Below are positions 1 to 64,000 of a stretch of 64,000 nucleotides of DNA, one piece after another. Both the position numbers and the translations under genes were made by a program. The DNA comes from a virus, in the IMG/VR virus record IMGVR_UViG_3300029959_000014, positions 1-64,000 of that record; one strand, 5' to 3'. The notes below the pieces were generated by a model. It saw only the letters and a list, made by a program, of their open reading frames with translations. It searched no databases and was not told the origin of the DNA. How positions within the stretch are numbered: position 1 is the first letter of the stretch; every line of letters starts with the position of its first letter.

Positions 1-227
1 TTTATCTGGATTTAAAAATTCATCACGATAGACACCAGATGCTCCCTGTTTAAGTGGTGCCAAATTAGAATGATCATTATCATTATCAATACGAATCTCA
101 AGCACACACGGATCTGCCTGTAATACATCAGTTCCATGAATATGCTTCATCGCACCACAACCTAACACATATCTTACACCTTTTTCATAGGCTTGAGCAA
201 TACCTGAACACTTTATAACTCGCATAC
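1..227 (-). CDS. hypothetical protein, C-terminally truncated by the window edge. The N-terminus reads MRVIKCSGIAQAYEKGVRYVLGCGAMKHIHGTD.
   Basis: The minus-strand reading frame is open from ATG (rc of cat at 225-227) to the window edge. A C...HxHG motif is weakly reminiscent of the PTPS/QueD fold. It is co-oriented with the surrounding array. Confidence 0.3.
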
Positions 228-264
228 TAATCTAGTATTATAAAACTAATGTGTTATTAATCTT

Positions 265-516
265 TCACGCCGATACCATTGGTGGGAATGTCGTGGTGAA
301 TGTTGACCAACCACAATTATCACATCTATACACATACATTGGTGTTATTAGTCCCATTAAAGTTATATAAAACACCACGCGCCTTTCACCACAACACGGG
401 CAAGTCACATTGCTGTATATGTGTTGTTTATTTTGACTTCCCATGGAAATAAGCACAAATGAAATAATAAACAGTAGCAACACTAGTATACTAACCATGA
501 CCAGGTATTCTATCAT
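265..516 (-). CDS. small membrane protein with a C4 zinc ribbon (CPCC...CDNC)
   Basis: It has an N-terminal hydrophobic helix followed by two CxxC pairs. Confidence 0.4.
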   Translation of the reverse strand: MIEYLVMVSILVLLLFIISFVLISMGSQNKQHIYSNVTCPCCGERRVVFYITLMGLITPMYVYRCDNCGWSTFTTTFPPMVSA

Positions 517-582
517 ATTTAAATAATATAAGTTATATTATAAAAAGATTACGGTCCAACCACTAGTTTTATATAACGGCAT

Positions 583-662
583 GACCAATATGTATGTGCC
601 CAACAGTAATAGAATGACAACAAGGAAGAGGGATCTTTCCTTTTGTTGTTTTGTTATGATGG
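583..662 (+). repeat. dispersed ~90-nt intergenic repeat, copy A (ATGTATGTGCCCAA ... hairpin ... TTTTGTTGTTTTGTTATGATGG)
   Basis: The conserved 5' and 3' blocks are shared with copies at 29201-29288, 54587-54670, 30474-30555 (inverted) and a partial copy at 6576-6600. The central segment forms a different but complementary hairpin in each copy. Confidence 0.6.
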
Positions 663-778
663 AATTGTGGCTACGTGTTCGCTCTTTTGTTAAACTAACT
701 CATTTACAGTAGTTTGAACGATATTTATATTGACTCATATAAATATTTAAATATATAAAAGATAAATTAATAATCTAT

Positions 779-1393
779 ATGCCAAAGAAAGGTGAAAAGA
801 TGCCTGAAGAATGGAAAGAAAAAATAAGAAAAGCACATCTCGGCAGATCTCATCCATGGCAAGTCGGAATTCCTTTGAGTGACGAGCACAAAGAAAATAT
901 TAGAAAGTCTAGATTGGGTTCGTCATCGTGGAACAAAGGATTAAATTTGAGTGATGAACACAAAAGAAAGATTGGAGAGTCTAATACTGGAAAAATAATT
1001 TCAAGAGAATCTATCGACAAGGCATTAGAGACAAGAAAGTTAAATAATTATCCGGTATTAGAAAATAATCCAAATTGGAAAGGTGGGATTTCATATGGAA
1101 ATTACTGTCCAAAGTTTAATAAAAAGTTTAAAGAAAATGTTAGAAATTTCTTTGGTAATGTATGTGTAATATGTGGGAAAACTAAAGAACATAATTCGAA
1201 TTATGAATTAGCAATACACCATGTAAATTATAACCCATATTCAATGTGCGATGATAGTCCTAAAATGTTCGTTCCATTGTGTATAGGATGTCATAATAAA
1301 ACAAGGACAAATGTAGAATACTGGAAAGTGTATTTCACATCATTAATAAACGAAAAATATGAAGGAAAATGTTATGATGTAGAATTATTATAA
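779..1393 (+). CDS. HNH homing endonuclease with NUMOD3-like repeats
   Basis: It carries repeated SDEHKxxIxxSxxG modules and a C-terminal HNH/zinc motif RNFFGNVCVICGK...HHVNYNP...CIGCHNK. It is one of only two plus-strand genes. Confidence 0.75.
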   Translation: MPKKGEKMPEEWKEKIRKAHLGRSHPWQVGIPLSDEHKENIRKSRLGSSSWNKGLNLSDEHKRKIGESNTGKIISRESIDKALETRKLNNYPVLENNPNWKGGISYGNYCPKFNKKFKENVRNFFGNVCVICGKTKEHNSNYELAIHHVNYNPYSMCDDSPKMFVPLCIGCHNKTRTNVEYWKVYFTSLINEKYEGKCYDVELL

Positions 1394-2241
1394 TCTACAC
1401 TTTTTACCAAATTTATTGGAAATCCATTAGATCCTGTTGGGACATAAAACACTTCTTTTCCAGATAGTTTGTCAAGCCAATACCACTGCAAATAATGATT
1501 ACTTAAACTATCACTGATGATTCGATTTGCATCTGCAATACCTTGGGCTTCAGCGCGTTTACGATCTGCTTCAGCAACTTCTTTCTGAACTTCAAATTGT
1601 TTCTTTTGAATTTCCTGCTCCATTTGTTGTTTTGCTTCAATGGACTGTTTAACTGCTGCTGGAGGTTCTACCTGACGAAGCAGAACATCCTCGATGATGA
1701 CACCGCGAATTGATAGATATGTATCTAAACGCTGTTTGATGTCTGCACTTAAATTAGTTCGACCAGAACTGTAAAGGGTCTTTGTGTCATAAACAGCAAA
1801 CGAATCACGAATTACCGATCTGATAGTAGGATCAATCACTGTGTCTTTGTAACCTATACCCATTGTTTTATAAATCATAGGTGCTTTCATCGGATCAATA
1901 CGGTAATTGATCGACACATCGGTTGTAATGGTCAATGCGTCTGATGTGAGAACACTAGCCTGTTGTGTATCAACTTGGGTTTTTGCGTCAAATACAATGA
2001 TGTCAGTAATGAATGGCATAATGAAATGGATTCCTGCTGGAACTGGATCATCACCCACGTTTCCCCAAATATTGGTAACACCAACTTCTCCTGGATTAAT
2101 AATGATAATCGCAAATGACGCTATACATAATAGAAATGCAATCATAAACGCCAGCGTTGCTTGATTTCCATATTCTCCAAATACAAGCAATATTCCAATA
2201 ACGAATATTACTATAGCAATAATCAATAATGGTAGAAACAT
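1372..2241 (-). CDS. SPFH/band-7 (prohibitin/HflK-like) membrane protein
   Basis: There are two N-terminal TM helices, an SPFH core (GVTNIWGNVGDDPVPAGIHFIMPFITDIIVFDAKTQV...INYRI) and an A/E/Q-rich coiled C-terminus (EAKQQMEQEIQKKQFEVQKEVAEADRKRAEAQG). Confidence 0.75.
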   Translation of the reverse strand: MFLPLLIIAIVIFVIGILLVFGEYGNQATLAFMIAFLLCIASFAIIIINPGEVGVTNIWGNVGDDPVPAGIHFIMPFITDIIVFDAKTQVDTQQASVLTSDALTITTDVSINYRIDPMKAPMIYKTMGIGYKDTVIDPTIRSVIRDSFAVYDTKTLYSSGRTNLSADIKQRLDTYLSIRGVIIEDVLLRQVEPPAAVKQSIEAKQQMEQEIQKKQFEVQKEVAEADRKRAEAQGIADANRIISDSLSNHYLQWYWLDKLSGKEVFYVPTGSNGFPINLVKSVDYNNSTS

Positions 2242-2377
2242 TTTAAATTACACCTTTGAGTTGTGTCCAACTCTACAATGTAATTTGATACATGTATATT
2301 TATAATTAACTAAACGGTATCAAAACTTAACTATACACCATTTACAATAGTTAAAAATATAAGTTAATTGATAAAAC

Positions 2378-2575
2378 TTAATCGCTTTTAATGCGAGATC
2401 TCGCGAATACGCTGGTGAACCAAACCATTGCAAGATATGTCCACATGGTGAGTTCAATTGCTTTTGTGAAGAATACTCCGACGAACAAGGTATTAAGCGC
2501 CCAAATAGTGATGATTGGACATACAACAATAAAGGCTATAATCAATACAACTAACAGGATTTCCCTATCATACAA
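2378..2575 (-). CDS. small hydrophobic membrane protein (65 aa), uncertain
   Basis: It has two predicted TM segments. It lies in a 540-bp intergenic gap with overlapping alternative ORFs. Confidence 0.2.
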   Translation of the reverse strand: MYDREILLVVLIIAFIVVCPIITIWALNTLFVGVFFTKAIELTMWTYLAMVWFTSVFARSRIKSD

Positions 2576-2769
2576 TTATAAATATGTTGTTATAATATGT
2601 AAACTTAACTATAACATCCCATCCACATTTTGAATTGAATCCACTTCCAATATACAGCGGTGAATAAGTCATGTTCAGCGAGTTTAAAACGAAGGCGTAA
2701 CATATTTATATAGTGTGATTTCATCACATAAATAATTATGCTTGAAGTTATATAAAAAGAATGGGATAA

Positions 2770-2781
2770 TTTCGCGCGAAA
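2770..2781. promoter_or_regulatory. perfect GC palindrome TTTCGCGCGAAA immediately 3' of the GT47 gene stop
   Basis: This is a 12-nt GC-core palindrome in an AT-rich context. It is related to the TTTCGCGCCGA upstream element. Confidence 0.35.
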
Positions 2782-2790
2782 ATTGTAATG

Positions 2791-3705
2791 TTAAGTTTGC
2801 TTTATAATGCGGTTGATATCATCTTCATAGTAATCGAAGTGTTTTATATAGCCATCAACACTACAATATTCGTGGTAAAGTTTGACCAACTTGTCTTGGT
2901 GTTGTCTAAATGATTTGTCATCGGTGAATTGATTGTGGAAATTGTTTACATCATCACGAATGTTACGGAGATCATTGACGTTCACTATGCATTGATCCCA
3001 GTCGATTTCGTTCTCGAATGGTAGTGGGTCGCCGGTGTCAATGTGAACTGGGATGCGACCACTGGCTAACAATTCGTAAAATCGCGCGCTGTAATTGCCC
3101 CAACCACGAACAGCAAGACCATATGGATGTTGTGACATCGCATGATAATATTCACTTGGATTGAGTCGTCTACCACTGATGTGATGGAAACTTCCCTGGA
3201 TAAATTGAGTCATCCTCAAATCAATCTGGGTGTTAAGTCCACAAGTCGCTAATGACACCACGCTCATGTATCTGGCATTTTGTTGTGGAAATATCTGACC
3301 ATTTTCCATGATCACGAAATCACCAGCAAACCAAACACTCGGCTCATCATCAAAGTCAAGATGCTTCAATTGCTTTAGATGACTATAATCGGTGTATATG
3401 AATAGTAATTGATTGTCACTGACACCCTTTGTGATTGATGGTCGAAGTTCAACACCTTTGAAACCTTGTATGGGGATGTCTGGAGCATCAACAATCATGA
3501 AGAAGCCATCATACTTATTGAGATCTTTGAGTCTTGACATTGGGCCATCTTCGTTGATGTTGCCTTCGTGGTAGAATACTCCTGGATAAAAATTATATGT
3601 ATCACATATATCCTTTAACTTCAAATACAGGACATGATCGACTTCTTTTCTACCCTCTCGAATTTCATCAAGAGAACTTTTAGTTAAAATAACATTACTG
3701 GGCAT
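2791..3705 (-). CDS. exostosin-like (GT47 family) glycosyltransferase
   Basis: The C-terminal block ARFYELLASGRIPVHIDTGDPLPFENEIDWDQCIVNV matches the exostosin motif RFxEAL.xGCIPV....W.LPF.E.IDW. Confidence 0.5.
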   Translation of the reverse strand: MPSNVILTKSSLDEIREGRKEVDHVLYLKLKDICDTYNFYPGVFYHEGNINEDGPMSRLKDLNKYDGFFMIVDAPDIPIQGFKGVELRPSITKGVSDNQLLFIYTDYSHLKQLKHLDFDDEPSVWFAGDFVIMENGQIFPQQNARYMSVVSLATCGLNTQIDLRMTQFIQGSFHHISGRRLNPSEYYHAMSQHPYGLAVRGWGNYSARFYELLASGRIPVHIDTGDPLPFENEIDWDQCIVNVNDLRNIRDDVNNFHNQFTDDKSFRQHQDKLVKLYHEYCSVDGYIKHFDYYEDDINRIIKQT

Positions 3706-3729
3706 AAAATGGTGTGGGTAATGTAATAG

Positions 3730-4101
3730 TTAAACATTCGTTAACTTTTCTTTATGTTCATCATAATATCCAAGTAAGTCACTAAATGAAGCATTACTAT
3801 AAGATGAACCATCATCTAACTCTACAGGATTAGGTTCAAGTCCAATTGATTTGAACAATGGAAGTAATTTTTCAAAGAAACATTCTAAACATATATCAGG
3901 ATCCCAGTTATGTGAATCGCATGGCTCATAATACCAACGAGAGTAGAATAAAGCCATTCTAAATCCAAATTCAACAATCTCACCGTGATTATAATATTTT
4001 TGTTTAAATGCCTTTCCACAAATGTCACATGTTGTACGATCAAGTTCAACTTTAGTGTGTTCTGGAATAAGAACGTCTTTATAATACTTCATGGTTTTCA
4101 A
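3730..4101 (-). CDS. hypothetical Cys-containing protein
   Basis: It has a CDICGK...CLEC pattern and no recognised family. Confidence 0.4.
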   Translation of the reverse strand: MKTMKYYKDVLIPEHTKVELDRTTCDICGKAFKQKYYNHGEIVEFGFRMALFYSRWYYEPCDSHNWDPDICLECFFEKLLPLFKSIGLEPNPVELDDGSSYSNASFSDLLGYYDEHKEKLTNV

Positions 4102-4249
4102 GCGAATAATTCAGGGTAAAAATCAAGTAGGCTGGTCTGTGACTTGTCAACGATTCTAATAACGCTAAATTCGTTTGTCATAACAATACTTGGTCGTGAC
4201 TTTTTATAAAACTTGCGATCTAAAAATAGTTGTGTAAGATCTACAACTG

Positions 4250-5026
4250 TCACATGAACTTTTCAAGGATTTCATCCCCATCTTCACTTGATTCAGAAAG
4301 TTGAGATTGTTCATTAGGTTTGTGGTATTTATTAAGCATTTTACCAATAATGTTTTTACGTTCTCCTATGTCAGAATATTCTAATTCATGGAGAACAATA
4401 TCAGCACCAATTGCAAGAGATACTCTAGCCAAATCTTTAATCGATGCTTTGTTTCTCATACCACGACGATGGTGTCCCATTGAAGTTTCGTTTATCATAA
4501 TATTTTCTTCCATGTATCGTCTACGTGGGACTACTCCATTTTCATGATGAGATTCATAAGTATCATGAACTGCCTGCATTAATGGATAATGATTTTGTTT
4601 AGTGATTTCGCGCTGTTCATCCCAATTATCCGCAAGTAAACCACTTGCTTTTGATAGAAATTGCTTTTCATATGCTTCGCCCAATACAGTTGTTGCCCAT
4701 TTCTTAAATTTTATAATTGTTTGTCTTTTATCTTCAGGATATGATTTAGTATTAATCATAAACATAAGCCCGATTATACCATCTCTTGACAAACAAACCT
4801 GTTCTATTGGAGATCCATTCATCCGGGATACAGTGTCCCGGATGTAAAGACCGTCAAATGTGTCACTATTTCTACCTATAAGTTTCCTTATAGTATCATT
4901 TTCAACTCCGATTGCATTAGAAATGGAAGTGACGGATATATACTTGATACCGTCCTTAATTACGCATTCAACAGGAGTTCCCATGAATTCCATTTTAACA
5001 ATTTCATTACTAGATTTCTTCATCAT
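4250..5026 (-). CDS. Bro-N/KilA-N domain DNA-binding protein
   Basis: The N-terminus FMGTPVECVIKDGIKYISVTSISNAIGVENDTIRKLI fits the Bro-N pattern (F..G..V...DG..Y.....I..AIG..N...R..I). Confidence 0.45.
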   Translation of the reverse strand: MMKKSSNEIVKMEFMGTPVECVIKDGIKYISVTSISNAIGVENDTIRKLIGRNSDTFDGLYIRDTVSRMNGSPIEQVCLSRDGIIGLMFMINTKSYPEDKRQTIIKFKKWATTVLGEAYEKQFLSKASGLLADNWDEQREITKQNHYPLMQAVHDTYESHHENGVVPRRRYMEENIMINETSMGHHRRGMRNKASIKDLARVSLAIGADIVLHELEYSDIGERKNIIGKMLNKYHKPNEQSQLSESSEDGDEILEKFM

Positions 5027-5226
5027 AATTTCCTACATGTTGATTAACAAAAGAATAGAAAGACTTATAACAAATAAAAGACAACATATAGAATGTAACT
5101 TCTTTTACTTGAGATAGATCTGGAACATCTAATCTCTTATTTTTATCAACATAATATAGTTATAACTATAAGTTAATATATTTAACTATTACGATACATC
5201 GTTCTAAAAATAGAGGGTGAGTTGGA

Positions 5227-6078
5227 TTACTCACTCGATGTTGCATTAACGTTGGTAACTTCGTCTTCAACTGCTTGTTGTGAGGTTTGATTGTCCACCA
5301 CTGTTTTGTTAGATGCATATCCATCCACAGTTGTAGTGTTGAGAACTTTGTTGTAGGCATCTTTGAAACCGGTGTATGAGGTCTTGTAACCTGCCTCATA
5401 ACCACCAGTGGATGAATTAATCTGGGTGTTGTCGTGCTTGATGATGTCGTTTTCGTAGCCATATGATGTATCGGACTTGTTAAATCCTTTGATTGCACTT
5501 GAGTGGAAGTCACGATATGCATAACCCTGATCGGCAGCAACATACAGATCATTAATCATGGTGTCATCAACAGTTCCCGTAGTGGAATCCAATTGCACGT
5601 TTCCAGAGGCCATTGAACTGAACTTTCCACTAACACGCTGTTCACTTGGATACCTTGAAGTCGATAGATTGCTGTCCATAGCCACGATGTTTCCAGCAGC
5701 ATCACAAATAACATCTGGACGATTGCTTTTGAGATCGGTGATACCTGATGTAGCGTCAAAATTTATCATACCGAGTGTATCGACATTTGCCACATTCTTA
5801 TATACATTGGAAGTTGCCGCACTAACAGTTACAGATTCTGTGTGTGCTGTTCTCCCAAGTGTCAAGATTGTTTGACTGTTGCCTTGTTCATTTAATGTTC
5901 CAGCAATCTGCCCAAACTTGTAACTTCCATCCAGCGTGGAACTATACACAGCGGTTCTAGAAGTAATACTATCGCTTTGCCCATACGATTCAAATTTGGC
6001 TGCTGCAAGTGATGGCGCCACTATAATCATCAGACAAAGCGTAATGAAAGTTATGTGTTGTAAAAGTTGTAGTTTCAT
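5227..6078 (-). CDS. secreted Ser/Thr/Asn-rich protein (signal peptide)
   Basis: An N-terminal cleavable-type hydrophobic leader is followed by a low-complexity S/T/N/G-rich body, a candidate envelope or glycoprotein. Confidence 0.5.
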   Translation of the reverse strand: MKLQLLQHITFITLCLMIIVAPSLAAAKFESYGQSDSITSRTAVYSSTLDGSYKFGQIAGTLNEQGNSQTILTLGRTAHTESVTVSAATSNVYKNVANVDTLGMINFDATSGITDLKSNRPDVICDAAGNIVAMDSNLSTSRYPSEQRVSGKFSSMASGNVQLDSTTGTVDDTMINDLYVAADQGYAYRDFHSSAIKGFNKSDTSYGYENDIIKHDNTQINSSTGGYEAGYKTSYTGFKDAYNKVLNTTTVDGYASNKTVVDNQTSQQAVEDEVTNVNATSSE

Positions 6079-6336
6079 GTGATCACTTTAAAATTTGTTT
6101 TATAAAAATAAAAGGTTGCTTATTAGTTACGTTGTTCTTGATCTGTCATTTTTGGATTCCTGTTAGTGCGCAAACTTTGTTGTAAACTTTACGGACAAAA
6201 CTAACCTTTGTTTCAGCAATTACTTTATCAATTTCATTACCGGTGTTACCTTGTGGTGTCAAGTCCTTGTTGAACAGTGATGGTCGTCTCAATTTGTTTC
6301 CTCGTCTAAATTAACTATAAATTGCACAATATTCAC

Positions 6337-6492
6337 CATTATAGTTTTTCATTGCCGTCGAATGGGCAGTTTTTCTTTTCGCGTTCGGTTCGAAGATCGA
6401 CTGTTTCATCGATGATTTTATCAATCTGCTCGCTGGTATCTTCACGATCACCAGAAAGATCTTGATCTAAAAGGGATTTTCGCCTAGCCATA
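6337..6492 (-). CDS. small acidic ORF (51 aa) with its own promoter elements
   Basis: It begins with ATG (rc of cat 6490-6492). The CGCGCCGA element and a TATATAA box lie 55 and 25 nt upstream respectively. It is below the size cutoff of the ORF track. Confidence 0.3.
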
Positions 6493-6534
6493 CAAGTGGT
6501 ATGTGGTTACACTTATATAATAGTTATGGTATAA

Positions 6535-6546
6535 TTTCGGCGCGAA
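6535..6546 (-). promoter_or_regulatory. upstream GC element TTCGCGCCGAAA (gene orientation)
   Basis: This is one of at least 4 copies placed about 50-75 nt upstream of start codons. Confidence 0.4.
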
Positions 6547-6713
6547 GAATAGAAAACTGACGGATGTAGCCTAGCAACATAACAACGAAAAAGAAAACCA
6601 CAAAGAGGCATGTGGCTTTCTGTGACGTATGTTAGTAATGGGGGGGTACATACAGGTGGTTGTTCACGTTATATAAATGTTGTGTTCTAGTTGTAGAAGT
6701 CAAAAGGTAAACA

Positions 6714-9059
6714 TTAGAAGCCAAATTTTTGTAGATTGGTTTGACCTTTTATTGCTGTGTTCCATTCAATGTCAACTGCCCAGAAATATGATTCAAGTTT
6801 CTTCTTTATGGTTTTTTCAGCCATTAATTTCCAATCTACTAGATGTGATATTTGTGAGGTATCAAATCCATCATCTATACATATTGTTTCTCCATGTTTA
6901 AGGTGGACCAATCTTGGTTTTTCTCCTTCTTGGATTGTATAGTTGAAGTGTTGTAATGCATAGGTTTTCCCATCAGCCCAAGCATTCTTTTCACCATTGT
7001 AATTGGTCTTACGAAGTTCTCTAGGGATGGATATATCGTAGATATTGGCTGTTCCATCAAGAACCGATCGGTAATGATCACGGACGAATTTTGTTGCTTT
7101 TTCAACTTCACCTTTAAGTAGAGTTGTTTCTAATAAATAAGATAGACACTGTTTGGTCATTATTGAATTATCTGAACGTTTTATTTCAAGTCCCATGAAT
7201 TTAAATTCATCGCAATCTCTACCTTCTTCCCAGATGAGATGACCAGCATACTTCTTCTTACTAGCCTGTGATCTATCATTGGATTTTGGCTTAAAGATTA
7301 TACGACGAAATAATTTTTCAGATTTCAATTTGAAATGGATTTTACATCCTTGTTCATCGGACCACTTTACTAATTCTTCATTTAACCATTTTTCAAAGTA
7401 TAAACATTCGGAGCCTGTTTTGACCTCAGAAAAGAAAACGGAGTCCGTATCGCCGTAGATTACCGATTTCCCCTTCAATTTGACGAGTTCTTGAATATGT
7501 TTATTGATCTTTTGCCCAGTGGCAGTTACGAATGCTGCTTTTTCTTCATCATAACATTCAGATGACTCTGCGCCCATAATTCCATAAATAGAGTTCACCA
7601 GAGCCTTTGCTGCGGAATCACGTGCACTAGCACCGTCTAATCCACGATTCTTCTGATCTCTATAGACTTCACGCAGATCCATAAGTTTTTGAGTGGACTT
7701 GTGAATTATTCCATCGCAGTCACTAGAAAGTTCGTAGGCTAAAATTATGTGTGGGTAAAGGGAATTCAAGTCAACTGTTGCTACCCACTCATGTACACCG
7801 AGTTTTGGAGTGACAACTAATGCACCTGGAAACTTCGGTCCATCATCTTCATCGTCACCTTTGTATTTACGGCGAGGAAGGGGTTTGATGCCTTCATGTC
7901 GAACATAGGTGGCAATGATGGTGCTGTTGTGTAGACTTTCAGTAATTTTGTTCCCTGCGATAAATCGTATGGATTCAAAGAATTTGTAGAGTCCAAGTTT
8001 CTTGTCAATTACTTTGAGGGCCTTAATATCGTTTTTGCAGTATGCTATGAAATCATCCCATCGTTCAGCAACAATAATATCATTGATGATTGGCCCAAGA
8101 TCTTGATATGTGTATGCTGCTTCTTTTAGAAGTGATTTGTCAGATATGACTGATTTAAGACCATTAGATTCTCTTTGACCTTTACCAACATTGTATTTTT
8201 TGAATGCTTCCATCATATCGAGACATGCACGACCAGGAAGATAGGATCTGAATTGTTCACGCTTCTTATATATGGTTATCTTCGTTGATGGTTCAGCATA
8301 ACGACATAGACTTTTCTTTAGTGTTCCTTGGGTTCGTAGAATTTTAGCACGATTAATAATATATGGTATGTCGAATTGATCACTGTTCCATGCAGCAAGA
8401 ATATCTGGATTAAGTTCTTGGATATAAGCCATTACCATTTGGTAGAGTTCTTGTTCAGTCTCACACATGAATTGATCGGGATCATTTGATTTACCAATTG
8501 CGTAAGTGAATACGACTTCCTTGTCATTGTAGTTGTTGCCAATTTGGATAGATACGATTGGGGCAGTTGCTTCTTTTGGTCCAGTAAATCCACCAGTATT
8601 GTCCCAAGTCTCAATATCAAAATACATTACAAGGGGATCCATAGGATGATCGACTTCAACTGGAATTGGCTTATTGTCTATTACTTTGTAAGCATAACGA
8701 ATTTTATGATCGATCAGGAATCGCTTATCAAATAATACATCGCTTTCACGAGTGAACGAATATCCAAGATCTCGAACATCTCGAACATCAGTAGGAATGT
8801 TTACAATAACTTTTCTAATTTCGTTATGTTTATAGTCTAATAGGATTTCATCTTCAATTCGTTTAATTGCTGGATGAGAAAACTTTGTTGCTTCATTAGC
8901 AGGCACATATAAGTATGGTTCATATGGAAATGAATGAGTTGCAGTGACCATGGGATCTTCGTAACATCGAGAATAGAGATTTACAATTGGTATACCACTA
9001 TGTCTGTCAATGTAATAACCAGATTCCATGACCACATAAGTGCGATCATCAGCATTCAT
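6714..9059 (-). CDS. polB: family B DNA polymerase
   Basis: Exo I FDIET, motif A DLNSLYP, motif B KALVNSIYG and motif C YGDTDS are all present in order. At 781 aa it is compact. Confidence 0.92.
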   Translation of the reverse strand: MNADDRTYVVMESGYYIDRHSGIPIVNLYSRCYEDPMVTATHSFPYEPYLYVPANEATKFSHPAIKRIEDEILLDYKHNEIRKVIVNIPTDVRDVRDLGYSFTRESDVLFDKRFLIDHKIRYAYKVIDNKPIPVEVDHPMDPLVMYFDIETWDNTGGFTGPKEATAPIVSIQIGNNYNDKEVVFTYAIGKSNDPDQFMCETEQELYQMVMAYIQELNPDILAAWNSDQFDIPYIINRAKILRTQGTLKKSLCRYAEPSTKITIYKKREQFRSYLPGRACLDMMEAFKKYNVGKGQRESNGLKSVISDKSLLKEAAYTYQDLGPIINDIIVAERWDDFIAYCKNDIKALKVIDKKLGLYKFFESIRFIAGNKITESLHNSTIIATYVRHEGIKPLPRRKYKGDDEDDGPKFPGALVVTPKLGVHEWVATVDLNSLYPHIILAYELSSDCDGIIHKSTQKLMDLREVYRDQKNRGLDGASARDSAAKALVNSIYGIMGAESSECYDEEKAAFVTATGQKINKHIQELVKLKGKSVIYGDTDSVFFSEVKTGSECLYFEKWLNEELVKWSDEQGCKIHFKLKSEKLFRRIIFKPKSNDRSQASKKKYAGHLIWEEGRDCDEFKFMGLEIKRSDNSIMTKQCLSYLLETTLLKGEVEKATKFVRDHYRSVLDGTANIYDISIPRELRKTNYNGEKNAWADGKTYALQHFNYTIQEGEKPRLVHLKHGETICIDDGFDTSQISHLVDWKLMAEKTIKKKLESYFWAVDIEWNTAIKGQTNLQKFGF

Positions 9060-9079
9060 AACGATATATTTGTATTTAC

Positions 9080-9089
9080 TATTATAAAA
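9080..9089 (-). promoter_or_regulatory. TTTTATAATA promoter box 20 nt upstream of the polB ATG
   Basis: The exact 10-mer occurs at the same distance in many genes. Confidence 0.6.
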
Positions 9090-9107
9090 GAGAATGTAAG
9101 TTAAGGA

Positions 9108-9314
9108 TTATTCATCAACCAATACATAGTTATCCTTGCTGGTTTCAATCACAATAACACTACGGCATTTCTTGCACGCCGAAGTAGAACATATGGTATT
9201 GTCGTTGTGATCGGGTTCTTCCATACTAACGACCATTTGCCCACTACAAAAAATACATGGTCGATAAATGTGATTTAGGTGTTTAAATAATTTGATTTTC
9301 ATGTAAAGCCCCAT
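9108..9314 (-). CDS. small Cys-containing protein
   Basis: It is a co-oriented ORF with a CIFCSGQ...CKKC pattern. Confidence 0.35.
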   Translation of the reverse strand: MGLYMKIKLFKHLNHIYRPCIFCSGQMVVSMEEPDHNDNTICSTSACKKCRSVIVIETSKDNYVLVDE

Positions 9315-9613
9315 AGTTTAAATTCATATTTGTGACCAGTCTCATCAGAAGTAATGTATTTAAAATATCTAATTAATTCAATCCAATCATTATTAGACAT
9401 TTTCTCACTCTTTTTAGAAAAAACTTCTAGCATTATAATTAACGTTTTATGTATATTATTAAAAGCCCAAGAATTTCCATCTATACATTTCCTATCACCA
9501 TAACGTTCAAGATCTTCAATATAACTTGAAATCATATTGTATTTTAACTTTGTACATGTAGATGGTTCAGTTAAATCTAATTTAGATAATTCAGAATAAA
9601 GATTAATTTTCAT
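9299..9613 (-). CDS. hypothetical protein
   Basis: It is a co-oriented ORF preceded by CATAACTAGT at its start. Confidence 0.4.
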   Translation of the reverse strand: MKINLYSELSKLDLTEPSTCTKLKYNMISSYIEDLERYGDRKCIDGNSWAFNNIHKTLIIMLEVFSKKSEKMSNNDWIELIRYFKYITSDETGHKYEFKLWGFT

Positions 9614-9818
9614 AACTAGTAATCACCACAATAATTTACTTAAACTCAATGTTAAATTCTTCACAATATTTTTTAGCACAAACCCACAGAGCATTAGGAT
9701 AAACCCAATGATAAATGCCATATTCATCAATGGTATATTCGTCTGTCATGTTTTCCTTACAATATTCAAGGAATTTCTGATCTTTGAGTAATTCTGATAA
9801 ATTTGTCATGGTTAAACT

Positions 9819-10523
9819 TCACTGGTAACTACACCTTATTGATTCGGGAGTTATTTCAACACCAGGGTTAAGGTTCTTCACACAAAGATCCCAACGTTGT
9901 TCATGAGTCATATCATCAAAGTCACTGTAGCCTTCGTCATCAATTGGAAGTCCACTTAAACTTACATTTGGGAATCCCTCACACACTGAATATGACATTA
10001 CAATGAGATCAACGTCATCTCGTTCACACAAACTAATAACGTCATCCCAACCCATGTCTTGTCGTAGGATTTTTTTTTCTAATGCTTGTTTAATGAGGTT
10101 ACTGAACCATGTAAAGTTTTCTTTCTTGATGTGTGCGTAGATTTCCATTTGAGCAGACATTTGGCCTATTAAGCACATAACATCACTACCATACAGGGAA
10201 TTCATTGTAAGGAACCAAGGCCACGATAACAACCATTCACCCTCATATTTGATTTTATGGTTATCCATTCCAGTATGTAATGCAGTAATTATGTGTTTTA
10301 TGTCATCTGGTTTTAAATGAGATTTTGACAATACATCTTGTAAGTAATTAATTTCAATCCAATTACTGAATGGTTCATCATCTAAATTGTAGGATGATAA
10401 TTTATTATACAATATTCCAGTTCCAATTTGTTTGTCAAGGAAATGTAATAGGTGTGCTTCTCTTCCAGAAACTTCTACATCCCCAATATCAACATTCCTT
10501 GTATTAAAATAAATTCTAGACAT
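9819..10523 (-). CDS. hypothetical protein (234 aa)
   Basis: It is a long ORF in the array with no recognised motif. Confidence 0.45.
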   Translation of the reverse strand: MSRIYFNTRNVDIGDVEVSGREAHLLHFLDKQIGTGILYNKLSSYNLDDEPFSNWIEINYLQDVLSKSHLKPDDIKHIITALHTGMDNHKIKYEGEWLLSWPWFLTMNSLYGSDVMCLIGQMSAQMEIYAHIKKENFTWFSNLIKQALEKKILRQDMGWDDVISLCERDDVDLIVMSYSVCEGFPNVSLSGLPIDDEGYSDFDDMTHEQRWDLCVKNLNPGVEITPESIRCSYQ

Positions 10524-10529
10524 TAAATT

Positions 10530-10766
10530 TTACTCATCTGTATATGAATCCCACATATTTTCAACCATTTTACCAATTTCTTGTAATTCCAATCCTTGAG
10601 AATAATCTAGTTTGTTATAATTTTCTTTTAATATATCAAAAATTTCATCAATATCATTGACTCTATTTTTCAATTCTATCCAACCCTCACAGTTTTTAAG
10701 ATTTCCAGCAACACATTCAAATTCACAATCTTCAATGTTTTTAATTAATTCATTAATGGTTGACAT
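10530..10766 (-). CDS. small acidic protein
   Basis: It is a co-oriented ORF. Confidence 0.35.
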   Translation of the reverse strand: MSTINELIKNIEDCEFECVAGNLKNCEGWIELKNRVNDIDEIFDILKENYNKLDYSQGLELQEIGKMVENMWDSYTDE

Positions 10767-10768
10767 AA

Positions 10769-11494
10769 TTAATCACTCTCAATTCTAGGAGCCAGCATAT
10801 AGTAGCCAATTTCACAGCCACCAACTTGTATACTGATTTTACATGGCATGTCATTACCAGATGAAAATTCCACATCGCCCTTTAGATGTTTGAATAGACG
10901 TTTCATATAATCCATGTTATAGAGGCTACTGTTGTTGTCTACAGTTATCATGCCATTATCAATCTCGAAGGTGAGTTTATCATGATCGTTGCTAACGTAG
11001 AAGTGTGAATGGTTGTTTTGAATGTGAACACGAATTTTATCATAGTATGGTGAAGTTTTAGTCAGGAACTTACGCATGTCACTGGCCTTAATAATGGTTT
11101 TAGAAGTCCATATCATGGTTGGTTCGTTAGGTTCCTTTTTAACAACAGCATCAGCATCGTGCTTAAACACGCTACTATATTTACCACTTTCAAATTTCAA
11201 CATTGTTAATGTTTTATTTTCATCAGCAATCTGACTAATAGTTACAAATCCATAGGTGAGGTTGGCAGATGTTCGTAGGTTTTCAAGTTTAATAACAATG
11301 TCCTGTTCAGTGAGATCATAACACTCAAATACACTAGTTGGAATGGTCAGATTCACTAATGCGACATTTGCGAGATCAACAAACTTAACAATGATACCAT
11401 CAGTTTTAAAGTGCAGGGTAACTTCATCTTCACGAATAGCACACATCTGATTAATTATGTCTCTAAAGTGTAGATACTTGATAACAGTAGACAT
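10769..11494 (-). CDS. pcna: PCNA-type DNA polymerase sliding clamp
   Basis: The C-terminus GCEIGYYMLAPRIESD matches the PCNA signature (L.YYLAPKIEDE). The N-terminal DGIIVKFVDLANVALVNLTIPTSVFECYDL aligns to the first PCNA domain. Confidence 0.8.
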   Translation of the reverse strand: MSTVIKYLHFRDIINQMCAIREDEVTLHFKTDGIIVKFVDLANVALVNLTIPTSVFECYDLTEQDIVIKLENLRTSANLTYGFVTISQIADENKTLTMLKFESGKYSSVFKHDADAVVKKEPNEPTMIWTSKTIIKASDMRKFLTKTSPYYDKIRVHIQNNHSHFYVSNDHDKLTFEIDNGMITVDNNSSLYNMDYMKRLFKHLKGDVEFSSGNDMPCKISIQVGGCEIGYYMLAPRIESD

Positions 11495-11513
11495 AACTAA
11501 TAATTATATGTGA

Positions 11514-11523
11514 TATTATAAAA
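11514..11523 (-). promoter_or_regulatory. TTTTATAATA box 19 nt upstream of the PCNA gene ATG
   Basis: It has the same motif and geometry as the other copies. Confidence 0.55.
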
Positions 11524-11566
11524 AGGTGTGGAAATATCAATTACAAAACTTAACGCCGATCAACTC

Positions 11567-11938
11567 CTACTGGTATTTTAGAAAAGATCTTCGATACCAA
11601 GCATAATACTTATTATATAATTCTTCAATTTTGTATTTGGCATCTTTGTCTATGAAGTAGCGATATCCACCATATCCTGATTTTGTTTCTCCATATTCAC
11701 CATAGATTACTATCCAATCACTCAAAGTGTCAAGTGAATGATTTACATCATTTTTAGATATTAAGCCTTCAAAAACTTCACAGAGTCGTGTAAACCATAC
11801 AGGTTGACCATTCGTGTTATTGTGGTAGATTTCACAGGCAATAATTAGATCAATACTTAACTTGCGTTTGAGGCTGTCAAAATGCATTTGTTTTAAATCT
11901 TCATAAGATGGTTCACAATCACAAAAGTCAGGCATCAA
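11567..11938 (-). CDS. hypothetical protein
   Basis: It is a co-oriented ORF with a TTTTATAATA box upstream. Confidence 0.45.
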   Translation of the reverse strand: MMPDFCDCEPSYEDLKQMHFDSLKRKLSIDLIIACEIYHNNTNGQPVWFTRLCEVFEGLISKNDVNHSLDTLSDWIVIYGEYGETKSGYGGYRYFIDKDAKYKIEELYNKYYAWYRRSFLKYQ

Positions 11939-12156
11939 GTAATGTTGGTGTTAGTATTATAAAAACTAGTTGATCGGTGTATGGATTACTAATTTAGCCC
12001 TCAATCTTTTCCCAACCAATGTCGATGTGATTCCACATCCAATCATTGAGCATCTCACTTATTTCATCATCGGAAGTGTCGTCATCAACTTCCAGAGTTG
12101 TTGTTTGTTTACACTTCACTAAATTCATTCCCACGTAAAATTCAACCTTCATAACA

Positions 12157-12351
12157 TTATCGCTCCTTTGTATTTATCATTCCAAACCATACTATAACTG
12201 GAAATACTACTCCTGTTAAAATTCCAAACACTAATAAAGTTCGTTCATTGACATTGTATAAACCAGATATAGCCATTCCAATACATGCTCCATAGAACAA
12301 TAACAGACCAATCATCACACTAAATTTTTCAAATACATCCATAACATTCAC
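12157..12351 (-). CDS. small two-TM membrane protein
   Basis: It is strongly hydrophobic. Confidence 0.35.
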   Translation of the reverse strand: MNVMDVFEKFSVMIGLLLFYGACIGMAISGLYNVNERTLLVFGILTGVVFPVIVWFGMINTKER

Positions 12352-12566
12352 CGCAATGCTTTATAATTCCATTGCACGAGATTTCCACAAACTTCACATC
12401 GAGGCGAAACACCAGTAATTAGATGATCAGTGTCCATGATATTTACATTGCGTTGACAAATTGGACAGTAATATACCGGTATAACGTGTTCAGGATTCGA
12501 TGACAACTTTCTAAAGAGATCTTCACGATCTTTAAAATATTGTTCATATCGTTTTGTGTTAAACAT
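12348..12566 (-). CDS. small zinc-ribbon protein (CPICQ...CEVCG)
   Basis: It has two CxxC pairs. Confidence 0.4.
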   Translation of the reverse strand: MFNTKRYEQYFKDREDLFRKLSSNPEHVIPVYYCPICQRNVNIMDTDHLITGVSPRCEVCGNLVQWNYKALR

Positions 12567-12575
12567 AATTATACT

Positions 12576-12806
12576 TTATACCCAATCAATTCTAAATTCA
12601 TCATATATTCCAGATTCTTTCTCCAATGCTTCAATAATCATTTCATGACATCTAATTAATTCATCTTTTATATATGGTCCATATTCTCCAATAGATGGAA
12701 CAGTCGACTTATATATGATACCAATTGGTTCATTTTTATACTGGAATGAAAAATTTAATTGATATTCATATGGAGATAATCTTTCTAAATTAACATCGTT
12801 AGACAT
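12576..12806 (-). CDS. hypothetical small protein
   Basis: It is a co-oriented ORF. Confidence 0.35.
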   Translation of the reverse strand: MSNDVNLERLSPYEYQLNFSFQYKNEPIGIIYKSTVPSIGEYGPYIKDELIRCHEMIIEALEKESGIYDEFRIDWV

Positions 12807-12814
12807 AATACACC

Positions 12815-13021
12815 TTACTTGTATGATGGAATTTTACTCATGATCCATGCAATTAATTTTTCCTTGAGATCGCTATTTCGAGTGCGATGAAGGTAGACGT
12901 TATAAACGGTTGCTATACAAAGTCCAAGTATACATATGATGCCGATGATCATTGTGAGATAAGGTTCCATACTAGTATTTTGGCGTTGAGGTTTAAAATA
13001 GTTACGTTTTATTAAATCCAA
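12815..13021 (-). CDS. small TM protein
   Basis: It has a central hydrophobic helix. Confidence 0.35.
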   Translation of the reverse strand: MDLIKRNYFKPQRQNTSMEPYLTMIIGIICILGLCIATVYNVYLHRTRNSDLKEKLIAWIMSKIPSYK

Positions 13022-13653
13022 TCTATAGTATCATTAATAGATGATTTATATTCTTGTGTTATATTATCAATAATTTGAGTTTTTTCTATATCTTCATTTA
13101 ATTTTTTAATTCGAATGTTATGTTCACTTTCTATTATTTCCTTTTCTAATCTATAGTTATAATCATCAAATAACGAATTCAATCTCTCAATGGTGATTTG
13201 TTTAATTATGTCATCATAAAACCAAGTATATTTACTACATACATGAAGCAATGAATCATTTCTTGATGAATATGTAATTGGTTGTATAAATTGCAACACT
13301 AACAACTTTTTTCCATCTATTAATTCACAATTAGGAGTAAATCTATTATATTTTTGGTTAATTGTTGGGCTTTCTCCATCTATTAAATATACATTTACAA
13401 AAGTATCACAATAATATTCTTTGCTTATAAATAATTCTATATACAATTTATTTTTATAAATTATTTGTATTTTACCATCAAAATATTTTTCATAATACCC
13501 ACTATACATTATTGAGATAATGAAAGAAATGAAGTTGATAGGAAGAATATCATTAGCATCTAAATTTGGAATTTGTTCATTTCTCTCAATACTTAATGTA
13601 AATAAATCAACATGTTCCATTTCCTCGTGACTATATATGTGCTCAAATGACAT
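13012..13653 (-). CDS. hypothetical protein (213 aa)
   Basis: It is a co-oriented ORF of low complexity. Confidence 0.4.
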   Translation of the reverse strand: MSFEHIYSHEEMEHVDLFTLSIERNEQIPNLDANDILPINFISFIISIMYSGYYEKYFDGKIQIIYKNKLYIELFISKEYYCDTFVNVYLIDGESPTINQKYNRFTPNCELIDGKKLLVLQFIQPITYSSRNDSLLHVCSKYTWFYDDIIKQITIERLNSLFDDYNYRLEKEIIESEHNIRIKKLNEDIEKTQIIDNITQEYKSSINDTIDWI

Positions 13654-13704
13654 AATATAGGTATTGATGTTTGGATTTAAAATAGTTGCGGGGTTTTATA
13701 AAAA

Positions 13705-15081
13705 TTAGATGAGTATTCCTACTCGTTTTCTAATGTCTGATATGTTTTCATCAATTAGAAGTTTTCCGTTGCTGTAGACGAGTGGTAGGTTGTCGAATCG
13801 ACCTGCCTTTGATTCTTTACCTGGAGTAGTTTTATTGACATTGTGCCATACTCCATTACGCTTTACCGCGCTGCACTTCATAGCAAATCGATTGGTGTCC
13901 CTGTTGTGATTTTGAAGAAGATTTCCACCACAACCAAATATAATGTTACTTGGAGCAAACTTATGCTTGATTACAGTTTCATTGTAGATTTTCTCTACCA
14001 TTGCAATATCGACACCATCGCCAATAATTATACTGATATGAGGATCTAGAACTTTATAGCCATGATCGTTTATGGTTCCTCCATAACAATCCCAAAGTGC
14101 TTGGAGAATTACTGGGGCATTTATTTCATGGCTTCCAGAATCAGGACGACACACAATACGACCTTTGCGATTCATTATCAATGACTTTAGTTCTTTACAG
14201 AAGTATTCATTGATTGCATGTTTCCAATCATAACTATCAATGACCAGTGAAATTATACAATCATCACCATATAGTTTATCGGTGGTTTCAATGATGTGTC
14301 GATAAGCCTCTAGTTCGTGATCTTTACCCCATGAAGTGATCGTGCTGTGTTCTGCTGCAACCACAGATACTCCGATTGGGAAAGTGTTGTCTGGGTGATA
14401 ATACCAACGAATTTTGTCTATTGCTGGGTTGTTGTCAGTTCCAATGAAATTTAGAAGATGTCCGATTCCACACATTTCAGCGCTCATCAATGAACTTGCA
14501 CCACGAAGGCCAAAGTCATTGAGGTGAACTGGGCTTACATCTTCGCCCGCTAGATCACAATACCTCTTAATGGTTTTATAAAATGCATGACTGATAGTTG
14601 CAGTATTGGTCATCGCATAGCAATGCATGAGCAAACTCTCAACGTAATTAGTAAGCCATGGAACTTTCGGATCAGTGTTTTCCAGTGCTAATACAGGAGT
14701 TCCTGGTTTTACAATGGTTCCTTCTGGGAGCGCATAAATGTTTATCGGTAAGTTTCCACCATGGGCCTTTTTAATGTGTTCCCAACCTTCATAATTGAAG
14801 AATGGTTTTCCGAATATCCCATTGCTAATTATACTGGATTCTTCAATAAAATCACGATCTATATAACTATCAATGAACCCATATTCTTTGAGGACAAATT
14901 GAAGTCCACACCATACAATTTCATTGAATTGTGCTCCATTACGTGGTTCCATGTAACTATACATTACTTCAAGATCCGGTGGATACTGAAAGTGGTGAGT
15001 TTGCTTGTAAGCATCCGTCAAATTGGGAAATGATCTTTCTGGCATAGTTCTCATCAACTTATAATTGTTATAACTGCTCAT
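13705..15081 (-). CDS. NAMPT: nicotinamide phosphoribosyltransferase (NAMPT)
   Basis: There is collinear similarity to NAMPT across the whole protein: DAYKQTHHFQYPP, ALPEGTIV.PGTPVLALENTDP...WLTNY, DFGLRG, AAEHSTITSWGKDHE, RPDSG, IIIGDGVD and IFGCGGNLLQ. Confidence 0.93.
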   Translation of the reverse strand: MSSYNNYKLMRTMPERSFPNLTDAYKQTHHFQYPPDLEVMYSYMEPRNGAQFNEIVWCGLQFVLKEYGFIDSYIDRDFIEESSIISNGIFGKPFFNYEGWEHIKKAHGGNLPINIYALPEGTIVKPGTPVLALENTDPKVPWLTNYVESLLMHCYAMTNTATISHAFYKTIKRYCDLAGEDVSPVHLNDFGLRGASSLMSAEMCGIGHLLNFIGTDNNPAIDKIRWYYHPDNTFPIGVSVVAAEHSTITSWGKDHELEAYRHIIETTDKLYGDDCIISLVIDSYDWKHAINEYFCKELKSLIMNRKGRIVCRPDSGSHEINAPVILQALWDCYGGTINDHGYKVLDPHISIIIGDGVDIAMVEKIYNETVIKHKFAPSNIIFGCGGNLLQNHNRDTNRFAMKCSAVKRNGVWHNVNKTTPGKESKAGRFDNLPLVYSNGKLLIDENISDIRKRVGILI

Positions 15082-15599
15082 TACACATCATTGTTATGTG
15101 ATCGAATAATTTGTTCAACTTCATTTCTAGTGTGTTCTGTAAAGTGCATTTTATGATAATTGGAATTATAATATGATAAAACTTCCTCCCAACCGCCTGT
15201 TGGATTGGTTCCTTGTGCTCTACCAGCACCACGCCAATCAGCAAGCATCTCACGAACATACTTGTATGGCATATCAAGGCACCTAAATGTTCCATTATCC
15301 AAAGCCATTATCCAGTATTGCCAGTGGTGTTTATTGGTTCGTTGATGATAATGCCACGCCAAATCAAATAGATTGTCACCGGTTTGAGATGCATCGTAAT
15401 ATCCAGTTTTATCACGAACAAACTTACCCTTACCTTCCTTTAAGTAGAAATAATTTGCATATGCATAGAAATTTGATGGTCTAAATTTGTTGATGTCATG
15501 AAGTATGCCCTGAATGTATAGTCCATCCTCAAAGCAATATTTCATCACCCAAAACTTGTGAGTAATCACATACTTAAAATATTTATAATATTGTTTCAT
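15081..15599 (-). CDS. hypothetical protein, possible small HD-type hydrolase
   Basis: It shows an H...HD spacing (ITHKF...ILHDINKF). Its stop abuts the NAMPT start, making it a likely co-transcribed partner. Confidence 0.3.
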   Translation of the reverse strand: MKQYYKYFKYVITHKFWVMKYCFEDGLYIQGILHDINKFRPSNFYAYANYFYLKEGKGKFVRDKTGYYDASQTGDNLFDLAWHYHQRTNKHHWQYWIMALDNGTFRCLDMPYKYVREMLADWRGAGRAQGTNPTGGWEEVLSYYNSNYHKMHFTEHTRNEVEQIIRSHNNDV

Positions 15600-15603
15600 G
15601 ATA

Positions 15604-17124
15604 TCAACCTAGTAATGCACTGCCAATTATATTGCAGAACTTTTTGGCCTTGTAACCTAGCATCAAAGTTAAATGGTTGCTGGATCTGGTGGCTGCCACG
15701 TAATATATGCGATGTTCTTCAGCGATGTCGCCATCAGCATTGAATCCTGGATCATAGATGACAACGCATGGTGATTCTAAACCTTTACTAGCGTGGATAG
15801 TATCGACTATAATACTATTAGGATCTATGCGTCGTTCGCTTTTAATGGCCTTGAAGATGATTTTGTGGAGGAATTCATCACTATAACTAAATCGCATACC
15901 GTATAGATCCGTGATGGCCTTGTTGGGATTCATGTATGCAGCCTTCATAAATTGTAGCATGTCGAACTTGACCTTTCGATTGTTTTTCATAATGTAGGCA
16001 ATTGTCCACGTGTTATATCGATTGGTGAGCGAAGTATGTGGTATGCCAGCATAGTTAAGTGCCATATGAATTTGGTTCGCGCCCGCCTTGATCCTGGATA
16101 ATATCATGACTTTGCCATAACGACGATGAAGTTTGAGGATTACTTCGGCGACTTCAGCAGCGTCCTTTGGAGTTTCAATTGCTATACTACCACCATCTTC
16201 TCGTGGAGATCCATGTGATGGTTTACCAAGCATTAAATCGCCCATAGTGTGAATTCGTGAAGGATTTCTCCAAGACTTAACTCTACGTTCTGATGTGGCT
16301 CCAACATCATCATCAACGCGAGTATCAATCATTAATTTTGGATCTGCACCACGAAACTTGTAGATGCTCTGATTATCATCAAGGGCCAATATTACCGTTT
16401 CAAATATGTTGGCATCTCTCCACATCTCATATAACCTGTATTGTGCATATGAAACATCCTGACCTTCATCGAGAACTAGAAACTTACGAGATCTTGGCAA
16501 CAATCGTTTGTTATAAACTTCATTTATATAGTCATCGTGTTCATAACACCCCTTAATCAACTTGTAGGCTTTCCAAGCAGTAAACAAATCATCAGTGAAT
16601 TTTTTACATTGACTATCAATGAATTTCATCTGTTTAACTACATCAGGCCACAACGAAACGTCCAATGCACAAGTTTCGAGATAACTATTTACTTTGAAAA
16701 ATACGTTGCCAGATTTGAGTGATGAGTTGTAATTTGGATCAGTGATACCCTCATCGACTTGATATTTGAATTCATATTCAAGGCCATTGCTGTTGCAAAA
16801 TCCCTCATAATACTCTTGATTGGTTTTTGACTCGGTGATTACTTTTATACCTGAATTTGGATTTGATGACATGAAAACTTGAAGTGCAGCACTATGAATA
16901 GTTTTAACATTGTTCTTAATATCATCATCACTGGCCATTGGGAAAATATCGCTAATTCTACCCTTAACATCACTTATCTGACTTTTAGTAAATGATATAA
17001 ACAAAATGTCATCAATACTAATGTTTTCAGAATCCTTTGATTCTTTGATTATCTTTAGTAAATTGGACGTTTTTCCACTGCCTGCACAGCCAACGTAACG
17101 AATAACGCGAGTCATTATGTACAT
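15604..17124 (-). CDS. UvrD/PcrA-like SF1 DNA helicase
   Basis: Walker A GCAGSGKT, motif III LDDNQSIYKFRGA and motif VI TIHASKGLE are present. Confidence 0.8.
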   Translation of the reverse strand: MYIMTRVIRYVGCAGSGKTSNLLKIIKESKDSENISIDDILFISFTKSQISDVKGRISDIFPMASDDDIKNNVKTIHSAALQVFMSSNPNSGIKVITESKTNQEYYEGFCNSNGLEYEFKYQVDEGITDPNYNSSLKSGNVFFKVNSYLETCALDVSLWPDVVKQMKFIDSQCKKFTDDLFTAWKAYKLIKGCYEHDDYINEVYNKRLLPRSRKFLVLDEGQDVSYAQYRLYEMWRDANIFETVILALDDNQSIYKFRGADPKLMIDTRVDDDVGATSERRVKSWRNPSRIHTMGDLMLGKPSHGSPREDGGSIAIETPKDAAEVAEVILKLHRRYGKVMILSRIKAGANQIHMALNYAGIPHTSLTNRYNTWTIAYIMKNNRKVKFDMLQFMKAAYMNPNKAITDLYGMRFSYSDEFLHKIIFKAIKSERRIDPNSIIVDTIHASKGLESPCVVIYDPGFNADGDIAEEHRIYYVAATRSSNHLTLMLGYKAKKFCNIIGSALLG

Positions 17125-17405
17125 ATAAGATGTACAAAGGTAAAATAGTTTGGATTTAATAAAACTTGATTATTTAAATCTTGTTATATGTTGGTTTCCA
17201 ACATTTACATCTCCCAGTTATTTGTGGTGTAAAGAAATGCAATTTACATTCATGTTGTCTATAATGCTCACAAGTTACACAACAACCAAGTGAATTATCA
17301 ATATAATTTTCAACGTAGCCAAAAATTAATGCTCGCAGGAACATAATATACATTTATAATAGTATATTATTTAAAATGTTGTTAAAATAGAATGGTAGAT
17401 TGATT

Positions 17406-17777
17406 TTATAGTCCATCAATCATTTGTTTGAGTTCATCGATAGATTTACCCTTGAGATCATCATTCTGTTTTTCCTTGAGAATTGATAGTAGATATTGTT
17501 TCTGTTCAGATCGTTCTTTTGATTTTACACGTGCTTCTTTTTCAGCAAGTTTCGTGTTGAATATATACATTACAATATCAATTTTACTCTGAACTTCTTT
17601 ATCAACCTCATTGATAGTGATAAGTAGGCTATCTTCTGTTACTTCTTTAAGTTCAAATTTAAGTGATTTGTATACATTGTCTAGTTGTTCAATTGAAAGA
17701 TCCCAGAGATCTTCTACACCAATCATCCCAACAGTTGATGGAAATCTATACTTGTTTCTAATTGCTGTTTCAAACAT
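17406..17777 (-). CDS. hypothetical coiled-coil protein
   Basis: It is K/E-rich and co-oriented. Confidence 0.4.
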   Translation of the reverse strand: MFETAIRNKYRFPSTVGMIGVEDLWDLSIEQLDNVYKSLKFELKEVTEDSLLITINEVDKEVQSKIDIVMYIFNTKLAEKEARVKSKERSEQKQYLLSILKEKQNDDLKGKSIDELKQMIDGL

Positions 17778-17809
17778 TTTTAATCACCTATATAATATAA
17801 TTTTAAAGT

Positions 17810-19849
17810 TTAAAAAGTTATTTTCATAACTCTTTCTGTTGCACCCTTAACCTTCACAGTTACAGAAGATCGCTTGGTAGTAGAAAATCCTAGACCACTT
17901 AACTGATCTGTTGTTGATTTTACTGCTGACTTGCTAGACAAGGCTTCAAATACTCGTTTATGTTCATATAATTCTTGCTTTAGATACTCGTTGTAAAACC
18001 CTGATGGACTTTCAATGTTTATACAGTCCTTAAGCATGAAGAATACATGTCTATGACCAATTCCATCCTGTTCATCCCAGTAATTTGGTGAATACATTAT
18101 AACACTTACTGGAATAAACTGATTAGTTTTTATGTTCCACACATCTCGCGATGACATTTGAGATGATAACTTCTCCTGTATACTAAATCCATTACTATCT
18201 AATGTTACTTCTGCAACTACTACATTTTCTCCCGGTCGAAGTTCTTTATTATAAATAAATTCAAAGATCTGTCCATCAAATTCAATTTCTGCTTTGAAAC
18301 CTTCTTTACCACCTCGATTATTATACTGATGAACAAAGAACTTGTATACACCGTGAGACATACTTCGTAGATCAGTGTAAATGATGTTCTCTACTGCTGG
18401 AACACCTTCACGTGGTTGAGTAATATCCACATCGAGTATCCCACTACTTTTGTGTTTATATCCTTTATTGCTAAAGTAAATATGATTATTGCTTGGTTCT
18501 ATGCAATGAGCATCAAGATCATTGGGATCATGTTTACTGTTGTCATTCCACTGAATTGAAAATCGCAGGACTCCATCTACATTTCCACCAGCCATTTTTA
18601 CATTGGCTTTCATAGTAGAATCAGTGATGTTACCTGTGTATGCCCATGAGAATGCATTGTTCCACTTAAACATTGATTTACTATCAGCCTTTGCTGGTGC
18701 AATCAATGATACCATATTAGATGATAGTTTATTCTCAAATAACACTTCAATTTCGCGCACAGATGGCAACATATCACTTATGAATTTAGATACTGGGATT
18801 TCTTCTACTTTTGAGAACTTTTTAGGATCTACAGCAATATCTGATTTCAGACTTTCAAATATATCAGAACTTCCAGTAATACGCTTTGCTGCATCACGAT
18901 TACTAAACAGTATATTGTTGACTGTTATGTCATCAAGCGTTGCATATCTTCTACCAAGTGATGGTAGATATCCAAGTTCCTCTACTGTTTTTTGAGCATC
19001 TTCAAGCATTTTCTTTGTAAAGATTGCTTTAGGGCGCTTGTAATTTGTAGGGGCAACCACCTTCTCGTATCGTTTTACTGCTTCATCGAGTTCCATACCG
19101 GAGGTTATGTCAATTAGAAGTGTCCCTATACTGTGATTACGGATTTTACCAATTACCGGACCTGCTTCAACTGAATATTCCCAAGCAAACACATCATGAT
19201 CTGTTGCTGAACTATACAACAATTTATAGTGTTTAAACTTCTCAAGAACTGATTTCCATTCTTCACCTTTATACAATGTATTGGAATTTATAAGTTCAAG
19301 AACTGTGTCAATACTTTCACTGGACAGTTCATCAAGTGATCGCTTAAATACATCTTTAACTGCCTGATAATTACCTTTAACTGTGTCTAGAGTTTCACGA
19401 CCACTATAAACAAATCTAGATGGAAGATCAACATACAGGTGTTGCCATTCTTTTGCAATACCATCAATAAGTTCAAGATTTTTATCAACCACAACCTTAC
19501 TTTCTTTTGTTACAAATACACCGGAGATTGATTTACTCTTAATATATTTGTGTAGCGCATTAATTACTGTCTGGAATGTTAGATCATTTACTTGGAAATC
19601 CCAAATAGTAGATACCTTACCATCTTTAAGAATGACTACATTTCCAAGATTCTTAATGAATCTTCTACAACATGAACAATCATATTCTCGTCGCTTACGA
19701 TAGATTTCATTAGTTCCCACAGGAAATGCATCAAGATATACATTCCACATTTCATCGAGATCTACATCTACTGTGAACAGATGATTGATGTTAGATGTTT
19801 TGACTTCAAAATTTTTCTGAAGTGCTTTTTTAAATTCTACAAATTCCAT
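17810..19849 (-). CDS. large hypothetical protein (679 aa)
   Basis: It is the longest orphan. It has a CSCCRRF cluster and a DVDLD acidic motif, with no confident family match. Confidence 0.5.
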   Translation of the reverse strand: MEFVEFKKALQKNFEVKTSNINHLFTVDVDLDEMWNVYLDAFPVGTNEIYRKRREYDCSCCRRFIKNLGNVVILKDGKVSTIWDFQVNDLTFQTVINALHKYIKSKSISGVFVTKESKVVVDKNLELIDGIAKEWQHLYVDLPSRFVYSGRETLDTVKGNYQAVKDVFKRSLDELSSESIDTVLELINSNTLYKGEEWKSVLEKFKHYKLLYSSATDHDVFAWEYSVEAGPVIGKIRNHSIGTLLIDITSGMELDEAVKRYEKVVAPTNYKRPKAIFTKKMLEDAQKTVEELGYLPSLGRRYATLDDITVNNILFSNRDAAKRITGSSDIFESLKSDIAVDPKKFSKVEEIPVSKFISDMLPSVREIEVLFENKLSSNMVSLIAPAKADSKSMFKWNNAFSWAYTGNITDSTMKANVKMAGGNVDGVLRFSIQWNDNSKHDPNDLDAHCIEPSNNHIYFSNKGYKHKSSGILDVDITQPREGVPAVENIIYTDLRSMSHGVYKFFVHQYNNRGGKEGFKAEIEFDGQIFEFIYNKELRPGENVVVAEVTLDSNGFSIQEKLSSQMSSRDVWNIKTNQFIPVSVIMYSPNYWDEQDGIGHRHVFFMLKDCINIESPSGFYNEYLKQELYEHKRVFEALSSKSAVKSTTDQLSGLGFSTTKRSSVTVKVKGATERVMKITF

Positions 19850-20127
19850 GATACTATACCTAATGTTTAATTTTCATAAAACAATGCTAGTTTTCCTGTT
19901 TGTGTATATTAGATATAAGATGTAATTTTATTTATAAATTACTAATTCATGAAAAGAATGTATTTAAATGTTACTAATGTTGTAAGTTTTGTTCAACCTC
20001 ATAAGCAACTAGTTCTTAATCTTCCTTACTTTTATATGGTCAAGCACCTTACAATCATAACTGGATTGTGTATCATCAATGTAGTTGATACGATGACCCA
20101 ATAATGAATGGTTGTGTTCAAACATTA

Positions 20128-20376
20128 CTATACCTTTGTAGTTACAACAGTTATATCAATTGATAACCATTTATATATTCTAAAACTTTTCCTTTTTATC
20201 ACTTCATCTACAATTTCATCATTGAAGTCTACTCCAATATATTTATAAGACTCTCCATCATGTCTATCAGAAACATCCAAGATTTCTACAATTACTAAAG
20301 TAACATAATGATCCCATGATATTCTTTTATAATTGACATGATCACCTAAATTAAACGCCGACATATTGGTTACCAA
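20128..20376 (-). CDS. hypothetical small protein
   Basis: It is a co-oriented ORF. Confidence 0.3.
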   Translation of the reverse strand: MVTNMSAFNLGDHVNYKRISWDHYVTLVIVEILDVSDRHDGESYKYIGVDFNDEIVDEVIKRKSFRIYKWLSIDITVVTTKV

Positions 20377-20548
20377 CTATCATAATCGGATATTTCCAAA
20401 GATTCTCCACAACCTAGACACTTCACATATACATTAGTGCCGATGCCACCTGGATGGAATATCACTTCAATTTGTCCACAATGATTAGACTTGAATTCTT
20501 CATATCGCTGCTCTTCAACATCATTAAGTTTGAATGCCCACGCCATAA

Positions 20549-21175
20549 TTAACTTCCTCTATTAAACTTTGTAACTTCATTGCCATATTGATCCCAACCA
20601 TCTACTACTTCTCTAGCAAATATTTCAATACGAGATACATCACCATATAACAATTCTAATCTTCTTCTAACTTCATCTGGTTTGCGTGAATGCTCTCTAA
20701 CCTTTGCTTCTACAACGCTATGAACTGATGCTGATACACGCTTAACTCCTTTACCTTTTATACCTAATATCACATATTCTGGATTTGATCGTGTTGATAC
20801 AGCACCCATACCCCAAAATAATTTATCATTTTTAGTCTTCTTAATCCATACGAAAGCAACCACTTTAAATTTAAATCCCCAATAATTCATTAATTCAATA
20901 CTATCTTGCATCATTGGACCAGTTGTCCACATATACATTACAGAATTTAGATTTGATATCTCATCGATATATAATTTCATATCTTTTAATTCTGGTAATG
21001 TCATACATGGATATTTAAATTCAGCACCACGATTACCAGCAGTTGCCTTATCATTATACGACCACGGTGGATCGATATATATTAAATCATACATCAATGT
21101 CAACTCCCTTATAAGTTTTAAAATATTCTTTATCTGATATGTAACATTTCCAATTAGTTTCTTTAAGCATTTCAA
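20549..21175 (-). CDS. MT-A70 family N6-adenine methyltransferase
   Basis: It has the IYIDPPW catalytic motif in a family-typical context. Confidence 0.7.
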   Translation of the reverse strand: MKCLKKLIGNVTYQIKNILKLIRELTLMYDLIYIDPPWSYNDKATAGNRGAEFKYPCMTLPELKDMKLYIDEISNLNSVMYMWTTGPMMQDSIELMNYWGFKFKVVAFVWIKKTKNDKLFWGMGAVSTRSNPEYVILGIKGKGVKRVSASVHSVVEAKVREHSRKPDEVRRRLELLYGDVSRIEIFAREVVDGWDQYGNEVTKFNRGS

Positions 21176-22126
21176 TAAACATTTCAGTATATTTTATTTT
21201 AGTTTCTTTATTTTTCATTCTCGAATGACATGAATGACACATAGTTATAAATAATTTAGAACTATTATCACACAATGATTTTGGATTCTCCATTACATGA
21301 TGGACTGTCATTTTTTCTTTATTCTCATCTTCAGTTTTACCACATAATACACATTTCTTCCCCAAAATATTCTCACACGTTCTTTAAAACTATCGCGTTC
21401 AAATCTATGACAATACCCAGTATTTCTTAATGTTACACCATCATTCCAATGTGGATGTTTTGAATCTCGCAATGAAACATTTCTTAATATAGTATTTTTT
21501 CTAACAATACAACCACAAGATTCTTGTTTTCCATTAATTAAACTAGTTGTTTTTATCCATTTTTCATTACCACAATCACATTTACATTTCCAGTAACAAT
21601 TATTATTATTTCTAATTTCATATTCACTAGATGTTGTAAGTTTTCCAAATCTTTTATTTGATATATCAATTATCCTAGATGGTTTTTTGATACAACCACA
21701 TGAAACATACTTATTTTTTAATTTTTTACATGACAATAATACCATATTACCACAATTACATTGACACATCCATTTTACTTTAAAATTAGTAGTTTCATCA
21801 CAAATTGAATATAGACATTTAACATTACCTATTAATTTTCCAGTATAATCTAGTGACATTTTTAAATAATTTTGATTCATTTTGGTTGTAACTTGTTTAC
21901 AATTTATACTCTCCATTCTAATATTATTATTTAAATGATATGTATTTCTATAAACTTCAGTTTCACAAACAACACATTTACATAACCACCTTATTTTTAA
22001 TCTATCATTATCTCCATAATATTCCCATGAAATAATATCATAGTCATTAACAGTTTTCCCAGTATAATCAATTTTAGGACCATAGTGATAGTTTTTGTCA
22101 CTTGACATAACATTAGCAACGTTCAT
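21087..22126 (-). pseudogene. frameshift-disrupted HNH endonuclease (two overlapping ORFs, 21308-22126 and 21087-21365)
   Basis: The upstream ORF has triplicated W.C.C.CG zinc modules and ends ...RVRIFWGRN in the wrong frame. The downstream ORF resumes CVLCGKTEDENKEKMTVHHV...CHSCH, which is the HNH core of the paralogs at 779 and 23820. Confidence 0.5.
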
Positions 22127-22148
22127 TACTAGTGTAGTATGTGAGTAA

Positions 22149-22158
22149 TATTATAAAA
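22149..22158 (-). promoter_or_regulatory. TTTTATAATA box 22 nt upstream of the ATG
   Basis: It shares the motif with the other promoter boxes. Confidence 0.55.
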
Positions 22159-22164
22159 TACATG

Positions 22165-22635
22165 TTACACCTTGTTTGCATCAAACACCAGTGATTGACT
22201 TCTATCTTGAAATGTCACCACCTTGTGACCAATGTAATGATCGCCAACTTTTGTAGCATCCACTTCCATTTGTATTGGATAAATTTGTCCACCATACTTG
22301 AAGTTCACAATACTAGTTGCTTGTAATCGATCACCCACTATATTGCCGGTGAGATTTCCATGCAACTTAATCGTCCATCCATCATCAATGACTTGATAAG
22401 TAACATTACCTGTAATAACATCACCTGTATCATCAAAAATTATTATGGAAGTAACATCCACACCACCCACATTGGTGTTGTAGGTTTCTAGATATTCAGC
22501 ACTGACTTGACACATTACTACCATTAATATAATTACTAGTTTTATATATAACATGATATAGAAATGTGGCACATTCGTTATATATAAAATGATTTTGTGT
22601 AGTGCATGGATAGAGTTTCGCGTGAAAAATTCCAC
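22165..22635 (-). CDS. secreted/membrane-anchored beta-rich protein
   Basis: It has an N-terminal hydrophobic leader and then a G/T/V-rich repeat-like body. Confidence 0.45.
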   Translation of the reverse strand: MEFFTRNSIHALHKIILYITNVPHFYIMLYIKLVIILMVVMCQVSAEYLETYNTNVGGVDVTSIIIFDDTGDVITGNVTYQVIDDGWTIKLHGNLTGNIVGDRLQATSIVNFKYGGQIYPIQMEVDATKVGDHYIGHKVVTFQDRSQSLVFDANKV

Positions 22636-22673
22636 TTATGCACTACGGTAAAAATAGTTAAGTAAAGTAAACT

Positions 22674-22970
22674 TTATGCGGTGGATTCTTCGACTTTAGA
22701 CGCCGAATACTCTTCATTCATTGGGCCTTCAATACTTACAAGCCAATCAATAGTTGCCTGTGAATCTTCCTGTGATACATGCTTCATCATTTCAATTGCA
22801 TCATAAAGTTGAAGGCGAGCCTTATCAATTGCAGACTTTTTATCTTCTTCTGATAGAGTAGTATCATTGTTAATTATATCAAGATCGATCATTGATGCAA
22901 AAAGATAGTTGTTCCACGTTATGAGCGTTGCAGCGACTTCCTTGCTTAATTCAACGTTGAAGGTCATCAC
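22674..22970 (-). CDS. small acidic protein
   Basis: It is a co-oriented ORF. Confidence 0.35.
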   Translation of the reverse strand: MMTFNVELSKEVAATLITWNNYLFASMIDLDIINNDTTLSEEDKKSAIDKARLQLYDAIEMMKHVSQEDSQATIDWLVSIEGPMNEEYSASKVEESTA

Positions 22971-23071
22971 TATAAGGTGTGGTGTTAGGATATATAAGCG
23001 TTATTATCTGCAATGGTATTATAATCAATGTTTAAATGTAAGGTTAAAAAGAAATGTTTTTAAATGTATGA

Positions 23072-23809
23072 CTAGAAAAACCCATCTGGAAATAACTCTA
23101 CATTTCTATCATACATTCCACAATCATCTAAACTACACAATTGACAGTAAGGATATTTGCCTTCGCTACAAGTTCTTTCAAAGTTTCCAGTTCGTTTCGA
23201 TTCCCGTAAATTCTTCAAAACCTTTACTATGGTAGATTCTTTAGAAGGTGCCATATATTCAACTTGACACAGTCTTGGATTAATAACACGCCCAAGTGTA
23301 ATATTCCATTCATCATATGGTGGTGTATGATTTAATAGATATTTATAGAAACCAAATTCCTTTTGAAGTGATGGTTTATAAATCGATTTACTAGTCTTAT
23401 ACTCCACGATAATATACTCATCATTTACTTTGTCCACTCGATCGATGATACCACGCAACCCCAATTCCTCATTAACCACCATAGTTTCGCGCATAATAGG
23501 CATCCACAAATCATAATTATTATTGAACTTCTTGAGTCTACTCCATTCGTAGTCCATGAAACATCTGATCATCTTTTGTTCATATGGACTAAAGCCAGGA
23601 TGTATCAAACCATACCAATCTTCAGGAGCCACTTCTTTTGCCACTTCAAAAAACTTATCGTAGAACTCATGTATCCTAGATCCTATAGCCAGCGTCGGAT
23701 TAGTTTCACTCTTAATACCGTCAACATATCTGAACTTGTATTGCATTGGACAATACGAATACGTGCTAACTTGGCTCTTGGAAATCAATTGTTTTGTTAA
23801 TTCATCCAT
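23072..23809 (-). CDS. Cas4/RecB-family PD-(D/E)XK nuclease with a 4-Cys cluster
   Basis: It has an N-terminal YSYCPMQY, GIIDRVD...IIVEYKTSK (D...ExK), a QKEFGFYKY (Q..Y) motif and C-terminal CSEGKYPYCQLCSLDDC. Confidence 0.75.
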   Translation of the reverse strand: MDELTKQLISKSQVSTYSYCPMQYKFRYVDGIKSETNPTLAIGSRIHEFYDKFFEVAKEVAPEDWYGLIHPGFSPYEQKMIRCFMDYEWSRLKKFNNNYDLWMPIMRETMVVNEELGLRGIIDRVDKVNDEYIIVEYKTSKSIYKPSLQKEFGFYKYLLNHTPPYDEWNITLGRVINPRLCQVEYMAPSKESTIVKVLKNLRESKRTGNFERTCSEGKYPYCQLCSLDDCGMYDRNVELFPDGFF

Positions 23810-23819
23810 AATTTAACCT

Positions 23820-24710
23820 TTAAATAAAACATACCCCACCCATATAATTCTCAATCAATTCAATGAAATATGGTGTCCAATAATCCCATTCATTTTTATC
23901 ATGGTGCAATTTTGCATGACATGGCCTACATACACAAACATATTTCGTTTCTTCAAAAGGTAGTGTTCTTTCTTCTGGATAGATATGATGAATTATTGCA
24001 TCTTCATCGTTTTCTCCATGAACTTTACCACACATTATACAAGTATTTTTAAAGAAGTTTCTAACTCTTGCTTGATTATGTTTTTGTATAAATGTATGAT
24101 GATAACCATGATAATTTATAACATTTTTAAATACTGGATGATTTTCACCTTTACAATGTTCTCCAAACCATGTACCTTGACATTTAGTGCTGCAAAATGA
24201 CTTTTTATATATGTCAATAGAATGTTGAGTTCGAATTAATTCAACTCCACATTGAGCACAAACTGTTTTCACTCTTGGTATGTAAGTTGATCGCTCTTCA
24301 CCTTTTTTACCATGTTTCTTATACCAAGCACCAAAACACTTTTTAGAACAAAACTTTCCTCTACCCTCATTGATTACTCTAGAACGAGAAGATTCAAACT
24401 TAACACCACATTCTAGGCAAGTCATTTCAATATTTCCACCTTTCCATTGCGGACTTCCTGGACCTTTCATACGTTTAGACTGGGCAGTAAATTGACATTC
24501 TTTTGAACAAGTCTTATTATGCCCATTTCTAATTCGATAATATGTAGTTTTAATTTCTTTTCCACACTCCATACAAATTACTGTAAGTCTTCCATCATGA
24601 AACTCACCACGATCCAACATCGTTTTACATTCTTCAGAACAGGCATCTAACTTTTCATCACTTTCAAAATTAGATCCACAAATAATACATCTATTAAGCA
24701 TAGAAATCAA
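23820..24710 (-). CDS. HNH endonuclease with multiple zinc-ribbon modules
   Basis: It has repeated C..C...C..C units, then RNFFKNTCIMCGK...HHIYP...CRPCH, which is paralogous to 779-1393. Confidence 0.75.
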   Translation of the reverse strand: MISMLNRCIICGSNFESDEKLDACSEECKTMLDRGEFHDGRLTVICMECGKEIKTTYYRIRNGHNKTCSKECQFTAQSKRMKGPGSPQWKGGNIEMTCLECGVKFESSRSRVINEGRGKFCSKKCFGAWYKKHGKKGEERSTYIPRVKTVCAQCGVELIRTQHSIDIYKKSFCSTKCQGTWFGEHCKGENHPVFKNVINYHGYHHTFIQKHNQARVRNFFKNTCIMCGKVHGENDEDAIIHHIYPEERTLPFEETKYVCVCRPCHAKLHHDKNEWDYWTPYFIELIENYMGGVCFI

Positions 24711-24742
24711 AAAGAAAAATGAAGATTACAAAACTGTAACCT

Positions 24743-25594
24743 TTATTCGAACTTTACACCGGATTTATCAGTAAGATACTGACGAAGTTCATCAAAGTTA
24801 ATATTGCTCTTTTCTTCGTATGTATCACCAAATCTACCACCATGAATAATAAACACGTGGTTATTTACAACTCTACGAAGTTCCACATTGAGATCGAGCC
24901 AATGGAAAGTGTTCTTCTGCCAATCTGGATCAAAGATACCAAGACGCTCACCTTTGGAACCAAATTTCTCCTTGGCCTTAAACGTCAAAATGACATTCCA
25001 ATTTGAAGCCTGTAGAAGCCTCATAAACTGTGTCCAACGTTTATTTGCGCGTCCCCACTCCGTTGACATCATATCACCAGTAGATTTCACAGTTTTAAGA
25101 TCAGTCTGTTCTTGGAGCCAAGCCTTCAAGAAATCCCAAAGGTCACTACAAGAATCCACAATAATAGTACCAACCTGTTCAGATTCACTAACTGCATCAA
25201 TCAACTGACCAATGACATCAAATGCAACTTCCATTGAAGATACAACATCCAAATGGTTACCTTTCTTCTCTGCGTATTCAACAAGATCCACAATGAAAAT
25301 CTCTCGTTGAACATCTTCCGGTAACTGTTTAACCAGAATGTTTGCAGATTTTTCAGTGTCAAGGAAATAGATAGGTCTCTTCGCTGTGAGGCAGAAATGC
25401 GTTTTGCCGCATTTTGCGGGCGCAAATATGCCCATGCGTAGACATTTGACCGCCGGTATATCAATAGCAGGTTTAAACATCGCGAGGAGGTTTTCAGATG
25501 GTTTCTTCATAGATTCCTTTGTATTCTTCTTTGGAGTTTCTACAACCGTAGATTCCACTTTAGGTTCAATAACTTCTGTTGTATCCCAAGACAT
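24743..25594 (-). CDS. Sak4/AAA_24-like RecA-fold ATPase
   Basis: Walker A is GIFAPAKCGKT, followed by YFLDTE and Walker B IIVDSCSDLW. Confidence 0.5.
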   Translation of the reverse strand: MSWDTTEVIEPKVESTVVETPKKNTKESMKKPSENLLAMFKPAIDIPAVKCLRMGIFAPAKCGKTHFCLTAKRPIYFLDTEKSANILVKQLPEDVQREIFIVDLVEYAEKKGNHLDVVSSMEVAFDVIGQLIDAVSESEQVGTIIVDSCSDLWDFLKAWLQEQTDLKTVKSTGDMMSTEWGRANKRWTQFMRLLQASNWNVILTFKAKEKFGSKGERLGIFDPDWQKNTFHWLDLNVELRRVVNNHVFIIHGGRFGDTYEEKSNINFDELRQYLTDKSGVKFE

Positions 25595-25697
25595 ATTTTA
25601 AAACCTCTTTGGATGGTTTAGTTTTAACATTGCACTACAATATTAACTTTTAACATTTATAAAAGTATGCATTAAAAAAGTTACGATAAAAATTGAA

Positions 25698-25886
25698 TTA
25701 TTTAGAATTAGATAAGTTACGAAATCTTAACATCTCTGCAAGAACATTCCTCATCTGATCCATTATAAATGCAACCCTATCATACACATAAGGATCATTC
25801 TCTTGTTTATCAACCATCGAATTAAGTTTCTCCTTATAGAAACCAAATGATTCATATAAAATATTTAGATATTCATCATTATCCAT
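25698..25886 (-). CDS. small hypothetical protein
   Basis: It is a co-oriented ORF. Confidence 0.3.
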   Translation of the reverse strand: MDNDEYLNILYESFGFYKEKLNSMVDKQENDPYVYDRVAFIMDQMRNVLAEMLRFRNLSNSK

Positions 25887-25895
25887 AATACACCA

Positions 25896-26108
25896 TTAAT
25901 TTGTAGTTTCGGCATTGACCTTACCAGTAGATTTCAATTTTATATTACCAGTCGGACTACCAATATCTGATAAATTTTGAAACCTTCCACAATCATGATT
26001 CTCTGGGAAGTCATCGATATCCACCCACACAGGTTCAAACTTACACTTAAATCGCTTACTTCCCTTCTTTCCATTTACATTAAATTTACATTCTAAACAA
26101 CATACCAT
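25896..26108 (-). CDS. small Cys-rich protein
   Basis: It carries CCLECKF...CKF...C motifs and is preceded by TTTTTAACGCGGAG. Confidence 0.35.
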   Translation of the reverse strand: MVCCLECKFNVNGKKGSKRFKCKFEPVWVDIDDFPENHDCGRFQNLSDIGSPTGNIKLKSTGKVNAETTN

Positions 26109-26211
26109 GATAATTTCTCCGCGTTAAAAATTAATTTGTATTATTTACCATTTCCAAACAATTATTGAAATAATAGCATCAATCAAATCCAATAACCATT
26201 TAAGCATTATT

Positions 26212-26394
26212 CTATACTCGCTCGCTCATTAAATCAGCAGTAACATACAGTGTATTCTCAATATACTTCAATACACTTAATGCCGCTTCAATGCTTTCAA
26301 CACTCGATTCTTCTTCAATGACAATGTTGCCAAGTTCACTTTTTAGTTCACTGTATCGACCAATCGCATCCTTTAATTGTATACTCATAAACAT
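26212..26394 (-). CDS. small hypothetical protein
   Basis: It is a co-oriented ORF. Confidence 0.3.
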   Translation of the reverse strand: MFMSIQLKDAIGRYSELKSELGNIVIEEESSVESIEAALSVLKYIENTLYVTADLMSERV

Positions 26395-26421
26395 TCACCA
26401 ACTATAAAATTGTGTGGGACT

Positions 26422-27678
26422 TTAGATTAGTCCTGCTTCCTTGAGACGCTTTTTGGCTTCAGCACCAGTTACATCCTTGCTAGCGATTACTCCCCAAAGT
26501 TCATAGTAAGGCATCTTGATGGTTGGTTTCTCTTTGTCTGGAGCAAATGACATCTTACGACCAAACACAATAACCTCATCATGAACACCCATCTCATCAG
26601 CGACATCTGCAATCACCGGGGCATATCGAGATTTCATACTGATACCAGTTGTGACATCAGCATCTCCAACCTTGATCTGAATAACCTGATTACGTTCTTT
26701 CTCACTACCAGTAAGTTTCTTATACTGAAGAGTTCCTTTTGCACTGAAAGTCTTGTAAGCATCCAAATCTTCGAATTCACAAAGATCACGCCAAATCATA
26801 TCAAGATCTTTCTCACCACTTCCCTGCTTGGACATAATGGTCAATGCAACGTCATATGACTGATCAAATACACCAAAGTCCTCATATGCATCCTTACTAA
26901 TTGAGAGACCCTTGCCTGCAAGTCTTCCATACACTCTTGATTTGCGACCAATTGCTGGAAGATTCTTCACACCATTGCCATGTCGATCCTCACAACGCAT
27001 GGTTCCCATCTTGAACTCATTGACAGCCTTGCCAACATTTTCAGCACCAGGAGTCTGATCAAATTTATCATACACTTTGCTGACGATCATTGGCACCTTG
27101 AAAGACCATGCCTCGGGAATGTCCTTACCAAAGTTTGGATTCTCTTTCTCTTCAACTACCTGACCATCATCACCCTTAATCTTAATAGTGCGTTCAGAGT
27201 CAAGTGCAATAGCATAATCCTTGCCTTCCTTGGATTTCGCAAGTCTCACGATCTTATTGGTAAGCATTGCATTTGCTACTTCAAGATCAGGTGCATGGTC
27301 GACAGGTTCGCCCCAAGTTCCATCTTCATTCTTTTCGGCCCACTTTCCACCATTAAGTGCCCGGTAATATTTCATAGTGATCTGGCGTTTCTTGTAATCA
27401 TTACCATCTTCTGGCTTTCCAGCACCAAGAATGATAACATCAAATGTCTTGAGTCCACCTTTTGCTGCCTGATCCTTCGCATACTCTAGACCCGAGAGTG
27501 AAAACATGTCACCAAGACTGCCTACAACAAGTTTCTCAACTTCTGCATCGATCTTATCAGCAGAATACAGGTCGCCAATCTTCAACTTAATTGCGTTCGT
27601 CTTATCATTAATCTTCTTACTTACTTCTGCTTCAGTCAGTTTATACTTTTCAGCCAGTGCCTTTACATCAATAGTCAT
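26422..27678 (-). CDS. abundant-type K/G/D/A-rich protein (418 aa), function unknown
   Basis: Its composition and GC content are distinct from neighbours. It has a ~70-nt leader with AAGGA 9 nt before the ATG. Confidence 0.5.
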   Translation of the reverse strand: MTIDVKALAEKYKLTEAEVSKKINDKTNAIKLKIGDLYSADKIDAEVEKLVVGSLGDMFSLSGLEYAKDQAAKGGLKTFDVIILGAGKPEDGNDYKKRQITMKYYRALNGGKWAEKNEDGTWGEPVDHAPDLEVANAMLTNKIVRLAKSKEGKDYAIALDSERTIKIKGDDGQVVEEKENPNFGKDIPEAWSFKVPMIVSKVYDKFDQTPGAENVGKAVNEFKMGTMRCEDRHGNGVKNLPAIGRKSRVYGRLAGKGLSISKDAYEDFGVFDQSYDVALTIMSKQGSGEKDLDMIWRDLCEFEDLDAYKTFSAKGTLQYKKLTGSEKERNQVIQIKVGDADVTTGISMKSRYAPVIADVADEMGVHDEVIVFGRKMSFAPDKEKPTIKMPYYELWGVIASKDVTGAEAKKRLKEAGLI

Positions 27679-27887
27679 TTCAATTATTCCTTAACAACTG
27701 AAGTGTGTTAGTTGTCTATACACATATTACACTTGACATTATATAAAACCATGAGAAATTTAAAAGAAGTATTTAAGGGTTTGCCTTTTATACAATCACT
27801 TTTATAAAAACTAGTTAATCGGCGTTAATAATTCACTTATTGCCGAATTTACGCCATACCATACATATATTATAAATCCAAAACACC

Positions 27888-28316
27888 TTATACCCCTTTA
27901 CTAAATTCACAACATTTTCCAAGTTGCATGACCATGAAACCATGATACTGACAATATGCCATGTCATAATACCGATGTTCACTATACATCACAGTATCCA
28001 ATGGTAAGGCATATCCACATTCCATACAACAAGATACTGATGATGTAGATTTAGATTTCTCTCTAGCGTATTTACTATTAAATTGCTCTAATGAAGATTT
28101 ACCCATTACAGGCTTATCATCCTTACACTTGCACCCGTCACCACACTTCTTACTAGTAAATACACTACCAACTTTATCATCAATACCCTTTACTTTAATC
28201 TGTTTACCATTTACCCATACAGTAAAAGTTTCAGGATCCCATCCACGTTTAGCCAGCATCTCATTAATGTAATCATAAACACTACAAATTACATCTAAAT
28301 TATCATCATGCTTCAT
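27888..28316 (-). CDS. Cys-rich protein
   Basis: It has CGDGCKCKDD and CCMEC clusters. Confidence 0.4.
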   Translation of the reverse strand: MKHDDNLDVICSVYDYINEMLAKRGWDPETFTVWVNGKQIKVKGIDDKVGSVFTSKKCGDGCKCKDDKPVMGKSSLEQFNSKYAREKSKSTSSVSCCMECGYALPLDTVMYSEHRYYDMAYCQYHGFMVMQLGKCCEFSKGV

Positions 28317-28319
28317 ATT

Positions 28320-28520
28320 TCACCTCATGTAAACAAACTGTAAAACTTCATCAGGATTCAAGAACATAACTTCCTGTAAATAATCACCTTTATAACAACT
28401 AATCACATAGAATCTAGTAACTTCATCAGTATCAATCAAAATTCTAGTATAATTCTCTAAATCAAACGGATCTCTTTCATAGTCTTTATAAATAATTAGA
28501 ACATGTTCCAAATAATTCAC
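28320..28520 (-). CDS. small hypothetical protein
   Basis: It is a co-oriented ORF. Confidence 0.3.
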   Translation of the reverse strand: MNYLEHVLIIYKDYERDPFDLENYTRILIDTDEVTRFYVISCYKGDYLQEVMFLNPDEVLQFVYMR

Positions 28521-28607
28521 CTTATATTTTATAATTAAACTTTTATTTTATATAACAATATTGTTACTAATTTAATAGTGTGAAGATCCATAAATCTTAA
28601 CACCAAT

Positions 28608-29123
28608 CTATTCCGTAGGCATTTTACCATAATGTTCGATTACAATGCCACCATAAGTTAAACTACCAATCAATCGCATGTTGTCCTTAGTCTTCTTAAA
28701 ATAATACGATTTATTATAGCGTTTAACCCGAAAGCAAACCTTTTCCTTGCGAACAAGTATATCGAACAAATAGTGCCGCGCCAAATGTCTAGTAATATTA
28801 TAACGATCAGTAAAGTCAGTGGTAAAGTACACTTCATTATTCTTCCAATCATTCTCAAAAAACTCCATGAATAACCTATATAGACTTGAATCGTAATGTT
28901 GACAGGTATTCAGGCACTCAATCATCGGATCATCTAAAAACTTCCTACGCTTCTTACATCGATTATGTTCCACATCAACATACTTACAAATATTACAATG
29001 AAAACTAGGTGATAGTGTTTTTCGTGTTAATTGATCCTCATTATATTGTTCTATATTCTCAATAACTAAACCACTAGCATTACCAAGATCACTAACTTTA
29101 TTATGATTATTAATATTATCCAT
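28608..29123 (-). CDS. Cys-rich protein
   Basis: It has a CNICK...CKK...C..C cluster. Confidence 0.4.
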   Translation of the reverse strand: MDNINNHNKVSDLGNASGLVIENIEQYNEDQLTRKTLSPSFHCNICKYVDVEHNRCKKRRKFLDDPMIECLNTCQHYDSSLYRLFMEFFENDWKNNEVYFTTDFTDRYNITRHLARHYLFDILVRKEKVCFRVKRYNKSYYFKKTKDNMRLIGSLTYGGIVIEHYGKMPTE

Positions 29124-29200
29124 TACTATTTATATAAGTTAATTTTATAATATATAAAACTAACTGTTTAACACGATCAATATCTTTATATAGTGTTAGT

Positions 29201-29288
29201 GACCAATATGTATGTGCCCAAAGTAACACAACGATAGAGAGAACCAAATGCACGTTGTTTGGTTTTCTTTGTTGTTTTGTTATGGTGG
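29201..29288 (+). repeat. dispersed repeat family, copy B
   Basis: It reads GACCAATATGTATGTGCCCAAAGTAAC, then an ACAACG...CGTTGT hairpin, then TTTGTTGTTTTGTTATGGTGG. Confidence 0.6.
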
Positions 29289-29328
29289 TCTTATTCTGTA
29301 ACCACTTGCATTTACGCCGAGAAAATAG

Positions 29329-29658
29329 TTATGGTAGTTCAAACACTTCATACAATGGATGTGATGAATTTGAAACCAGTGATTTATCATATTCTCGTTT
29401 AAGCATCATACCGCTGTTAATTGTTGTATAGACTTTTAATCCTGCAATTTTGATTCTATAAACTTGTTTGTCTTTAACCAATTCTTTCAAAACATGTAAT
29501 ATACAATGTCTCTTATGTTGTGGGAATGTTTCTTTCAAGGCATCTAAAGAATATAGATGGTCATTATGAGTCATCAAAAATATCATTACATCACTTTCGA
29601 TCGACATATAAAAGAATAGTTGAATTTGATTTATTCTTTCTTGATGTTTGCGCAACAC
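29329..29658 (-). CDS. hypothetical protein
   Basis: It is a co-oriented ORF. Confidence 0.35.
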   Translation of the reverse strand: MLRKHQERINQIQLFFYMSIESDVMIFLMTHNDHLYSLDALKETFPQHKRHCILHVLKELVKDKQVYRIKIAGLKVYTTINSGMMLKREYDKSLVSNSSHPLYEVFELP

Positions 29659-29870
29659 TCAATGTTATACAGAATCAATGGAGAATTGTCAACTGGATGG
29701 TTATACCTACTTGATGATATGTCAACTCGTGAAAGTTCATGAACATATTCTTTTCTAGTATCAAGCATAATTTGAGTAATTTTGCCGGTAGAAACTCTAC
29801 TACAATCTCCAGTTTTTGGATAATGTGTTACATCAATTATATAACGTTCATGGATTTCTTGATTTTCCAT
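29631..29870 (-). CDS. hypothetical small protein
   Basis: It is a co-oriented ORF. Confidence 0.3.
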   Translation of the reverse strand: MENQEIHERYIIDVTHYPKTGDCSRVSTGKITQIMLDTRKEYVHELSRVDISSSRYNHPVDNSPLILYNIECCANIKKE

Positions 29871-29897
29871 AAAATTATATTAATTTAAAAGTATATA

Positions 29898-30212
29898 TTA
29901 TTGTTGCTTTTTAATCCTGCCCTTCACGTAAATTTGATCACTGATGGTTACTATCGTGGATTTTGGGTTGGTTTGTGATTTGGTTTTGAAAGCCCTGGAT
30001 ATTACGGTGTGAAAATAATTACGGGTGATAAGTTCTTCGATGCCGGGGAATTCGACAAGAAACGCGGCATATAAACTGTCTTCAGGAGCAACATCTAAAA
30101 AGTTTTGTTCACCATACGTTCGCACGAAATCACGGATCTTTTCAGATTTGTGAGAAGGATCCATCCTAATTTCGCTTTTGAATTGTGCGTGAACATCATA
30201 TATATATTCCAT
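29898..30212 (-). CDS. hypothetical protein
   Basis: It starts CATACTAGT and has the GC element 70 nt upstream. Confidence 0.4.
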   Translation of the reverse strand: MEYIYDVHAQFKSEIRMDPSHKSEKIRDFVRTYGEQNFLDVAPEDSLYAAFLVEFPGIEELITRNYFHTVISRAFKTKSQTNPKSTIVTISDQIYVKGRIKKQQ

Positions 30213-30266
30213 ACTAGTATATAAGTATTAATATAGAAGTATTTAAATGTTCCCACTAAATTTATA

Positions 30267-30278
30267 TATTAGTATGTC
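30267..30278 (-). promoter_or_regulatory. upstream GC element TTTTCGCGCCGA (gene orientation)
   Basis: It belongs to the same element family. Confidence 0.4.
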
Positions 30279-30473
30279 GGCGCGAAAATCATTAGTTGGT
30301 TGAATATTGAGCAAATCGATTAATACTATTGTATTCCTGTTCAACCACACCAAAAGGTTACGATTACCATTATATAAATCTAGTGCACATGTTAGTTCGA
30401 AGTGCGAACAATTCCAGTTATGAACTAATAAGCAATATTAAATGGTTGCAATCGAAGAATAGGACGAAACACT

Positions 30474-30555
30474 CGCCATAACAAAACAACAAAAAAGAAG
30501 AAAGAACGAGCCTTTCAACTTTGTATTGTTTCGCTACTTGGGCACATACATATAA
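30474..30555 (-). repeat. dispersed repeat family, copy C (inverted orientation)
   Basis: Its reverse complement reads TATATGTATGTGCCCAAGTAGC...TTTTTTGTTGTTTTGTTATGGCGAG. Confidence 0.55.
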
Positions 30556-30703
30556 GATGTTGACATTATAAAAGCATTATGTTGGTGTGAAAATAAAAAA
30601 TTGATTTGTAGGAGGATCATTGTGAGGATATTTCTAGAGAGGACATTTAACTAGTAACAAACTGATCGTCTACATTACCCATATATAAAACTATATGGTG
30701 ATA

Positions 30704-31357
30704 TTATACATCAAATTTTTTCCTAGTGTGTTTGTTGAATCCTTCAAAGCACGTTGAATTTTCTAGCACGTTATGCCAGGGTGGACAATACTTGTGACAT
30801 TGCGGTGATATGTAGTATGCACAGTTATAACATACATTGAGTTCTTGATTAGATTTGTTAGTGTCATAGAAGGTTTTTACTACATTAGTTATGAGATCTG
30901 GTGTAGATAGTTTAGTGTCTTCGTAATTTGCAGGTTTATCAAATAATGATGATTTCTTTACATTATGGGTGCGCGATGGAATGAAAGTATTGTTGATGCG
31001 TTCTAATGCTTTAGTTTTCATTTCGTTGTATTCTTTTAAGGTAGTGTCAATTTCAACGGGTTCTATTTTAATACTTGATGCATCTTTAACACGATCATTG
31101 CTGATCTTACTCCTAAACATTCTAACTTTGCCATTATCATCCTTACGGCGAATGTTTAGGTTATGGCGCCGGTAATATATGTTGTGAGTTGGTGCAAATT
31201 TATCGAATTCACCGGTGTCAATTTCAATGTAGTGATCCATGTTTGGTAATTCATCACTGATGATAAGGTTGGTGGGATAGTTGTTGTTCTTGAATTTCTT
31301 GATGAGATGAGTCGGCTTTGGGAGTTTAGGATCCAAATTGGCGTAGGATACATACAT
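30704..31357 (-). CDS. hypothetical protein with a C-terminal Cys/His cluster
   Basis: It has a CYNCAYYISPQCHKYCPPWH motif. Confidence 0.45.
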   Translation of the reverse strand: MYVSYANLDPKLPKPTHLIKKFKNNNYPTNLIISDELPNMDHYIEIDTGEFDKFAPTHNIYYRRHNLNIRRKDDNGKVRMFRSKISNDRVKDASSIKIEPVEIDTTLKEYNEMKTKALERINNTFIPSRTHNVKKSSLFDKPANYEDTKLSTPDLITNVVKTFYDTNKSNQELNVCYNCAYYISPQCHKYCPPWHNVLENSTCFEGFNKHTRKKFDV

Positions 31358-31397
31358 AACAATGATGTATGTGTGGGGTTATATAAAATAGTATGGA

Positions 31398-31637
31398 TTA
31401 GTTGTGGGCTAAATATTCCTCGATGAAATATTTGAGCATAAAGTTTACTTCTAGATTATGATCATTATAACGTAGAGTTGTTCCATAGGGAGATGATATG
31501 ACTAAATCACAGAACGATGGGATTATAATTTCATTAAGATCTTCAATGCCAAGAGTTTCATATAATCGTCGTTTCTTAATCAAGTAGATTTTATGATCAT
31601 GATCAAGTTTGGTGTCATCTATAACTGTGATTGTCAT
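31398..31637 (-). CDS. hypothetical small protein
   Basis: It is a co-oriented ORF. Confidence 0.35.
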   Translation of the reverse strand: MTITVIDDTKLDHDHKIYLIKKRRLYETLGIEDLNEIIIPSFCDLVISSPYGTTLRYNDHNLEVNFMLKYFIEEYLAHN

Positions 31638-31660
31638 AATTAAATGTTTAAATTTACCAG

Positions 31661-31852
31661 TTAATATTTAATTGTAGGATTGTCGTATTCCGTGGTATAT
31701 GTATTGATATTAGTTTCTTGGTGGATTTCGCGTAATAGTTCATTTTGTTCTTGTAATAATTTAATTATGGTGGTAAGTTGTTTATTTATTAATGTATCAC
31801 GCGATGACAACTTGCCTTGTAATTCAATGTGATTTGGTGCAGTACAGATCAT
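31661..31852 (-). CDS. hypothetical small protein
   Basis: It is a co-oriented ORF. Confidence 0.3.
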   Translation of the reverse strand: MICTAPNHIELQGKLSSRDTLINKQLTTIIKLLQEQNELLREIHQETNINTYTTEYDNPTIKY

Positions 31853-31936
31853 ATAACTAATATTATGTTTTTACAATTATAAAATAGTAATGGTTACTAG
31901 GATCTTGGCGTCAAAATAGAAATTGTTACGCGAAGA

Positions 31937-32134
31937 TCACATTTGACTTATTTTGAAATCTTTCTTGTCCACCACGTTAACGTAGACGAATGCTCGCTTG
32001 TGGCATTTGTTACATTCAATGGCGATTTCTAGATAGTTGTCATCGATACCAATAAAATGAGTGCGTGTTGTGATATCCACGCTCTTACAATGCTTACAAG
32101 CAATTGCCAAATTGATGGTCATATAACACATCAC
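31937..32134 (-). CDS. small zinc-ribbon protein (CKHCKS...CNKCHK)
   Basis: It has two CxxC pairs. Confidence 0.4.
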   Translation of the reverse strand: MMCYMTINLAIACKHCKSVDITTRTHFIGIDDNYLEIAIECNKCHKRAFVYVNVVDKKDFKISQM

Positions 32135-32454
32135 AACATAATGACGAATAATGCTACAATGGTGATTGCTTGTATAATGCCTATTGCCATGAGGAGTTTG
32201 TAAGAATTGTTGATCCTGTTGTGTAATGATGATAGTTCATAATCCAGGGTTGATAGATCTTTATCAATTTCGTCTATATCGTTACAAATTTGAGTTTGAT
32301 TGATAGCAAGTTGTTCCACAGTTTCAATTACTGTGCTTACAACGGTGGAATTTGCTTCGTCTTCAAGTTGCTGTACAGTTTCAAGATTGTCAATGATTTC
32401 CTGTTCGGTGATGCGATCATTTTCAATGTATCGTCCTTTAATGAACTTTCCCAT
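32131..32454 (-). CDS. tail-anchored coiled-coil membrane protein
   Basis: It has an acidic coiled N-terminus and a C-terminal TM helix. Confidence 0.4.
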   Translation of the reverse strand: MGKFIKGRYIENDRITEQEIIDNLETVQQLEDEANSTVVSTVIETVEQLAINQTQICNDIDEIDKDLSTLDYELSSLHNRINNSYKLLMAIGIIQAITIVALFVIML

Positions 32455-32511
32455 ACTAGTATGTTAGCGTTAGTATTATAAAATAGTTATTATAAAGAAT
32501 AGGTGGTGTGG

Positions 32512-33102
32512 TCATTCACCAATTACTTGTTCGATCACCCTAGACGCTATATATGTGCTGTTGTCAAGGTTGTGCTGATCGGTGTTAATGATAGTGTATG
32601 GGTAGTTGAACATTTCTAGAATCATTTCGTAGCGGGACTGGATCATGGTAGCATACTGTGTGGTCATTTTTTCATTACGTTTTTGGCAACGTGCTGTTAG
32701 GGTAGTAGGATCGGCCTTGGTGAAGATTACGTGATCAATCCAGAGGGTGGGTGGTTGGTGACGTTCGATGTAATCGATTGCTTCTAGGGTTGTCCATCCA
32801 TATTGATCTTCAATTGCAAGTGATTGATAGACAAAGTTACAGATCATGGAACGATCACTAATGATGAGATCGCGCTTATCTGGTATGATGACTTCATTGT
32901 AAAGTTGTTCGCGATCTTTTGCAAACAATTCAATTAACTTTAATGCATCATCACATTGTTTAATAAGTGCAATGTTGTGTGCATAATATGGTTCTTTGAC
33001 GAATAGAGCATTGGTGAATAATGGATCACTGGATAATCTACGATGCATTGATGATTTACCACTAGCATCACAACCAGCCAGTGTTATTAATTTGCGTGTC
33101 AT
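32512..33102 (-). CDS. P-loop deoxynucleoside/deoxynucleotide (thymidylate-kinase-like) kinase
   Basis: It has Walker A LAGCDASGKSS, a VKEPYY block and an ERS-like ISDRSMICNFVY block. Confidence 0.5.
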   Translation of the reverse strand: MTRKLITLAGCDASGKSSMHRRLSSDPLFTNALFVKEPYYAHNIALIKQCDDALKLIELFAKDREQLYNEVIIPDKRDLIISDRSMICNFVYQSLAIEDQYGWTTLEAIDYIERHQPPTLWIDHVIFTKADPTTLTARCQKRNEKMTTQYATMIQSRYEMILEMFNYPYTIINTDQHNLDNSTYIASRVIEQVIGE

Positions 33103-33393
33103 AACTAGTATATTTGGTATGATGTTTTATAAAACTATTACATGTAAAGTTGATGTGATCACTAATTTTATATACGGACAATCACAACTATGTATTGTTA
33201 CTACTACTTTGACGGGCGGTATGTGACAAGAACCCCGCTTCAATTCTTGAAGCAAGAGTCTTCATAGCAAGAAACGCGCTTTATAGGTATAAACCTATTT
33301 AAGCGGCACTTGCGATTTAATGCTCTTATTTGTTAGGTGGTGTTTTGCTCCCATCACTTAACCATTAGTTTAATTGGCGTGAAGAATACATTC

Positions 33394-33407
33394 TTTCGCG
33401 CCGAAAT
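33394..33407 (+). promoter_or_regulatory. upstream GC element TTTCGCGCCGAAAT, 10 nt before the promoter box
   Basis: It is centred about -52 from the ATG of 33451. The same element lies upstream of several minus-strand genes. Confidence 0.45.
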
Positions 33408-33417
33408 ATACAATTAG

Positions 33418-33429
33418 TTTTATATAATA
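33418..33429 (+). promoter_or_regulatory. TTTTATATAATA box 21 nt upstream of the plus-strand gene ATG
   Basis: It is the plus-orientation copy of the motif. Confidence 0.55.
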
Positions 33430-33450
33430 TTACGCACATATAATACTGCT

Positions 33451-33810
33451 ATGGATGAATTTATTGATTATGAGAATATTTCTGATATGAATGATATTGT
33501 GGAAGATATAGAATCTGCTGAATGGGAAAGAAAAGTTCGATATGTTCGCGGTGTGGTGAAAGCCAAGATCATTGAAAAGGAGAGAGCAGCCGAAGCATTA
33601 TTGGAGGCCAATGAAAATTACGATAAGGTTGAAGAAGAATATAATGATTTGATTGCTAGAGATATTGATGATTTTGAAGTTCCAGTAGATTTTGAACGCA
33701 ACACATTATCCTCTGTCACAGTTTCTAAATATAATGGTAGAACTATTATTCCAAGTGGGTGGTCAGCGGTTTTTAATTCTGATGGATCTTCCTGGTCAGC
33801 AATTTACTGA
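33451..33810 (+). CDS. acidic hypothetical protein
   Basis: It is the second plus-strand gene and has its own promoter box and GC element. Confidence 0.5.
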   Translation: MDEFIDYENISDMNDIVEDIESAEWERKVRYVRGVVKAKIIEKERAAEALLEANENYDKVEEEYNDLIARDIDDFEVPVDFERNTLSSVTVSKYNGRTIIPSGWSAVFNSDGSSWSAIY

Positions 33811-34235
33811 TCACAACATTCTATCACTTTTATTTTTAAATCATTTCTAGTAACCATATAGATCATGGTTTCTATTAGAGTGCTATGATCATTGAATATT
33901 AATGCATGGGTGGCGCGTCGAATCATTGCAAATTGAGAACTGATAATTGGAAGTGCACCACAATTTCTAGTAGGCATTTCAACTTCGATTGGGATCTCTG
34001 TTAAAGATAACATACTGATTAAGGCAATATCACCCGTAGTATAATTGGTGATTAGGATTTTAGATATGTCGTGATCGCAGAGGTAGTCGATGAGTATATC
34101 TTGAGCAAATTTGTAATTGATTGTGTTGCTAGAAATGATATGTAAGTTGCTGGGTTTCATCACGATAATATTGTAATGTTTACAATTAAAAAATAGAAAG
34201 GTAAATCCTAGTAATTTATACTTTGGTGATCTCAA
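33804..34235 (-). CDS. hypothetical protein
   Basis: It is a co-oriented ORF. Confidence 0.4.
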   Translation of the reverse strand: MRSPKYKLLGFTFLFFNCKHYNIIVMKPSNLHIISSNTINYKFAQDILIDYLCDHDISKILITNYTTGDIALISMLSLTEIPIEVEMPTRNCGALPIISSQFAMIRRATHALIFNDHSTLIETMIYMVTRNDLKIKVIECCDQ

Positions 34236-34542
34236 TTATATTGGGAAAGAAACTCAATGGTGGAAATCTCATACCAGTTACGTTGATGTTGTAAGTTTCA
34301 TTTAATTTTATCTTTGCATAGCGATTTGATGCATCAACTTTTCCAACAAGCCAATTGTCACTTATAATGTAGACGTTATCTTCCATATCAACAATTTTGT
34401 ATGGAGTTGTAGGTATTTTTTCTTGTATAGTGATAGTTTTAGATGTTATGGTTACTGAAGAAATCAACATTAAAATTCCAAGTATAATTATAATTAGAAG
34501 TGCAAATACCACTTCAAACATTTCAGCATTATCACGTTGCAT
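34216..34542 (-). CDS. small TM protein
   Basis: It has an N-terminal TM helix. Confidence 0.35.
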   Translation of the reverse strand: MQRDNAEMFEVVFALLIIIILGILMLISSVTITSKTITIQEKIPTTPYKIVDMEDNVYIISDNWLVGKVDASNRYAKIKLNETYNINVTGMRFPPLSFFPNIIEITKV

Positions 34543-34686
34543 ATAATTTTATATGTAAGTGATAGTATAAAAATAAGATGTTATTCTAATGTGATATTTT
34601 GTTATTATAGTGAACAATATCAAGTTCACTTTGTCAGATGGATGAACAAGTTCTTGTGGTTATCATCGATCGTCATGTGGTGGTTA

Positions 34687-35046
34687 TCAAACTACAGCAA
34701 GTGTGACTTCATTGAGTTTAGAAATCAATCTCACGCTATTGTCAATTTTCTTTTTGTTGTATTGTCGTTCACGGAGTTCTTTGGCGATCACCTCGGGAGT
34801 TTTACTTAATCGGTAGACGTTGGTAGGTCGCCCGATATTGTTTTTAATTCGTTCGCTGATGGCAATGAAGTTGTCCTTGGTAAAGTCACTGATGATGTGG
34901 CTTACAACAGGCTGCTGGAGATCAGTCGCGCGTTCAAGTTCATGTTGAGTGAACTGTTTACGGGTTAAAATCTCTGTGAGAACTTCAGCCTTTTTGGGGT
35001 TGAGACCTAGGGTTTCAAGCGCCTTTATAATTTCTACTTGTTCCAT
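34687..35046 (-). CDS. winged-helix (MarR/TrmB-like) transcription regulator
   Basis: LGLNPKKAEVLTEIL..TQHELERATDLQQPVVSHII...IAISERI..GRPTNVYRL fits a wHTH. The likely start is the internal MEQVEII, which has ACTAGTATG and a TATA-like box at -22..-32. The 22-codon 5' extension in the ORF track is probably spurious. Confidence 0.4.
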   Translation of the reverse strand: MEQVEIIKALETLGLNPKKAEVLTEILTRKQFTQHELERATDLQQPVVSHIISDFTKDNFIAISERIKNNIGRPTNVYRLSKTPEVIAKELRERQYNKKKIDNSVRLISKLNEVTLAVV

Positions 35047-35234
35047 ACTAGTTAATATGATGTAATGAGATATATAATTATCGATTAGAAGGTAGTATAT
35101 ACTCAATGCCATTTACGAGGTGACTTGAATGTTTTACATTCGCATACAAGGTTGAATGTTGTATATAAGGCTTTAAATGCAAATGAAAGTGATTTTGGCG
35201 TGATTATTATATGTATGCGTATATAAAATAGAAG

Positions 35235-36122
35235 TTAAGTTGAATTCATATCTTCTAATTTGTTCTGGTAATAGGTGAAGATTGAACGTGGTGGAGACAT
35301 GAAATGTTTACGGGCTTCAGTGCTTACTTGTTTGGCAATTATCGGCATTGCGATCTTGACGTTTTTGAATTGTTCGGGGCCGATATCAGCAAGAACTTTA
35401 TCCAATGCCCCATAAATTTCACTGTCAGAAAGTGGTGGTAGTTCGACTTTATTGGGATCTATATCCTTTGGGATCTTATCAAGTTTTAAAGTATCGTGCT
35501 TTTCCTTGACGGCTAACAATCCATTGTTGTATGATGGTTTGTATGACTTGATTACAAAGCCCTCGATGTCTTGATGATCACGAAGCATACTGTCTCTGTA
35601 GGTGTAGAGATCTTCGATGCTGGTGTGTCTGGTGATTACCTGAACATCGATACATGGGATGTTACTGTGATGGCATTGTTGATGAAGGAAGTTATAGTGG
35701 GTGAATTGCTGGGTCTTGGAAGTCCATAGATCGAATGCTACGAATGATGGTTGATCATAGGTTTTAATACGGGTGGGAGATCGTCCTTTGGCCATCAACT
35801 CACCATAAAGGATGTAGTTATTACTCCAGTTACGAGCATCGAGTAATAGTTCCTTGATATTTTCTAGAAGTTGACCATCATCAATGCTTCGCGCAATACT
35901 CAAAAATGATGGATCTGCAATTGGTTGATTACGAGATCCCATTATGAGATTGTCTTCGTTGTCAAGATAGAAGCGAACATTGCTACCATCATGTTTAGGT
36001 TGCCAGAGAAGTTCTTCACCTAATATCATACCGGGACCAGGATACAATAATGCTATGCGATTGAGATGTGGATAAGTGATGTCACCGAGATTTAATGATA
36101 CTTGTTCTTTAACGTTAAACAT
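35235..36122 (-). CDS. ATP-dependent nucleotidyltransferase ligase (RNA/DNA ligase family)
   Basis: Motif I KHDGSN, motif III YILYGEL, motif IV EGFVIKSY and motif V LAVKEK are present in canonical order. Confidence 0.55.
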   Translation of the reverse strand: MFNVKEQVSLNLGDITYPHLNRIALLYPGPGMILGEELLWQPKHDGSNVRFYLDNEDNLIMGSRNQPIADPSFLSIARSIDDGQLLENIKELLLDARNWSNNYILYGELMAKGRSPTRIKTYDQPSFVAFDLWTSKTQQFTHYNFLHQQCHHSNIPCIDVQVITRHTSIEDLYTYRDSMLRDHQDIEGFVIKSYKPSYNNGLLAVKEKHDTLKLDKIPKDIDPNKVELPPLSDSEIYGALDKVLADIGPEQFKNVKIAMPIIAKQVSTEARKHFMSPPRSIFTYYQNKLEDMNST

Positions 36123-36640
36123 TAAGTGAACAAATATAATTTACCATATATAAAGAAAGAGATAAAAGTTATATAATAGAAATGTTAAAAAGGTGTCAAA
36201 TAGTTTGTTATAATCGTGTGATGGGATTGATCCATCAAATGATTTAGTGTGGTAATAAGAGAAAATCACGAAAATAATTATACATACATGTAACTCACCG
36301 GCTTCATTACTAGAATTATCCGGCCAAAAATATTAGATGGTGATGAACCAAGTCTACTATCAACGTGTGGATGGTTTGGAAATTTAATGATGGAGTCCAC
36401 ATCAGCCCATCGTATACCGCCATTCCATTAAGCGGTCAAGTTTGTTGTAATGTGATCATTGTGGAAGACTATTCATTGTTTATCCACATGTTTTAAACTT
36501 CTACCCGTGATAGCCGTAAATAACTCAATTGTTATCATTGTGGTCATCTATCTACCGTTTGTTTATTGACCAGCAGGGAAGTTCTAGTCTTGCATGAAGT
36601 TACCTTCATTCTGCACATTACATAACTTGTTTGCATTCTC

Positions 36641-36700
36641 GATATCACTCCCATGCCTGAATGCTAGGCCGAACGTCACGTTTGATATCCAACGTCAACC
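36641..36700. repeat. ~60-nt direct repeat unit 1 (GATATCACTCC...GTCACGTTTGATATCCAACG)
   Basis: A second copy lies at 36860-36915 and flanks the tRNA-like element. Confidence 0.45.
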
Positions 36701-36768
36701 GCTTATACTGTTTTTATCGGTTGAAATATCCTACAGGGCATCCATAATAAATGGTTGCTCAAGTTAGC

Positions 36769-36849
36769 AGTGGATTGATGATGGTGAAAGGAATTGAACC
36801 TTCGTTAACCAACATTAGACGATAGCAAACCGGTCAGACTATCGTAGTA
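36769..36849 (-). ncRNA. tRNA-like element a (7/7-bp acceptor GATGGTG/CACCATC plus T-arm GAAGG-TTCAATT-CCTTT, 81 nt)
   Basis: It has a perfect acceptor helix and a canonical T-loop, but the 49-nt interior (containing a 7-bp ACGATAG/CTATCGT stem) does not give a canonical D-arm and anticodon-arm fold. Confidence 0.4.
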
Positions 36850-36859
36850 ATACACCATC

Positions 36860-36915
36860 AATACCTTCTGATATCACTCCTACGGCGAAGGCAACCTGCG
36901 AGTCACGTTTGATAC
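36860..36915. repeat. ~60-nt direct repeat unit 2
   Basis: It pairs with 36641-36700. Confidence 0.45.
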
Positions 36916-37187
36916 CCAACGCACCAGATCGAGCGGTTTCACCTGGTGAATCACATTCCAACTTAATGGACTTGCCGCAGTGCTGATAACCAGCAATAGG
37001 AATTGCACCTATATCTCCACCAGGAACGATGGTGAGATTCTGTTACTCCATGCTGGTTAGAACTCTTTGTTCGGTCACCCAATTTGTTTCCATGATAACG
37101 CTCGTGGATAATCGCAGTAAACTTCCAAGCGGTAAATTCTGTTTATTCGTGCACTAATAAACTTATTGGTGGGTTTACTTCCACCTA

Positions 37188-37251
37188 TAACTGATGGGTG
37201 GATTCGAACCAACCCGTTGCACACCCATTGTGTCATCGGTTACGGTTGCCA
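37188..37251 (-). ncRNA. tRNA-like minihelix b (acceptor AACCGAT/ATCAGTT, T-arm GGTTCGAATCC)
   Basis: It has a T-loop TTCGAAT and a 6/7 acceptor pairing. Only ~19 nt separate the 5' acceptor strand from the T-arm, so the D and anticodon arms are absent. Confidence 0.4.
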
Positions 37252-37290
37252 CATTTGCGCAGATGTGGTTTACAACCATTTTATCAGGTT
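37243..37290. repeat. 48-nt direct repeat, copy 1
   Basis: It contains a CCACAT-loop8-ATGTGG hairpin and supplies the 5' acceptor strand of minihelix b. It is 47/48 identical to 37551-37598. Confidence 0.6.
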
Positions 37291-37403
37291 TTGGATTTGT
37301 TCCTGGGAAATTAAACCTGCAAAACGCCCACGGTTAACGAGCGTGCCTCGGCGGTTTAACAACTTTGATAATGGGGTTCTAAACCTGCTGAATTGAGACC
37401 CAC

Positions 37404-37461
37404 ATAACCAGTAGTGGATTCGAACCACTCCTCTTTCTCTTCCACCCGTCTGTGGCTGGTT
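37404..37461 (-). ncRNA. tRNA-like minihelix c (perfect T-arm AGTGG-TTCGAAT-CCACT)
   Basis: It has a 5/5 T-stem, an acceptor AACCAGC/ACTGGTT (6/7) and an internal CCAC-AGACGG-GTGG hairpin. Confidence 0.4.
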
Positions 37462-37510
37462 ACTCTCCTTACTCTCGCCTGGGATTTTTATCTCGCAGAG
37501 GATTTCAGGG

Positions 37511-37559
37511 ATAACCGATTGGGGATTCGAACCCCTTAATTCCCATTTGGTTTATCGGT
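37511..37559 (-). ncRNA. tRNA-like minihelix d (acceptor AACCGAT/ATCGGTT 7/7, T-arm GGGG-TTCGAAT-CCCC)
   Basis: It has a perfect 7-bp acceptor and a 17-nt linker to the T-arm. Its 5' strand lies within the 48-nt repeat copy 2. Confidence 0.45.
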
Positions 37560-37598
37560 TACGGTTGCCACATTTGCGCAGATGTGGTTTACAACCAT
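37551..37598. repeat. 48-nt direct repeat, copy 2
   Basis: It is a near-identical copy of 37243-37290. It is followed by a GNRA-capped hairpin GTTGGGATT-GCAA-AATCCAAC. Confidence 0.6.
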
Positions 37599-37784
37599 TT
37601 ATCCGTTTGTTGGATTTGCAATCCCAACCAGGCGTCTTACATTCCCTGTCACCTGCATTCCATCGTCGTAAAGACTTGCCTGCAGGGAAACCATCATACA
37701 AGATTTGACCTTGCACGATGGCTAATTCACTTACCGGGTCATCACTCCCGTATACATTATATTACACGTAATATTATTTAATAG

Positions 37785-38033
37785 TTACGAAATAATACTA
37801 GTAACCTCACCGTTATTGTGAAACGTATCAACGGCTTGATCATTGTATTCAATTACTTCGGCAAATACTTGATCACTTGGCACATAATCAGCCATAGCAT
37901 ATTTCATGGTCTTAAGACATTGTTTGACACTTTTGAATACAATGGCTTCCTCACGGTGATGAGCAAATCCTTTACGACCATAATAGATGGTATTGTTGTT
38001 TTCAGTGATCCACATAATTACTAGTGATGTCAT
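37785..38033 (-). CDS. hypothetical small protein
   Basis: It has a TTTTTATAATA box 20 nt upstream. Confidence 0.45.
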   Translation of the reverse strand: MTSLVIMWITENNNTIYYGRKGFAHHREEAIVFKSVKQCLKTMKYAMADYVPSDQVFAEVIEYNDQAVDTFHNNGEVTSIIS

Positions 38034-38053
38034 GATTAATTGTTTGGTGTTAG

Positions 38054-38063
38054 TATTATAAAA
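38054..38063 (-). promoter_or_regulatory. TTTTATAATA box
   Basis: It lies 20 nt upstream of the ATG of 37785-38033. Confidence 0.55.
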
Positions 38064-38160
38064 AGATGGTTATTATAATCTATACAATTATACATCCAGA
38101 TCGTGATCTCCTGATAGGTTCATTACAACGTAAGTGTTACCAGCCTTGATTTCACTATGT

Positions 38161-38637
38161 TTAATGATTATCATTGTCCAATACTATTTTACTATCGTTA
38201 CAATAAATCCATTGTTTCAATGTTTCTTTGTCTTTGAACATTTCAATGTTTCGATCTTCATCAGCGCGACTTTGATGATCAATGTAGGCACCTGAAGGAA
38301 GTTTCCAAATTAACTGGAGGTCTGATACTTCTTTAATCACTTCTATAAGCATTTGTCCTTCGGGAGTTTTCCACCCTTTAAATTCATCATATCCATATGG
38401 GTTTCTAATCATTGCCTCAACTTGTATCATTGTAAATACAATACGTGCTTGAACATCTTGTACAGTGTATGGACCCCATCCAAATTCAATGAAATCTGAT
38501 TTTGTTATGAGAGATGGATCAAATGTATTACTGTTTCTGTTGTATAATGGATCAAGTCTATCATAAGAAGAATTTCCAATTATGATATAGGAACTACTAG
38601 AACTATTACTTATGAAGCCATGTCGATACTTTACCAT
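38161..38637 (-). CDS. paralog 1 of the RHGFISNSSSSS family
   Basis: Its N-terminus MVKYRHGFISNSSSSSYIIIG is shared with the adjacent gene. Confidence 0.5.
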   Translation of the reverse strand: MVKYRHGFISNSSSSSYIIIGNSSYDRLDPLYNRNSNTFDPSLITKSDFIEFGWGPYTVQDVQARIVFTMIQVEAMIRNPYGYDEFKGWKTPEGQMLIEVIKEVSDLQLIWKLPSGAYIDHQSRADEDRNIEMFKDKETLKQWIYCNDSKIVLDNDNH

Positions 38638-38652
38638 TTTAATAAACCTTTA

Positions 38653-39033
38653 TTAATTGCTATAGCCACCATCGAATACCATGGGATTTTTAATTTCTAG
38701 AAAGTCCAATACTGATTGAAGTTCTTCCATCTTGTATGGTTTCTCACTTATATCATCGTCAAAGATAATTCCACCCCAACCAATGTAAGTATCGCCATCG
38801 TTATTTACTGTGTTGTATGGTGCTTTGCTAGAGATGTTTGGCCACCAAGTCACGATTTGCCAAGGATCGTCTTCAGTATCATAATCATCAATTAGTTCTT
38901 GCATATCATCATCACTGATCAGTGATTTGATTTTAGGCCATACAACTTCAACTATCTCATCAGTAAGTTTTGCACCAATAATTAAAAATGATGAACTTGA
39001 ACTGTTACTAATAAAACCATGTCTAACTTTCAT
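38653..39033 (-). CDS. paralog 2 of the RHGFISNSSSSS family
   Basis: Its N-terminus is MKVRHGFISNSSSSSFLIIG. It is a tandem duplicate with a diverged C-terminus. Confidence 0.5.
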   Translation of the reverse strand: MKVRHGFISNSSSSSFLIIGAKLTDEIVEVVWPKIKSLISDDDMQELIDDYDTEDDPWQIVTWWPNISSKAPYNTVNNDGDTYIGWGGIIFDDDISEKPYKMEELQSVLDFLEIKNPMVFDGGYSN

Positions 39034-39091
39034 ATGATAATATACGAGTTAATATTATAAAATAGTTACTAGTAGATCTAATACTGAAATC

Positions 39092-39337
39092 CTAATAATA
39101 GATTTCCCAGGTTTCACCTCTAAATTCTCTCTCGATGTAGATTTTAAGTATGTGTGGAAGTAGTTCATTGAATAACACTACAGATCCTCGATGTGACCAA
39201 TTACAATGAGTTATGACATGAATGTAACCAACATTTGATTTATATTCATACCAAATTATCATTCCATCGCACAATTCACCAAATTCAAAGCGTCGTGGTT
39301 TTGCATATTCTAAAAACTGCTGATAGGTTAGATTCAT
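39092..39337 (-). CDS. hypothetical small protein
   Basis: It is a co-oriented ORF. Confidence 0.35.
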   Translation of the reverse strand: MNLTYQQFLEYAKPRRFEFGELCDGMIIWYEYKSNVGYIHVITHCNWSHRGSVVLFNELLPHILKIYIEREFRGETWEIYY

Positions 39338-39352
39338 AATACACTACTAGTA

Positions 39353-39613
39353 TCATTTCTTCCTTGGTGGGGTGTCACAGAGTTCACCTTCAATATATCC
39401 GTATGTATGATTACATACAATTGCTAGACCCGTTGAACCATCTTTATCTATGAACTGTTGAACACATTTAATTGGATCATAACATTCCATACCAGCACAA
39501 TTTTTGTGACCTTTTGGTCGATAAAATTCATTGATGTAGTTAACTTCTACATCGATATCACCAAGTTCTTCAAGTTGCCATTGCAATTCTTCAATAATTT
39601 CACTAATTTTCAT
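39353..39613 (-). CDS. hypothetical small protein
   Basis: It is a co-oriented ORF. Confidence 0.35.
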   Translation of the reverse strand: MKISEIIEELQWQLEELGDIDVEVNYINEFYRPKGHKNCAGMECYDPIKCVQQFIDKDGSTGLAIVCNHTYGYIEGELCDTPPRKK

Positions 39614-39891
39614 AACATTATCACCTTGTTGCCGCGTTCATTTAAGTAGTAGCCATTATATTTGTTAATTACGTAACTAATTGCTGTATCGCTGATTATG
39701 TAGATGTTGTTTAATCTTTTGGAATTTACATTATCGTTTTTGCACCCAACAATTTTTATATAACTCATTCGTTTGAGATTGCCGATACCGAAGCCATCGA
39801 TTCCTAATGCTGTTATGTCATTACTGGTGAATTGATTACTGCCAAAGTTTTTGTACAATTTTAATAGAAGGTTGTAAGTGCTGGTTTTCAT
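39610..39891 (-). CDS. hypothetical small protein
   Basis: It starts CATTACTAGT. Confidence 0.35.
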   Translation of the reverse strand: MKTSTYNLLLKLYKNFGSNQFTSNDITALGIDGFGIGNLKRMSYIKIVGCKNDNVNSKRLNNIYIISDTAISYVINKYNGYYLNERGNKVIML

Positions 39892-40128
39892 TACTAGTAT
39901 ATCAGCGTGGAGATTTATAAAACTAACGAATCAGAGTATTGGTGATATTATTTATATTTTATAAAATAATCTCTGATTAGTTTTTCAGCACAGGTTTCAC
40001 AATATATACATTCATGAAAGAGAAATTCATGACTTTTCCATTTAACTGCCATGTGGTCATAACCAACATCAATAATTTCTTGTTCACAAATTCTACATTT
40101 CATAATATCATCACTTACACGATGTTAC

Positions 40129-40314
40129 CTATATAATGTGAATACCATTACCGTGCATAAGTTTACGTAGGTAATACTCGCGTTCATTTTTGTGATCTTG
40201 TGCATCAATAATAGTATTACATAATGATTTGTATAATTCACTATCATCTGTGTCACTAAATACAAAATTCTTAAGCATTTCAAATTCTTGATCTGTGAGG
40301 ACTAATTGATACAT
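40129..40314 (-). CDS. small acidic ORF immediately downstream of the radical-SAM gene
   Basis: It is separated by 6 nt from 40321-41397. Confidence 0.35.
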   Translation of the reverse strand: MYQLVLTDQEFEMLKNFVFSDTDDSELYKSLCNTIIDAQDHKNEREYYLRKLMHGNGIHII

Positions 40315-40320
40315 GACGAA

Positions 40321-41397
40321 TCATCCCCCTACACATAAATTAAATAGTGGACATTCTCGATTATTTGTTAGTAATTTTTTGCGGAACGAAGTGAAAGTTT
40401 CTGATTGCCAGAGATCATCTATGTTGGTTATGTTATTGATGTGAATTCCTTTGCATTGATCATTACTAAATGAGCAAGGATAGAAATTTCCAGTAGTATC
40501 TAAATATGCACTGAATAGTGTTGATTCACAAGATTCAATAACATCTTTAAATTGTTCCATTTGTTTATTGCATAGACACATAGGTGATGAACAAGAATCA
40601 AACCCTATACTGATGTTATTTGATAACGCATAGGATATAAAGTCGTCAAGCATCGATTGGGTGATGGGATGGAAATTGTCCTGTGCACGACCTTTTGGTT
40701 TTACCCAAAGGAATACAATTGCATTGGGATTGAAGTATGAGTTATCTTTGACTTCTTGGAGAATTTTCATTGCGTCATTGTAAGTTTCCATTGAAAGAAA
40801 TTGGTGGACATTGACTTGTGCTAATTTACTTGGAACATTATTCATATCACACTGCATGTAGTCAACCATCAGTATAGTATCTTCTAATTTGTAATTGCTA
40901 ATTGCTACTGCACCACAATGATTTCGAATAGCATGAAGTTGATCATCGACACCCATACCATGTAAATATTCGTGTGAAGCAATTGTTATGTTTGGTATGA
41001 TATTTTTACTTCTAGTGTATTTTAGGATGTCTTCCAGATGTGGAATGTAATTAAGACTTCCAACACCATATGCAATCTGCATCAATATGGGATTCATTGA
41101 TTTGATTTTATCAAGACTAGATTTGAATGTATCAATGTCAATTGTATCATTTGATGGCATACATGACTTGTAACACCAAGGACAACAATGATCACACGAT
41201 GAAGAAAGTTCCCAATCGAGATGTTCAAACATCGGTGCAACTTGTGGATCATTACTATGGTTGAATCCTTTACGTTCCATGTAACCATTCAATTTATTAA
41301 ACCTCACATTATACTGATCATTAGTAATGATCTTGTATTTACTATTTTCTTTGATGGTTAGTTTCAATTTATTCATACTATACACCAACATATACAT
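40321..41397 (-). CDS. radical-SAM-like enzyme with a Cys-rich (SPASM/twitch-like) C-terminal region
   Basis: CDHCCPWCY fits CxxxCxxC(Y). C-terminal CSSPMCLC...CES...CSF...C...CPLFNLC is a candidate auxiliary-cluster region. The glycine-rich SAM motif is not clear. Confidence 0.4.
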   Translation of the reverse strand: MYMLVYSMNKLKLTIKENSKYKIITNDQYNVRFNKLNGYMERKGFNHSNDPQVAPMFEHLDWELSSSCDHCCPWCYKSCMPSNDTIDIDTFKSSLDKIKSMNPILMQIAYGVGSLNYIPHLEDILKYTRSKNIIPNITIASHEYLHGMGVDDQLHAIRNHCGAVAISNYKLEDTILMVDYMQCDMNNVPSKLAQVNVHQFLSMETYNDAMKILQEVKDNSYFNPNAIVFLWVKPKGRAQDNFHPITQSMLDDFISYALSNNISIGFDSCSSPMCLCNKQMEQFKDVIESCESTLFSAYLDTTGNFYPCSFSNDQCKGIHINNITNIDDLWQSETFTSFRKKLLTNNRECPLFNLCVGG

Positions 41398-41577
41398 TTT
41401 AATATTTTACAACAGCGATACTTACAAATGATTCACCTTGGAAATTGTGTGTTCGTTCTATAACCTTATACACACAATAATCATGGATAATAAAGTCTCC
41501 AACTACTGGAGGAACTTCAAAATCCATGAAAGTGTCTTTATCACTGTTCCCCATAAATTCAACATTGATTTTCATAA

Positions 41578-41760
41578 CTAGAGTTTACACCCCATACAAA
41601 TTATTTCTTCTACTAATCCATTTACGTATAATTCACATTTCTTTTCAGCAATGTAATCATTAAGGTAGATGCATTCTCCACCAAAATTACATTGGTTGGT
41701 GTTGTCATCAAGTTCCAGACAGTGATTACTAGTATGTTTGTAGTTTGGATTATTTAACAT
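41578..41760 (-). CDS. small Cys-rich protein (60 aa)
   Basis: It has 7 Cys in 60 aa and starts CATAACTAGAGTTTACACC. Confidence 0.4.
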   Translation of the reverse strand: MLNNPNYKHTSNHCLELDDNTNQCNFGGECIYLNDYIAEKKCELYVNGLVEEIICMGCKL

Positions 41761-41961
41761 TTACTGTTGCTTCCATTCATTTAATTTTGTCTTCAATGCA
41801 TTAAATGCAGAATTTACACCTCTACGAAATTGATAATTATCATTGAACTTTTTAGTATTGTCATCTGATAACTCATCAATAAGATCACACATATAGTCAA
41901 TTGAAATAAAATTTCCGAAATTCGTTTTAATTAATTCTAATTTAGATTCTTTAGTGGTCAT
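41761..41961 (-). CDS. small hypothetical protein
   Basis: Its stop abuts the next start, suggesting an operon. Confidence 0.35.
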   Translation of the reverse strand: MTTKESKLELIKTNFGNFISIDYMCDLIDELSDDNTKKFNDNYQFRRGVNSAFNALKTKLNEWKQQ

Positions 41962-41969
41962 TTATATCA

Positions 41970-42293
41970 TTAATCCTCCCAAGGAATGTTTCCAATGTCA
42001 TTAAGTCCATACCATGCATAATCTTGACTTGTATAGCAATCAGCGAATTGACAGGCATATGCAATATCAGTGAAGTCACCGAGCAATTCAACGTAATCAT
42101 GATGAACTTCTTCTACAGCCCAAAACTGTGTATGGGTTTGATCATCGTAGTGACTTGGGTGCACAACGACTTTTGTGTATGAAAAATCATCATTTTTATA
42201 TGTTTCAGGAAATGTTGCTTGAAAATTCCTTATGAAATCATAACAGTTGAATTGAGATTTAAAACATTTAAACATAACTAGTGATCTCCACAT
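41970..42293 (-). CDS. hypothetical protein
   Basis: It is preceded by GGAGATCACTAGTT before the ATG. Confidence 0.4.
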   Translation of the reverse strand: MWRSLVMFKCFKSQFNCYDFIRNFQATFPETYKNDDFSYTKVVVHPSHYDDQTHTQFWAVEEVHHDYVELLGDFTDIAYACQFADCYTSQDYAWYGLNDIGNIPWED

Positions 42294-42299
42294 TAAAAT

Positions 42300-42482
42300 T
42301 TATTCAATTCCATGATCATAAAACATCACGATATCTTCATATAACTGTGTTACTTCTTTCATGTTGTCAAAATACTGTAAAGATGGATTATTTTCAATTG
42401 TAAATGATAATACATCCTTTATTATATTAACTTCATCTAGTGTTAATTTCCAAATGTGTTCACAATTAATTCCGATTTTCAT
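42300..42482 (-). CDS. small hypothetical protein
   Basis: It is preceded by TTTTAATGCGGAGGAGTTAGTA before the ATG. Confidence 0.4.
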   Translation of the reverse strand: MKIGINCEHIWKLTLDEVNIIKDVLSFTIENNPSLQYFDNMKEVTQLYEDIVMFYDHGIE

Positions 42483-42513
42483 TACTAACTCCTCCGCATT
42501 AAAATTTTACTAT

Positions 42514-42786
42514 TCACATTATGTAGGGATCGTAAATTTGATTAAATTCATCGATGGTGAGATTCCATAGACATGGTTCAATACTGTCTTCGTAATCACG
42601 AATTTTATCACGGTCATTTAGATACATACAAAAGTAATCAGTATTAAGATCGTCGCTATAGAAAATACAAACACCACATGAACGAACTTGTCGTTCCAGT
42701 ATACTAGGGATATCAGCAATTCGAGTTCCTTGTTTACATAATCCTTCTAATTTTAAATTTGTACATATGTTTTCATAATAGTTCAT
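42514..42786 (-). CDS. small Cys-containing protein
   Basis: It is preceded by GGTGTAAACTCTAGTT before the ATG. Confidence 0.4.
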   Translation of the reverse strand: MNYYENICTNLKLEGLCKQGTRIADIPSILERQVRSCGVCIFYSDDLNTDYFCMYLNDRDKIRDYEDSIEPCLWNLTIDEFNQIYDPYIM

Positions 42787-43016
42787 AACTAGAGTTTACA
42801 CCGCCATAATTTTATAGACAAGTAATATACAGAATAATATGACGACTAATAATATAAATTGTTTGTATTTTTCATCATTAGTCACTAACAACCTCCGTGT
42901 AAGGTTTTGTGAAATATTCAGTGGCACACTTCATGTGAAAGTTGTGGCATGTAATCCAATTGGAAGTTTCACCGCGCTGGATAGGTTTTCCACAATAATA
43001 ACAGTGAATGTCTACA

Positions 43017-43271
43017 TTACTGGTGCTCATCATTATATCCTCTGTAGTTGCAAACTATTTCATTAAGTTGTTCTGATGATTCATAAATCTTATTATCTAA
43101 ATATGTTAAAAGTAACATGAAAGATGAAAAAACACACAAATAAAAAGATCCTTGTAGTATTATTGAACAAATATAATAATTATCATCGATAATAAGTCCT
43201 CTTACAATCCCAACTATTCCTATTAACAATAATATTAAATATACTCCAAATTTCTGTTTATAATAATGCAT
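43017..43271 (-). CDS. small TM protein
   Basis: It has two hydrophobic helices. Confidence 0.35.
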   Translation of the reverse strand: MHYYKQKFGVYLILLLIGIVGIVRGLIIDDNYYICSIILQGSFYLCVFSSFMLLLTYLDNKIYESSEQLNEIVCNYRGYNDEHQ

Positions 43272-43273
43272 CT

Positions 43274-43474
43274 TTAGAATCCTTGGAATTCATCACGAAT
43301 TTGCTCCTGTAAGATTTTCATTCTATCCATAAATCCATCATTATCTATGGAATCATTTACATAATATGTTCGTAGATAAATCAAGTATCTAATTTTGGAA
43401 TAAACTTCTTCACTCGTCTTGATCATCTCAAATAACATGTAATCGGTATTGGTGAGATCTCTAATTCTAATCAT
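43274..43474 (-). CDS. small hypothetical protein
   Basis: It is co-oriented and tightly packed. Confidence 0.3.
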   Translation of the reverse strand: MIRIRDLTNTDYMLFEMIKTSEEVYSKIRYLIYLRTYYVNDSIDNDGFMDRMKILQEQIRDEFQGF

Positions 43475-43710
43475 GATACAAATTCCTCATTATCATTGAT
43501 ACCTTCATCACAAGGGACTTGAGTATCGTAAATCGTTCTAATTGGTTTACCATTATGATCAATAATCATCATTCTACCAATAGTATATACTTTGTAATAT
43601 GGTGGATAATGTTTTAAAATGTCGATTAGATCGTGTATGTTAATTGTCATTACCAACCTCATCACTACATTTCTTATATAAATCATAGAAATACCATACG
43701 AATATCCCAA
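43471..43710 (-). CDS. small hypothetical protein
   Basis: It overlaps its neighbours in an operon-like way. Confidence 0.3.
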   Translation of the reverse strand: MGYSYGISMIYIRNVVMRLVMTINIHDLIDILKHYPPYYKVYTIGRMMIIDHNGKPIRTIYDTQVPCDEGINDNEEFVS

Positions 43711-43957
43711 TAACTATACAAATTACAAGCAATATAAATGTGATCTGTATAATGAAACATGCAAATGCTCCAATAATATTACCTATAAAGGTAATTACAA
43801 TACACAAAAATACTAGAAGTAACATTGCTCCGACAATAATTGATACGGTGCAGATCATACCAAATATTGCTTGTAAACTAGTCCATACATCAGATTTGAT
43901 GTGTTTTATAAAACAAGATTTATTTAACTTCATAATATACATTCCTCTAATGGACAT
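43640..43957 (-). CDS. multi-pass small membrane protein
   Basis: It has three hydrophobic segments. Confidence 0.35.
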   Translation of the reverse strand: MSIRGMYIMKLNKSCFIKHIKSDVWTSLQAIFGMICTVSIIVGAMLLLVFLCIVITFIGNIIGAFACFIIQITFILLVICIVIGIFVWYFYDLYKKCSDEVGNDN

Positions 43958-44075
43958 CCATCTGGTATTGTAATATAATTCCTGACGTTAGATCCTGTTA
44001 TCATACAATCTCCATAAATATCATGATATGGACATAATTTACAATTCTCTACTTTTATAATGATTTGTTTCATTA

Positions 44076-44285
44076 CTAGAGTTTTCCTTTTAATAATGGG
44101 CAATTATCAGGTGGTTCATCTTCCCAATTTACATAGGTTGTTACGTCATCATACGTCAGATCACACCAATATTTATCTTGGTAGAGACTTACATCTTCAC
44201 CTTCTGATTCATATTGATGTGGACACCCATTACAATGAACAATATTGTTAGTTATCATATTTACCAATTGTCTAATGGACACCAT
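44076..44285 (-). CDS. small Cys-rich protein (CNGCP...WCD...DNCPL)
   Basis: It is a member of a WC/CPL small-protein family. Confidence 0.4.
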   Translation of the reverse strand: MVSIRQLVNMITNNIVHCNGCPHQYESEGEDVSLYQDKYWCDLTYDDVTTYVNWEDEPPDNCPLLKGKL

Positions 44286-44467
44286 TTTGGGATGTCACCG
44301 GTTGTGTCATCAAATGGTTTTCCATCATCAGGAAATTTACCGAATACCGGGTGATTACATGAACAATAATCTTCGGAGTGTGTTTCTAATCCACTTGAAT
44401 GATAGCACCATCGACATGAATCAATTACATAACTTGGGACAATTTTCATAACTTGTTTAGACTTCAT
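44261..44467 (-). CDS. small Cys-rich protein (CRWC...CSCNHP...KWCPLDNW)
   Basis: It is paralog-like to 44076-44285. Confidence 0.4.
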   Translation of the reverse strand: MKSKQVMKIVPSYVIDSCRWCYHSSGLETHSEDYCSCNHPVFGKFPDDGKPFDDTTGDIPKWCPLDNW

Positions 44468-44759
44468 AACTAGTGTTTTCCTTTTTAGTGTTTGCCTTTT
44501 TAGAATTTGCCTTTTGATTTTTCTTTAAACAATACATGAGATTTATTACATTTATATCATAACCAATCACCATCATACAACCGTCTTCAGAACGAGCAAA
44601 ACCAGGTATAGATTCATCGGTTATGCATTCATAGGCATATCGACGCTTACCATGATCGCTAATGTAGGTTCTAGAATTGATCCAGAGATCTCCGGTTGGT
44701 GATATACAAGTTATGTAAGGATCATTACCTGTTATGAAGTCAAATATGGTATTGATCAT
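44457..44759 (-). CDS. hypothetical protein
   Basis: It is a co-oriented ORF. Confidence 0.35.
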   Translation of the reverse strand: MINTIFDFITGNDPYITCISPTGDLWINSRTYISDHGKRRYAYECITDESIPGFARSEDGCMMVIGYDINVINLMYCLKKNQKANSKKANTKKENTSYEV

Positions 44760-44771
44760 ATTAACACATTT

Positions 44772-45176
44772 TTATTCTTCCCATTGTTCGATCCATTCAA
44801 CATAGATGCCTTCATTATCAAATGTTATTATATATTTATCACCAGTGTAACATTTAAGTTGTTCTATAAAATGAGGAACTGTAACACCTGAATCTAAAGT
44901 TTTATATTTAAAACGTTTGAATTTATTAGTTGGATTGTATTTATCAAGATAAAACTGTTGAAGGTTTCCATCAACACGTTTCCAATATCCTTCTAGTTTA
45001 AACGGAGGACATTCATCAAGATATAAATTTTTTCTTGTTCTATCAGTTGTAAAACTTTTATATGCTGTTCCAATTACCATATCACCAAATCGAGACACTT
45101 GAAGTATTCCATTAAGTCCAACGATAACGTAGTCTCCTGGTTCTACATTATCATCAAAAGCACAATTCATCTGCAT
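44772..45176 (-). CDS. hypothetical protein
   Basis: It is a co-oriented ORF. Confidence 0.4.
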   Translation of the reverse strand: MQMNCAFDDNVEPGDYVIVGLNGILQVSRFGDMVIGTAYKSFTTDRTRKNLYLDECPPFKLEGYWKRVDGNLQQFYLDKYNPTNKFKRFKYKTLDSGVTVPHFIEQLKCYTGDKYIITFDNEGIYVEWIEQWEE

Positions 45177-45409
45177 AATTCATCATCTATCTTAAATTCA
45201 TTTATAATTGTTTGTGCATATTTTAATTCTGTTCGCAATTCAAATATCTCTTTAATATAATACTTTGATTGTTCTTCAAGTTGATTGTTTAATCGTTGCA
45301 AATTTTCATAACGTCGCTTATAATCATGTAATTGTTCTTCAGTGGTAGGTTTATACTTATGATCGTCACCAAAACTTGCATCAATTGCCATTAATTTCCT
45401 CACATTCAA
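45167..45409 (-). CDS. small coiled-coil protein
   Basis: It has E/Q/L/K heptads. Confidence 0.35.
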   Translation of the reverse strand: MNVRKLMAIDASFGDDHKYKPTTEEQLHDYKRRYENLQRLNNQLEEQSKYYIKEIFELRTELKYAQTIINEFKIDDELCR

Positions 45410-45725
45410 TATGCACTATTCCATCACGTATTGTAGTGATGAATTCCTTGGCTTCACTGTATGCATGATCGTCGTTTTCAGTTGAAAATTCCTTGAGGAC
45501 GATATCAGTGTTGTTTACTATGACTTTATAGATTTCAACCTTTCGTTTTATATAGAATCTACAGATGTGTTCAGCAAACCTTACACTGTAATTTGAATTT
45601 GCAAAGGGACAAACCACGTAATCGTTTTCTTTGTATCCAAGGAGTGTTTTTAATTCTTTACACCCACAAGCCTTATCACCATATCGGTATTGACCCATAA
45701 CTAGGGTAAATTTATTACTATCCAT
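45381..45725 (-). CDS. hypothetical protein
   Basis: It starts CATAACTAGGG. Confidence 0.35.
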   Translation of the reverse strand: MDSNKFTLVMGQYRYGDKACGCKELKTLLGYKENDYVVCPFANSNYSVRFAEHICRFYIKRKVEIYKVIVNNTDIVLKEFSTENDDHAYSEAKEFITTIRDGIVHIECEEINGN

Positions 45726-45734
45726 GACTTATCA

Positions 45735-46067
45735 TCATCCATCACACAATTTAGATATCCGCTTCCATATATTTGATATGATTTTAGATTTTTCTAATTC
45801 TTGTTCGCTTAATCCAAGATGCCTCCAAAGCGGGCGTCCGTTTTCTGCTTCTAGAATTTTTACTAACTGATCTCTCGTAATGGTATTTTTAATCGAAGCA
45901 TACATTTTCAATTTGCGAATTTCTCGCTTTAAGTAGTATGTATCATCCACCTTTTTAAGAAATGAACGAGGACATCTCTTATATTTAAGTTCACCATCTT
46001 TCTTATAAAGTAAAATAACATCACTGTCATCATTACCAAAGTTAAATAAATTAAATTCATTAAACAT
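45735..46067 (-). CDS. hypothetical basic protein
   Basis: It is a co-oriented ORF. Confidence 0.35.
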   Translation of the reverse strand: MFNEFNLFNFGNDDSDVILLYKKDGELKYKRCPRSFLKKVDDTYYLKREIRKLKMYASIKNTITRDQLVKILEAENGRPLWRHLGLSEQELEKSKIISNIWKRISKLCDG

Positions 46068-46069
46068 AA

Positions 46070-46297
46070 TTATAACCTACTTGAATTAATTATTTTTACA
46101 CCTAGGCATTGCACTGGGAATCCATCATCCTTGATAGCATCAACTTGGATGTCTTTGTGTAGACTCCCACAATAAAAGGTTTCTTCACTAGAATCTTCTT
46201 CCTCATAATGTGGACAATCCCTACATTTTTGAACATAAATTTTGATGATTCTAACGTCATTAATACTTGCGATTATAACCACGTCCTTCATAATCAT
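46070..46297 (-). CDS. small Cys-containing protein
   Basis: It has a CRDCPHY...C motif. Confidence 0.3.
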   Translation of the reverse strand: MIMKDVVIIASINDVRIIKIYVQKCRDCPHYEEEDSSEETFYCGSLHKDIQVDAIKDDGFPVQCLGVKIINSSRL

Positions 46298-46544
46298 GAC
46301 TCGTGTAACTGTTCATTCTAGTAGATATTTCGTCACGTAATCGGCTTTGCATTTCAATAATGGCATTACTGTAACGATCTGAACGAACATTCCTGTTGTC
46401 TATGTAGATTTCTAGTATCGCTAATGCCTCATCATTAATTTCAATAGATTTCATTTTGGATCTTGTATAAGATTCATCTAAATTTGATTCAACTACCTTG
46501 AGATCATCGAGTAAATTTTGAAGATTAAACATCGTTAATACCAC
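46260..46544 (-). CDS. hypothetical small protein
   Basis: It is a co-oriented ORF. Confidence 0.3.
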   Translation of the reverse strand: MVLTMFNLQNLLDDLKVVESNLDESYTRSKMKSIEINDEALAILEIYIDNRNVRSDRYSNAIIEMQSRLRDEISTRMNSYTSHDYEGRGYNRKY

Positions 46545-46740
46545 TTTGTATATGATAATGTGATCCGGCAGGAATCCATAAAGCGCGATATGACTGTTCT
46601 AAAAATTCATTGAATTTTCTAAAATCATGATAACATTTAATTCCAATTTCTGGCATGTATTCAGTTGTATGCATCATTGCTCGGTAACTTCGATGACGAA
46701 AGGCATAACGACCCCCATCGATTATAACAACCAATTTCAT
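46525..46740 (-). CDS. hypothetical small protein
   Basis: It is a co-oriented ORF. Confidence 0.3.
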   Translation of the reverse strand: MKLVVIIDGGRYAFRHRSYRAMMHTTEYMPEIGIKCYHDFRKFNEFLEQSYRALWIPAGSHYHIQSGINDV

Positions 46741-46988
46741 TTCGGAACATAATTACTTATTACCTCATTAAATTTTTCTATTCCAAGATCTGTTAACCAT
46801 GCTCCTCTCACAGATGTTCCATAGTCTATATACCCTTTATTAGACCATTTATACAAAGTTGCATAAATTTGTTTTTCAGCAACACCACATCTATTACATA
46901 ACTCATCTATTTGATCTGGTAGCCATATTTGATAATTAACAGAATTTAAAAAGATATTCATTAAAAATTTTTCTGCATCTAGATTCAT
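46737..46988 (-). CDS. hypothetical small protein
   Basis: It is a co-oriented ORF. Confidence 0.3.
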   Translation of the reverse strand: MNLDAEKFLMNIFLNSVNYQIWLPDQIDELCNRCGVAEKQIYATLYKWSNKGYIDYGTSVRGAWLTDLGIEKFNEVISNYVPK

Positions 46989-46997
46989 AATACAAAT

Positions 46998-47312
46998 TTA
47001 GACCTTTACGTTTGATCCTACGTGATAACACCCACACTTTACAATTCCATTATTTTTGAATGTAAAGACCATTGGAGAGCCATCATGTGTGCATTCCCAC
47101 CCTAGACGACGAATAAACCTTTTCAATTTCGTGATTCTCTCACCATCAGAATCATCATTACCAAATACATTGGATTGACTACCATAACCATCATATTCAT
47201 CGATCATTTCAACACCACTAACGATGTCATCAACAATGTCATCATTAATTTGTATGCCGTTATCAGCCAATATTTCCTTGACTGTATTACGTTTAACTTC
47301 TTCAAGACTCAT
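46998..47312 (-). CDS. hypothetical acidic protein
   Basis: It is a co-oriented ORF. Confidence 0.35.
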   Translation of the reverse strand: MSLEEVKRNTVKEILADNGIQINDDIVDDIVSGVEMIDEYDGYGSQSNVFGNDDSDGERITKLKRFIRRLGWECTHDGSPMVFTFKNNGIVKCGCYHVGSNVKV

Positions 47313-47335
47313 AAATATCGATATACCCCGTATTG

Positions 47336-47581
47336 TTAAGCCATTTTACATGAAAACTTTCTACTTCTTGCCTCTTCTATAGCAATCGATTCTAAATATT
47401 CTTTATGAACGTTGCAAAAATATTCATAGAGTCGTTCACTCAAGTCATAACTTGAAAAATTTAATTCTAACATTGTAATAAAATCATATATGGTATCTTC
47501 ATCAAAACCATATGAAATTTTAATTAAAATATCTTCAAGATCAACTTTAACATTAAAATCCACTTCATGTTTTTCATTCAT
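47336..47581 (-). CDS. hypothetical small protein
   Basis: It is a co-oriented ORF. Confidence 0.3.
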   Translation of the reverse strand: MNEKHEVDFNVKVDLEDILIKISYGFDEDTIYDFITMLELNFSSYDLSERLYEYFCNVHKEYLESIAIEEARSRKFSCKMA

Positions 47582-47880
47582 AACATATCTCCAACATTAT
47601 CATTTTCATAACATACACATTCTTTATATGCATCATACCAACTACCTTGATGATAGTTACAAATTTCATCGTAAACATCATAATGCTCTTTTATACATCT
47701 ACGTTTATAAACATCACAATGATGATATCCAGATTGGTGATTACATTTAAATTTATCAAATTTCTCACAATGTAAAACCCCATCTTCATTACACGACTCC
47801 TTATATATTTTTGAGTAAACATCTATGTTAAATTTCATTCTATCACAATACCTTTTTCTTTTTAGTTTGTCCATCAACAT
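47578..47880 (-). CDS. Cys/His/Tyr-rich small protein
   Basis: It has a CNHQSGYHHCDVYKRRC...CNYHQG...CVC cluster. Confidence 0.4.
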   Translation of the reverse strand: MLMDKLKRKRYCDRMKFNIDVYSKIYKESCNEDGVLHCEKFDKFKCNHQSGYHHCDVYKRRCIKEHYDVYDEICNYHQGSWYDAYKECVCYENDNVGDML

Positions 47881-48127
47881 ATAATGTCAATTGAAAGTTA
47901 TAATCTTCCCACAACTCTTTATATAATTCTCCCTTTTTACCACAATCGTGTAAATGAGACTTAACATGAATTTCAAAATCCATGGTAGAATTAATTATTT
48001 CATCATAAATTTCAGATGAAATTTTCCTGGCATTCTTTGAAGTGTAAACTCTTCCAAGCCCCAATACTTTCACCTGTCTAATTAATCGTTTACACAACTC
48101 CATTTTATATTCATCATATTTGTTCAT
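47843..48127 (-). CDS. hypothetical basic protein
   Basis: It is a co-oriented ORF. Confidence 0.35.
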   Translation of the reverse strand: MNKYDEYKMELCKRLIRQVKVLGLGRVYTSKNARKISSEIYDEIINSTMDFEIHVKSHLHDCGKKGELYKELWEDYNFQLTLYVDGQTKKKKVL

Positions 48128-48504
48128 TCTATCACAATCCCTTTACCCCTTAAATTCTCCACGCATTCCTTATAATAAGCGTCGTCGTGTTCTGGGTAGA
48201 TGATATCTAGTTCGGTTGCATCACACAGTATATCATAATCAATTACCCATGAATTATCACATGTTTTACCACGATATGATGATCTAAACCATGATGTGTC
48301 AACTTTATATCCCCTATCATCCATTTCCATCATTACTACATTGTGATATGCAACCAACCACTCCACCGGATACTTAAACACATAATCCACAGTGCTATGT
48401 TTCTTACCCCATCCAAGACCCCTCAATGCTGCGCATTCGCGATGCTGCCCGAGCAACTGCTGCCTTGGGAGTTTGGGAATTAATTTTTGATGCCATAATC
48501 TCAT
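48124..48504 (-). CDS. possible pyrimidine-dimer DNA glycosylase (DenV/Pyr_excise-like)
   Basis: KLPRQQLLGQHRECAALRG aligns with the endonuclease V block ELADQHLMAEYRELPRV. The N-terminal MR (not MT) leaves the catalysis assignment uncertain. Confidence 0.35.
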   Translation of the reverse strand: MRLWHQKLIPKLPRQQLLGQHRECAALRGLGWGKKHSTVDYVFKYPVEWLVAYHNVVMMEMDDRGYKVDTSWFRSSYRGKTCDNSWVIDYDILCDATELDIIYPEHDDAYYKECVENLRGKGIVIE

Positions 48505-48660
48505 AACAATACACCTAAAATTATAGAGGTTCCTCGCTATTTGCTAATACAAAAAATTCGCCAGGCCATACATGAATACATATATAGTTTTCATTTATAT
48601 CACCATGCACTCTAATCTCATGATCTCCATACGTTTCTATAAATCCTTCTAATTTTTTAA

Positions 48661-48826
48661 CTAATTCGCTTGTTTGCATTTCCATTCTCCATTTTCATAC
48701 CAATATAACGCATGACATAGTTCACAATGTCCAGTATCTTTACAATCATCAATACCATAAAGTAAAATGTTGCCATTACAATACTTACAGTTCATTATTA
48801 TTAATTTCTGATGCCACAATCTCATA
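48661..48826 (-). CDS. small Cys-rich protein sharing the MRLWHQKLI start with the neighbouring gene
   Basis: The likely start is the internal ATG (MRLWHQKLIIMNCKYCNG...CELCH...C). The longer track ORF 48661-48918 overlaps the TM gene 48822-49031. Confidence 0.35.
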
Positions 48827-49031
48827 TTACACCATACATTTCTAAAACTGCTCCGATCGCCAATATGATAAATATCCACATAAATATGAGACATATAATC
48901 GGAAGTTTGAACCCCCACACTTTATAATCATACCATGCGGAAATTGTCATGGAAATCATAGCATACGAACCACCAATCCCAATTGCAATAACAAATAGGA
49001 TTATTAAACAAATTAATAACTCAACAAACAT
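48822..49031 (-). CDS. small two-TM membrane protein
   Basis: It is strongly hydrophobic. Confidence 0.35.
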   Translation of the reverse strand: MFVELLICLIILFVIAIGIGGSYAMISMTISAWYDYKVWGFKLPIICLIFMWIFIILAIGAVLEMYGVI

Positions 49032-49414
49032 TTTAAATCACCACAAATTCAAAAATAAGCGTCAGCAACATTGCTGTAAAAAACCCAATTACAGCACTAA
49101 TTATATATGATTTTAAGTTTTCAGTCATTTTTCACCATGCCATATAATTTCAACTGGGAGTTCATGTCGTTCCTCAATAGCAATACCATATATGAAGCAA
49201 GCAATGTAATTCAATACAATATCACTCATTTCCTATGCCTCAATTACATGAATTGGTATCATGGTTATTCACCGGTGCATTCTGGCTCTGAACCATATAC
49301 TGGGCACTCTGGGCCACACCATCCAGATATCCCACATATTTCACAATCAGTCATACCACGCCCATAATCTAGTAACGGGTCGTGACTTACAAACGGACTG
49401 TATAAGTTACCCAT

Positions 49415-49624
49415 TTACTTCACTCCATGCAAAATACATTTGATATATTTTGCATATTCCGTTTCATTTTCTGCTGTGATTTCATCCCCATATTTGTATG
49501 ACTCTACATCACACCCAAGCAATTTATGATATTTACCCGTCTCTGGATTTTTAAGCAAATCCAAAGATAGGAAAAATGTGTAGCAAACATGTAATGAATC
49601 ACATGTCACACACTCGGGGCACAT
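49415..49624 (-). CDS. small Cys-containing protein
   Basis: It is a co-oriented ORF. Confidence 0.3.
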   Translation of the reverse strand: MCPECVTCDSLHVCYTFFLSLDLLKNPETGKYHKLLGCDVESYKYGDEITAENETEYAKYIKCILHGVK

Positions 49625-49846
49625 TCAGTCCACCCCCTGCACGACGATGATACGGGCCGGACCATCAAATAAAAGATTATATTCTCTAACCTCTCTACAA
49701 TTTAATTCTTCAATGCATTCATCCCGTTTCACCAGTTCATCCACCAATTCATTAACACTTGCATCATGTAAATATTGCAATCTAGTTATATCTTCCAATC
49801 GTTTCATTTTCATCTCAATTGTTGGAAATCCAAGTCGTTCAGTCAT
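49625..49846 (-). CDS. hypothetical small protein
   Basis: It is a co-oriented ORF. Confidence 0.3.
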   Translation of the reverse strand: MTERLGFPTIEMKMKRLEDITRLQYLHDASVNELVDELVKRDECIEELNCREVREYNLLFDGPARIIVVQGVD

Positions 49847-50029
49847 AATTTAACTTCCTCCATAACTTTACCACAAACATATGTAAATGGGTGAGTTGCC
49901 TTTGGATGAGCCTCTTGTGAAATTCATATAATTTGAGCAATTCATCTGTAACTGGTTGTTGACATCCACATCGAGGGCATTTTAAAATAACCATACTAGT
50001 TTATATTCTCCTGGTTTCACAAGTCATGA

Positions 50030-50257
50030 TTATTCATTCAACACTTTAACCAAATGATAATTCACATCATCAATCTGCATTAAATTTTTACTCAAATCAC
50101 AAGCAATGACAATATGCTTGGGAATCATCACTGTATCTTCATTTAATGTCTGCCAATTTACAAGTCTAACATTATAATAACCATCTTTATCTAAACATTC
50201 ATCAAATGAGTTGTATTCACGTTTCATTGAATCTGGAATAAGTAGATTAATAATCAT
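50030..50257 (-). CDS. hypothetical small protein
   Basis: It is a co-oriented ORF. Confidence 0.3.
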   Translation of the reverse strand: MIINLLIPDSMKREYNSFDECLDKDGYYNVRLVNWQTLNEDTVMIPKHIVIACDLSKNLMQIDDVNYHLVKVLNE

Positions 50258-50263
50258 ACTAAC

Positions 50264-50554
50264 TTACATTCTCCTCGTTTTATACTTACTATTATTCATT
50301 TCAATTTCTTCTTCAGTTAAAAATTTATAGGCATCACTAACCTGTTGGCGTTTTGCTTCTTCGTATGCTTCAGGCCACAACACAGCGAAGGTGATTGTAA
50401 CGTAACACACAACGTAGGCTGCTGGAAGATACAACCATGGAAATGGAATACTGGTGTAATGGAAGTGATTACCAAGTAATATGGTGATTTGTGCTACTAT
50501 GGCAATTCTAAAACTCCACTTAAAGATGCTGGTGATAAAAATATTAAATTCCAT
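50264..50554 (-). CDS. small multi-TM membrane protein
   Basis: It is hydrophobic. Confidence 0.35.
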   Translation of the reverse strand: MEFNIFITSIFKWSFRIAIVAQITILLGNHFHYTSIPFPWLYLPAAYVVCYVTITFAVLWPEAYEEAKRQQVSDAYKFLTEEEIEMNNSKYKTRRM

Positions 50555-50561
50555 AACAACC

Positions 50562-50978
50562 TCATTTCAATCTATTAATCTTTTTCAATTCCTTGCGTAA
50601 AATCTGATCAGCATAAAACTTTTTTCTATCTTGCATTTTTTGACATTTAATTTCATAATACTGAATGTTTTGTTGAATTTCTTGATATAACCGTTCTTTA
50701 AATTCTTTCGTTACCCAATCTTCCCATCGTTCATTTGCATATACCCATATAGTATCATTCCATGTAAATGGATTCCACCACATACTGCAATTATGTTGTA
50801 TAGAACTTATATACCATGTAACTGAATACATAGATATATTTATAATAAAATTATCAAAATTAAATGTAAATGTAGTTAACCTATTATCATTATTAATTAA
50901 ATTTAAATACCTAATTTTACAATCAACTAACTCTCTAGCAATGCATAAAATATTTTTAGTTAATTCATCATCAATCAT
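50562..50978 (-). CDS. hypothetical protein
   Basis: It is a co-oriented ORF. Confidence 0.35.
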   Translation of the reverse strand: MIDDELTKNILCIARELVDCKIRYLNLINNDNRLTTFTFNFDNFIINISMYSVTWYISSIQHNCSMWWNPFTWNDTIWVYANERWEDWVTKEFKERLYQEIQQNIQYYEIKCQKMQDRKKFYADQILRKELKKINRLK

Positions 50979-50979
50979 A

Positions 50980-51162
50980 CTAATCCTGTTCAGTTACTTC
51001 GTAATCATGCCAATCGATGATATCATCAACTTCCCAATTGTGCATATGTTCCATTTGTTCATCAGCAATATCCATGGCATCATCTTCATTTTCGGCCTCT
51101 ATAACCTTTTCATAGGTAATATATGCTGTGGCAATGCGTGTAATTTTAAACTTTTTCATCAT
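50980..51162 (-). CDS. small acidic protein
   Basis: It is a co-oriented ORF. Confidence 0.3.
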   Translation of the reverse strand: MMKKFKITRIATAYITYEKVIEAENEDDAMDIADEQMEHMHNWEVDDIIDWHDYEVTEQD

Positions 51163-51470
51163 CGAGATCCACCCTGAAAATACATAGACGGTGTTACATC
51201 ATTTCTCATTTTTGAATTATACCAAGTGTCTATATCCACCTTTTCAATTTTGTGTTGACCATACTGATTTTGATATGTTATGAAATATACAATGCCATAC
51301 CATCCAACATCCTGTGAATGATAACTATCATATACCCAACATTTATCAACTGGAGTCCATACATCACCACTAACTGGTGTTGGATCTGGTCCAAAAATTT
51401 CAGCACTAACAACAGGTAATGTGATCAATGATACAAACACTGTCATTATAATTACATTTTTAATTTTCAT
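51159..51470 (-). CDS. small secreted protein (signal peptide)
   Basis: It has an N-terminal hydrophobic leader. Confidence 0.4.
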   Translation of the reverse strand: MKIKNVIIMTVFVSLITLPVVSAEIFGPDPTPVSGDVWTPVDKCWVYDSYHSQDVGWYGIVYFITYQNQYGQHKIEKVDIDTWYNSKMRNDVTPSMYFQGGSR

Positions 51471-51484
51471 AATTAATAATCCTC

Positions 51485-51793
51485 CTACTCATTATTTAAA
51501 TGACACCAAGATGGTCTACTAGTCAAATCACCGATAATGTTATGTGTGAACATTATACTATCTTTAAAGTTAGTTGTTTCTCGATATGGATGCCCACAAT
51601 AATAACACTTTAGGTTATCACTGTAGATGTATTCTTTGTGTAAGTAACAACCTGAACATCCATGCCCATCAATTCGTTTTATGGACAAAATTTCATTCTC
51701 CCTCGTTGTAATGGCACCAATCTGGTATTTTATCATTATACATAACATCATCAATAATATTATAAGTAAATGACAACTTTGTTTTAGATTCAT
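51485..51793 (-). CDS. Cys-rich WCH-motif protein (paralog A)
   Basis: Its C-terminus ...FTHNIIGDL...PSWCHLNNE is paralogous to 51693-51905. Confidence 0.4.
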   Translation of the reverse strand: MNLKQSCHLLIILLMMLCIMIKYQIGAITTRENEILSIKRIDGHGCSGCYLHKEYIYSDNLKCYYCGHPYRETTNFKDSIMFTHNIIGDLTSRPSWCHLNNE

Positions 51794-51905
51794 AGAGTGA
51801 AAGAACTACTTCATGATCACAATAACGTAGAGATGAATCAAATCCAACAGATTTACAATAATCACATTCTTTACATGAAACACATTTAACCATGATTATT
51901 ACCAC
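51693..51905 (-). CDS. Cys-rich WCH-motif protein (paralog B)
   Basis: It has CVSCKECDYC... and ends ...FTYNIIDDV...PDWCHYNEGE. It overlaps paralog A by about 100 nt. Confidence 0.4.
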   Translation of the reverse strand: MVIIMVKCVSCKECDYCKSVGFDSSLRYCDHEVVLSLYESKTKLSFTYNIIDDVMYNDKIPDWCHYNEGE

Positions 51906-51917
51906 CTACATACACTA

Positions 51918-52178
51918 TTATCGTCTCCTATATAAACTTCTAATGCATTTTTGTTCTTCAGTAAATTTCTTTTTAGATTCTATATTATCAACTTCATTCA
52001 TTTTCATTTCATGTAACTGCATTTTGAAATTTTCAATGGCTTTATCACATTGCTCCTTGATATTATCAAAAGATTGAGATAAGGCTAATAAAATTTCATT
52101 TATAGAACATGAATCATTTAAACACTTATTTAAGTGTTGTTCCCGGTAATATCTTTCTAAATCATCGAGATTTGGCAT
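51918..52178 (-). CDS. hypothetical small protein
   Basis: It is a co-oriented ORF. Confidence 0.3.
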   Translation of the reverse strand: MPNLDDLERYYREQHLNKCLNDSCSINEILLALSQSFDNIKEQCDKAIENFKMQLHEMKMNEVDNIESKKKFTEEQKCIRSLYRRR

Positions 52179-52456
52179 CTAAATTATCACACCATTAACT
52201 TACAGTTCGCCATATTTTCCATAATCATCATATGATTTTCGTTCTCTACATCCTCTTTTATACCATGCCCAAATATCATTCATTGGAACTAAATTATACA
52301 TTACATATTACATTGGAGTTTGTATCATAAAATAATTTTTTAACTTTGAACGTTTCAACACTAAAAGATATATTACCATAACTTAATCCAAACTCGATAT
52401 ATCTTAAATGATCTTTAAGTGATGATTCATCATGATCACACATTGTGCCTCACTAA

Positions 52457-52834
52457 TTAGCAATTTCCCGTAAACATTTTGTCCATTAATTTCCAATTAG
52501 TTGGTGGAAACCTAAAGTTTTTCTCTAGTATCGTTACACTTAAAACGTAACTATCGAATTTTTCTTGGGCTTCGAAATCCCATGGGGTGTTGTCTATTGA
52601 TTTGGTTAATTGCAGAATGTAGGCTGCATAAATCATTTCATCTTTGAATTGTTCAGCAATATTACGACATTGGATATATGTGTCACTTGTAGTTTTAGAA
52701 CCCTGTAACTTGATGATATCAGTAATCTCATTGAATTGATCATTATAATCTGTGATGCGATCATTCAGTGCTGTTATGTGATCTAAAACTTCATCGTGTG
52801 GCATTGTTAATAGCACACTACTAAACTGTTGCAT
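52457..52834 (-). CDS. hypothetical protein
   Basis: It has a promoter box 21 nt upstream. Confidence 0.45.
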   Translation of the reverse strand: MQQFSSVLLTMPHDEVLDHITALNDRITDYNDQFNEITDIIKLQGSKTTSDTYIQCRNIAEQFKDEMIYAAYILQLTKSIDNTPWDFEAQEKFDSYVLSVTILEKNFRFPPTNWKLMDKMFTGNC

Positions 52835-52855
52835 ACTAGTAATGTATGTGCGTTA

Positions 52856-52865
52856 TATTATAAAA
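52856..52865 (-). promoter_or_regulatory. TTTTATAATA box
   Basis: It lies 21 nt upstream of the ATG of 52457-52834, with CATACTAGTA at the start. Confidence 0.55.
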
Positions 52866-53070
52866 TAGGTTGGTTTTGTTATTAGATACGCTCATCAATG
52901 AATTTCATCAAATGATCTTTATTGCAAAAATGATGAGTTACATCCATATGAAGTCTTTTATCCCCCCACCAATAATGACATCTTCGCCCATACTTACATA
53001 GTAATAACTAATATTGACATCGGGGATCACTTCCCCACAATAGTCACATTTAGTTACATACATTGTATGC

Positions 53071-53370
53071 TCAATCATTTTTACCCACACGCAAAGTTAA
53101 CACCGCACCGATCGGTATTAATTTCAACAATTCATTATTGCGAAGTTCTACCTCTAAATTATGATCACCGTAGTAAATGATCATTCGATGTTTGACAAAT
53201 TCCACATTAGTAACATTAGTATTATCAACTAACTTACACAATGCGTTGTAACATGATGTCCAATTACGATACTTGGATGTATAGGTGGTGGTTGAAATGT
53301 CACCGATGTTGTGGTAATGTTTAGTTAATGTGAACATAATCAGAGTCCTCCGCGCGACATTAACATGCAT
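53071..53370 (-). CDS. hypothetical protein
   Basis: It is a co-oriented ORF. Confidence 0.35.
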   Translation of the reverse strand: MHVNVARRTLIMFTLTKHYHNIGDISTTTYTSKYRNWTSCYNALCKLVDNTNVTNVEFVKHRMIIYYGDHNLEVELRNNELLKLIPIGAVLTLRVGKND

Positions 53371-53546
53371 ATTCCATCATCTGCTGTATCAGTGTCATCA
53401 ATTGATGCGTATTTCTTGTATGCAGCACATTCTTCACCACGACAAAACACCTTCATAAGTTGTACACCACGAACATAATTATGATCAATGTAGATTGATC
53501 GTGACATAAATGGACAGATCTTATTAGTAATAGCATCATTGGTCAT
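53340..53546 (-). CDS. small Cys-containing protein
   Basis: It is a co-oriented ORF. Confidence 0.3.
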   Translation of the reverse strand: MTNDAITNKICPFMSRSIYIDHNYVRGVQLMKVFCRGEECAAYKKYASIDDTDTADDGICMLMSRGGL

Positions 53547-53876
53547 GTTTAATCACCTTTATTCATGGCATTAATCCAATTCTTTGTAAAAATGTTAACT
53601 TATTTACTTTATTACAATTATCCATAACATTCATTTCCTTTCTAGTTTTTTCTAAATTTTTAAAGTATAAATCTAAATTTTCAATTACCCAATCTTCATA
53701 TGTCATATCTAATCACTTAATCCATAATAAATCTCAACAGCAATACATAAAAATACAATGGCTGTAACATTAATTACTCTAACCTAATCATGTAGATTAA
53801 ACATAGCACTAAATATATTAATAGTAAGCACAATACCAATGAATACATAATATCTATCAAATGATGTCATAATTAA

Positions 53877-54350
53877 TCACACGAAAAATAATTTAAACCA
53901 GATATTCACTGCCCATATCAAGAAAAATACAGAGATAATAAACCCAAATAGTGGTAACATTATTGTAATGAACGAAGCGATCATTAGTATAATCGCGACA
54001 ACAGTTAACGATATAGTAGATCCTGTCATTATATATGCTGAATCAAATGTTACTTCATTACCCTTTTCATACCATATACAATCAACATCGTCAATATTAC
54101 CTCCTGATAATGTATATCCAAACATCTTTACATGATGTCTCGGTGCATTTATAAAACAAGAACTAACCATAATAACTTTATTCTCCGTAGGGATCTGTAT
54201 TATCCCAAAAATATTCACAGGTGTTAGTATTGGCATTAAATTCCTTATACATGTCAGCATATGATTGACCATAATGTGCTGCTCGTGCCGTATAACGATA
54301 ACATTTAGATTTGATAGTGCAATTGATACCAAGACATTTAGTAATATCAC
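53877..54350 (-). CDS. membrane protein with a C-terminal TM pair
   Basis: It is hydrophobic at its C-terminus. Confidence 0.4.
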   Translation of the reverse strand: MILLNVLVSIALSNLNVIVIRHEQHIMVNHMLTCIRNLMPILTPVNIFGIIQIPTENKVIMVSSCFINAPRHHVKMFGYTLSGGNIDDVDCIWYEKGNEVTFDSAYIMTGSTISLTVVAIILMIASFITIMLPLFGFIISVFFLIWAVNIWFKLFFV

Positions 54351-54586
54351 TCATGATTATACACCTATTTCAATAAAATGCTGAATCATCATAATGTCTA
54401 ATAAACATCAAACTATATGAATCAGCAAAATGTTCACTAGGACTTTCAAGTTCATCTATCAATCTCTTTAATGCAAATATAATAATTTGCTTATCTCGTA
54501 TGTCATCTAATTTTAAATCTGGCATTAAAGTTTACCTTTTTAATTTTGATAGTAATCCATAAGTTTTTATAACGTGAAAAATTTAC

Positions 54587-54670
54587 CTGTATGTGCCCAT
54601 AAGTAACTTAACGAAAAAGAAAACATGGACACGATCCTTGTTTTCTTCTTTGTTTTGTTATGAAGTTGCT
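54587..54670 (+). repeat. dispersed repeat family, copy D
   Basis: It reads CCTGTATGTGCCCATAAGTAAC, then an AAAGAAAACA...TGTTTTCTT hairpin, then TTTGTTTTGTTATGAAG. Confidence 0.55.
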
Positions 54671-54686
54671 GTTGTTATCGTCGATT

Positions 54687-54884
54687 TTATTCAACACCTA
54701 CTATACAAGAAATGTCGAAGACTTCATCGTTGATTGCATGAATCACTTTTACTGTTCGATGCATAATCATACGAATGTCCTGAATGTTTAGATCACTATC
54801 ACCAATACCCGATTCAAGATAATCCTGGATACAAGCAAGGTCAGCATGAAGTTGATCAAAAGTTTCATCATCAATTATGTTCAT
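54687..54884 (-). CDS. small hypothetical protein
   Basis: It is a co-oriented ORF. Confidence 0.3.
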   Translation of the reverse strand: MNIIDDETFDQLHADLACIQDYLESGIGDSDLNIQDIRMIMHRTVKVIHAINDEVFDISCIVGVE

Positions 54885-55064
54885 TTTTGCCTCTCAAATT
54901 CACAATCGCACCATAAGCACTTAAATCCAGTTATCCGGATATTTCGACCATGATAAATGTCATCATATTCATAGAGCATTTCCAGATCTTGACTTTTGCA
55001 AGACTTAATGGGACAAGTAATAGGAGATGGTTTTTGTTTTTTAATTTAAATCACCTACAAGTAG

Positions 55065-55080
55065 ATCGGCGCGGAAAATT
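55065..55080 (-). promoter_or_regulatory. upstream GC element (TTTTCCGCGCCGAT in gene orientation)
   Basis: It is a variant of TTTCGCGCCGA. Confidence 0.35.
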
Positions 55081-55358
55081 TAGATGTGGTTGTTTTCAAT
55101 TGCTTTTGTTACTGATTTGTAAATTTCATAATAATCGGCATTACGATGTTTATATAGTAATGCAGCAAGTTCAGTAGCATGGATGAATTGCTCAATTACT
55201 TTATGATTTTTGTTATCCCAAATACGCAGCGAAATTGATCCACAATTACTTACCCTAATATTTATCCAAGAAGCATTTATGTTACTCGGATCTCCTAAAT
55301 CTACTTTAAATTCAGTAGACATTACTAGATTAGTTGTAAATGTTGCCATAATAATCAA
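55080..55358 (-). CDS. hypothetical small protein
   Basis: It is a co-oriented ORF. Confidence 0.35.
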   Translation of the reverse strand: MIIMATFTTNLVMSTEFKVDLGDPSNINASWINIRVSNCGSISLRIWDNKNHKVIEQFIHATELAALLYKHRNADYYEIYKSVTKAIENNHI

Positions 55359-55364
55359 ACCAAT

Positions 55365-55649
55365 TTAATATTTACCAACTACATCGATGTTACGAGGTTC
55401 TGTCTGATAATTACGACAACATTTTGCAACACATTCAAGACTTATCCAAACATTTGGAGTTTTTCCAGTGTCGTGATTATCTATGGTTTCTTCATCAATC
55501 ATGGTGCAAAAGCATGGCTCTGGATAACCACCCATTCTATGAAAATAATCCTGTTCATCTGGTTTATAATCACCTTTATAACAAGATTGATCACTTTCTT
55601 CAAAATGCACACATTTAATGTCATCAAATTTTACATACATAATAATCAC
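55365..55649 (-). CDS. Cys-rich small protein
   Basis: It has 8 Cys. Confidence 0.4.
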   Translation of the reverse strand: MIIMYVKFDDIKCVHFEESDQSCYKGDYKPDEQDYFHRMGGYPEPCFCTMIDEETIDNHDTGKTPNVWISLECVAKCCRNYQTEPRNIDVVGKY

Positions 55650-55689
55650 AAATAGTTAAAATAAAATTAAGGCTTACGTAACGCTCCCC

Positions 55690-55859
55690 CTACTTGTAAT
55701 ATTCATTGGGATCGTGGCCATACTGAACGATGTATTCGTTGAATCGTTCTGAATCATAGGTTTTCATGTGATCCATGATTTTGTTGTAACCATATAGACC
55801 AATCATAACGGTGAGTAGTTTACTAAACTTCTCTTCTGATATAGGCATACATGTATGTC
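55690..55859 (-). CDS. small hypothetical protein (probable start at the internal Met MPISEEKF)
   Basis: TTTTTATAATA and TTTTATAAT boxes plus a CGCCGACATAC element fall inside the longer track ORF 55690-55917 and sit at promoter distance from the internal ATG. The end coordinate is approximate (within ~6 nt). Confidence 0.3.
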
Positions 55860-56062
55860 GGCGTATAAGATTATAAAAGTTACTATTATAAAAATGGTTG
55901 ATTAACGTGAAGATCATGGATCGTTGCGTAACAAGTTAATTGCGTAGTCGTGGAATTGTCCCGGATCTTCGTTATACATAAACTCTATTATTTCACTATA
56001 TCCATAGTCTTTAATGAGTTTAATCATTTTAGTTGTAAAATCGTAGTCATATACACCATATC

Positions 56063-56311
56063 TCATGATTTATGTCTCCATTTCATTTTATCTTCATCAA
56101 TTACACTTTCTAATGCGTGTCCACGTTCTACAGGGTTGTCTAAATCATGTTCATTTCGAATTATAGATTCAAGATAACCAAGATTTAATCCAACATTATA
56201 CATGTTGACATTTTCAAATTCATGAGGATTTGCCTTTTGGATATTGGCTTGGATGTCAGTGATACATCGTAAGCAAAATTCCCGATAGGTGTTGTTAAGT
56301 TTCATGATCAC
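56063..56311 (-). CDS. hypothetical small protein
   Basis: It is a co-oriented ORF. Confidence 0.35.
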   Translation of the reverse strand: MIMKLNNTYREFCLRCITDIQANIQKANPHEFENVNMYNVGLNLGYLESIIRNEHDLDNPVERGHALESVIDEDKMKWRHKS

Positions 56312-56504
56312 TCCATTTTCTTTGTGTAATCTTTATACATATCAGATACCATGCACTTTATCTGACAATCAATACTATGTTCACGTGAACTATATAATGC
56401 GTATTCCATGATGTATTTAAATGCATACATTTCATTACTAGATAGTTCAATAGTGTAAGTTTTAGTTTCATTAATTTTCATAACTAGTATTTACCTTTTA
56501 AGTT

Positions 56505-57173
56505 TTATTCATCATCGCTATTGTCTAGATAATAGATTTTGGGTTCGCCATCTTCAGTTGTTACAATTGCATACATTTCGCGAAGGCCACTCCCTGAATC
56601 GATGTATGGTTTTATCCAATCAAGGAACAGTTCAATTTCATCGTAGTTTTTGAGATTGCTACGAGTAGATATCTGCCAACAATGCCTAATATCGTCATAC
56701 CAGATTTTAGCCATTGGTTCATTCACACCAAAGTAGTATGATGCGCATTGAAATATCCAACGCCATCTTGTATCACTAAATAGTGGGTGATCTGGCAACC
56801 ATGGTTCTTTTGAATTATTATCTATTATTTCATCCCAAGTTTTAAATTCACTTGAATCAACCATAAATTTCAATAATCGTATGATTTCATGTGGTGTATC
56901 TTCCCCGAGGCTGCACCCAAATATAAGTTCTGTATAATATCCCATGTTAGTGTTTGCCTTTTCATTTATGAGTTCAACTAAATCCAATGCATAATACCAG
57001 ATTTCTGATGCTCCATAGGTATGACTAAGATCATATGCAATTGCATACAATTTACCTGCTTTTGGATGATCCTTGATATTAAGTTCATCGAAAATGTCAT
57101 CACGAAGTTCATTGAAATGGGTGCTATAGTAATCATTATCAATTCCTCCATATTCTAATTTTTTAATTCCCAT
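56505..57173 (-). CDS. hypothetical protein (222 aa from the internal ATG; the track ORF starts at an upstream GTG at 57200)
   Basis: The ATG at 57171-57173 is preceded by AAAAAGGTGAACATTAGT, with GGTGA 9 nt upstream. The 16-nt unit AAAAAGGTGAACATTA is tandemly duplicated. Confidence 0.45.
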   Translation of the reverse strand: MGIKKLEYGGIDNDYYSTHFNELRDDIFDELNIKDHPKAGKLYAIAYDLSHTYGASEIWYYALDLVELINEKANTNMGYYTELIFGCSLGEDTPHEIIRLLKFMVDSSEFKTWDEIIDNNSKEPWLPDHPLFSDTRWRWIFQCASYYFGVNEPMAKIWYDDIRHCWQISTRSNLKNYDEIELFLDWIKPYIDSGSGLREMYAIVTTEDGEPKIYYLDNSDDE

Positions 57174-57227
57174 ACTAATGTTCACCTTTTTAATGTTCAC
57201 CTTTTTATTTTAAGATGATTACAACCG

Positions 57228-58166
57228 TTACTTGTTTGCACTGTATTCCATTGCCAACTGAAATCCTTTTTCATCGAGAGCACGACCATTTGAACTTTTG
57301 AAAATGTAACCAGCACGGAGAAGGTGAGGTTCAACTGTGCGTATTAGAACTTCTTTTTCTACTTGCAGTTGTAGGGCGATGCTTTCCACACCAGTTTTTT
57401 CACCATTAAATACTTCGAATAGTGTTGTAATGTATGCTCTATCAATTGTGTTAAGGCCATGTTCATCTATACCATTGAGAGCCAATGCATCAATTACAAT
57501 TTGTTCACTAATTTCATTGTAGTTGCTATAATGCATTTTGATATGGTCACGGACTCTTCTGATGAGATTTTGGCTATCACGAGGAACTCCTTTAGATGCA
57601 CGAGAAATTACAGTGATGGCATCATGAGTTAGATTGAGATTTTCGCTGATGACATTATTGATTACGATGGTGTCCAGTTCATCACTAGTGTAATTTTCAA
57701 GTCTAATTTGAATGGGGAATCTATTGTAGAATGGTGTTGCTATTTTTGATATCTCGGTGGTGGCACCTATGAGTGTGATTTTTTTAGCATCGAGAAGTAT
57801 AGGTGCTTTACCTGGAAAATTAAACTGGACTTGTCCCTGATCAAAGAATTTGTAGAGTCCTTCGGCTTGATCAGTAACCAAATTGTGAATTTCATCCATA
57901 AGAAGGATTGAAAAGTCCTTCATCTTCATTAACTTGATGTTTAACTTACCGATGTTTTTACCGCTGCAAAGAATTTCCTCAAATTCAACGCCCATTTCAT
58001 TAGCAATGACTTTGGCGAGTGTGGATTTTCCAGCACCGCTAAATCCAGATATGAATACATGATCTAATGGTTCATTACGTGATTTTGCTGATGCAATGGC
58101 CTCTCGAAGCATAGCCTTAACATCTTCATTACCGATGTAGTCATCAAATGTGTTAATAATTTTCAT
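57228..58166 (-). CDS. ruvB: RuvB-like Holliday-junction AAA+ ATPase
   Basis: It is collinear with bacterial RuvB. DYIGNEDVK...ASAKSRNEPLDHVFISGFSGAGKSTLAKVIANEMGV matches EYVGQ..V...AAK.RGE.LDHVLL.GPPGLGKTTLA.IIANEMGV. LMDEIHNL, ITLIGATT...NRF, KGVPRDSQNLIRRVRD and EPHLLRAGYI also align. Confidence 0.85.
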   Translation of the reverse strand: MKIINTFDDYIGNEDVKAMLREAIASAKSRNEPLDHVFISGFSGAGKSTLAKVIANEMGVEFEEILCSGKNIGKLNIKLMKMKDFSILLMDEIHNLVTDQAEGLYKFFDQGQVQFNFPGKAPILLDAKKITLIGATTEISKIATPFYNRFPIQIRLENYTSDELDTIVINNVISENLNLTHDAITVISRASKGVPRDSQNLIRRVRDHIKMHYSNYNEISEQIVIDALALNGIDEHGLNTIDRAYITTLFEVFNGEKTGVESIALQLQVEKEVLIRTVEPHLLRAGYIFKSSNGRALDEKGFQLAMEYSANK

Positions 58167-58262
58167 TTCTAGTTACCTCCGCGTTAAAATTTTGAACTGT
58201 GATGTTTGGAACGTTTTGAACCAAACCACCACACTAGAGTTTACATTTTTAGTTTTGAAATA

Positions 58263-58634
58263 TTACAATACTGGTTTGTCGTTTAGGTCATTTATAACTT
58301 TCTCCAAAGCATGAGTATATAATGTATCAATGAGCCACATAGAAGGAGTCATTTCAACGTCCTTTATGAATTTAAGTATTGCATTCCACACTTCAGTGTC
58401 ATTGTATTTGGCAAGGAATTCATGACCAGTCCATGTAAGATTATACACCACATTTGTATTATCGACAGTTCTTTCCTTTGTGATGAATCCACCATCAATA
58501 CAAAGTGCAATGTGACAATGTTTAGGATAGTCGTATTCTTTACCATTTGGAAAATTGTTAGAAATGTCTAGGAGAATTTCCCTGATGAGATTCATATCAC
58601 GTTTCATAATAGTTGACCTGTAAAATATTTTCAT
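58263..58634 (-). CDS. hypothetical protein upstream of the ruvB-like gene
   Basis: It is a co-oriented ORF, likely in the same transcription unit. Confidence 0.4.
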   Translation of the reverse strand: MKIFYRSTIMKRDMNLIREILLDISNNFPNGKEYDYPKHCHIALCIDGGFITKERTVDNTNVVYNLTWTGHEFLAKYNDTEVWNAILKFIKDVEMTPSMWLIDTLYTHALEKVINDLNDKPVL

Positions 58635-58691
58635 TACCTTTTAAAATTTACTATGTTAGCACTGATCAACTAGTTAGCACCAATCAACTAG

Positions 58692-59048
58692 TTACCAACC
58701 TGTTTTATACTTCTTAATGATATTTGTAATCATTTCTATGTCACCCGGTTCGTTGTGTGGAGTTATTCCCTGCATACGGAGCATAAGGGTGCTAAAGATG
58801 AAGGATTGTTCCTTATCAGTTAGGTGGGTGGCGTTAATTTCATAATGTAATGCACTTCCCTGTATTCTTTTTACAAAATCACAATATCTTTTATAGTCAT
58901 CAATTGATAATTTTAAGAAGTATTCACTTTTCTTTGATTCTAAAACTCTATTAAGTATTTGATAATCAAATTCAGATATTTTTATCTCCATAGGTATCCC
59001 TCCCTCACAACGCTGGCATAAATTACAATCATCACCGGGCTGACACAT
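58692..59048 (-). CDS. hypothetical protein with an N-terminal CxxC pair
   Basis: It has a CQPGDDCNLCQRC motif. Confidence 0.4.
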   Translation of the reverse strand: MCQPGDDCNLCQRCEGGIPMEIKISEFDYQILNRVLESKKSEYFLKLSIDDYKRYCDFVKRIQGSALHYEINATHLTDKEQSFIFSTLMLRMQGITPHNEPGDIEMITNIIKKYKTGW

Positions 59049-59159
59049 AAATGTTAACTCATTCTTAATGATTCTTCATTTCATCAATACAATATGTAAA
59101 TAATACCCTCATTGAATTTATTAATAGCATACAATGATCTTCAGTGATCTTCAGTGATC

Positions 59160-59555
59160 TTAATTGTAATTAATGCTATCCTTGATAATTTCATAATCAT
59201 GTATGTTTTTAACTGTTTTAAGATTGCGATCGACATTCTCCTCTATGAATTCTAATATTTCAAAATCTTCACATCCATATTCAACATCAATGTCATTTGT
59301 TATAGTGATTATCAATGACCAATTAAAATATTCATCATCCACACCTTCATAGATCAGATTATCAATGACATTATATGATATACTGCTATTAGGAATGTGA
59401 AGTCTAGCAATATCAAGTAAGATACTTTCTACAGTATCACTAGACGAATAAATTTTAACATCGCAATCATAAGATATCGTTATGTCGCGATCCCCTGGAA
59501 GACTTGTAACTCCCGGAGGATATTCCCATCCAAAATTTGATTCTCTTAATGCCAT
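59160..59555 (-). CDS. hypothetical acidic protein
   Basis: It has GAGGAATAATC before the ATG. Confidence 0.4.
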   Translation of the reverse strand: MALRESNFGWEYPPGVTSLPGDRDITISYDCDVKIYSSSDTVESILLDIARLHIPNSSISYNVIDNLIYEGVDDEYFNWSLIITITNDIDVEYGCEDFEILEFIEENVDRNLKTVKNIHDYEIIKDSINYN

Positions 59556-59756
59556 GATTATTCCTCGATACCCAACACTATTTTCATCGCATTGATGATT
59601 TGCATGGCACTGTCACTTGGCTCTGATACATAATCCTTGATATAAGTTTCAAGAGCACCTGCAACAAATTTAAATTCTTCGTATTCAAATATAACTACAA
59701 TTCTTTCAGATGCTAAATATTTCCCAATACTAACCATAACAATAATTACCTCCTGT

Positions 59757-59948
59757 TTAATATAAAAATTGCCTATCCACTGCTGTCATGTTGACTTCAT
59801 TGAACAGCAACATTTCATGATTGTCCAATTTGCCTTTGATGTAGACTTCATTGGCAGTATCTTCGTTATCACCCATGTAAAGGATGATAGGTTTGGTCAG
59901 TGTTCGATCTAGAACTTTATATGGTTCCAATTGAATTACTAAATACAT
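59757..59948 (-). CDS. small hypothetical protein
   Basis: It is a co-oriented ORF. Confidence 0.3.
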   Translation of the reverse strand: MYLVIQLEPYKVLDRTLTKPIILYMGDNEDTANEVYIKGKLDNHEMLLFNEVNMTAVDRQFLY

Positions 59949-60187
59949 AACGATTGATTCCTCACATTTATTCCAAGTTTGCGTAACTGATCAGGATCTT
60001 TATATGTTCGTTGTAAGCGATCACATGATAGCACTGAACACGTGTTGATGAAACATGGTAGTGATGGACTGTAGATACATGTGCCTTTGGTTTTAATGTG
60101 TTTTGGATTTTTATCAATGTCATAATTAATGTTTTCACGAACCTTGCTAATATTTAGTTTTTTATTAAAGATTACTATAAAATTCAA
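59939..60187 (-). CDS. small Cys-containing protein
   Basis: It is a co-oriented ORF. Confidence 0.3.
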   Translation of the reverse strand: MNFIVIFNKKLNISKVRENINYDIDKNPKHIKTKGTCIYSPSLPCFINTCSVLSCDRLQRTYKDPDQLRKLGINVRNQSLCI

Positions 60188-60250
60188 CTCCTGTTACATA
60201 ACTTTTCCAAATTCAATCAAAATTAAATTTATTAAATATATTTAATAAAT

Positions 60251-60475
60251 TTAAATCATTTTAATGATATCATTTTCAATGGTAAACGTATATGGATACT
60301 TGTTTACAATTACCTGTGGATCATGATTAATATACTGACGTAGTTTATTGATTGGTAGGCCATTCACACCATGTTTGCTGTTGTGTTTCATGAGTTTTTC
60401 CCGTAGAGTTAGTGCACATTCATAAGTATCCATGTGCTCACGGTGAAATTGCTTTAAAATTTTGTTTGTTGGCAT
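60251..60475 (-). CDS. small hypothetical protein
   Basis: It is a co-oriented ORF. Confidence 0.3.
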   Translation of the reverse strand: MPTNKILKQFHREHMDTYECALTLREKLMKHNSKHGVNGLPINKLRQYINHDPQVIVNKYPYTFTIENDIIKMI

Positions 60476-60489
60476 TTTATCACTATCAT

Positions 60490-60915
60490 TTATTTTATGT
60501 TGTGTTTACTCTTCAATGTTTCCATACCGGCTATGGTGTATTCAAGGCTGTCAAGGGCATTATCAATGCGAAGTTTTGTTAGTGTCATGTCATCAAAATC
60601 AACGGGGATGGTAAGTTTGCCTTCTTTACTAGCACTGCCAATTTCCACTACACTATTCTTGCTAATAGTGAAAGTGTCATGGGATGGCAATTTCGTCGTT
60701 TGTTCACTACGGGACTTCCACCGATCAGTGAATTCATCGTAGACGAGATTGGTTTCACCTAAATTAAAGATGAATTTTGCTTTGTTACCTGAATGGTGTG
60801 GGCAGTCTCTTGGTGGTATAGGCTCCTGATCTTGAAATTCATCAGGTTCATAATCTATGTATTCACAGGGATATCGTGGATCACATACTTCACATCTAAA
60901 TGTTATTCGCATCAT
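60490..60915 (-). CDS. hypothetical protein with an N-terminal CxxC...C..H motif
   Basis: It has CEVCDPRYPCEY and GAGGTAAACCCTAGT before the ATG. Confidence 0.4.
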   Translation of the reverse strand: MMRITFRCEVCDPRYPCEYIDYEPDEFQDQEPIPPRDCPHHSGNKAKFIFNLGETNLVYDEFTDRWKSRSEQTTKLPSHDTFTISKNSVVEIGSASKEGKLTIPVDFDDMTLTKLRIDNALDSLEYTIAGMETLKSKHNIK

Positions 60916-61073
60916 ACTAGGGTTTACCTCTTAATCTTCATCGTATGCACACATCACACGATCTTTGTCATGTGTCTGGAAATGTTCACAACCTTCACAT
61001 CGTTCAATACGGACTTGATGCCGCATTTCAGGACAATCAACAACGATAATAGTTTGAATGATTCTTGTCATAT

Positions 61074-61337
61074 TTAGTAATTCTCCTTCATGATCATTTT
61101 ATCGTGGATACCAGGATTGTAGTCAAGGGTAAACAAATTATGGTTATAATCATCTACAGTTTTTCCTTTGATTGTTTTATCATATTCCCATGATAATTTA
61201 CCATCAATTACCACAGGTTCGTAAATACTTACTCCAGTCGGAGTATCACAAATTTTACACCACCTGCAGTGTGGTCCATCATCAGTTATCCACTTGAATC
61301 TTACAATGTAAAAATAACGTTTTCCAATTTTAACCAT
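61074..61337 (-). CDS. small Cys-containing protein
   Basis: It has HCRWCKIC and AGGTAAACTCTATT before the ATG. Confidence 0.35.
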   Translation of the reverse strand: MVKIGKRYFYIVRFKWITDDGPHCRWCKICDTPTGVSIYEPVVIDGKLSWEYDKTIKGKTVDDYNHNLFTLDYNPGIHDKMIMKENY

Positions 61338-61573
61338 AATAGAGTTTACCTCTTGGTTTTAGAAATGTTCTGTAATCGATTCTAAAAATGTTAGGAAGGT
61401 GTGAACTTCGCTAACATTAAATATCTCATTGGATATTTTGTCGGGGCACGTAACGGATGAATATCTTGCAGTAAAAGATGAGAAAGGATTACAAGGTTTG
61501 TTTGGTAGTTGTTTACGATGTTACCAGCATACCAAGATAATGGATAGATTTGACCTATCCAACTATTAAAATG

Positions 61574-61780
61574 TTAACTAAATTCAAATTTCACAACTTC
61601 AGAAATATTGTATCCAACCTGTCTTACGATATCTGTATTCTCATCATACCACTGAATTAATATTCTTGATGTTTGATTCGTTTCATTCATATCATAAGCA
61701 TGAAGTTTGTACCCATCAGGAGTGTAAACTTCTTTACTTCCATCCTTAAGATAGATTTCAACCTTTTTGTAATCTTTCAT
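61574..61780 (-). CDS. small hypothetical protein
   Basis: It is a co-oriented ORF. Confidence 0.3.
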   Translation of the reverse strand: MKDYKKVEIYLKDGSKEVYTPDGYKLHAYDMNETNQTSRILIQWYDENTDIVRQVGYNISEVVKFEFS

Positions 61781-61784
61781 GGTG

Positions 61785-61982
61785 TCACTTGATTTTAATT
61801 CCGAAGGATTCCATCATACATTGTTTGTATTCTTCGTGTGAAAGATATGTATTAGTAGATAATGATTCAACATTTTCAATTTGTTCGTTATTTCCAACCT
61901 GAATTACATAATCATATGCTTCGACAATAGCATCATCTTCAAATTGATTAAGAAATTCTTTTACTTCTTTAACAGTTACCAT
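61785..61982 (-). CDS. small acidic protein
   Basis: It has GGAAAACCCCTAGTT before the ATG. Confidence 0.3.
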   Translation of the reverse strand: MVTVKEVKEFLNQFEDDAIVEAYDYVIQVGNNEQIENVESLSTNTYLSHEEYKQCMMESFGIKIK

Positions 61983-62648
61983 AACTAGGGGTTTTCCTTT
62001 TTAATTTAGTGTTCTGAAAACTTTACTGGAAGATAATGAGATGGAATGAACCAACTCACTACCAGTATATTGAAAGGAGATAACCATGAGGAGACAAACA
62101 TGAGGATTTCGTTTACCCGGATCGGATGGAATGTGTCTATGCCAGAATTAACCCGGTTTGGTAGTTTTTTACATTGATACCAGCAATCATGAGTATGGCA
62201 GGAGTTGCACCTGCGTAGGACTGACCACTTGAGTTTGAATCAAGCCCGGTTTCTGCTTCGGTACATACTCAATTAGTAATTTTACCGTGAGCAGTTTAAC
62301 GATCATTATGATCTTGAAACTGTCACGTGGTAAATACACGTTCACTGATCCTTGGTGTTTGGCCTATGTAGATTAGAGTCCGGGCGATCAGTTTCCCTTT
62401 CTACTCAATCCCATTATTGTTACAAGATTTTAGGTGTAAAAGTTTTAGGCATTTTTGCACCTGTTACCTTGCTACACTATAAGATTGATCTGCTGACTAT
62501 ATAATGATTTTGTTTTGATAGTTTTAGAAGTAGTGGATCAATGATCAGAGTTATATACTATTGCTTTTGTTATGAAAAATGTAACGGAAAGATTGTTAGT
62601 GCGCAAGAAAAGAGTGGTGGTGATTACAAGGGAATTTAAGCACTGAAA

Positions 62649-63098
62649 TTACTCTGCACTGCATTCCATTGGATTAGGGATAATCTCTACTGTGAACTTT
62701 GGAATCTCCTCACGGGTATTTGCTTGGAGTGCATCCATAAACCACTGTTCAAGTTCTACGTGCTTGGCTTTCTCGGCCTGACAGATTGCCTTTTCTTGTG
62801 AGCGACATGAAGTAATGATTGGATCAGCATTATATTGTTCATCGAAATCTGGAAGTTTCATGATATCTCGAAGATCGCCTTCGCTTATTTCTTTTCGTTC
62901 ATGAACTGGAAGACCCGTTGCCTGAAGTTTTTTATAAATATCACCATAAGTAGCACTCTTAATCTGCTTTTTACGATCATTCTTCTGTGCAACGATTGGT
63001 GTGCGAACGTTGCTGTAGTAGGTTGATACCTTGGAACTGTAGATGTTGCGAAGTTCCTTGATCTGGGCTACTGATAGCCTTGTTTTGCTTGCTGTCAT
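62649..63098 (-). CDS. hypothetical basic protein
   Basis: It has a promoter box 21 nt upstream. Confidence 0.45.
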   Translation of the reverse strand: MTASKTRLSVAQIKELRNIYSSKVSTYYSNVRTPIVAQKNDRKKQIKSATYGDIYKKLQATGLPVHERKEISEGDLRDIMKLPDFDEQYNADPIITSCRSQEKAICQAEKAKHVELEQWFMDALQANTREEIPKFTVEIIPNPMECSAE

Positions 63099-63118
63099 AA
63101 CAGTAATGTTAGTGTGGA

Positions 63119-63128
63119 TATTATAAAA
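63119..63128 (-). promoter_or_regulatory. TTTTATAATA box
   Basis: It lies 20 nt upstream of the ATG of 62649-63098. Confidence 0.55.
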
Positions 63129-63154
63129 GAGTTTTGATAGTCAATCTACTAGTA

Positions 63155-63559
63155 TTATATTATACCTTCTAGAACTAGATCACAAAGAGCATCACATCGT
63201 TTAAGCATGATATGTTCACGCGGGGACCATTCAAAGTTTATGGTATTGAATTTTTTAATGATGTATTGAACTTGAGCATGTAAAGGTTTTAAATGTTCAC
63301 TTTTAACCTGATATTTTCCTGTGATTTGGAATATAGTTAACTGACTATCACTTGTTAATGTAAGATCTTTAATTCCTCCTGCTAATGCCGATGTAAGACA
63401 TAGGATGATACTAGTATATTCAGACTGATTATTACTATAGTTCCCAAAATAAAAGGAGTTGCTATATACCTCTTCATTTTTATCATTACAAATTATAAAG
63501 GCTCCAGCACCATGAGAATTATTCATTCTACTTCCTCCATCAGCGTATGCATAAAACAT
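63155..63559 (-). CDS. rnhA: RNase H1-type ribonuclease H
   Basis: The DEDD residues sit in YADGGS, NNQSEYTSII, LTSDSQ and CDALCD, with RNase H1-like spacing. Confidence 0.8.
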   Translation of the reverse strand: MFYAYADGGSRMNNSHGAGAFIICNDKNEEVYSNSFYFGNYSNNQSEYTSIILCLTSALAGGIKDLTLTSDSQLTIFQITGKYQVKSEHLKPLHAQVQYIIKKFNTINFEWSPREHIMLKRCDALCDLVLEGII

Positions 63560-63633
63560 AATGGTATTGTATGTTTGGGATTTTATTTATACATTGGTAA
63601 TGGTGGAATTTTAAATATTTATAATTACCTGTT

Positions 63634-63762
63634 TGTGCACATCCCAGACAGAATCGGGTTTCCTGTCAATTCTCTTCTGTTTGAGGTGAATTGTTGATGG
63701 AAGTATACCGAAATGTTTATATAATAGTAGTTACATATATTATTGTGCACATCCCAGACAGA
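63634..63762. repeat. pair of 20-nt direct repeats TTGTGCACATCCCAGACAGA spaced 109 nt apart in an ORF-free terminal region
   Basis: Exact copies occur at 63634-63652 and 63743-63762. Each is preceded by a TATA-like AT stretch. Confidence 0.5.
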
Positions 63763-64000
63763 TGAAGGTTATACTTCAATAACTCTCACTGTTTGTTGGA
63801 ATGGTGTTCTATTCTAGTTAAATTGTCAGTGTTTTATATAATTAGTTTTATAATATACGGCAACGTATCTTACTAGTGGTGATCATCATTAGTTTTGATA
63901 TTTACACTAGAAGGGAAGATTGCCCTGCTTGGATTACTCATGAGATGGTAGAGATTGGGGTGATTACGCCAAGGAACAATGAGACAATTATTGATACTGA

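Follow-up and report, generated by a model that had tools for sequence, protein, structure and literature searches.

The window analysed here, 64,000 nucleotides of an uncultured phage (positions 1 to 64,000 of IMG/VR record IMGVR_UViG_3300029959_000014), contains near its left end an intergenic gap bounded by a minus-strand gene, which starts at 516, and a plus-strand NUMOD3/HNH-like gene (779). This gap holds one copy of a dispersed repeat that the initial annotation had described as an element of about 90 nt present at five loci, one of which (6576-6600) was thought to be partial. All five loci were recovered at the positions given, and a profile search built from the copies (nhmmer) returned exactly five full matches in the window, with E-values from 1e-23 to 2.5e-29. 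The sequence TTTGTTGTTTTGTTATGGTGG, searched with up to 3 mismatches, occurs three times for an expectation of zero. The supposedly partial copy is a full, more diverged unit and, while the repeat family itself stands, the length first assigned to it does not, the unit reaching about 110 bases once a promoter-like box is included (Table 1). A sixth candidate at 63623-63690 obtained 23 bits with a covariance model of the family but does not form the hairpin (z -1.1) and was not counted.

Table 1. Repeat units in the window and their component parts
Feature	Position	Strand	Evidence
Copy 1, whole unit	561-668	+	nhmmer E 7e-24; covariance model R1 75.4 bits
Copy 1, -10-type promoter-like box TTTTATATAAC	567-577	+	read from sequence
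Copy 1, conserved 5' box TGTATGTGCCC	591-601	+	predicted P(unpaired) 0.78
Copy 1, long imperfect hairpin (AGTAAT ... GTTATG)	605-658	+	MFE -22.2 kcal/mol, z -3.2
Copy 5, full diverged unit	6565-6684	-	nhmmer E 1.4e-23; covariance model 55.9 bits
Copy 5, box GGGTACATACA	6644-6654
Copy 5, -10 box	6668-6673
Copy 5, hairpin	~6576-6636
Copy 2, unit	29178-29293	+	nhmmer E 2.5e-29; MFE -33.3 kcal/mol, z -5.5
Copy 2, -10 box	29189-29194
Copy 2, box	29209-29219
Copy 2, hairpin	29222-29284
Copy 4, unit	30467-30581	-	nhmmer E 4e-26; inverted repeats I1/I3
Copy 4, -10 box	30565-30570
Copy 4, box	30540-30550
Copy 4, hairpin	30477-30538
Copy 3, unit	54560-54672	+	nhmmer E 4.7e-26; covariance model 84.8 bits
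Copy 3, -10 box	54568-54573
Copy 3, box	54588-54598
Copy 3, hairpin	54602-54662

The initial annotation had staked its claim on the existence of further copies elsewhere in the genome, and nine more were found in an adjoining 66 kb contig, giving at least 14 copies for a phage genome of at least 130 kb. The contig was assigned to the same genome as the window because a single locus (L012) bridges both; the idea that this nine-copy IMG/VR contig, which has no DNA or protein similarity to the window, belongs to a second phage was excluded by this bridge to the window's end. Copies are dispersed, occur in both orientations and are restricted to intergenic DNA. In the window, copy 5 begins 30 nt past the stop of a family-B DNA polymerase gene (6714-9059). 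Copy 4 has the orientation of the minus-strand genes that flank it and is convergent with copy 2 around three small ORFs, copy 2 itself being antisense to minus-strand genes on both sides. Copy 3 is likewise antisense, with a small minus-strand ORF on either side (MFE -22.2 kcal/mol, z -4.2). Four related uncultured phages, hereafter A to D, with DNA polymerases 47-61% identical, also carry the element, in at least 11, 3, 2 and 3 copies, respectively.

Each unit is built in the same order, with a -10-type box (TTTATATAAY), a mostly unpaired 5' box, a hairpin and a U-rich tail. The TTTATATAAY box is conserved in 13 of the 14 copies, at a fixed spacing of 13-15 nt upstream of TGTATGTGCCC. The same signal precedes many protein genes of this phage by about 22 nt: TTTATAA and TATAATA are the most enriched 7-mers immediately ahead of gene starts in its genome (p = 6e-11 and 7e-10). 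Most copies carry TATAAC and lack the usual final T of the sigma-70 -10 hexamer; only copy 4 was flagged by a sigma-70 scan (TTTTCA-17-TATAAT, 10/12). About 35 nt separate the -10 box from the start of the hairpin, a stretch that includes a conserved box of 25 nt, and a weak CTATTCTTCG motif is located about 25 nt past the hairpin. The next gene lies 70-500 nt away and has a separate promoter box. Homology between copies reaches about 45 nt ahead of the 5' box and about 40 nt beyond the hairpin before it fades, and the unit is asymmetric, its promoter box and 5' box being on one side only.

The 5' box has the consensus UGUAUGU-R-C-M-C. Its TGTATGT core is invariant in the 25 distinct copies from this phage and phage A, and the pattern of a GU-rich stretch followed by a C-run extends to the three further phages, with variants between phages such as UGUAUGUGCCC, UGUAGGGUACCCCC and UAUGGUCCCCCC. 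The box is predicted to be accessible, with a family mean P(unpaired) of 0.74 compared with 0.23 for the rest of the RNA. Since it contains ATG TGC CCA ..., it might be read as the start of a tiny gene, either a leader peptide or a minigene, and both the distance from the -10 box to the ATG and the TGT-ATG context resemble those of genuine Shine-Dalgarno-less genes of this phage. The frames opened by this ATG, however, range from 3 to 52 codons with neither length nor sequence conserved, the second codon alternates between Cys and Tyr, a non-synonymous change, and phages B, C and D have several copies without the ATG itself (UAUAGUCCCC, UUGGGUACCCC, AUAGGUACCCC). For want of a conserved frame, this coding explanation is largely refuted, and we consider it scarcely credible.

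The initial annotation had placed a covarying hairpin in the variable centre of the repeat. The hairpin is not confined to that centre: the conserved block AGTAAC is paired with the conserved block GTTATG, and both belong to a single stem of 22-29 bp (z -3.2 to -5.5), whose 5' arm is rich in A and G and whose 3' arm is rich in U and G. The covariation itself was confirmed: in a structural alignment of the 14 copies, the covariation score was 0.487 against 0.306 in shuffles, none of 500 shuffles reaching the observed score, and controls with slid alignments gave 0.13-0.23. Pairing cells amounted to 89.6% in these 14 copies, against 80.1 ± 1.6 in shuffles, and to 91.2% against 79.6 in the 25 distinct copies from the two phages, in which 67 cells had changed on both sides compared with 29.2 ± 4.9. 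The two parts of the stem vary differently, with both-sided changes at all seven pairs of the upper stem and, in the lower stem, almost only changes from A-U to G-U and from C-G to U-G. The covariance model that had been suggested as a check was built and scores the window copies, for instance at 55.9-84.8 bits for copies 1, 3 and 5.

G·U pairs, which account for 47 of 299 pairs, give the hairpin a strand. Because of them, the sense strand, as set by the promoter box, folds at -18 to -32 kcal/mol and the antisense strand at -8 to -20 kcal/mol, the sense hairpin being more stable by about 9 kcal/mol on average. In copy 1, which has five such pairs, the values are -19.4 and -10.0 kcal/mol. The sense strand is also the more stable one in all 19 copies examined in the relatives.

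The hairpin is followed by a tail, UUUUGUUAUG, with 5-6 U within its first 8 nt. Terminator geometry was found in 14 of 14 copies, with a hairpin of -8.7 to -19.9 kcal/mol located 0-2 nt from this tail. In copy 1, the top of the hairpin is followed by the U-rich tail TTTTGTTATG; 6 of 8 tail nucleotides are U, and the distance to the terminator hairpin (-9.8 kcal/mol) is 1 nt. The antisense strand has no U-tract and a far less stable fold. Promoter-type box and terminator geometry share one orientation within the unit. The hallmark of intrinsic terminators, a stable hairpin with a U-tract on the strand expected to be transcribed, is accordingly predicted from the sequence of every copy, of which a generic terminator scan flags copies 2 and 5. 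Ordinary terminators have no common promoter box or invariant 5' box.

Comparison with the relatives revealed that the positions of the units are conserved. Phage A has a unit at six of the same junctions and phage B at two, in the same orientation, although the proteins flanking the shared junctions are only 28-61% identical and almost no DNA similarity is detectable between the phages beyond conserved coding sequence. The polymerase-adjacent copy directly follows the gene in phages A (L066 12330-12402) and D (L080 12392-12464), and is found after a two-ORF insertion in phages B (L067 12992-13068) and C (L078 12628-12704). A counterpart of copy 2 occupies the same junction, again antisense, in phage A (L072 4896-4979) and in phage B (L067 566-487), and copy 4 is matched by a unit of phage A (L072 6120-6048). 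Gains or losses numbered only one or two: the copy at L066 13857-13928 has no counterpart in the window, and the L005 junction holds two copies where phage A has one. In all six pairs of positional counterparts, the conserved blocks are closer to paralogues of the same genome (0.61-0.77) than to the counterpart itself (0.45-0.66). The conserved blocks thus evolve in concert within each genome, a pattern for which gene conversion alone could be the source.

Such stability bears on the possibility that the units are selfish, non-autonomous mobile elements of the MITE type, whose hairpin would derive from terminal inverted repeats. A dispersed distribution in either orientation and in intergenic DNA only, a long hairpin superficially like folded Correia or bcr1 elements, and the few copies absent at the matching junction of another phage (the L066 and L005 cases above) would suit this explanation. 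It is nonetheless very improbable, given that six positional counterparts persist despite the divergence of the flanking proteins, that the G·U strand asymmetry points to selection on RNA and not on DNA ends, and that the asymmetric unit lacks inverted repeats at either end and shows neither target-site duplications nor flanking direct repeats. Moreover, no copies were found in the other genomes searched. The family has no match among GenBank phages, a pattern search of 185,579 bacterial and archaeal genomes gave eight matches of which none was confirmed, and neither the distant polymerase relatives in IMG/VR nor the relative L079 (polymerase 41% identical) contain real copies. Two further presumed carriers, L003 and L011, were dismissed as chance pattern matches. 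With Rfam 15, nothing in the window reached the gathering threshold except one tRNA located elsewhere, and permissive E-values added only matches to microRNA precursors of a generic, long-hairpin kind (10-21 bits for gathering thresholds of 48-112).

A link with homing endonucleases, by which the copies would mark HNH insertion points, had also been put forward and is not supported, as copy 1 alone among the 14 adjoins an HNH-like gene and nine other neighbouring ORFs have no endonuclease domain. Among ten ORFs scanned (the 55-64 kb region plus 5227-6078 and 9819-10523), none encodes a RegA-like translational repressor. One ORF called clamp loader by PHROGs is RuvB-like in Pfam.

The gene context of the units argues in two directions. 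Eight of the 14 copies follow a co-oriented gene at a distance of 0-123 nt, exactly at the positions of ordinary terminators, and part of the conservation could for this reason reflect a purely cis-acting role. Five or six of the 14 have no upstream co-oriented gene, and two of these are antisense to both neighbours. Downstream, eight copies have a co-oriented gene and six do not; of these six, two are the antisense orphans, and ahead of the other four lies a convergent gene or copy. Of the 11 copies in phage A, 3 lie antisense between two opposite-strand genes, as do the two in this phage.

A cis-acting role could take the form of punctuation cassettes resembling the PeSL and PmSL promoter-stem-loop cassettes of T4-type phages (Arbiol et al. 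2010, PMC2839356; Comeau et al. 2014, PMC4122927). The hairpin would end or attenuate transcription, the promoter would restart or insulate it, the short RNA would be a by-product, and the repeated homology would serve as a recombination substrate for the shuffling of small ORFs. We regard this as a possible but rather unlikely explanation of the family. Every copy does combine a promoter-like box and a stem-loop in one repeated intergenic motif, present many times between the ORFs of a large virulent phage, and the frequent location after a co-oriented gene, together with terminator geometry in all copies, fits punctuation. A phage-specific consensus is also seen in PeSLs (PMC4122927). ORF insertions or deletions adjoin the element at three to four of six syntenic junctions between these distant relatives; the window ORFs at 29329-29870, for instance, are missing from phage A. 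To these can be added the extra L005 copy and the convergent pairs of copies that flank 0-3 ORFs in this phage and in phage A. Punctuation is harder to reconcile with a promoter that fires into its own terminator, the order being promoter, 25 nt box and hairpin, while the next gene uses a promoter of its own, and it gives no role to the invariant unpaired 5' box. Besides, 5 of 25 copies are antisense to both neighbours, one of them kept so in three phages, and the stable positional counterparts speak against frequent shuffling.

The same order of promoter, promoter-proximal conserved box and terminator is that of switches under processive antitermination, such as lambda PR'-qut-tR' or nut and put sites. 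The units would then be leader or attenuator modules that yield a short terminated RNA by default, until a phage factor acting on the box, as DNA or as RNA, allows read-through of the hairpin. The eight copies followed by a co-oriented gene, such as the HNH-like gene after copy 1 or a terminase-like ORF after the copy at L001 2611, could be controlled in this way, and genome-specific variants of the box would fit co-evolution with a phage-encoded factor. With six copies lacking a co-oriented gene downstream, a separate promoter box for the downstream genes and no candidate antiterminator identified in a search that was not systematic, we consider this mechanism improbable.

The copies most likely represent a new, unstudied family of small phage RNAs. 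Specifically, we propose, with a probability of roughly one half, that the dispersed units are autonomous genes for RNAs of 65-85 nt whose hairpins also end upstream transcripts. The view of the initial annotation, that the repeats are a dispersed family of structured small non-coding RNA candidates, is upheld by the covariation, the strand asymmetry, the promoter and terminator anatomy and the additional copies, both elsewhere in this genome and in the relatives. In the model that we infer from the sequence, the -10-type box would start an RNA about 6-8 nt before the unpaired 5' box; this RNA would fold into the 22-29 bp hairpin, and the upper part of the hairpin with the tail UUUUGUUAUG would terminate it, which sets its predicted ends and length. 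The exposed box shared by all copies would act in trans on a single partner, which could be a host RNA or a protein of host or phage; the concerted evolution of the conserved blocks is in keeping with such a common partner. In the 8 of 14 copies that closely follow a co-oriented gene, the hairpin would end the transcript of that gene as well. The antisense copies are informative as to the autonomy of the units, since in their sense orientation they can yield only their own short RNA.

Targets within the phage itself were searched for. Complementarity of the box to Shine-Dalgarno-less leaders does not exceed that to random genome windows (p = 0.45), ACATACA occupies only rank 607 among leader 7-mers, and phage A contains no site with at least 8 complementary bases outside the elements. 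No more than 4-6 leaders of the window have a match of 7-10 nt to the box. A 5' box antisense to leaders (CACATACA after the -10 box) performed better than shuffled boxes but was not enriched over genome windows, and is at most a tentative lead.

A more specific form of the small RNA gene proposal would make this family the first multi-copy sibling small-RNA regulon described in a virulent phage. At least 14 near-identical exposed 5' tags per genome, made in bulk, would be directed against one host component. We offer this version tentatively and consider it unlikely as it stands. The tags might sequester a host RNA-binding protein or a defence sensor; alternatively, their C-run might pair with the G-rich ribosome-binding sites of host mRNAs. 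The concerted evolution of the conserved blocks would then result from the tag co-evolving with its partner in each phage lineage.

Nearly all small RNAs known from phages belong to temperate phages or prophages, and they are encoded by single genes. A keyword search of a 2025 review (PMC12197685) found mention of multiple copies for DicF only, in pathogenic strains of E. coli. The clade of large uncultured phages described here has maintained at least 14 units of promoter, tag and hairpin per genome through deep divergence. Shared positions, compensatory stems and homogenisation of the tag within each genome imply strong selection on a function at the RNA level that is described in no database. 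If the RNAs act in trans, they would provide a new route for a lytic phage to manipulate its host. If the units act in cis, they would reveal the transcription-unit grammar of an unstudied phage group and extend the PeSL concept beyond T4-type phages. In either case, the covariance model can be used to annotate the family.

Several known systems share part of these features. ERIC, the bcr1 family of the Bacillus cereus group and the Neisseria Correia elements are intergenic repeats of bacteria that act at the RNA level. Like our units, they are dispersed repeats of about 100-150 nt that form long imperfect hairpins with strand-specific G·U pairs, some with promoters or terminators; unlike them, the phage units have neither terminal inverted repeats nor target-site duplications. 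The bacterial repeats also differ in presence from strain to strain, whereas the phage units keep their positions across distant relatives. Lambda oop RNA (PMC5869508) and the PR'-tR' 6S RNA are short, constitutively terminated phage transcripts, and RNAs of this type serve as antisense regulators or as substrates of an antitermination switch, depending on context. The predicted layout of our units is similar, in that an intrinsic terminator lies within about 80-200 nt of the promoter and a small RNA results. The lambda RNAs are single-copy, with cII mRNA and the Q protein as partners, whereas here at least 14 copies share a box.

The resemblance to PeSLs is broader, comprising multiple intergenic copies in large virulent phages, a promoter consensus joined to a stem-loop terminator with G-T pairs, a lineage-specific consensus, and proximity to small ORFs of unknown function and to insertions or deletions. 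The PeSL stem-loop overlaps the -35/-10 boxes or lies directly beside them, and the Shine-Dalgarno sequence and start codon of the following gene form the end of the cassette (PMC2839356). Our units differ in having a conserved 25 nt unpaired box and a 22-29 bp hairpin downstream of the promoter and in being followed by a gene that has a separate promoter. Some of them are antisense to every neighbouring gene, and their positions are shared between distant relatives.

Finally, sibling small RNAs that share an exposed seed and a covarying terminator are known from bacteria, as in Listeria LhrC1-5, Vibrio Qrr1-4/5 and E. coli OmrA/OmrB, and small RNAs with a UCCC or C-rich motif are found in Firmicutes (RsaE/RoxS). 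Our family differs from these in being encoded by an apparently virulent, large phage, in its number of at least 14 copies per genome and in its lack of sequence similarity to any Rfam family; in addition, almost the whole predicted RNA body is one long hairpin doubling as terminator. Like the sibling RNAs, the units are paralogous genes within one genome, each with a predicted promoter and Rho-independent terminator of its own around an apparently non-coding transcript, with a predicted length of 65-85 nt and a variable but structurally conserved middle. They also present a conserved 5' motif with a C-run that, according to the folding model, would be single-stranded and accessible as a seed.

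All five intergenic loci described in the initial annotation were found in the window, where a profile built from the copies returned exactly five full-length matches (E 1e-23 to 2.5e-29) and the 3′ block, at up to 3 mismatches, occurred 3 times versus 0 expected. The locus at 6576-6600, thought to be partial, is no fragment and belongs to a complete, more diverged unit. Pattern scans of IMG/VR located eight more on a contig of 66 kb, IMGVR_UViG_3300029959_000012, and metagenome contigs supplied a ninth beyond the window. That this contig might come from a second phage, having no other DNA or protein similarity to the window, was ruled out by a bridging locus, L012, whose ORFs are 98-100% identical to window positions 62835-63750 and which continues at 99.96% identity into the end of the contig. 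The bridge shows that the two pieces belong side by side, ~490 nt apart, in a single genome of at least 130 kb. The family had been made to depend on copies existing elsewhere in the genome; these nine bring the total to 14 copies in about 125 kb, and the rest of the 66 kb contig, as far as examined, contains none. No real element was detected in a pattern scan of 185,579 bacterial and archaeal genomes, no real copy among GenBank phages and no real match in Rfam. Near the window's end lie two occurrences of the 19-mer TGTGCACATCCCAGACAGA, spaced 109 nt apart and both preceded by a TATA-type box. The first gets a low score from the family model (23 bits) and lacks the family hairpin when folded (z -1.1); it may represent a decayed copy or a small repeat of another kind.

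Coordinates of the repeat copies and of other features
Feature	Source	Position	Strand	Remark
Copy 1	window	561-668	+	profile match
Copy 2	window	29178-29293	+	profile match; antisense to both neighbour genes
Copy 3	window	54560-54672	+	profile match; antisense to both neighbour genes
Copy 4	window	30581-30467	-	profile match
Copy 5	window	6684-6565	-	profile match; complete, more diverged
Copy 2 counterpart	phage A, L072	4896-4979		same junction, same antisense orientation
Copy 2 counterpart	phage B, L067	566-487		same junction, same antisense orientation
TGTGCACATCCCAGACAGA sites	window	63623-63690; 63716-63765	+
Gene-poor stretch with repeat and tRNA-like match	window	37211-37299 and 37530-37618 (+); 36779-36859 (-); 36862-36956
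Counterpart of 36862-36956	phage A, L066	9664-9758		just upstream of polymerase gene
TTTTATAAT/TTTTATATAA gene starts (examples)	window	52834, 32454, 31357, 22126, 11935, 11494, 9059, 63098, 39033, 38033	-
TTTTATAAT/TTTTATATAA gene start (example)	window	33451	+
TTCGCGCCGAAAT	window	6536-6552	read minus	downstream of copy 5
TTCGCGCCGAAAT	window	33385-33400	+
RuvB-like ORF	window	57228-58166	-
RVT_3 gene	window	63155-63559	-
RVT_3 gene	phage B, L067	3509-3919		strand opposite to neighbours
RVT_3 gene	phage C, L078	1704-2111		strand opposite to neighbours
RVT_3 gene	phage D, L080	3531-3941		strand opposite to neighbours
TnpB-like ORF	phage C, L078	5432-6559
Ro60/TROVE-domain gene	L079	12301-14357

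The window has a G+C content of 33.7% and carries nearly all its genes on the minus strand, among them a family-B DNA polymerase, a helicase, a nicotinamide phosphoribosyltransferase, an RNA ligase and many small ORFs. The lack of any nucleotide match among GenBank phages, together with a best polymerase identity there of only ~26%, shows this to be a large, uncultured, poorly related phage; a 679-aa protein shares 59% identity with proteins from BCP78/TsarBomba-group Bacillus phages. One ORF labelled clamp loader in PHROGs matches RuvB over its full length in Pfam (N-terminal, lid and C-terminal domains) and is more likely a branch-migration ATPase.

A protein search identified polymerases 61% and 60% identical in phages A (135 kb contig) and B (133 kb contig), and 47-48% identical in phages C (48%) and D (47%). 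Phage A carries at least 11 copies in about 75 kb examined; in 22 kb each, B and D carry three, C two, and a more distant relative (L079, polymerase 41%) none. All copies in the relatives are built alike: 12-15 nt separate a TATA-type box from a GU-rich box that closes with a C-run, and a hairpin and a U-rich tail follow. Each of them folds more stably in sense than in antisense. As judged by flanking-gene homology, six copies of this phage have a phage A counterpart that shares both junction and orientation, including the antisense copy 2, also conserved in B. All five phages (this phage and A-D) have a copy behind the DNA polymerase gene; it directly follows the stop codon in A and D, and two opposite-strand ORFs intervene in B and C. 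Since the proteins flanking the six shared junctions are only 28-61% identical and, outside conserved coding sequence, the phages share hardly any other detectable DNA similarity, the units are old, stably placed and under constraint rather than recent insertions. A reading of the units as MITEs is essentially excluded.

Several other features of the clade were recorded. A small RNase H-like (RVT_3) gene is kept across it. Several polymerase homologues of 1150-1180 aa (P0005, P0011, P0014, P0018, P0022) contain intein and homing-endonuclease domains, which the window polymerase lacks. In phage C, a TnpB-like ORF (OrfB_IS605 plus a Cas12f1-like TNB domain) is inserted among replication genes. 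The gene next after the polymerase gene in L079 encodes a Ro60/TROVE-domain protein; the 460 nt gap between the two is a candidate site for a Y-RNA-like gene.

The initial annotation had placed a covarying hairpin in the variable centre of the unit, between conserved termini. Folding supports the hairpin but not its confinement, as the conserved block AGTAAC base-pairs with the likewise conserved GTTATG, making the whole region one imperfect hairpin of 22-29 bp (-22 to -33 kcal/mol, z -3.2 to -5.5) and leaving the 5′ box UAUGUAUGUGCCCAA single-stranded. In a structural alignment of the 14 copies made with a covariance model (R1), 89.6% of cells pair (shuffles 80.1 ± 1.6%) and 35 are changed on both sides (15.3 ± 3.4). 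The covariation score of 0.487 was reached by none of 500 shuffles (0.306 ± 0.028), and slid-partner controls gave 0.13-0.23. The signal grows stronger when 25 distinct sequences, drawn from this phage and phage A, are used: 91.2% of cells pair versus 79.6 ± 1.2, and 67 are changed on both sides versus 29.2 ± 4.9 (0/500 shuffles). Compensatory changes affect all seven upper-stem pairs; the eleven lower-stem pairs vary almost only from A-U to G-U or C-G to U-G. The 5′ arm is A/C-rich and the 3′ arm U/G-rich, and because U and G each pair with two bases, transitions are neutral in the former and disruptive in the latter, hence the apparent conservation of the 3′ arm. This G·U usage (47/299 predicted pairs) creates a strong strand asymmetry, the sense hairpin exceeding its reverse complement in stability by 8-19 kcal/mol in 10/14 copies. 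We conclude that what is selected is a unidirectionally read RNA and not a palindrome at the DNA level.

Aligning the copies with their flanks extended the unit to a conserved box, TTTATATAAY, that precedes TGTATGTGCCC by 13-15 nt, and revealed a weak CTATTCTTCG motif ~25 nt past the hairpin. The box is a general gene-proximal signal of this genome: among 7-mers in the 30 nt that precede 199 predicted gene starts, TTTATAA (p 6e-11) and TATAATA (p 7e-10) show the strongest enrichment. A TTnnnn hexamer lies 16-19 nt upstream in most copies, as judged by eye; only copy 4 passes a generic sigma-70 scan, because the box of most others ends TATAAC. At the other end, the predicted upper hairpin (-8.7 to -19.9 kcal/mol) stands 0-2 nt from UUUUGUUAUG, a tail with 5-6 U among its first 8 nt, in 14/14 copies, which corresponds to canonical intrinsic-terminator geometry. 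Box, hexamer and terminator geometry are three independent features pointing in one direction. If both ends function, the product would be an RNA of 65-85 nt with a predicted single-stranded stretch over its first 20-25 nt, P(unpaired) of the 5′ box being 0.74 versus 0.23 for the rest. The 5′ box is no coding start, since its ATG is not conserved across phages and the frames from it run 3-52 codons; a mini-ORF is likewise essentially excluded.

Dozens of window genes carry TTTTATAAT or TTTTATATAA 20-24 nt before the ATG without a Shine-Dalgarno sequence, their A/C-rich leaders often ending ACTAGT(T)ATG; in others the ribosome-binding site is of the AAAGGTAAAC or GGAGG type. The pattern suggests one temporal gene class with very short leaders that lack a Shine-Dalgarno sequence. 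Pairing of the 5′ box with such leaders carrying CACATACA did not survive background controls. A GC-rich motif, TTCGCGCCGAAAT, probably the "GC upstream element" of the initial annotation, lies ~20 nt upstream of a TATA-type box at two sites, and related ACGCCGACAT strings occur in several leaders.

The 5′ box and 3′ tail sequences are genome-specific: CCUGUAUGUGCCC and GUUAUGG in this phage, AUUUGUAUGUGCC and GUUUAGAG in A, GGUCCCCCC or GGGUACCCCCC and UUGUUAAG in B, UGUAGGGUACCCCC and GUUAAGG or GUUAUGA in D. In 6/6 ortholog pairs, the conserved blocks are closer to same-genome paralogues (0.61-0.77) than to the positional counterpart (0.45-0.66), apical parts being ~30% identical everywhere. 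Either gene conversion homogenising the copies or the tracking of one co-evolving partner by all of them could be the cause.

Eight of the 14 copies have a co-oriented gene 0-123 nt upstream, 5 or 6 have none upstream and six none downstream; three convergent pairs enclose 0, 1 or 3 small ORFs. The suggested link to HNH insertion points finds no general support, an HNH/NUMOD3-type gene adjoining copy 1 only and nine other neighbour ORFs lacking an endonuclease domain. The promoter-box-terminator order would suit an antitermination leader, a model that fails for the six copies without a downstream gene and is quite improbable. Elsewhere, a gene-poor stretch near 37 kb holds an 89 nt direct repeat (80% identical) containing the hairpin GGTTGCCACATTTGCGCAGATGTGGTTTACAACC and adjoining a tRNA-like Rfam match (32 bits) where ARAGORN makes no call. 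Of the apparently non-coding DNA shared by the two phages, a 95 nt segment there, 85% identical to intergenic DNA of phage A, is the best conserved.

The proposal of a structured small RNA family gains from the covariation (0/500 shuffles), the G·U strand asymmetry, the promoter-like and terminator-like ends and the additional copies. Autonomous small RNA genes, with the hairpin doubling as terminator where a gene lies upstream, best fit all contexts, at a probability of about 0.5. This reading is preferred in particular because the antisense orphans, in sense orientation, could yield only their own short RNA; wherever an upstream gene is present, the hairpin would also end its transcript. Action of the exposed box in trans is a less certain part of the proposal. 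The main rival, purely cis-acting promoter/terminator punctuation, would account for the placement after genes and for insertions and deletions of neighbouring ORFs, but leaves unexplained the invariant exposed box, a promoter firing into its own terminator and the conserved antisense copies, and we consider it unlikely. Such punctuation would resemble the PeSLs of T4-type phages (PMC2839356, PMC4122927).

Follow-up and report, generated by a model that had tools for sequence, protein, structure and literature searches.

A TATA-like box at a fixed distance from start codons points to archaeal-type promoters and leaderless first genes in an uncultivated large tailed virus

The promoters described here most resemble the TBP/TFB-dependent promoters of leaderless, first-in-operon archaeal genes (the GeneMarkS-2 'group D' pattern of Sulfolobus, Pyrobaculum and haloarchaea), in which an 8-mer of the TTTAWAWA type is found some 22-26 nt ahead of the start codon, the genes behind the box lack a Shine-Dalgarno (SD) site and follow larger gaps, and their close followers bear GGTG or GGAGG. 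In archaeal genomes that use leaderless transcription, the box of the leaderless genes was located at a distance of about 26 nt (in H. salinarum, 22-24 nt), with a ribosome-binding site at 6-8 nt in the other genes, while in bacterial leaderless genes a Pribnow box is found 6-10 nt from the start (PMC6028130). Among viruses, the cultivated archaeal virus SIRV2 also keeps a TATA-like box at a constant distance from its start codons. The late promoter of phage T4 (TATAAATA, served by gp55/gp33 and the sliding clamp) is likewise a lone A/T-rich box with no -35 element, and T4-type late mRNAs bear SD leaders.

The DNA studied here belongs to an uncultivated, siphovirus-like tailed virus. The window (the whole stretch of 64,000 nt that was analysed) was extended to a composite of 123.7 kb from a genome of at least 131 kb with 35% GC, in which genes for the terminase (TerL), the portal and the tail tube are present; as these genes identify a tailed virus, the idea of a Borg-like element was dropped. 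A PolB and/or archaeal-type PCNA module is held in common with tailed viruses of haloarchaea and methanogens (the HRTV/HCTV group, phiH/phiCh1 and the Methanomicrobiales virus vir524), and an antirepressor gene with vir524. However, identity to these viruses is only 22-27%, and the virus of the window is much larger, low in GC and equipped with a tape measure protein of 3,107 aa.

Before many of its genes the 10-mer TTTTATAATA, or a close variant, recurs at a nearly constant distance from the start codon. This box is probably the TATA element of archaeal-type promoters whose first genes would be expressed from leaderless or near-leaderless mRNAs. The boxes and genes concerned are the following.

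9080-9089, minus strand: putative polB TATA box TTTTATAATA, core TTTATAAT, followed by GTAAAT
9060-9079, minus strand: polB spacer between box and ATG, 20 nt, G-poor and lacking an SD
6714-9059, minus strand: family-B DNA polymerase gene (polB), predicted first gene of its own transcription unit
11514-11523, minus strand: exact box of the PCNA gene, 19 nt before the ATG
10769-11494, minus strand: archaeal-type PCNA sliding clamp gene, which serves as host-domain evidence
11955-11964, minus strand: exact box plus CTAAC, 19 nt before ATG 11935 (122-aa ORF)
536-545, minus strand: exact box, 19 nt before ATG 516 (83-aa ORF)
22149-22158, minus strand: exact box, 22 nt before ATG 22126 (272-aa HNH-like protein); ACTAGTA adjoins the ATG
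32474-32483, minus strand: exact box plus CTAAC, 19 nt before ATG 32454; ACTAGT adjoins the ATG
38054-38063, minus strand: exact box plus CTAAC, 20 nt before ATG 38033
39053-39062, minus strand: exact box plus TTAAC, 19 nt before ATG 39033
52856-52865, minus strand: exact box plus TAAC, 21 nt before ATG 52834; ACTAGT adjoins the ATG
63119-63128, minus strand: exact box, 20 nt before ATG 63098 (149-aa ORF)
63846-63855, plus strand: exact box, 20-23 nt before a GTG (63876 or 63879); ACTAGT overlaps the start
55869-55893, minus strand: tandem boxes, TTTTATAATA at 55884-55893 and TTTTATAATC at 55869-55878, the latter 20 nt before the ATG
29143-29152, plus strand: inverted box upstream of the minus-strand gene 28608-29123, at 19 nt from its ATG
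33125-33134, minus strand: variant box TTTTATAAAA of a dNMP/thymidylate-kinase-like gene (32512-33102), 22 nt before its ATG
31875-31884, minus strand: variant box TTTTATAATT plus GTAAAA, 22 nt before ATG 31852
34563-34572, minus strand: variant box TTTTATACTA, 20 nt before ATG 34542
6098-6107, minus strand: variant box TTTTATAAAA, 19 nt before ATG 6078 (283-aa ORF)
33420-33429, plus strand: variant box TTATATAATA, 21 nt before ATG 33451 (plus-strand gene)
57228-58166, minus strand: RuvB-like gene of the SD class, with GCGGAGGT at SD distance and no TATA box at -30

The window holds 14 copies of TTTTATAATA, against 1.35 +/- 1.15 expected from dinucleotide shuffles, none of which reached 14, and 12 of the copies lie on the minus strand, which is that of the genes. 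Ten end 19-22 nt 5' of the ATG of a called ORF (ATGs 516, 9059, 11494, 11935, 22126, 32454, 38033, 39033, 52834 and 63098), a position in which a fraction of about 1% would be expected by chance; the gene calls are crude, being the longest ORFs that begin with ATG. Three further copies fit if a GTG start (box at 63846), a tandem box (55884) and an inverted box (29143) are admitted, and the one at 236 is a misfit, its nearest ATG being 10 nt away. The gene starting with GTG at 63876 encodes 167 aa on the plus strand, leaves the window and was called on an overlapping contig. A preliminary description of this DNA had claimed that at least ten genes, polB and PCNA among them, carry the identical 10-mer ending 19-22 nt before the start; ten were indeed tabulated, which bears the claim out. 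Among the other genes that it named, those at 22126, 38033, 52834 and 63098 have the exact box, whereas the gene at 33451 is preceded by the one-mismatch form TTATATAATA.

When up to two mismatches are allowed, 24 genes are preceded by a box at 17-25 nt, and a histogram of the distances shows a sharp peak at 19-22. The core 8-mer TTTATAAT begins between -28 and -31, counted from the first base of the ATG, which places its centre near -25 to -27, and the 8-mers of the window boxes (TTTATAAT, TTTATATA or TTTATAAA) fit the consensus TTTAWAWA. Across the 123.7-kb composite, TTTAWA begins between -34 and -26 in 42 genes (in 29 within the bin from -30 to -28), a rate five times that per position elsewhere in the region from -60 to -7. 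Compared with the archaeal group D promoters, the TATA boxes of the virus are unusually uniform, with one identical 10-mer at 14 sites, they carry short conserved downstream extensions (TAAC or GTAAAY) and their BRE is weakly visible, as an AAC about 7-9 nt upstream of the window boxes.

It could be argued that such a pattern arises when intergenic DNA rich in A/T contains a 10-mer of like composition and ORFs are called mechanically, given that the genome is 66% A+T and that one-mismatch variants of the 10-mer are frequent (of 76 copies, 36 are on the non-coding strand, and many lie within genes). This explanation, to which next to no probability is assigned, is refuted by the shuffles, by the confinement of 10 of the 14 exact copies to a spacing range of 4 nt, by the flat profile of internal-ATG controls and by related contigs, in which the polB and PCNA boxes keep their position despite divergence of the spacer.

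The distance of the box from the start codon bears on the kind of promoter. With its centre at about -25 to -27, the box matches the archaeal leaderless geometry and not that of bacterial leaderless genes (6-10 nt), as some 20 nt separate it from the ATG. A bacterial sigma-70-type -10 element (TATAAT) would instead direct a start some 6-7 nt after the hexamer, near the TAAC, leaving a G-poor, SD-less leader of 13-17 nt to be translated by S1 or by virtue of an unstructured leader. In agreement with this, TATAAT sits inside the commonest box of the window and is in register, as TAnnnT, in 15 of the 26 window boxes, and the conserved TAAC falls at the expected bacterial start site. Yet the boxes have no -35 element and no TG extension (TT precedes the TATAAT), and the counts of two-hexamer sites (117 and 109, with 106 expected) and of intrinsic terminators (10 and 9, with 9 expected) are at the shuffle level. 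A fixed leader length would, moreover, lack a known reason. A Bacillus phage of similar GC passed through the same pipeline gave no comparable peak (4 sites in the peak positions versus 10 elsewhere) and showed an SD in 62 of 97 genes. Altogether, a sigma-70 promoter is considered unlikely, and an archaeal TATA box with leaderless or near-leaderless mRNAs, which the preliminary description had put first, is the reading favoured by the geometry as well as by the SD pattern, the relatives and the gene content examined below.

Two other controls concern archaeal viruses. TTTAWA peaks in SIRV2 between -45 and -43 and not at -30, implying short leaders, whereas the peak of the window virus at -28 to -31 implies leaderless transcripts. 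As a positive control SIRV2 was therefore set aside, the -30 peak not being reproduced, and an archaeal host by itself does not predict a distance of about -30. No TTTAWA signal was detected in vir524, which has 58% GC.

The starts of the genes fall into two classes. SD-like motifs precede 2 of the 24 box genes and 55 of 121 other genes (Fisher p = 4.6e-4), and the G content of the spacer is 9% in box genes compared with 20%. The gap upstream of box genes has a median of 76 nt and is under 30 nt in 10% of them; for SD genes the corresponding values are 29 nt and 51%, and the closely packed internal genes bear GGTG/GGAGG SD sites. These clear SD sites on internal genes indicate that the host ribosome is SD-competent. 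That the first genes avoid SD in the same genome is difficult to reconcile with a bacterial leader, and is in line with the group D pattern of archaea.

The position of the box is also maintained in related contigs. Six relatives (L001, L087, L088, L002, L003 and L089), with PolB sequences 40-61% identical, keep it, and in the 61 genes pooled from these contigs and the window the box peaks at -28 to -31 with a flat internal-ATG control. The polB and PCNA orthologues retain the box in place over spacers that have diverged in sequence. The boxes of the relatives are TTTATATA, TTTATACA or TTTATACC, G is nearly absent directly 5' of the box, and in the BRE region A is the commonest base at three of the four positions from -6 to -3, a weak signal. 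TAnnnT is in register in only 8 of the 35 boxes of relatives, since TATATA or TATACA stands in place of the hexamer and its critical final T is lost. Boxes such as TTTATATA and TTTATACA match the archaeal TATA consensus and most lack TAnnnT, which argues that they are not sigma-70 -10 hexamers: the hexamer was replaced and the position was kept.

With respect to the domain of the host, the PCNA aligns over its full length with archaeal PCNAs (Haloferax 3hi8, E = 4e-16; Archaeoglobus 1rwz), and a search of 50,697 phage records returned 11 matches, all to viruses of archaea, namely tailed viruses of haloarchaea and one virus of Methanomicrobiales, so that this archaeal-type PCNA is absent from all bacterial phage records searched, a point against the bacterial reading. 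Its nearest named cellular homologues, from Methanospirillum and Methanoregulaceae, came from an exhaustive HMMER search of 1.84 billion representatives; a word-indexed search retrieved only the query itself. For PolB, the best isolate matches were haloarchaeal tailed viruses, and the loci ranking next, after viral-like contigs, were PolB genes of cellular origin, from Methanomicrobiales and other archaea. When 5.3 kb surrounding polB were compared with the 50,697 phage records by megablast, no match was obtained, and exact-protein lookups of PolB and of its Methanospirillum-named relative gave none either. Chromosomal loci, mostly of Methanomicrobiales and 0.98 Mb in total, show a peak of A/T-only 7-mers between -27 and -30 relative to ATGs with non-coding DNA upstream; a consensus from Methanospirillum alone was discarded, as too few genes (6 of 46) contributed to it.

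Some genes and contigs are compatible with a bacterial host, and thus with a sigma-70 promoter. The RuvB is of bacterial type (Thermotoga RuvB, E = 3e-44), a protein of 679 aa shares 60% identity with proteins of Bacillus phages, and the terminase is nearest to cyanophage terminases. A P22 antirepressor domain is also present. Contigs of the polB relatives were binned with both archaeal and bacterial genomes: one 49%-identical relative with Methanospirillum, others with Saccharibacteria, Paceibacterota, Syntrophaceae and Babeliales. RuvB was rejected as a host marker, because an identity of about 36% to the RuvBs of many bacterial lineages carries no lineage signal. The structural genes were rejected as well: the portal found no match among the phage records, and the terminase matches are few, distant and mostly to cyanophages, that is, to phages of bacteria and not to archaeal viruses. 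Taken together, the virus most likely infects an archaeon, and Methanomicrobiales are the best guess for the exact host, which we infer from these matches.

An archaeal host would have TBP, TFB and an archaeal RNA polymerase at hand. The alternative that the virus brings its own specificity, either a phage RNA polymerase or a T4 gp55-like late sigma that, assisted by the sliding clamp, acts on a lone TATAAATA-like -10 element, was also contemplated in the preliminary description as a virus-encoded polymerase promoter. A nearly invariant 10-mer with no -35 element does resemble promoters specific to phages, a sliding clamp is among the viral proteins, extra bases (TAAC or GTAAAY) are conserved after the box, and many ORFs belong to no detectable family. 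The search for such a gene elsewhere in the genome yielded no match to RNA polymerase, TBP, TFB, sigma, gp55 or gp33 among the roughly 88 ORFs scanned across 123.7 kb. The giant ORF of 3,107 aa, the only one of its kind, was rejected as a virion RNA polymerase since it follows the tail tube gene, as tape measure genes do, and has no Pfam match. A winged-helix protein (34687-35112) was not adopted as a TFE homologue, its matches to TFIIE-alpha, TrmB and MarR being weak and no zinc-ribbon motif being seen. In addition, the same geometry is found before early, replication, packaging (TerL), putative capsid and tail-fibre genes, hence before all modules and not one temporal class; the box genes, unlike T4-type late mRNAs, lack an SD, and the boxes of the relatives follow the consensus of archaeal TATA boxes in general, not a motif of their own. 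A factor or polymerase of viral origin is accordingly regarded as very unlikely.

Based on the preferred reading, an archaeal TATA box recognised by the host machinery, a model can be proposed in which host TBP binds TTTATAAT, TFB and the archaeal RNA polymerase assemble there, and transcription starts about 25-27 bp past the centre of the box, at the first base of the start codon or a few nt away. From this geometry we infer leaderless transcription and the position of the start site. With a start at the ATG, the mRNA of the first gene of each transcription unit would be leaderless or nearly so and would be recognised through its 5'-terminal AUG, with no need for an SD, and the downstream genes of the same units would be translated by means of their GGTG/GGAGG sites. 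The polB spacer (9060-9079) would be untranscribed promoter DNA, melted at initiation, and not a leader. The rigid spacing of 19-22 nt may be explained because the TBP/TFB/RNA polymerase assembly fixes the distance from TATA to the start site, which must coincide with the start codon.

While this mechanism is textbook archaeal gene expression, the virus is new. The literature returned only unrelated matches to TTTTATAATA and no paper on this clade of viruses of about 130-135 kb and 35% GC, one of which encodes the 3,107-aa tape measure protein. The architecture of promoters and SD sites would provide evidence of an archaeal host for an uncultivated clade of large tailed viruses that is independent of homology and drawn from sequence alone, and may fix the true start codons and transcription units of a genome composed mostly of ORFans. 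Besides, it offers a strong and compact consensus promoter usable for tests in methanogen genetics.

The bases next to the box could add a further layer of regulation. TAAC occurs within 0-2 nt after 7 of the 14 exact 10-mers; the preliminary description had spoken of a TAACAC-like stretch that often follows. GTAAAY after the box was observed 13 times versus 1-6 times at control offsets, and 9 of the 13 sites with TATA, 0-2 nt and GTAAAY belong to the structural module; polB has one too. It may tentatively be proposed, as a rather doubtful extension, that a promoter code is superimposed on the host TATA box, with TTTTATAATA plus TAAC marking early and replication genes and TATA plus GTAAAY marking structural genes and polB, that a viral or host factor reads these downstream elements to time expression, and that the lineage-specific ACTAGT near the start codon acts as an initiator or operator. 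Such class-specific elements beside the TATA box are open to testing. ACTAGT is over-represented, as had been noticed (38 copies versus 11 expected, 20 of the 38 in the 15% of the sequence that is non-coding), but it does not abut the ATG 'very often': it adjoins only about 12 start codons, three of them among the ten exact-box genes, and is present before SD-led genes as well.

The gene behind the 9060-9089 element encodes a family-B DNA polymerase (PolB, 781 aa), and its minus-strand start region consists of the A/T-rich box TTTTATAATA at 9080-9089, a 20-nt spacer and the ATG at 9059. The window contains 14 copies of the exact 10-mer vs 1.35 ± 1.15 expected from dinucleotide-preserving shuffles, none of which reached 14. 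Twelve of the copies are on the minus strand, as are 134 of the 145 ORFs of the window (crude calls). For 10 of the 14 copies, 19-22 nt separate the end of the box from the ATG of a called ORF (chance ~1%), as the preliminary description had proposed for at least ten genes, although one of the genes named there, at 33451, has a one-mismatch variant instead of the identical 10-mer. The remaining four exact copies are:

63846(+), 20-23 nt upstream of a GTG that starts a plus-strand gene of 167 aa, called on an overlapping contig
55884, followed by a second box, TTTTATAATC, 20 nt upstream of an ATG
29143(+), inverted, 19 nt before the ATG of 28608-29123(-)
236, outside the spacing pattern

When up to two mismatches were allowed, a box was present 17-25 nt upstream of 24 genes in the window, and the spacing histogram showed one sharp peak at 19-22 nt. 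The core TTTATAAT begins at -28 to -31 from the ATG, with its centre at ~-26. The same geometry was found upstream of 42 genes in every module of a composite genome of 123.7 kb (5-fold per-position enrichment), including those encoding the terminase large subunit (TerL) and a putative capsid protein; one promoter type before all gene classes fits the use of the host's general machinery. In Bacillus phage BCP78 (39% GC), run through the identical pipeline, no peak was detected and a Shine-Dalgarno sequence (SD) preceded 62 of 97 genes. That the box spacing is an artefact is very unlikely in view of the shuffles.

Archaeal genomes with leaderless transcription have a promoter box ~26 nt ahead of the gene start (22-24 nt in Halobacterium salinarum) and, in their remaining genes, a ribosome binding site at 6-8 nt, whereas the Pribnow box of bacteria that have leaderless genes lies 6-10 nt from the start (GeneMarkS-2, PMC6028130). 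The box distance of the window genes is that of the archaeal leaderless promoters, in support of the earlier reading as a TBP-type TATA box. Most probably, the box is an archaeal-type TATA promoter used by the TBP, TFB and RNA polymerase of the host, with transcription starting at or beside the ATG, a leaderless mRNA and SD-dependent internal genes. Host TBP would bind the box, TFB and RNA polymerase would then assemble there, and the transcript, starting at the ATG or adjoining it, would be translated independently of an SD, while internal genes would rely on one. What was observed is the enrichment and spacing of the box, the SD split, the operon setting, the persistence in relatives and the archaeal character of the replication genes; from these, protein binding, the start site, the mode of translation and the host are inferred.

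Inspection of the upstream 50 nt of every called ORF of the window evidenced two kinds of gene start. The spacer of the box genes is poor in G and lacks an SD, while many other genes display GGTG, GGAGG or GAGGT ~6-10 nt 5' of the ATG. An SD-like motif was present in 2 of 24 box genes vs 55 of 121 others (Fisher p = 4.6e-4), and G accounts for 9% of positions -18 to -1 in the former vs 20% in the latter. In the extended genome the upstream gap of box genes has a median of 76 nt (10% under 30 nt) vs 29 nt for SD genes (51% under 30 nt). Altogether, the SD split and the gap sizes indicate that box genes behave as the leading genes of transcription units, and SD genes as those inside them.

The hexamer TATAAT embedded in the box could also be read as a bacterial -10 element acting alone, ahead of a 14-17-nt leader devoid of an SD, an explanation considered unlikely. 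The dinucleotide directly before TATAAT is TT, not TG, and neither two-hexamer sigma-70 promoters (117 and 109 vs 106 in shuffles) nor intrinsic terminators (10 and 9 vs 9) were enriched. Further evidence came from metagenomic relatives of polB (33-61% identity, contigs reaching 135 kb). Six of these loci were compared, five with the following polB boxes and the sixth being L089 (41% identity):

L001 (61% identity), TTTTATAAAT, 21 nt before the ATG
L087 (60%), TTTTTTATAC, 22 nt before the ATG
L002 (49%), TTTTATATTT, 22 nt before the ATG
L088 (48%), TTTATACA, ~21 nt before the ATG
L003 (40%), TTTTATGTTA, 18 nt before the ATG

When these six loci were pooled with the window, 61 genes had a TTTAWA beginning between -33 and -27, the peak lying at -28 to -31; the internal-ATG control was flat. 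The boxes of the relatives, mostly TTTATATA, TTTATACA or TTTATACC, fit the archaeal TATA consensus without the final T of the -10 hexamer. TAnnnT in register was found in 8 of 35 of these boxes vs 15 of 26 in the window, suggesting that the embedded TATAAT is a quirk of the TATA variant preferred by this virus and not a conserved feature. In three more distant loci (31-41% identical) polB lies within operons and is preceded by an SD. The mechanism is already known; the present case is a new member, carried by an undescribed clade of large viruses. Several polB homologues of the clade (P0004, P0005, P0011, P0014, P0018, P0022 and P0029) contain inteins with homing endonucleases, and HNH/NUMOD3 endonuclease-like ORFs occur in the window at 779-1393(+), which is the opposite strand, 21308-22126 and 23820-24710. 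Clusters of sugar and glycosyltransferase genes flank polB in L001, L087 and L088.

Two archaeal viruses were run through the same pipeline. SIRV2 showed a sharp peak at -45 to -43, pointing to a fixed geometry with short leaders and indicating that the -30 location is not dictated by an archaeal host alone; no TTTAWA signal was found in the Methanomicrobiales-associated virus vir524 (58% GC).

The host of the virus is likely archaeal. A true PCNA (241 aa) is encoded at 10769-11494, and archaeal clamps match it from end to end (Haloferax volcanii 3hi8, E = 4e-16; Archaeoglobus 1rwz; Pyrococcus, Thermococcus and Sulfolobus). All 11 of its matches in 50,697 phage records belong to archaeal viruses (phiH, phiCh1, HATV-3, HFTV1, vir524), and in an exhaustive search (1.84 billion representatives plus cluster lookups) the closest cellular PCNAs with a name were those of Methanospirillum hungatei and Methanoregulaceae. 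The best isolate matches of PolB are haloarchaeal tailed viruses (25% identity). A scan of species-representative genomes found the 49%-identical relative in a Methanospirillum bin and, beyond five viral-like contigs, cellular PolB of Methanomicrobiales and other archaea (25-28% identity) as best loci. In 0.98 Mb of these chromosomal loci, mostly from Methanomicrobiales, A/T-only 7-mers are most frequent at -27 to -30 where the sequence before the ATG is non-coding, indicating that the candidate host lineage has a leaderless gene subset of equal geometry.

Against an archaeal host, other polB relatives were binned with Saccharibacteria, Paceibacterota, Syntrophaceae and Babeliales, which we read as composition-driven mis-binning of viral contigs. 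RuvB at 57228-58166(-) is clearly bacterial-type (Thermotoga RuvB, E = 3e-44; ~36% identical to many bacteria), in contrast with the archaeal-looking remaining replication genes; no RuvA was seen in the virus. Also on this side are a P22-antirepressor domain, although vir524 likewise has an antirepressor, and a 679-aa protein (phrog_1735) at 17810-19849(-), with ~60% identity to Bacillus Bastille-like phage proteins. The latter, of unknown function, has counterparts in 557 phage records, Salmonella and Klebsiella phages among them, and its conservation is unusually high by the standard of this genome.

The composite genome was joined through an identical RuvB on a 91-kb ENA contig and a 66,420-bp IMG/VR contig, and contig arithmetic gives a size of at least 131 kb. 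Small genes and replication genes occupy the minus strand of the window; a plus-strand module from ~75.7 kb encodes TerL, portal, tail tube protein (Phage_tube_2) and PKD/DUF2341/Laminin-G proteins. An ORF of 3,107 aa after the tail tube gene (4049-13369 of locus L096, beyond the window; composite ~96.7-106 kb), with no Pfam match, is in tape-measure position and presumably encodes the tape measure protein, implying a very long tail. These genes make it a siphovirus-like tailed virus. An ATP-dependent DNA ligase is also encoded, together with auxiliary genes in the window:

13705-15081, nicotinamide phosphoribosyltransferase
20549-21094, MT-A70 methyltransferase
35235-36122, RNA ligase
40321-41397, SPASM-domain Fe-S protein, possibly radical-SAM-type
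48124-48504, T4 endoV-like pyrimidine-dimer glycosylase

A polymerase encoded by the virus itself, as the preliminary description had contemplated, or a viral sigma factor is a quite improbable reader of the box: among the ORFs scanned (123.7 kb of at least 131 kb), many being ORFans, no match was obtained to RNA polymerase, sigma, TBP or TFB families. Peptidoglycan hydrolase families were not hit in these ORFs either.

Other elements accompany the box. The TAACAC-like stretch said to follow it often was found in part, TAAC following 7 of the 14 exact copies within 0-2 nt. The TATA 8-mer followed after 0-2 nt by GTAAAY occurs at 13 sites of the composite genome vs 1-6 at control offsets. Nine of the 13 belong to the structural module, which lies outside the window (TerL, putative capsid and fibre genes); those in the window are at 9072-9079 (polB), near 31870 and near 36140, and the element is present at L001 polB too. 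GTAAAY may mark a promoter class. The palindrome ACTAGT is indeed enriched (38 copies in the window vs 11 expected, 20 of them within the 15% of non-coding sequence; for instance 12971-12976, 22128-22133, 30213-30218, 32455-32460, 52835-52840 and 58669-58692), but it adjoins only ~12 start codons, of box genes and SD-led genes alike, and not "very often" as described. It is absent from L001, L002 and L003, and L087-L089 have 1-3 copies per ~22 kb; a role as initiator, operator or methylation site is possible. Two short, perfect or near-perfect intergenic tandem duplications were observed, 2.1 copies of a 15-mer repeating the AAAAGGTGAACATTA SD region (57176-57207) and 2.4 copies of an ACTAGT-containing 18-mer (58650-58694).

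A tRNA was detected by Rfam at 36779-36859(-) (32.3 bits), with an anticodon loop ~10 nt longer and a poor D-arm; ARAGORN, intron option included, reported none there, and the sequence may be a degenerate or intron-bearing tRNA. It lies in ~1.6 kb without a long ORF (36123-37784), and GC content over 36001-37900 is 40.7% vs ~34% for the whole window. A tRNA-Leu(CAA) with an unusual T-loop, GGTGCAACTCC, was predicted by ARAGORN at 62189-62271(-), under the Rfam gathering score.

Follow-up and report, generated by a model that had tools for sequence, protein, structure and literature searches.

Introduction

Phage NAD+ reconstitution, known from the pathways NARP1, NARP2 and NARP3, has recently been recognised as an escape from NAD+-depleting immunity. 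The NAMPT family converts nicotinamide and PRPP into NMN, and the NARP pathways described so far comprise, to our knowledge, two proteins each.

In NARP2 of the Vibrio phage KVP40 the two proteins are NadV, a Nampt, and NatV, an Nmnat-Nudix protein; Nmnat is also encoded by 94% of the Nampt-encoding phages. NARP1 combines Adps with Namat. In Firmicutes and Mycoplasma, the two-metal HD-family hydrolase YqeK either forms a fusion with NadD or is encoded in a cluster with it, and it has been proposed as a proofreader of NAD analogues, and Ap4A hydrolysis has been proposed for it too. The cluster of the end-healing enzyme HD-Pnk in Runella slithyformis contains a ligase and the NAD+-dependent Tpt1.

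Here, we describe an NAMPT gene that overlaps a gene of the uncharacterised family DUF5662 in a 64-kb stretch of viral DNA, the whole of which is referred to as the window. The locus resembles NARP2 in that it carries a phage-encoded Nampt that, to go by its scores, may be of the PRPP-using type, in that relatives of the window phage have a CTP_transf_like NMNAT near or beside NAMPT, and in that a hydrolase, here a predicted one, is attached to the module. It differs from NARP2 in that the window is without an NMNAT, and in that the putative hydrolase has an HD-like DUF5662 gene of its own, coupled to NAMPT, whereas the Nudix domain of KVP40 is fused to the NMNAT. From NARP1 it differs in that no Prs-like Adps was found in the 64-kb window, in that bona fide Nampt gives NAMPT a better score than do the structures that are probably Namat, and in that relatives pair NAMPT with NMNAT. 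In a clade of environmental phages, tight coupling of a NARP2-like Nampt to a further, third protein recurs; this protein belongs to the uncharacterised family and is confidently predicted to be a small metal-dependent hydrolase.

Results and Discussion

An NAMPT gene overlapping a DUF5662 gene

Table 1. Coordinates of the gene pair and its junction in the window
Feature	Position	Strand	Description
NAMPT (nicotinamide phosphoribosyltransferase, NadV/Nampt type)	13705..15081	-	458 aa, ATG start
DUF5662 (PF18907) protein, predicted divergent HD-type metal-dependent phosphohydrolase	15081..15599	-	172 aa, ATG start
TAATG junction, DUF5662 stop / NAMPT start	15079..15083	-	one-base overlap

Judged by its sequence, the downstream ORF of the pair is certain to encode NAMPT. 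Pfam places NAMPT_N (PF18127) at residues 21-115 (3.3e-22) and NAPRTase (PF04095) at residues 186-428 (7.3e-38), phrog_448 matches at 2.7e-126, and the NCBIfam equivalog PRK09198 scores 443 bits, above its cut-off of 405. The solved human and Xanthomonas Nampt score 258-267 bits, and the motifs VAAEHSTITSWGKDHE, RPDSG, DFGLRG, GTD and GGNLLQ align with their structures, with the catalytic-His motif AAEHSTIT as well as DFGxRG and GGxLLQ being retained. An earlier note on this DNA had called a full-length NAMPT, and both Pfam domains, the PRK09198 score above cut-off and the intact catalytic motifs bear this out. The structures 9ke8, 9w5w and 9w5x, which we tentatively take to be phage Namat, score 205-212 bits, below the range of bona fide Nampt. 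The protein is 52-63% identical to the NAMPTs of DUF5662-linked relatives and at most 42% identical to the NAMPT of any cultured phage, and a DNA-level search with 13705-15599 found no match in 50,697 phage records.

The junction of the two minus-strand ORFs reads gtgTAATGagc, with base 15081 common to the TAA stop of DUF5662 and the ATG of NAMPT, which confirms that the NAMPT start abuts the stop of the upstream ORF, as had been noted. No Shine-Dalgarno-like sequence was seen before the NAMPT start at this junction, and therefore translational coupling of NAMPT to DUF5662 is likely. Additionally, no terminator-like site was found on the minus strand from 17124 to 13705, and the two genes are probably co-transcribed as well as translationally coupled. 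A gene caller applied to the same contig in ENA starts NAMPT at M10, which gives a 26-nt gap to DUF5662. However, the N-terminal extension (NYKLMR..ER.F) is kept in the relatives L085 and L093, and in L085, L093, L201 and the contig carrying P0014 the DUF5662 and NAMPT ORFs either overlap by 1 or 4 nt or lie 4 nt apart; the overlapping ATG is therefore favoured over M10. Gaps of at most 5 nt or overlaps occur in 45 of the 132 same-strand neighbour pairs of the window, so that the DUF5662/NAMPT junction alone is no evidence of a functional pair.

The DUF5662 protein as a predicted divergent HD-type phosphohydrolase

The upstream protein matches the Pfam family DUF5662 with 111.9 bits (cut-off 27), and the match runs from position 3 to position 155 of a 156-position profile. 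The family holds 4885 clusters, nearly all viral, and its members are stand-alone proteins of 160-180 aa in variable contexts, without sensor or membrane domains; a scan of the longer members for informative domain fusions found none, NCBIfam has no model matching the family, and a literature search on DUF5662 / PF18907 found no paper. Across 48 homologs, the residues H34, D35, H85, N89, H91, H92, E117 and D121 do not vary, and at least 90% of the sequences have H14. The H...HD spacing to which the earlier note had pointed is hence real and conserved across these homologs; it corresponds to H14-x19-H34-D35, and the motifs GIxHDLSKF and HDxxK are present. Candidate metal ligands, as suggested by the alignment, are H14, H34, D35, H85, H91, H92 and D121.

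The structure model of the protein is confident and all-helical apart from one small hairpin, and it superposes as an all-helical HD fold on solved HD domains. Its best structural matches are cyclic-dinucleotide phosphodiesterases, namely HD-GYP, PgpH and V-cGAP3, and its H..HD..HH..D ligand spacing agrees with that of HD-GYP domains. Foldseek searches against PDB and BFVD returned nothing significant, sequence and profile searches of the PDB sequences gave no useful match, and PF01966 was weakly matched in 2 of the 48 members (E 0.06). The hhalign comparison with four HD-GYP domains, taken from PDB alignments, gave a probability of 0.9%, which is not significant, and the sole aligned segment placed the HD motif of DUF5662 onto the HD motif of HD-GYP. 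HD membership is thus without support from sequence statistics. We read the protein as a compact divergent HD-type phosphohydrolase, neither an NMNAT nor a Nudix enzyme, and by analogy with HD-GYP and PgpH it probably has a two-metal site.

The structural matches and the shared ligand spacing would also suit a two-metal HD phosphodiesterase that destroys the cyclic (oligo)nucleotide messengers of CBASS, Pycsar or type III CRISPR, apart from NAD+ salvage and merely co-located in the clade with another counter-defence gene; a large, nearly virus-confined, stand-alone and context-variable family is typical of accessory or anti-defence genes, too. We consider this improbable, because the GYP motif is absent and the HD-GYP profile similarity is not significant, because a literature search on phage HD-domain anti-defence phosphodiesterases found nothing, and because such a role leaves unexplained why DUF5662 is linked to NAMPT in this clade. 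Unlike HD-GYP and PgpH (7TMR-HD), DUF5662 has NKHHWQYW where HD-GYP has HHExxDGxGYP, its first-His spacing is shorter, and its middle His is placed differently.

NMNAT genes near the pair in relatives

The earlier note had further suggested that the partner could be a non-orthologous NMNAT replacement or a Nudix-type enzyme, completing NAD+ synthesis together with NAMPT. The gene content of the window agrees with such a role, as Pfam detected no NMNAT, Nudix or PRPP-synthetase gene among all its ORFs of at least 80 aa, tblastn with the NMNATs of relatives found no NMNAT in the 64 kb, and the ORF-free stretch at 36.1-37.8 kb yielded no NMNAT remnant in tblastn even when E values as high as 10 were allowed. 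However, the window is part of a genome only, its relatives lying on contigs of 114-133 kb, and a canonical CTP_transf_like NMNAT is encoded near DUF5662 and NAMPT in L085, L202 and L086/L088. The statement that no NMNAT is recognisable therefore holds for the window but not for these relatives, and the replacement idea fails since both genes occur there together with an NMNAT. The protein itself points the same way: its all-helical model has no Rossmann fold, and the (H/T)xGH motif, the Nudix box and any Pfam match to CTP_transf_like or NUDIX are absent. Pfam gave nothing for the NMNAT and Nudix families, and the profile comparison with HD domains was not significant. The prevalence of Nmnat among Nampt-encoding phages argues against a replacement as well, and the proposal is close to refuted, with hardly any likelihood left to it.

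Downstream of NAMPT lies a 213-aa ORF (13012-13653) that has no Pfam or PHROG match, no HxGH motif and no homolog beside NAMPT in relatives.

Linkage of NAMPT to one DUF5662 clade

NAMPT is encoded within 4 kb of DUF5662 in all nine lineages whose DUF5662 is at least 52% identical to that of the window and whose flanks are long enough, and these linked DUF5662 proteins form one NJ clade. The two genes abut or overlap in five lineages, and both gene orders are represented (Table 2); that the ORFs overlap in either order hints at a complex of the two proteins. Between the full 64-kb window and L084 or L085, the only common genes are DUF5662 and NAMPT, plus one small ORF in L085.

Table 2. Gene order at DUF5662-NAMPT loci of the clade
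Locus	Gene order	Spacing and further genes
Window	DUF5662, NAMPT	overlapping
L085	DUF5662, NAMPT	overlapping; NMNAT 1 kb downstream
L093	radical SAM, DUF5662, NAMPT	4-nt gap
Contig carrying P0014	DUF5662, NAMPT	overlapping
L201	NAMPT, DUF5662, kinase	NAMPT and DUF5662 overlapping
L084/L089	NAMPT, radical SAM, DUF5662, kinase	
L202	NMNAT, RtcB, DUF5662, kinase, NAMPT	
L086 and L088	NMNAT-x-NAMPT-x-Tmk	DUF5662 3.8 kb beyond

Outside the clade, NAMPT is associated with DUF5662 in none of 80 IMG/VR loci, one of 80 genome loci and none of about 17 metagenome loci, and the approximately 180 more distant DUF5662 loci yielded one NAMPT in all. At L156, which carries a distant DUF5662 (36% identical), NAMPT is about 0.7 kb away. 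None of the nine NAMPT-centred viral loci from an alignment-based scan was associated with DUF5662, and scanning viral contigs with a single NAMPT protein revealed no close relative. The surroundings of DUF5662 in general are mixed, as BLAST clustering of its neighbours at 80 viral loci showed no recurrent partner family and Pfam annotation of 150 immediate neighbours was heterogeneous. The view of NAMPT and its partner as a pair thus stands inside one DUF5662 clade, where the pair is conserved, but not outside it.

Such a distribution could also be expected if the two genes were neighbours through genome architecture only, with DUF5662 being a general phage HD-type hydrolase for the nucleotide pool or housekeeping (e.g. 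acting on dNTP/dNMP or damaged nucleotides) that is placed with the genes of early replication and nucleotide metabolism, where NAMPT is found too, and that has no specific functional tie to NAD+. Distant DUF5662 genes are found beside ThyA, RNR, dCMP deaminase, DCD/dUTPase, PolB, PDDEXK, RecA and UDG, without NAMPT; the single NAMPT among the distant loci and the equal tightness of one third of the window junctions fit this explanation too, as does the 3.8-kb separation of the two genes in L086 and L088, which share backbone synteny with the window. The clade phages may, moreover, simply have inherited both genes as parts of an early-gene region whose order has been reshuffled. Against this, proximity to NAMPT persists in every one of the nine clade lineages despite changed order, pair orientation and flanking genes, the ORFs abut or overlap in five of them, and L156 is an independent distant case. 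Architecture alone is thus a serious explanation, if a rather unlikely one.

A second gene is associated with DUF5662 in part of the clade, namely a conserved P-loop kinase of 149-160 aa that directly follows it in three lineages; the kinase is AAA_33-like, and its profile matches PSTK at 1.5e-3 and Pnkp1 weakly. This arrangement mirrors the HD-then-Pnk order of the Runella HD-Pnk, and in a split HD-Pnk of this kind DUF5662 might provide the 2',3'-cyclic phosphodiesterase or 3'-phosphatase activity, alongside a P-loop 5'-OH polynucleotide kinase and an RNA ligase, for the repair of tRNA cut by host anticodon nucleases, with NAD+ possibly serving Tpt1-type or ligase steps. Such RNA end-healing would be in keeping with RtcB, which lies directly before DUF5662 in L202 and within about 5 kb of it in L072/L073 and L170, and with an RNA ligase encoded in the window at 35235-36122, although the latter is 20 kb off. 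The likeness to HD-Pnk is one of order, and it concerns separate genes rather than domains; this kinase does not occur in the window, in L085, in L086/L088 or at any distant locus, and NAMPT is the more constant partner, in nine lineages versus three for the kinase. A role of DUF5662 in end-healing appears quite unlikely.

The UvrD helicase and the HD protein were also considered as a Cas3-like unit, and this was rejected because the helicase is missing from every other DUF5662 locus.

A possible accessory hydrolase in phage NAD+ salvage

We tentatively propose that DUF5662 is an accessory hydrolase in a NARP2-like NAD+ salvage module, a possibility that we favour while holding it short of probable. 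The NAMPT and DUF5662 pair would be part of this module in a large environmental phage, and the DUF5662 of the clade would assist NAD+ salvage without an adenylyltransferase role. The putative enzyme would most likely hydrolyse a nucleotide derived from NAD, with ADP-ribose, cyclic forms of ADP-ribose, aberrant NAD analogues and NADP(H) as candidates, whereby ribose-5-phosphate and AMP could be returned to PRPP synthesis or by-products could be cleared. The conversion of NMN to NAD+ would be left to a separate NMNAT, either supplied by the host or encoded beyond the window. If the link is functional, it would add an extra step to phage NAD+ salvage, be it substrate recycling, proofreading or signal removal, and would offer a first clue to what the thousands of viral proteins in DUF5662 do. 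The data show which genes these are, which residues are conserved, what class of fold is present and that the linkage is specific to the clade; the enzymatic activity, the metal content, the substrate and the part played in NAD+ salvage or counter-defence are inferred.

A more far-reaching and doubtful version of this proposal is that the DUF5662 clade coupled to NAMPT constitutes a new third component of phage NAD+ reconstitution, and that DUF5662 comprises two-metal phosphodiesterases of the HD type, a new family found almost only in viruses, with the clade possibly converting ADP-ribose or the cyclic ADP-ribose signals made by TIR into AMP and ribose-5-phosphate. If so, one operon would both silence or clear the products of NAD+-depleting immunity and supply PRPP for NAMPT, and the roughly 4,900 sequence clusters of the family at large would represent a broad reservoir of counter-defence enzymes that degrade nucleotide signals.

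The proposed accessory hydrolase would have counterparts of comparable role in the Nudix domain of NatV from KVP40 and in the NadD-fused YqeK, and YqeK shares with DUF5662 the genomic tie between an HD-type hydrolase, predicted in the present case, and an enzyme of NAD biosynthesis.

NAMPT and its junction with the DUF5662 gene

The two minus-strand ORFs of the earlier note are both present, with products of 172 and 458 aa, and they abut as it described: the junction reads gtgTAATGagc, and base 15081 is common to the DUF5662 stop and the NAMPT start. The 458-aa protein is certainly, by its sequence, a nicotinamide phosphoribosyltransferase, as unmistakable as had been claimed, since Pfam (NAMPT_N and NAPRTase both matched), phrog_448 (2.7e-126), the NCBIfam equivalog PRK09198 (443 bits, cut-off 405) and the solved human and Xanthomonas Nampt (258-267 bits) all agree; the motifs AAEHSTIT with the catalytic His, RPDSG, DFGxRG and GGxLLQ are conserved. 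The lower scores of three further PDB entries (only 205-212 bits), presumably phage Namat, together with the absence of a Prs-like Adps from the window, place it, on these comparisons, probably in the NARP2 (Nampt) and not the NARP1 type. Among 50,697 phage records, 2,019 contain a homolog, with a maximum identity of 42%.

The tight junction is uninformative by itself, because, of the window's 132 pairs of adjacent same-strand genes, 45 overlap or lie at most 5 nt apart. No promoter or terminator signal above chance was found at the locus. The ENA gene call places the NAMPT start at M10; the overlapping ATG appears the likelier start, because the nine residues ahead of M10 are conserved in the relatives L085 and L093 and four relatives likewise have the two ORFs overlapping or nearly so.

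DUF5662 as a predicted HD-superfamily protein

The 172-aa protein is a full-length member of DUF5662 (PF18907; Pfam, 2.9e-32) and also belongs to phrog_20637, a PHROG of no assigned function; no NCBIfam model matched it, no sequence relative was found in the PDB, profile search included, and a literature search for DUF5662 or PF18907 found no paper mentioning either. The family is large, with 4,885 clusters (50% identity, E 1e-3 or better) among 1.84 billion representatives, and essentially viral: it is present on at least 511 IMG/VR contigs, and a search of 185,579 species, with one genome per species, gave only 83 matches, mostly on phage-like MAG contigs. Several of the genome matches are on archaeal MAG contigs. 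Only 10 GenBank phage records contain it, the sole cultured one being Moorella phage MTATph1. In the DUF5662-bearing phage L090, an intein containing a LAGLIDADG endonuclease splits the family-B DNA polymerase.

Residues H34, D35, H85, N89, H91, H92, W93, Q94, E117, M118, D121 and G124 are invariant in 48 homologs and H14 nearly so, and the HD pair is embedded in GIxHDLSKF, a motif similar to the LLHDIGK of canonical HD domains. The structural matches include PA4781 (rank 5), DvhD PAS/HD-GYP (rank 7), 4mcw (rank 10) and cyanophage DatZ (rank 11), with dGTPase, YqeK and V-cGAP3 further down; Foldseek against PDB and BFVD gave no significant match. The HD-to-HH spacing of 57 and HH-to-D spacing of 30 are close to those of HD-GYP domains (53-55 and 29), but the GYP motif is absent. 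hhalign against four solved HD-GYP domains aligned the HD motif alone (probability 0.9%), and PF01966 matched weakly in 2 of the 48 members. Of the proposal that H..HD marks a metal-dependent phosphohydrolase, the conserved motif and HD-like spacing stand, whereas the profile similarity to HD-GYP is not significant. We consider DUF5662 very probably a divergent metal-dependent phosphohydrolase of the HD superfamily, possibly with a two-metal site, which falls in no characterised HD family; this fold-level assignment is new, the family having been catalogued without a function. The best structural matches also suggest a destroyer of cyclic-nucleotide signals, a role we hold to be decidedly unlikely.

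Clade-specific linkage of DUF5662 to NAMPT

The DUF5662 family at large has no NAMPT association: NAMPT was near none of 80 IMG/VR DUF5662 loci (identity 37-49%, flanks totalling 1.22 Mb), one of 80 genome loci and none of roughly 17 distant metagenome loci, and DUF5662 was near none of nine NAMPT-centred viral loci. The neighbours of distant members are mixed, including glycosyltransferases, portal, methylases, UDG and PolB as well as ThyA, RNR, dCMP deaminase and dUTPase. In every lineage at least 52% identical to the window protein and with enough flank, NAMPT lies within 4 kb of DUF5662; L087 and L203 are outside this count, their contigs ending too early to tell.

Gene order at DUF5662-NAMPT loci of the window and related contigs (D, DUF5662; N, NAMPT; identity to the window DUF5662)
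Locus	Identity	Arrangement
Window		D then N, 1-nt overlap
L085	65%	D followed by N, overlapping by 4 nt; a CTP_transf_like NMNAT lies 1 kb downstream
L093	76%	radical SAM, D, N; D and N 4 nt apart, GGAG in the gap
Contig carrying P0014	67%	D then N, 1-nt overlap
L201	70%	N followed by D, overlapping by 1 nt; P-loop kinase next
L084/L089	70%	N, radical SAM, D, kinase
L202	67%	NMNAT, RtcB, D, kinase, N
L086 and L088	52-53%	NMNAT-x-N-x-Tmk; D 3.8 kb further on

The NAMPT-linked proteins fall into one clade of a neighbour-joining tree, and its sister is P0026, a protein with no NAMPT nearby. Within 12.5 kb in L084 and L085, DUF5662 and NAMPT are the sole genes with a homolog in the 64-kb window, besides one small L085 ORF. 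Genes that stay close while their order, flanking genes and intervening genes change are a classical sign that linkage is under selection, and because the two genes do so here, a functional tie within the clade seems likely from gene order. That DUF5662 is instead a general nucleotide-pool hydrolase, merely co-located with NAMPT, is somewhat doubtful. Phage NAMPT and NARP2 were known before; new is a DUF5662 subfamily coupled to Nampt in one clade, a coupling that withstands rearrangement. Additionally, L156, on a contig binned to Candidatus Saccharibacteria and of phage-like build (many small same-strand ORFs), is an independent second instance, with a distant DUF5662 (36% identical) and NAMPT (43% identical) about 0.7 kb downstream.

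The conserved P-loop kinase directly after DUF5662 in three relatives (149-160 aa, 65-72% identical between the lineages) raises the alternative of an RNA end-healing phosphoesterase; DUF5662 and kinase would form a split analogue of HD-Pnk, and the Runella HD-Pnk cluster includes an NAD+-dependent Tpt1. This kinase matches AAA_33 weakly, its profile matches PSTK at 1.5e-3 and Pnkp1 weakly, and it is not in the window; we judge an end-healing role unlikely. In two lineages the gene immediately before DUF5662 encodes a 282-aa radical SAM protein with a CGCPVGCVFCGTG motif that by eye is like the RlmN/Cfr Cys motif, and more distant homologs of this protein lie within a few kb of DUF5662 in L180, L120 (the Moorella phage) and L037. 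In L201, an 82-aa histone-fold protein is encoded just upstream of NAMPT.

NMNAT and the proposed mechanism

The reported lack of a recognisable NMNAT holds within the 64-kb window, where Pfam on all non-overlapping ORFs of at least 80 aa found no NMNAT, Nudix or PRPP synthetase, and tblastn with the L085, L086 and L088 NMNATs, at E up to 10, found no NMNAT. The further proposal that DUF5662 replaces NMNAT is unsupported, since the window is a 64-kb part of a genome whose relatives occupy 114-133 kb contigs, four relatives carry a canonical NMNAT alongside DUF5662 and NAMPT, and 94% of Nampt-encoding phages encode Nmnat too; we regard it as highly improbable. As an NMNAT candidate, DUF5662 is without a Rossmann fold and HxGH motif, and the suggested Nudix-type partner was rejected, DUF5662 not being a Nudix enzyme.

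The relatives' NMNATs (328-376 aa) combine a C-terminal CTP_transf_like domain (GxFNPFHIGH) with a conserved extension of about 185 aa at the N terminus, which carries EPHRYYH..H and DLHD motifs, is HD-like by eye and was unrecognised by Pfam and PDB sequence searches; they may be HD-NMNAT fusions in place of the KVP40 NatV Nudix domain.

The mechanism we tentatively prefer joins NAMPT with a co-translated accessory DUF5662 phosphohydrolase acting on an NAD-derived nucleotide. NAMPT would convert nicotinamide and PRPP to NMN, and the HD-type DUF5662 could hydrolyse ADP-ribose or cyclic ADP-ribose species, aberrant NAD analogues or NADP(H), thereby returning ribose-5-phosphate and AMP to PRPP synthesis or clearing by-products. 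Precedents for a hydrolase joined to an NAD enzyme are KVP40 NatV, with its attached Nudix domain, and YqeK, an HD hydrolase that is fused to NadD or clusters with it.

Surroundings in the window

The window (G+C 33.7%) carries nearly all its genes on the minus strand and by Pfam is a replication and early-gene region of large-phage type, encoding a family-B DNA polymerase, AAA_24, PD-(D/E)XK nuclease, MT-A70, UvrD-like helicase, RuvB-like ATPase, RNase H, pyrimidine-dimer glycosylase, RNA ligase and a thymidylate-kinase-like protein. The helicase gene ends 4 nt before the DUF5662 start, and two genes upstream of it lies a large protein, well conserved in phages, which aligns end to end with phrog_1735 (7.8e-259) and carries the annotation DUF8224. 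A P-loop kinase of the window, distinct from the one that follows DUF5662 in relatives, matches Thymidylate_kin (4.9e-9) and AAA_28 (8.4e-8) similarly, the latter a family that includes the NadR ribosylnicotinamide-kinase domain. In L086 and L088 the homolog of this window kinase comes right after NMNAT-x-NAMPT-x, and the kinase may act on dNMPs or be related to NAD salvage. The 241-aa protein with a weak PCNA_N match gave no match to T4 gp45-type clamps.

Coordinates of features in the window and related loci
Source	Positions (strand)	Feature
Window	10769-11494 (-)	241-aa protein, PCNA_N E 0.005
Window	13705-15081 (-)	NAMPT
Window	15081-15599 (-)	DUF5662 protein
Window	17810-19849 (-)	phrog_1735 protein, 679 aa
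Window	32512-33102 (-)	P-loop kinase
Window	36123-37784	1.66 kb without long ORF on coding strand
Window	36779-36859 (-)	tRNA (Rfam)
Window	about 36987-37058 (-)	tRNA-Asn(gtt)
Window	37198-37597	five T-arm-like GTGGATTCGAACCA copies
Window	37211-37299, 37530-37618	direct repeat, 89 nt, 80% identity
L084	5094-5942	radical SAM
L084	6494-6976	P-loop kinase
L085	8943-9959	NMNAT
L086	1-564	NMNAT, partial
L088	1-711	NMNAT, partial
L090	2780-6148	family-B DNA polymerase
L093	453-1298	radical SAM
L156	4550-7249	DUF5662-NAMPT locus
L201	370-618	histone-fold protein
L201	2671-3120	P-loop kinase
L202	2437-3423	NMNAT
L202	5163-5612	P-loop kinase

The Rfam tRNA was missed by ARAGORN at default, and the tRNA-Asn was an extra call of relaxed ARAGORN; the stretch without a long ORF may hold clustered tRNA-like genes that are degenerate or unusual.
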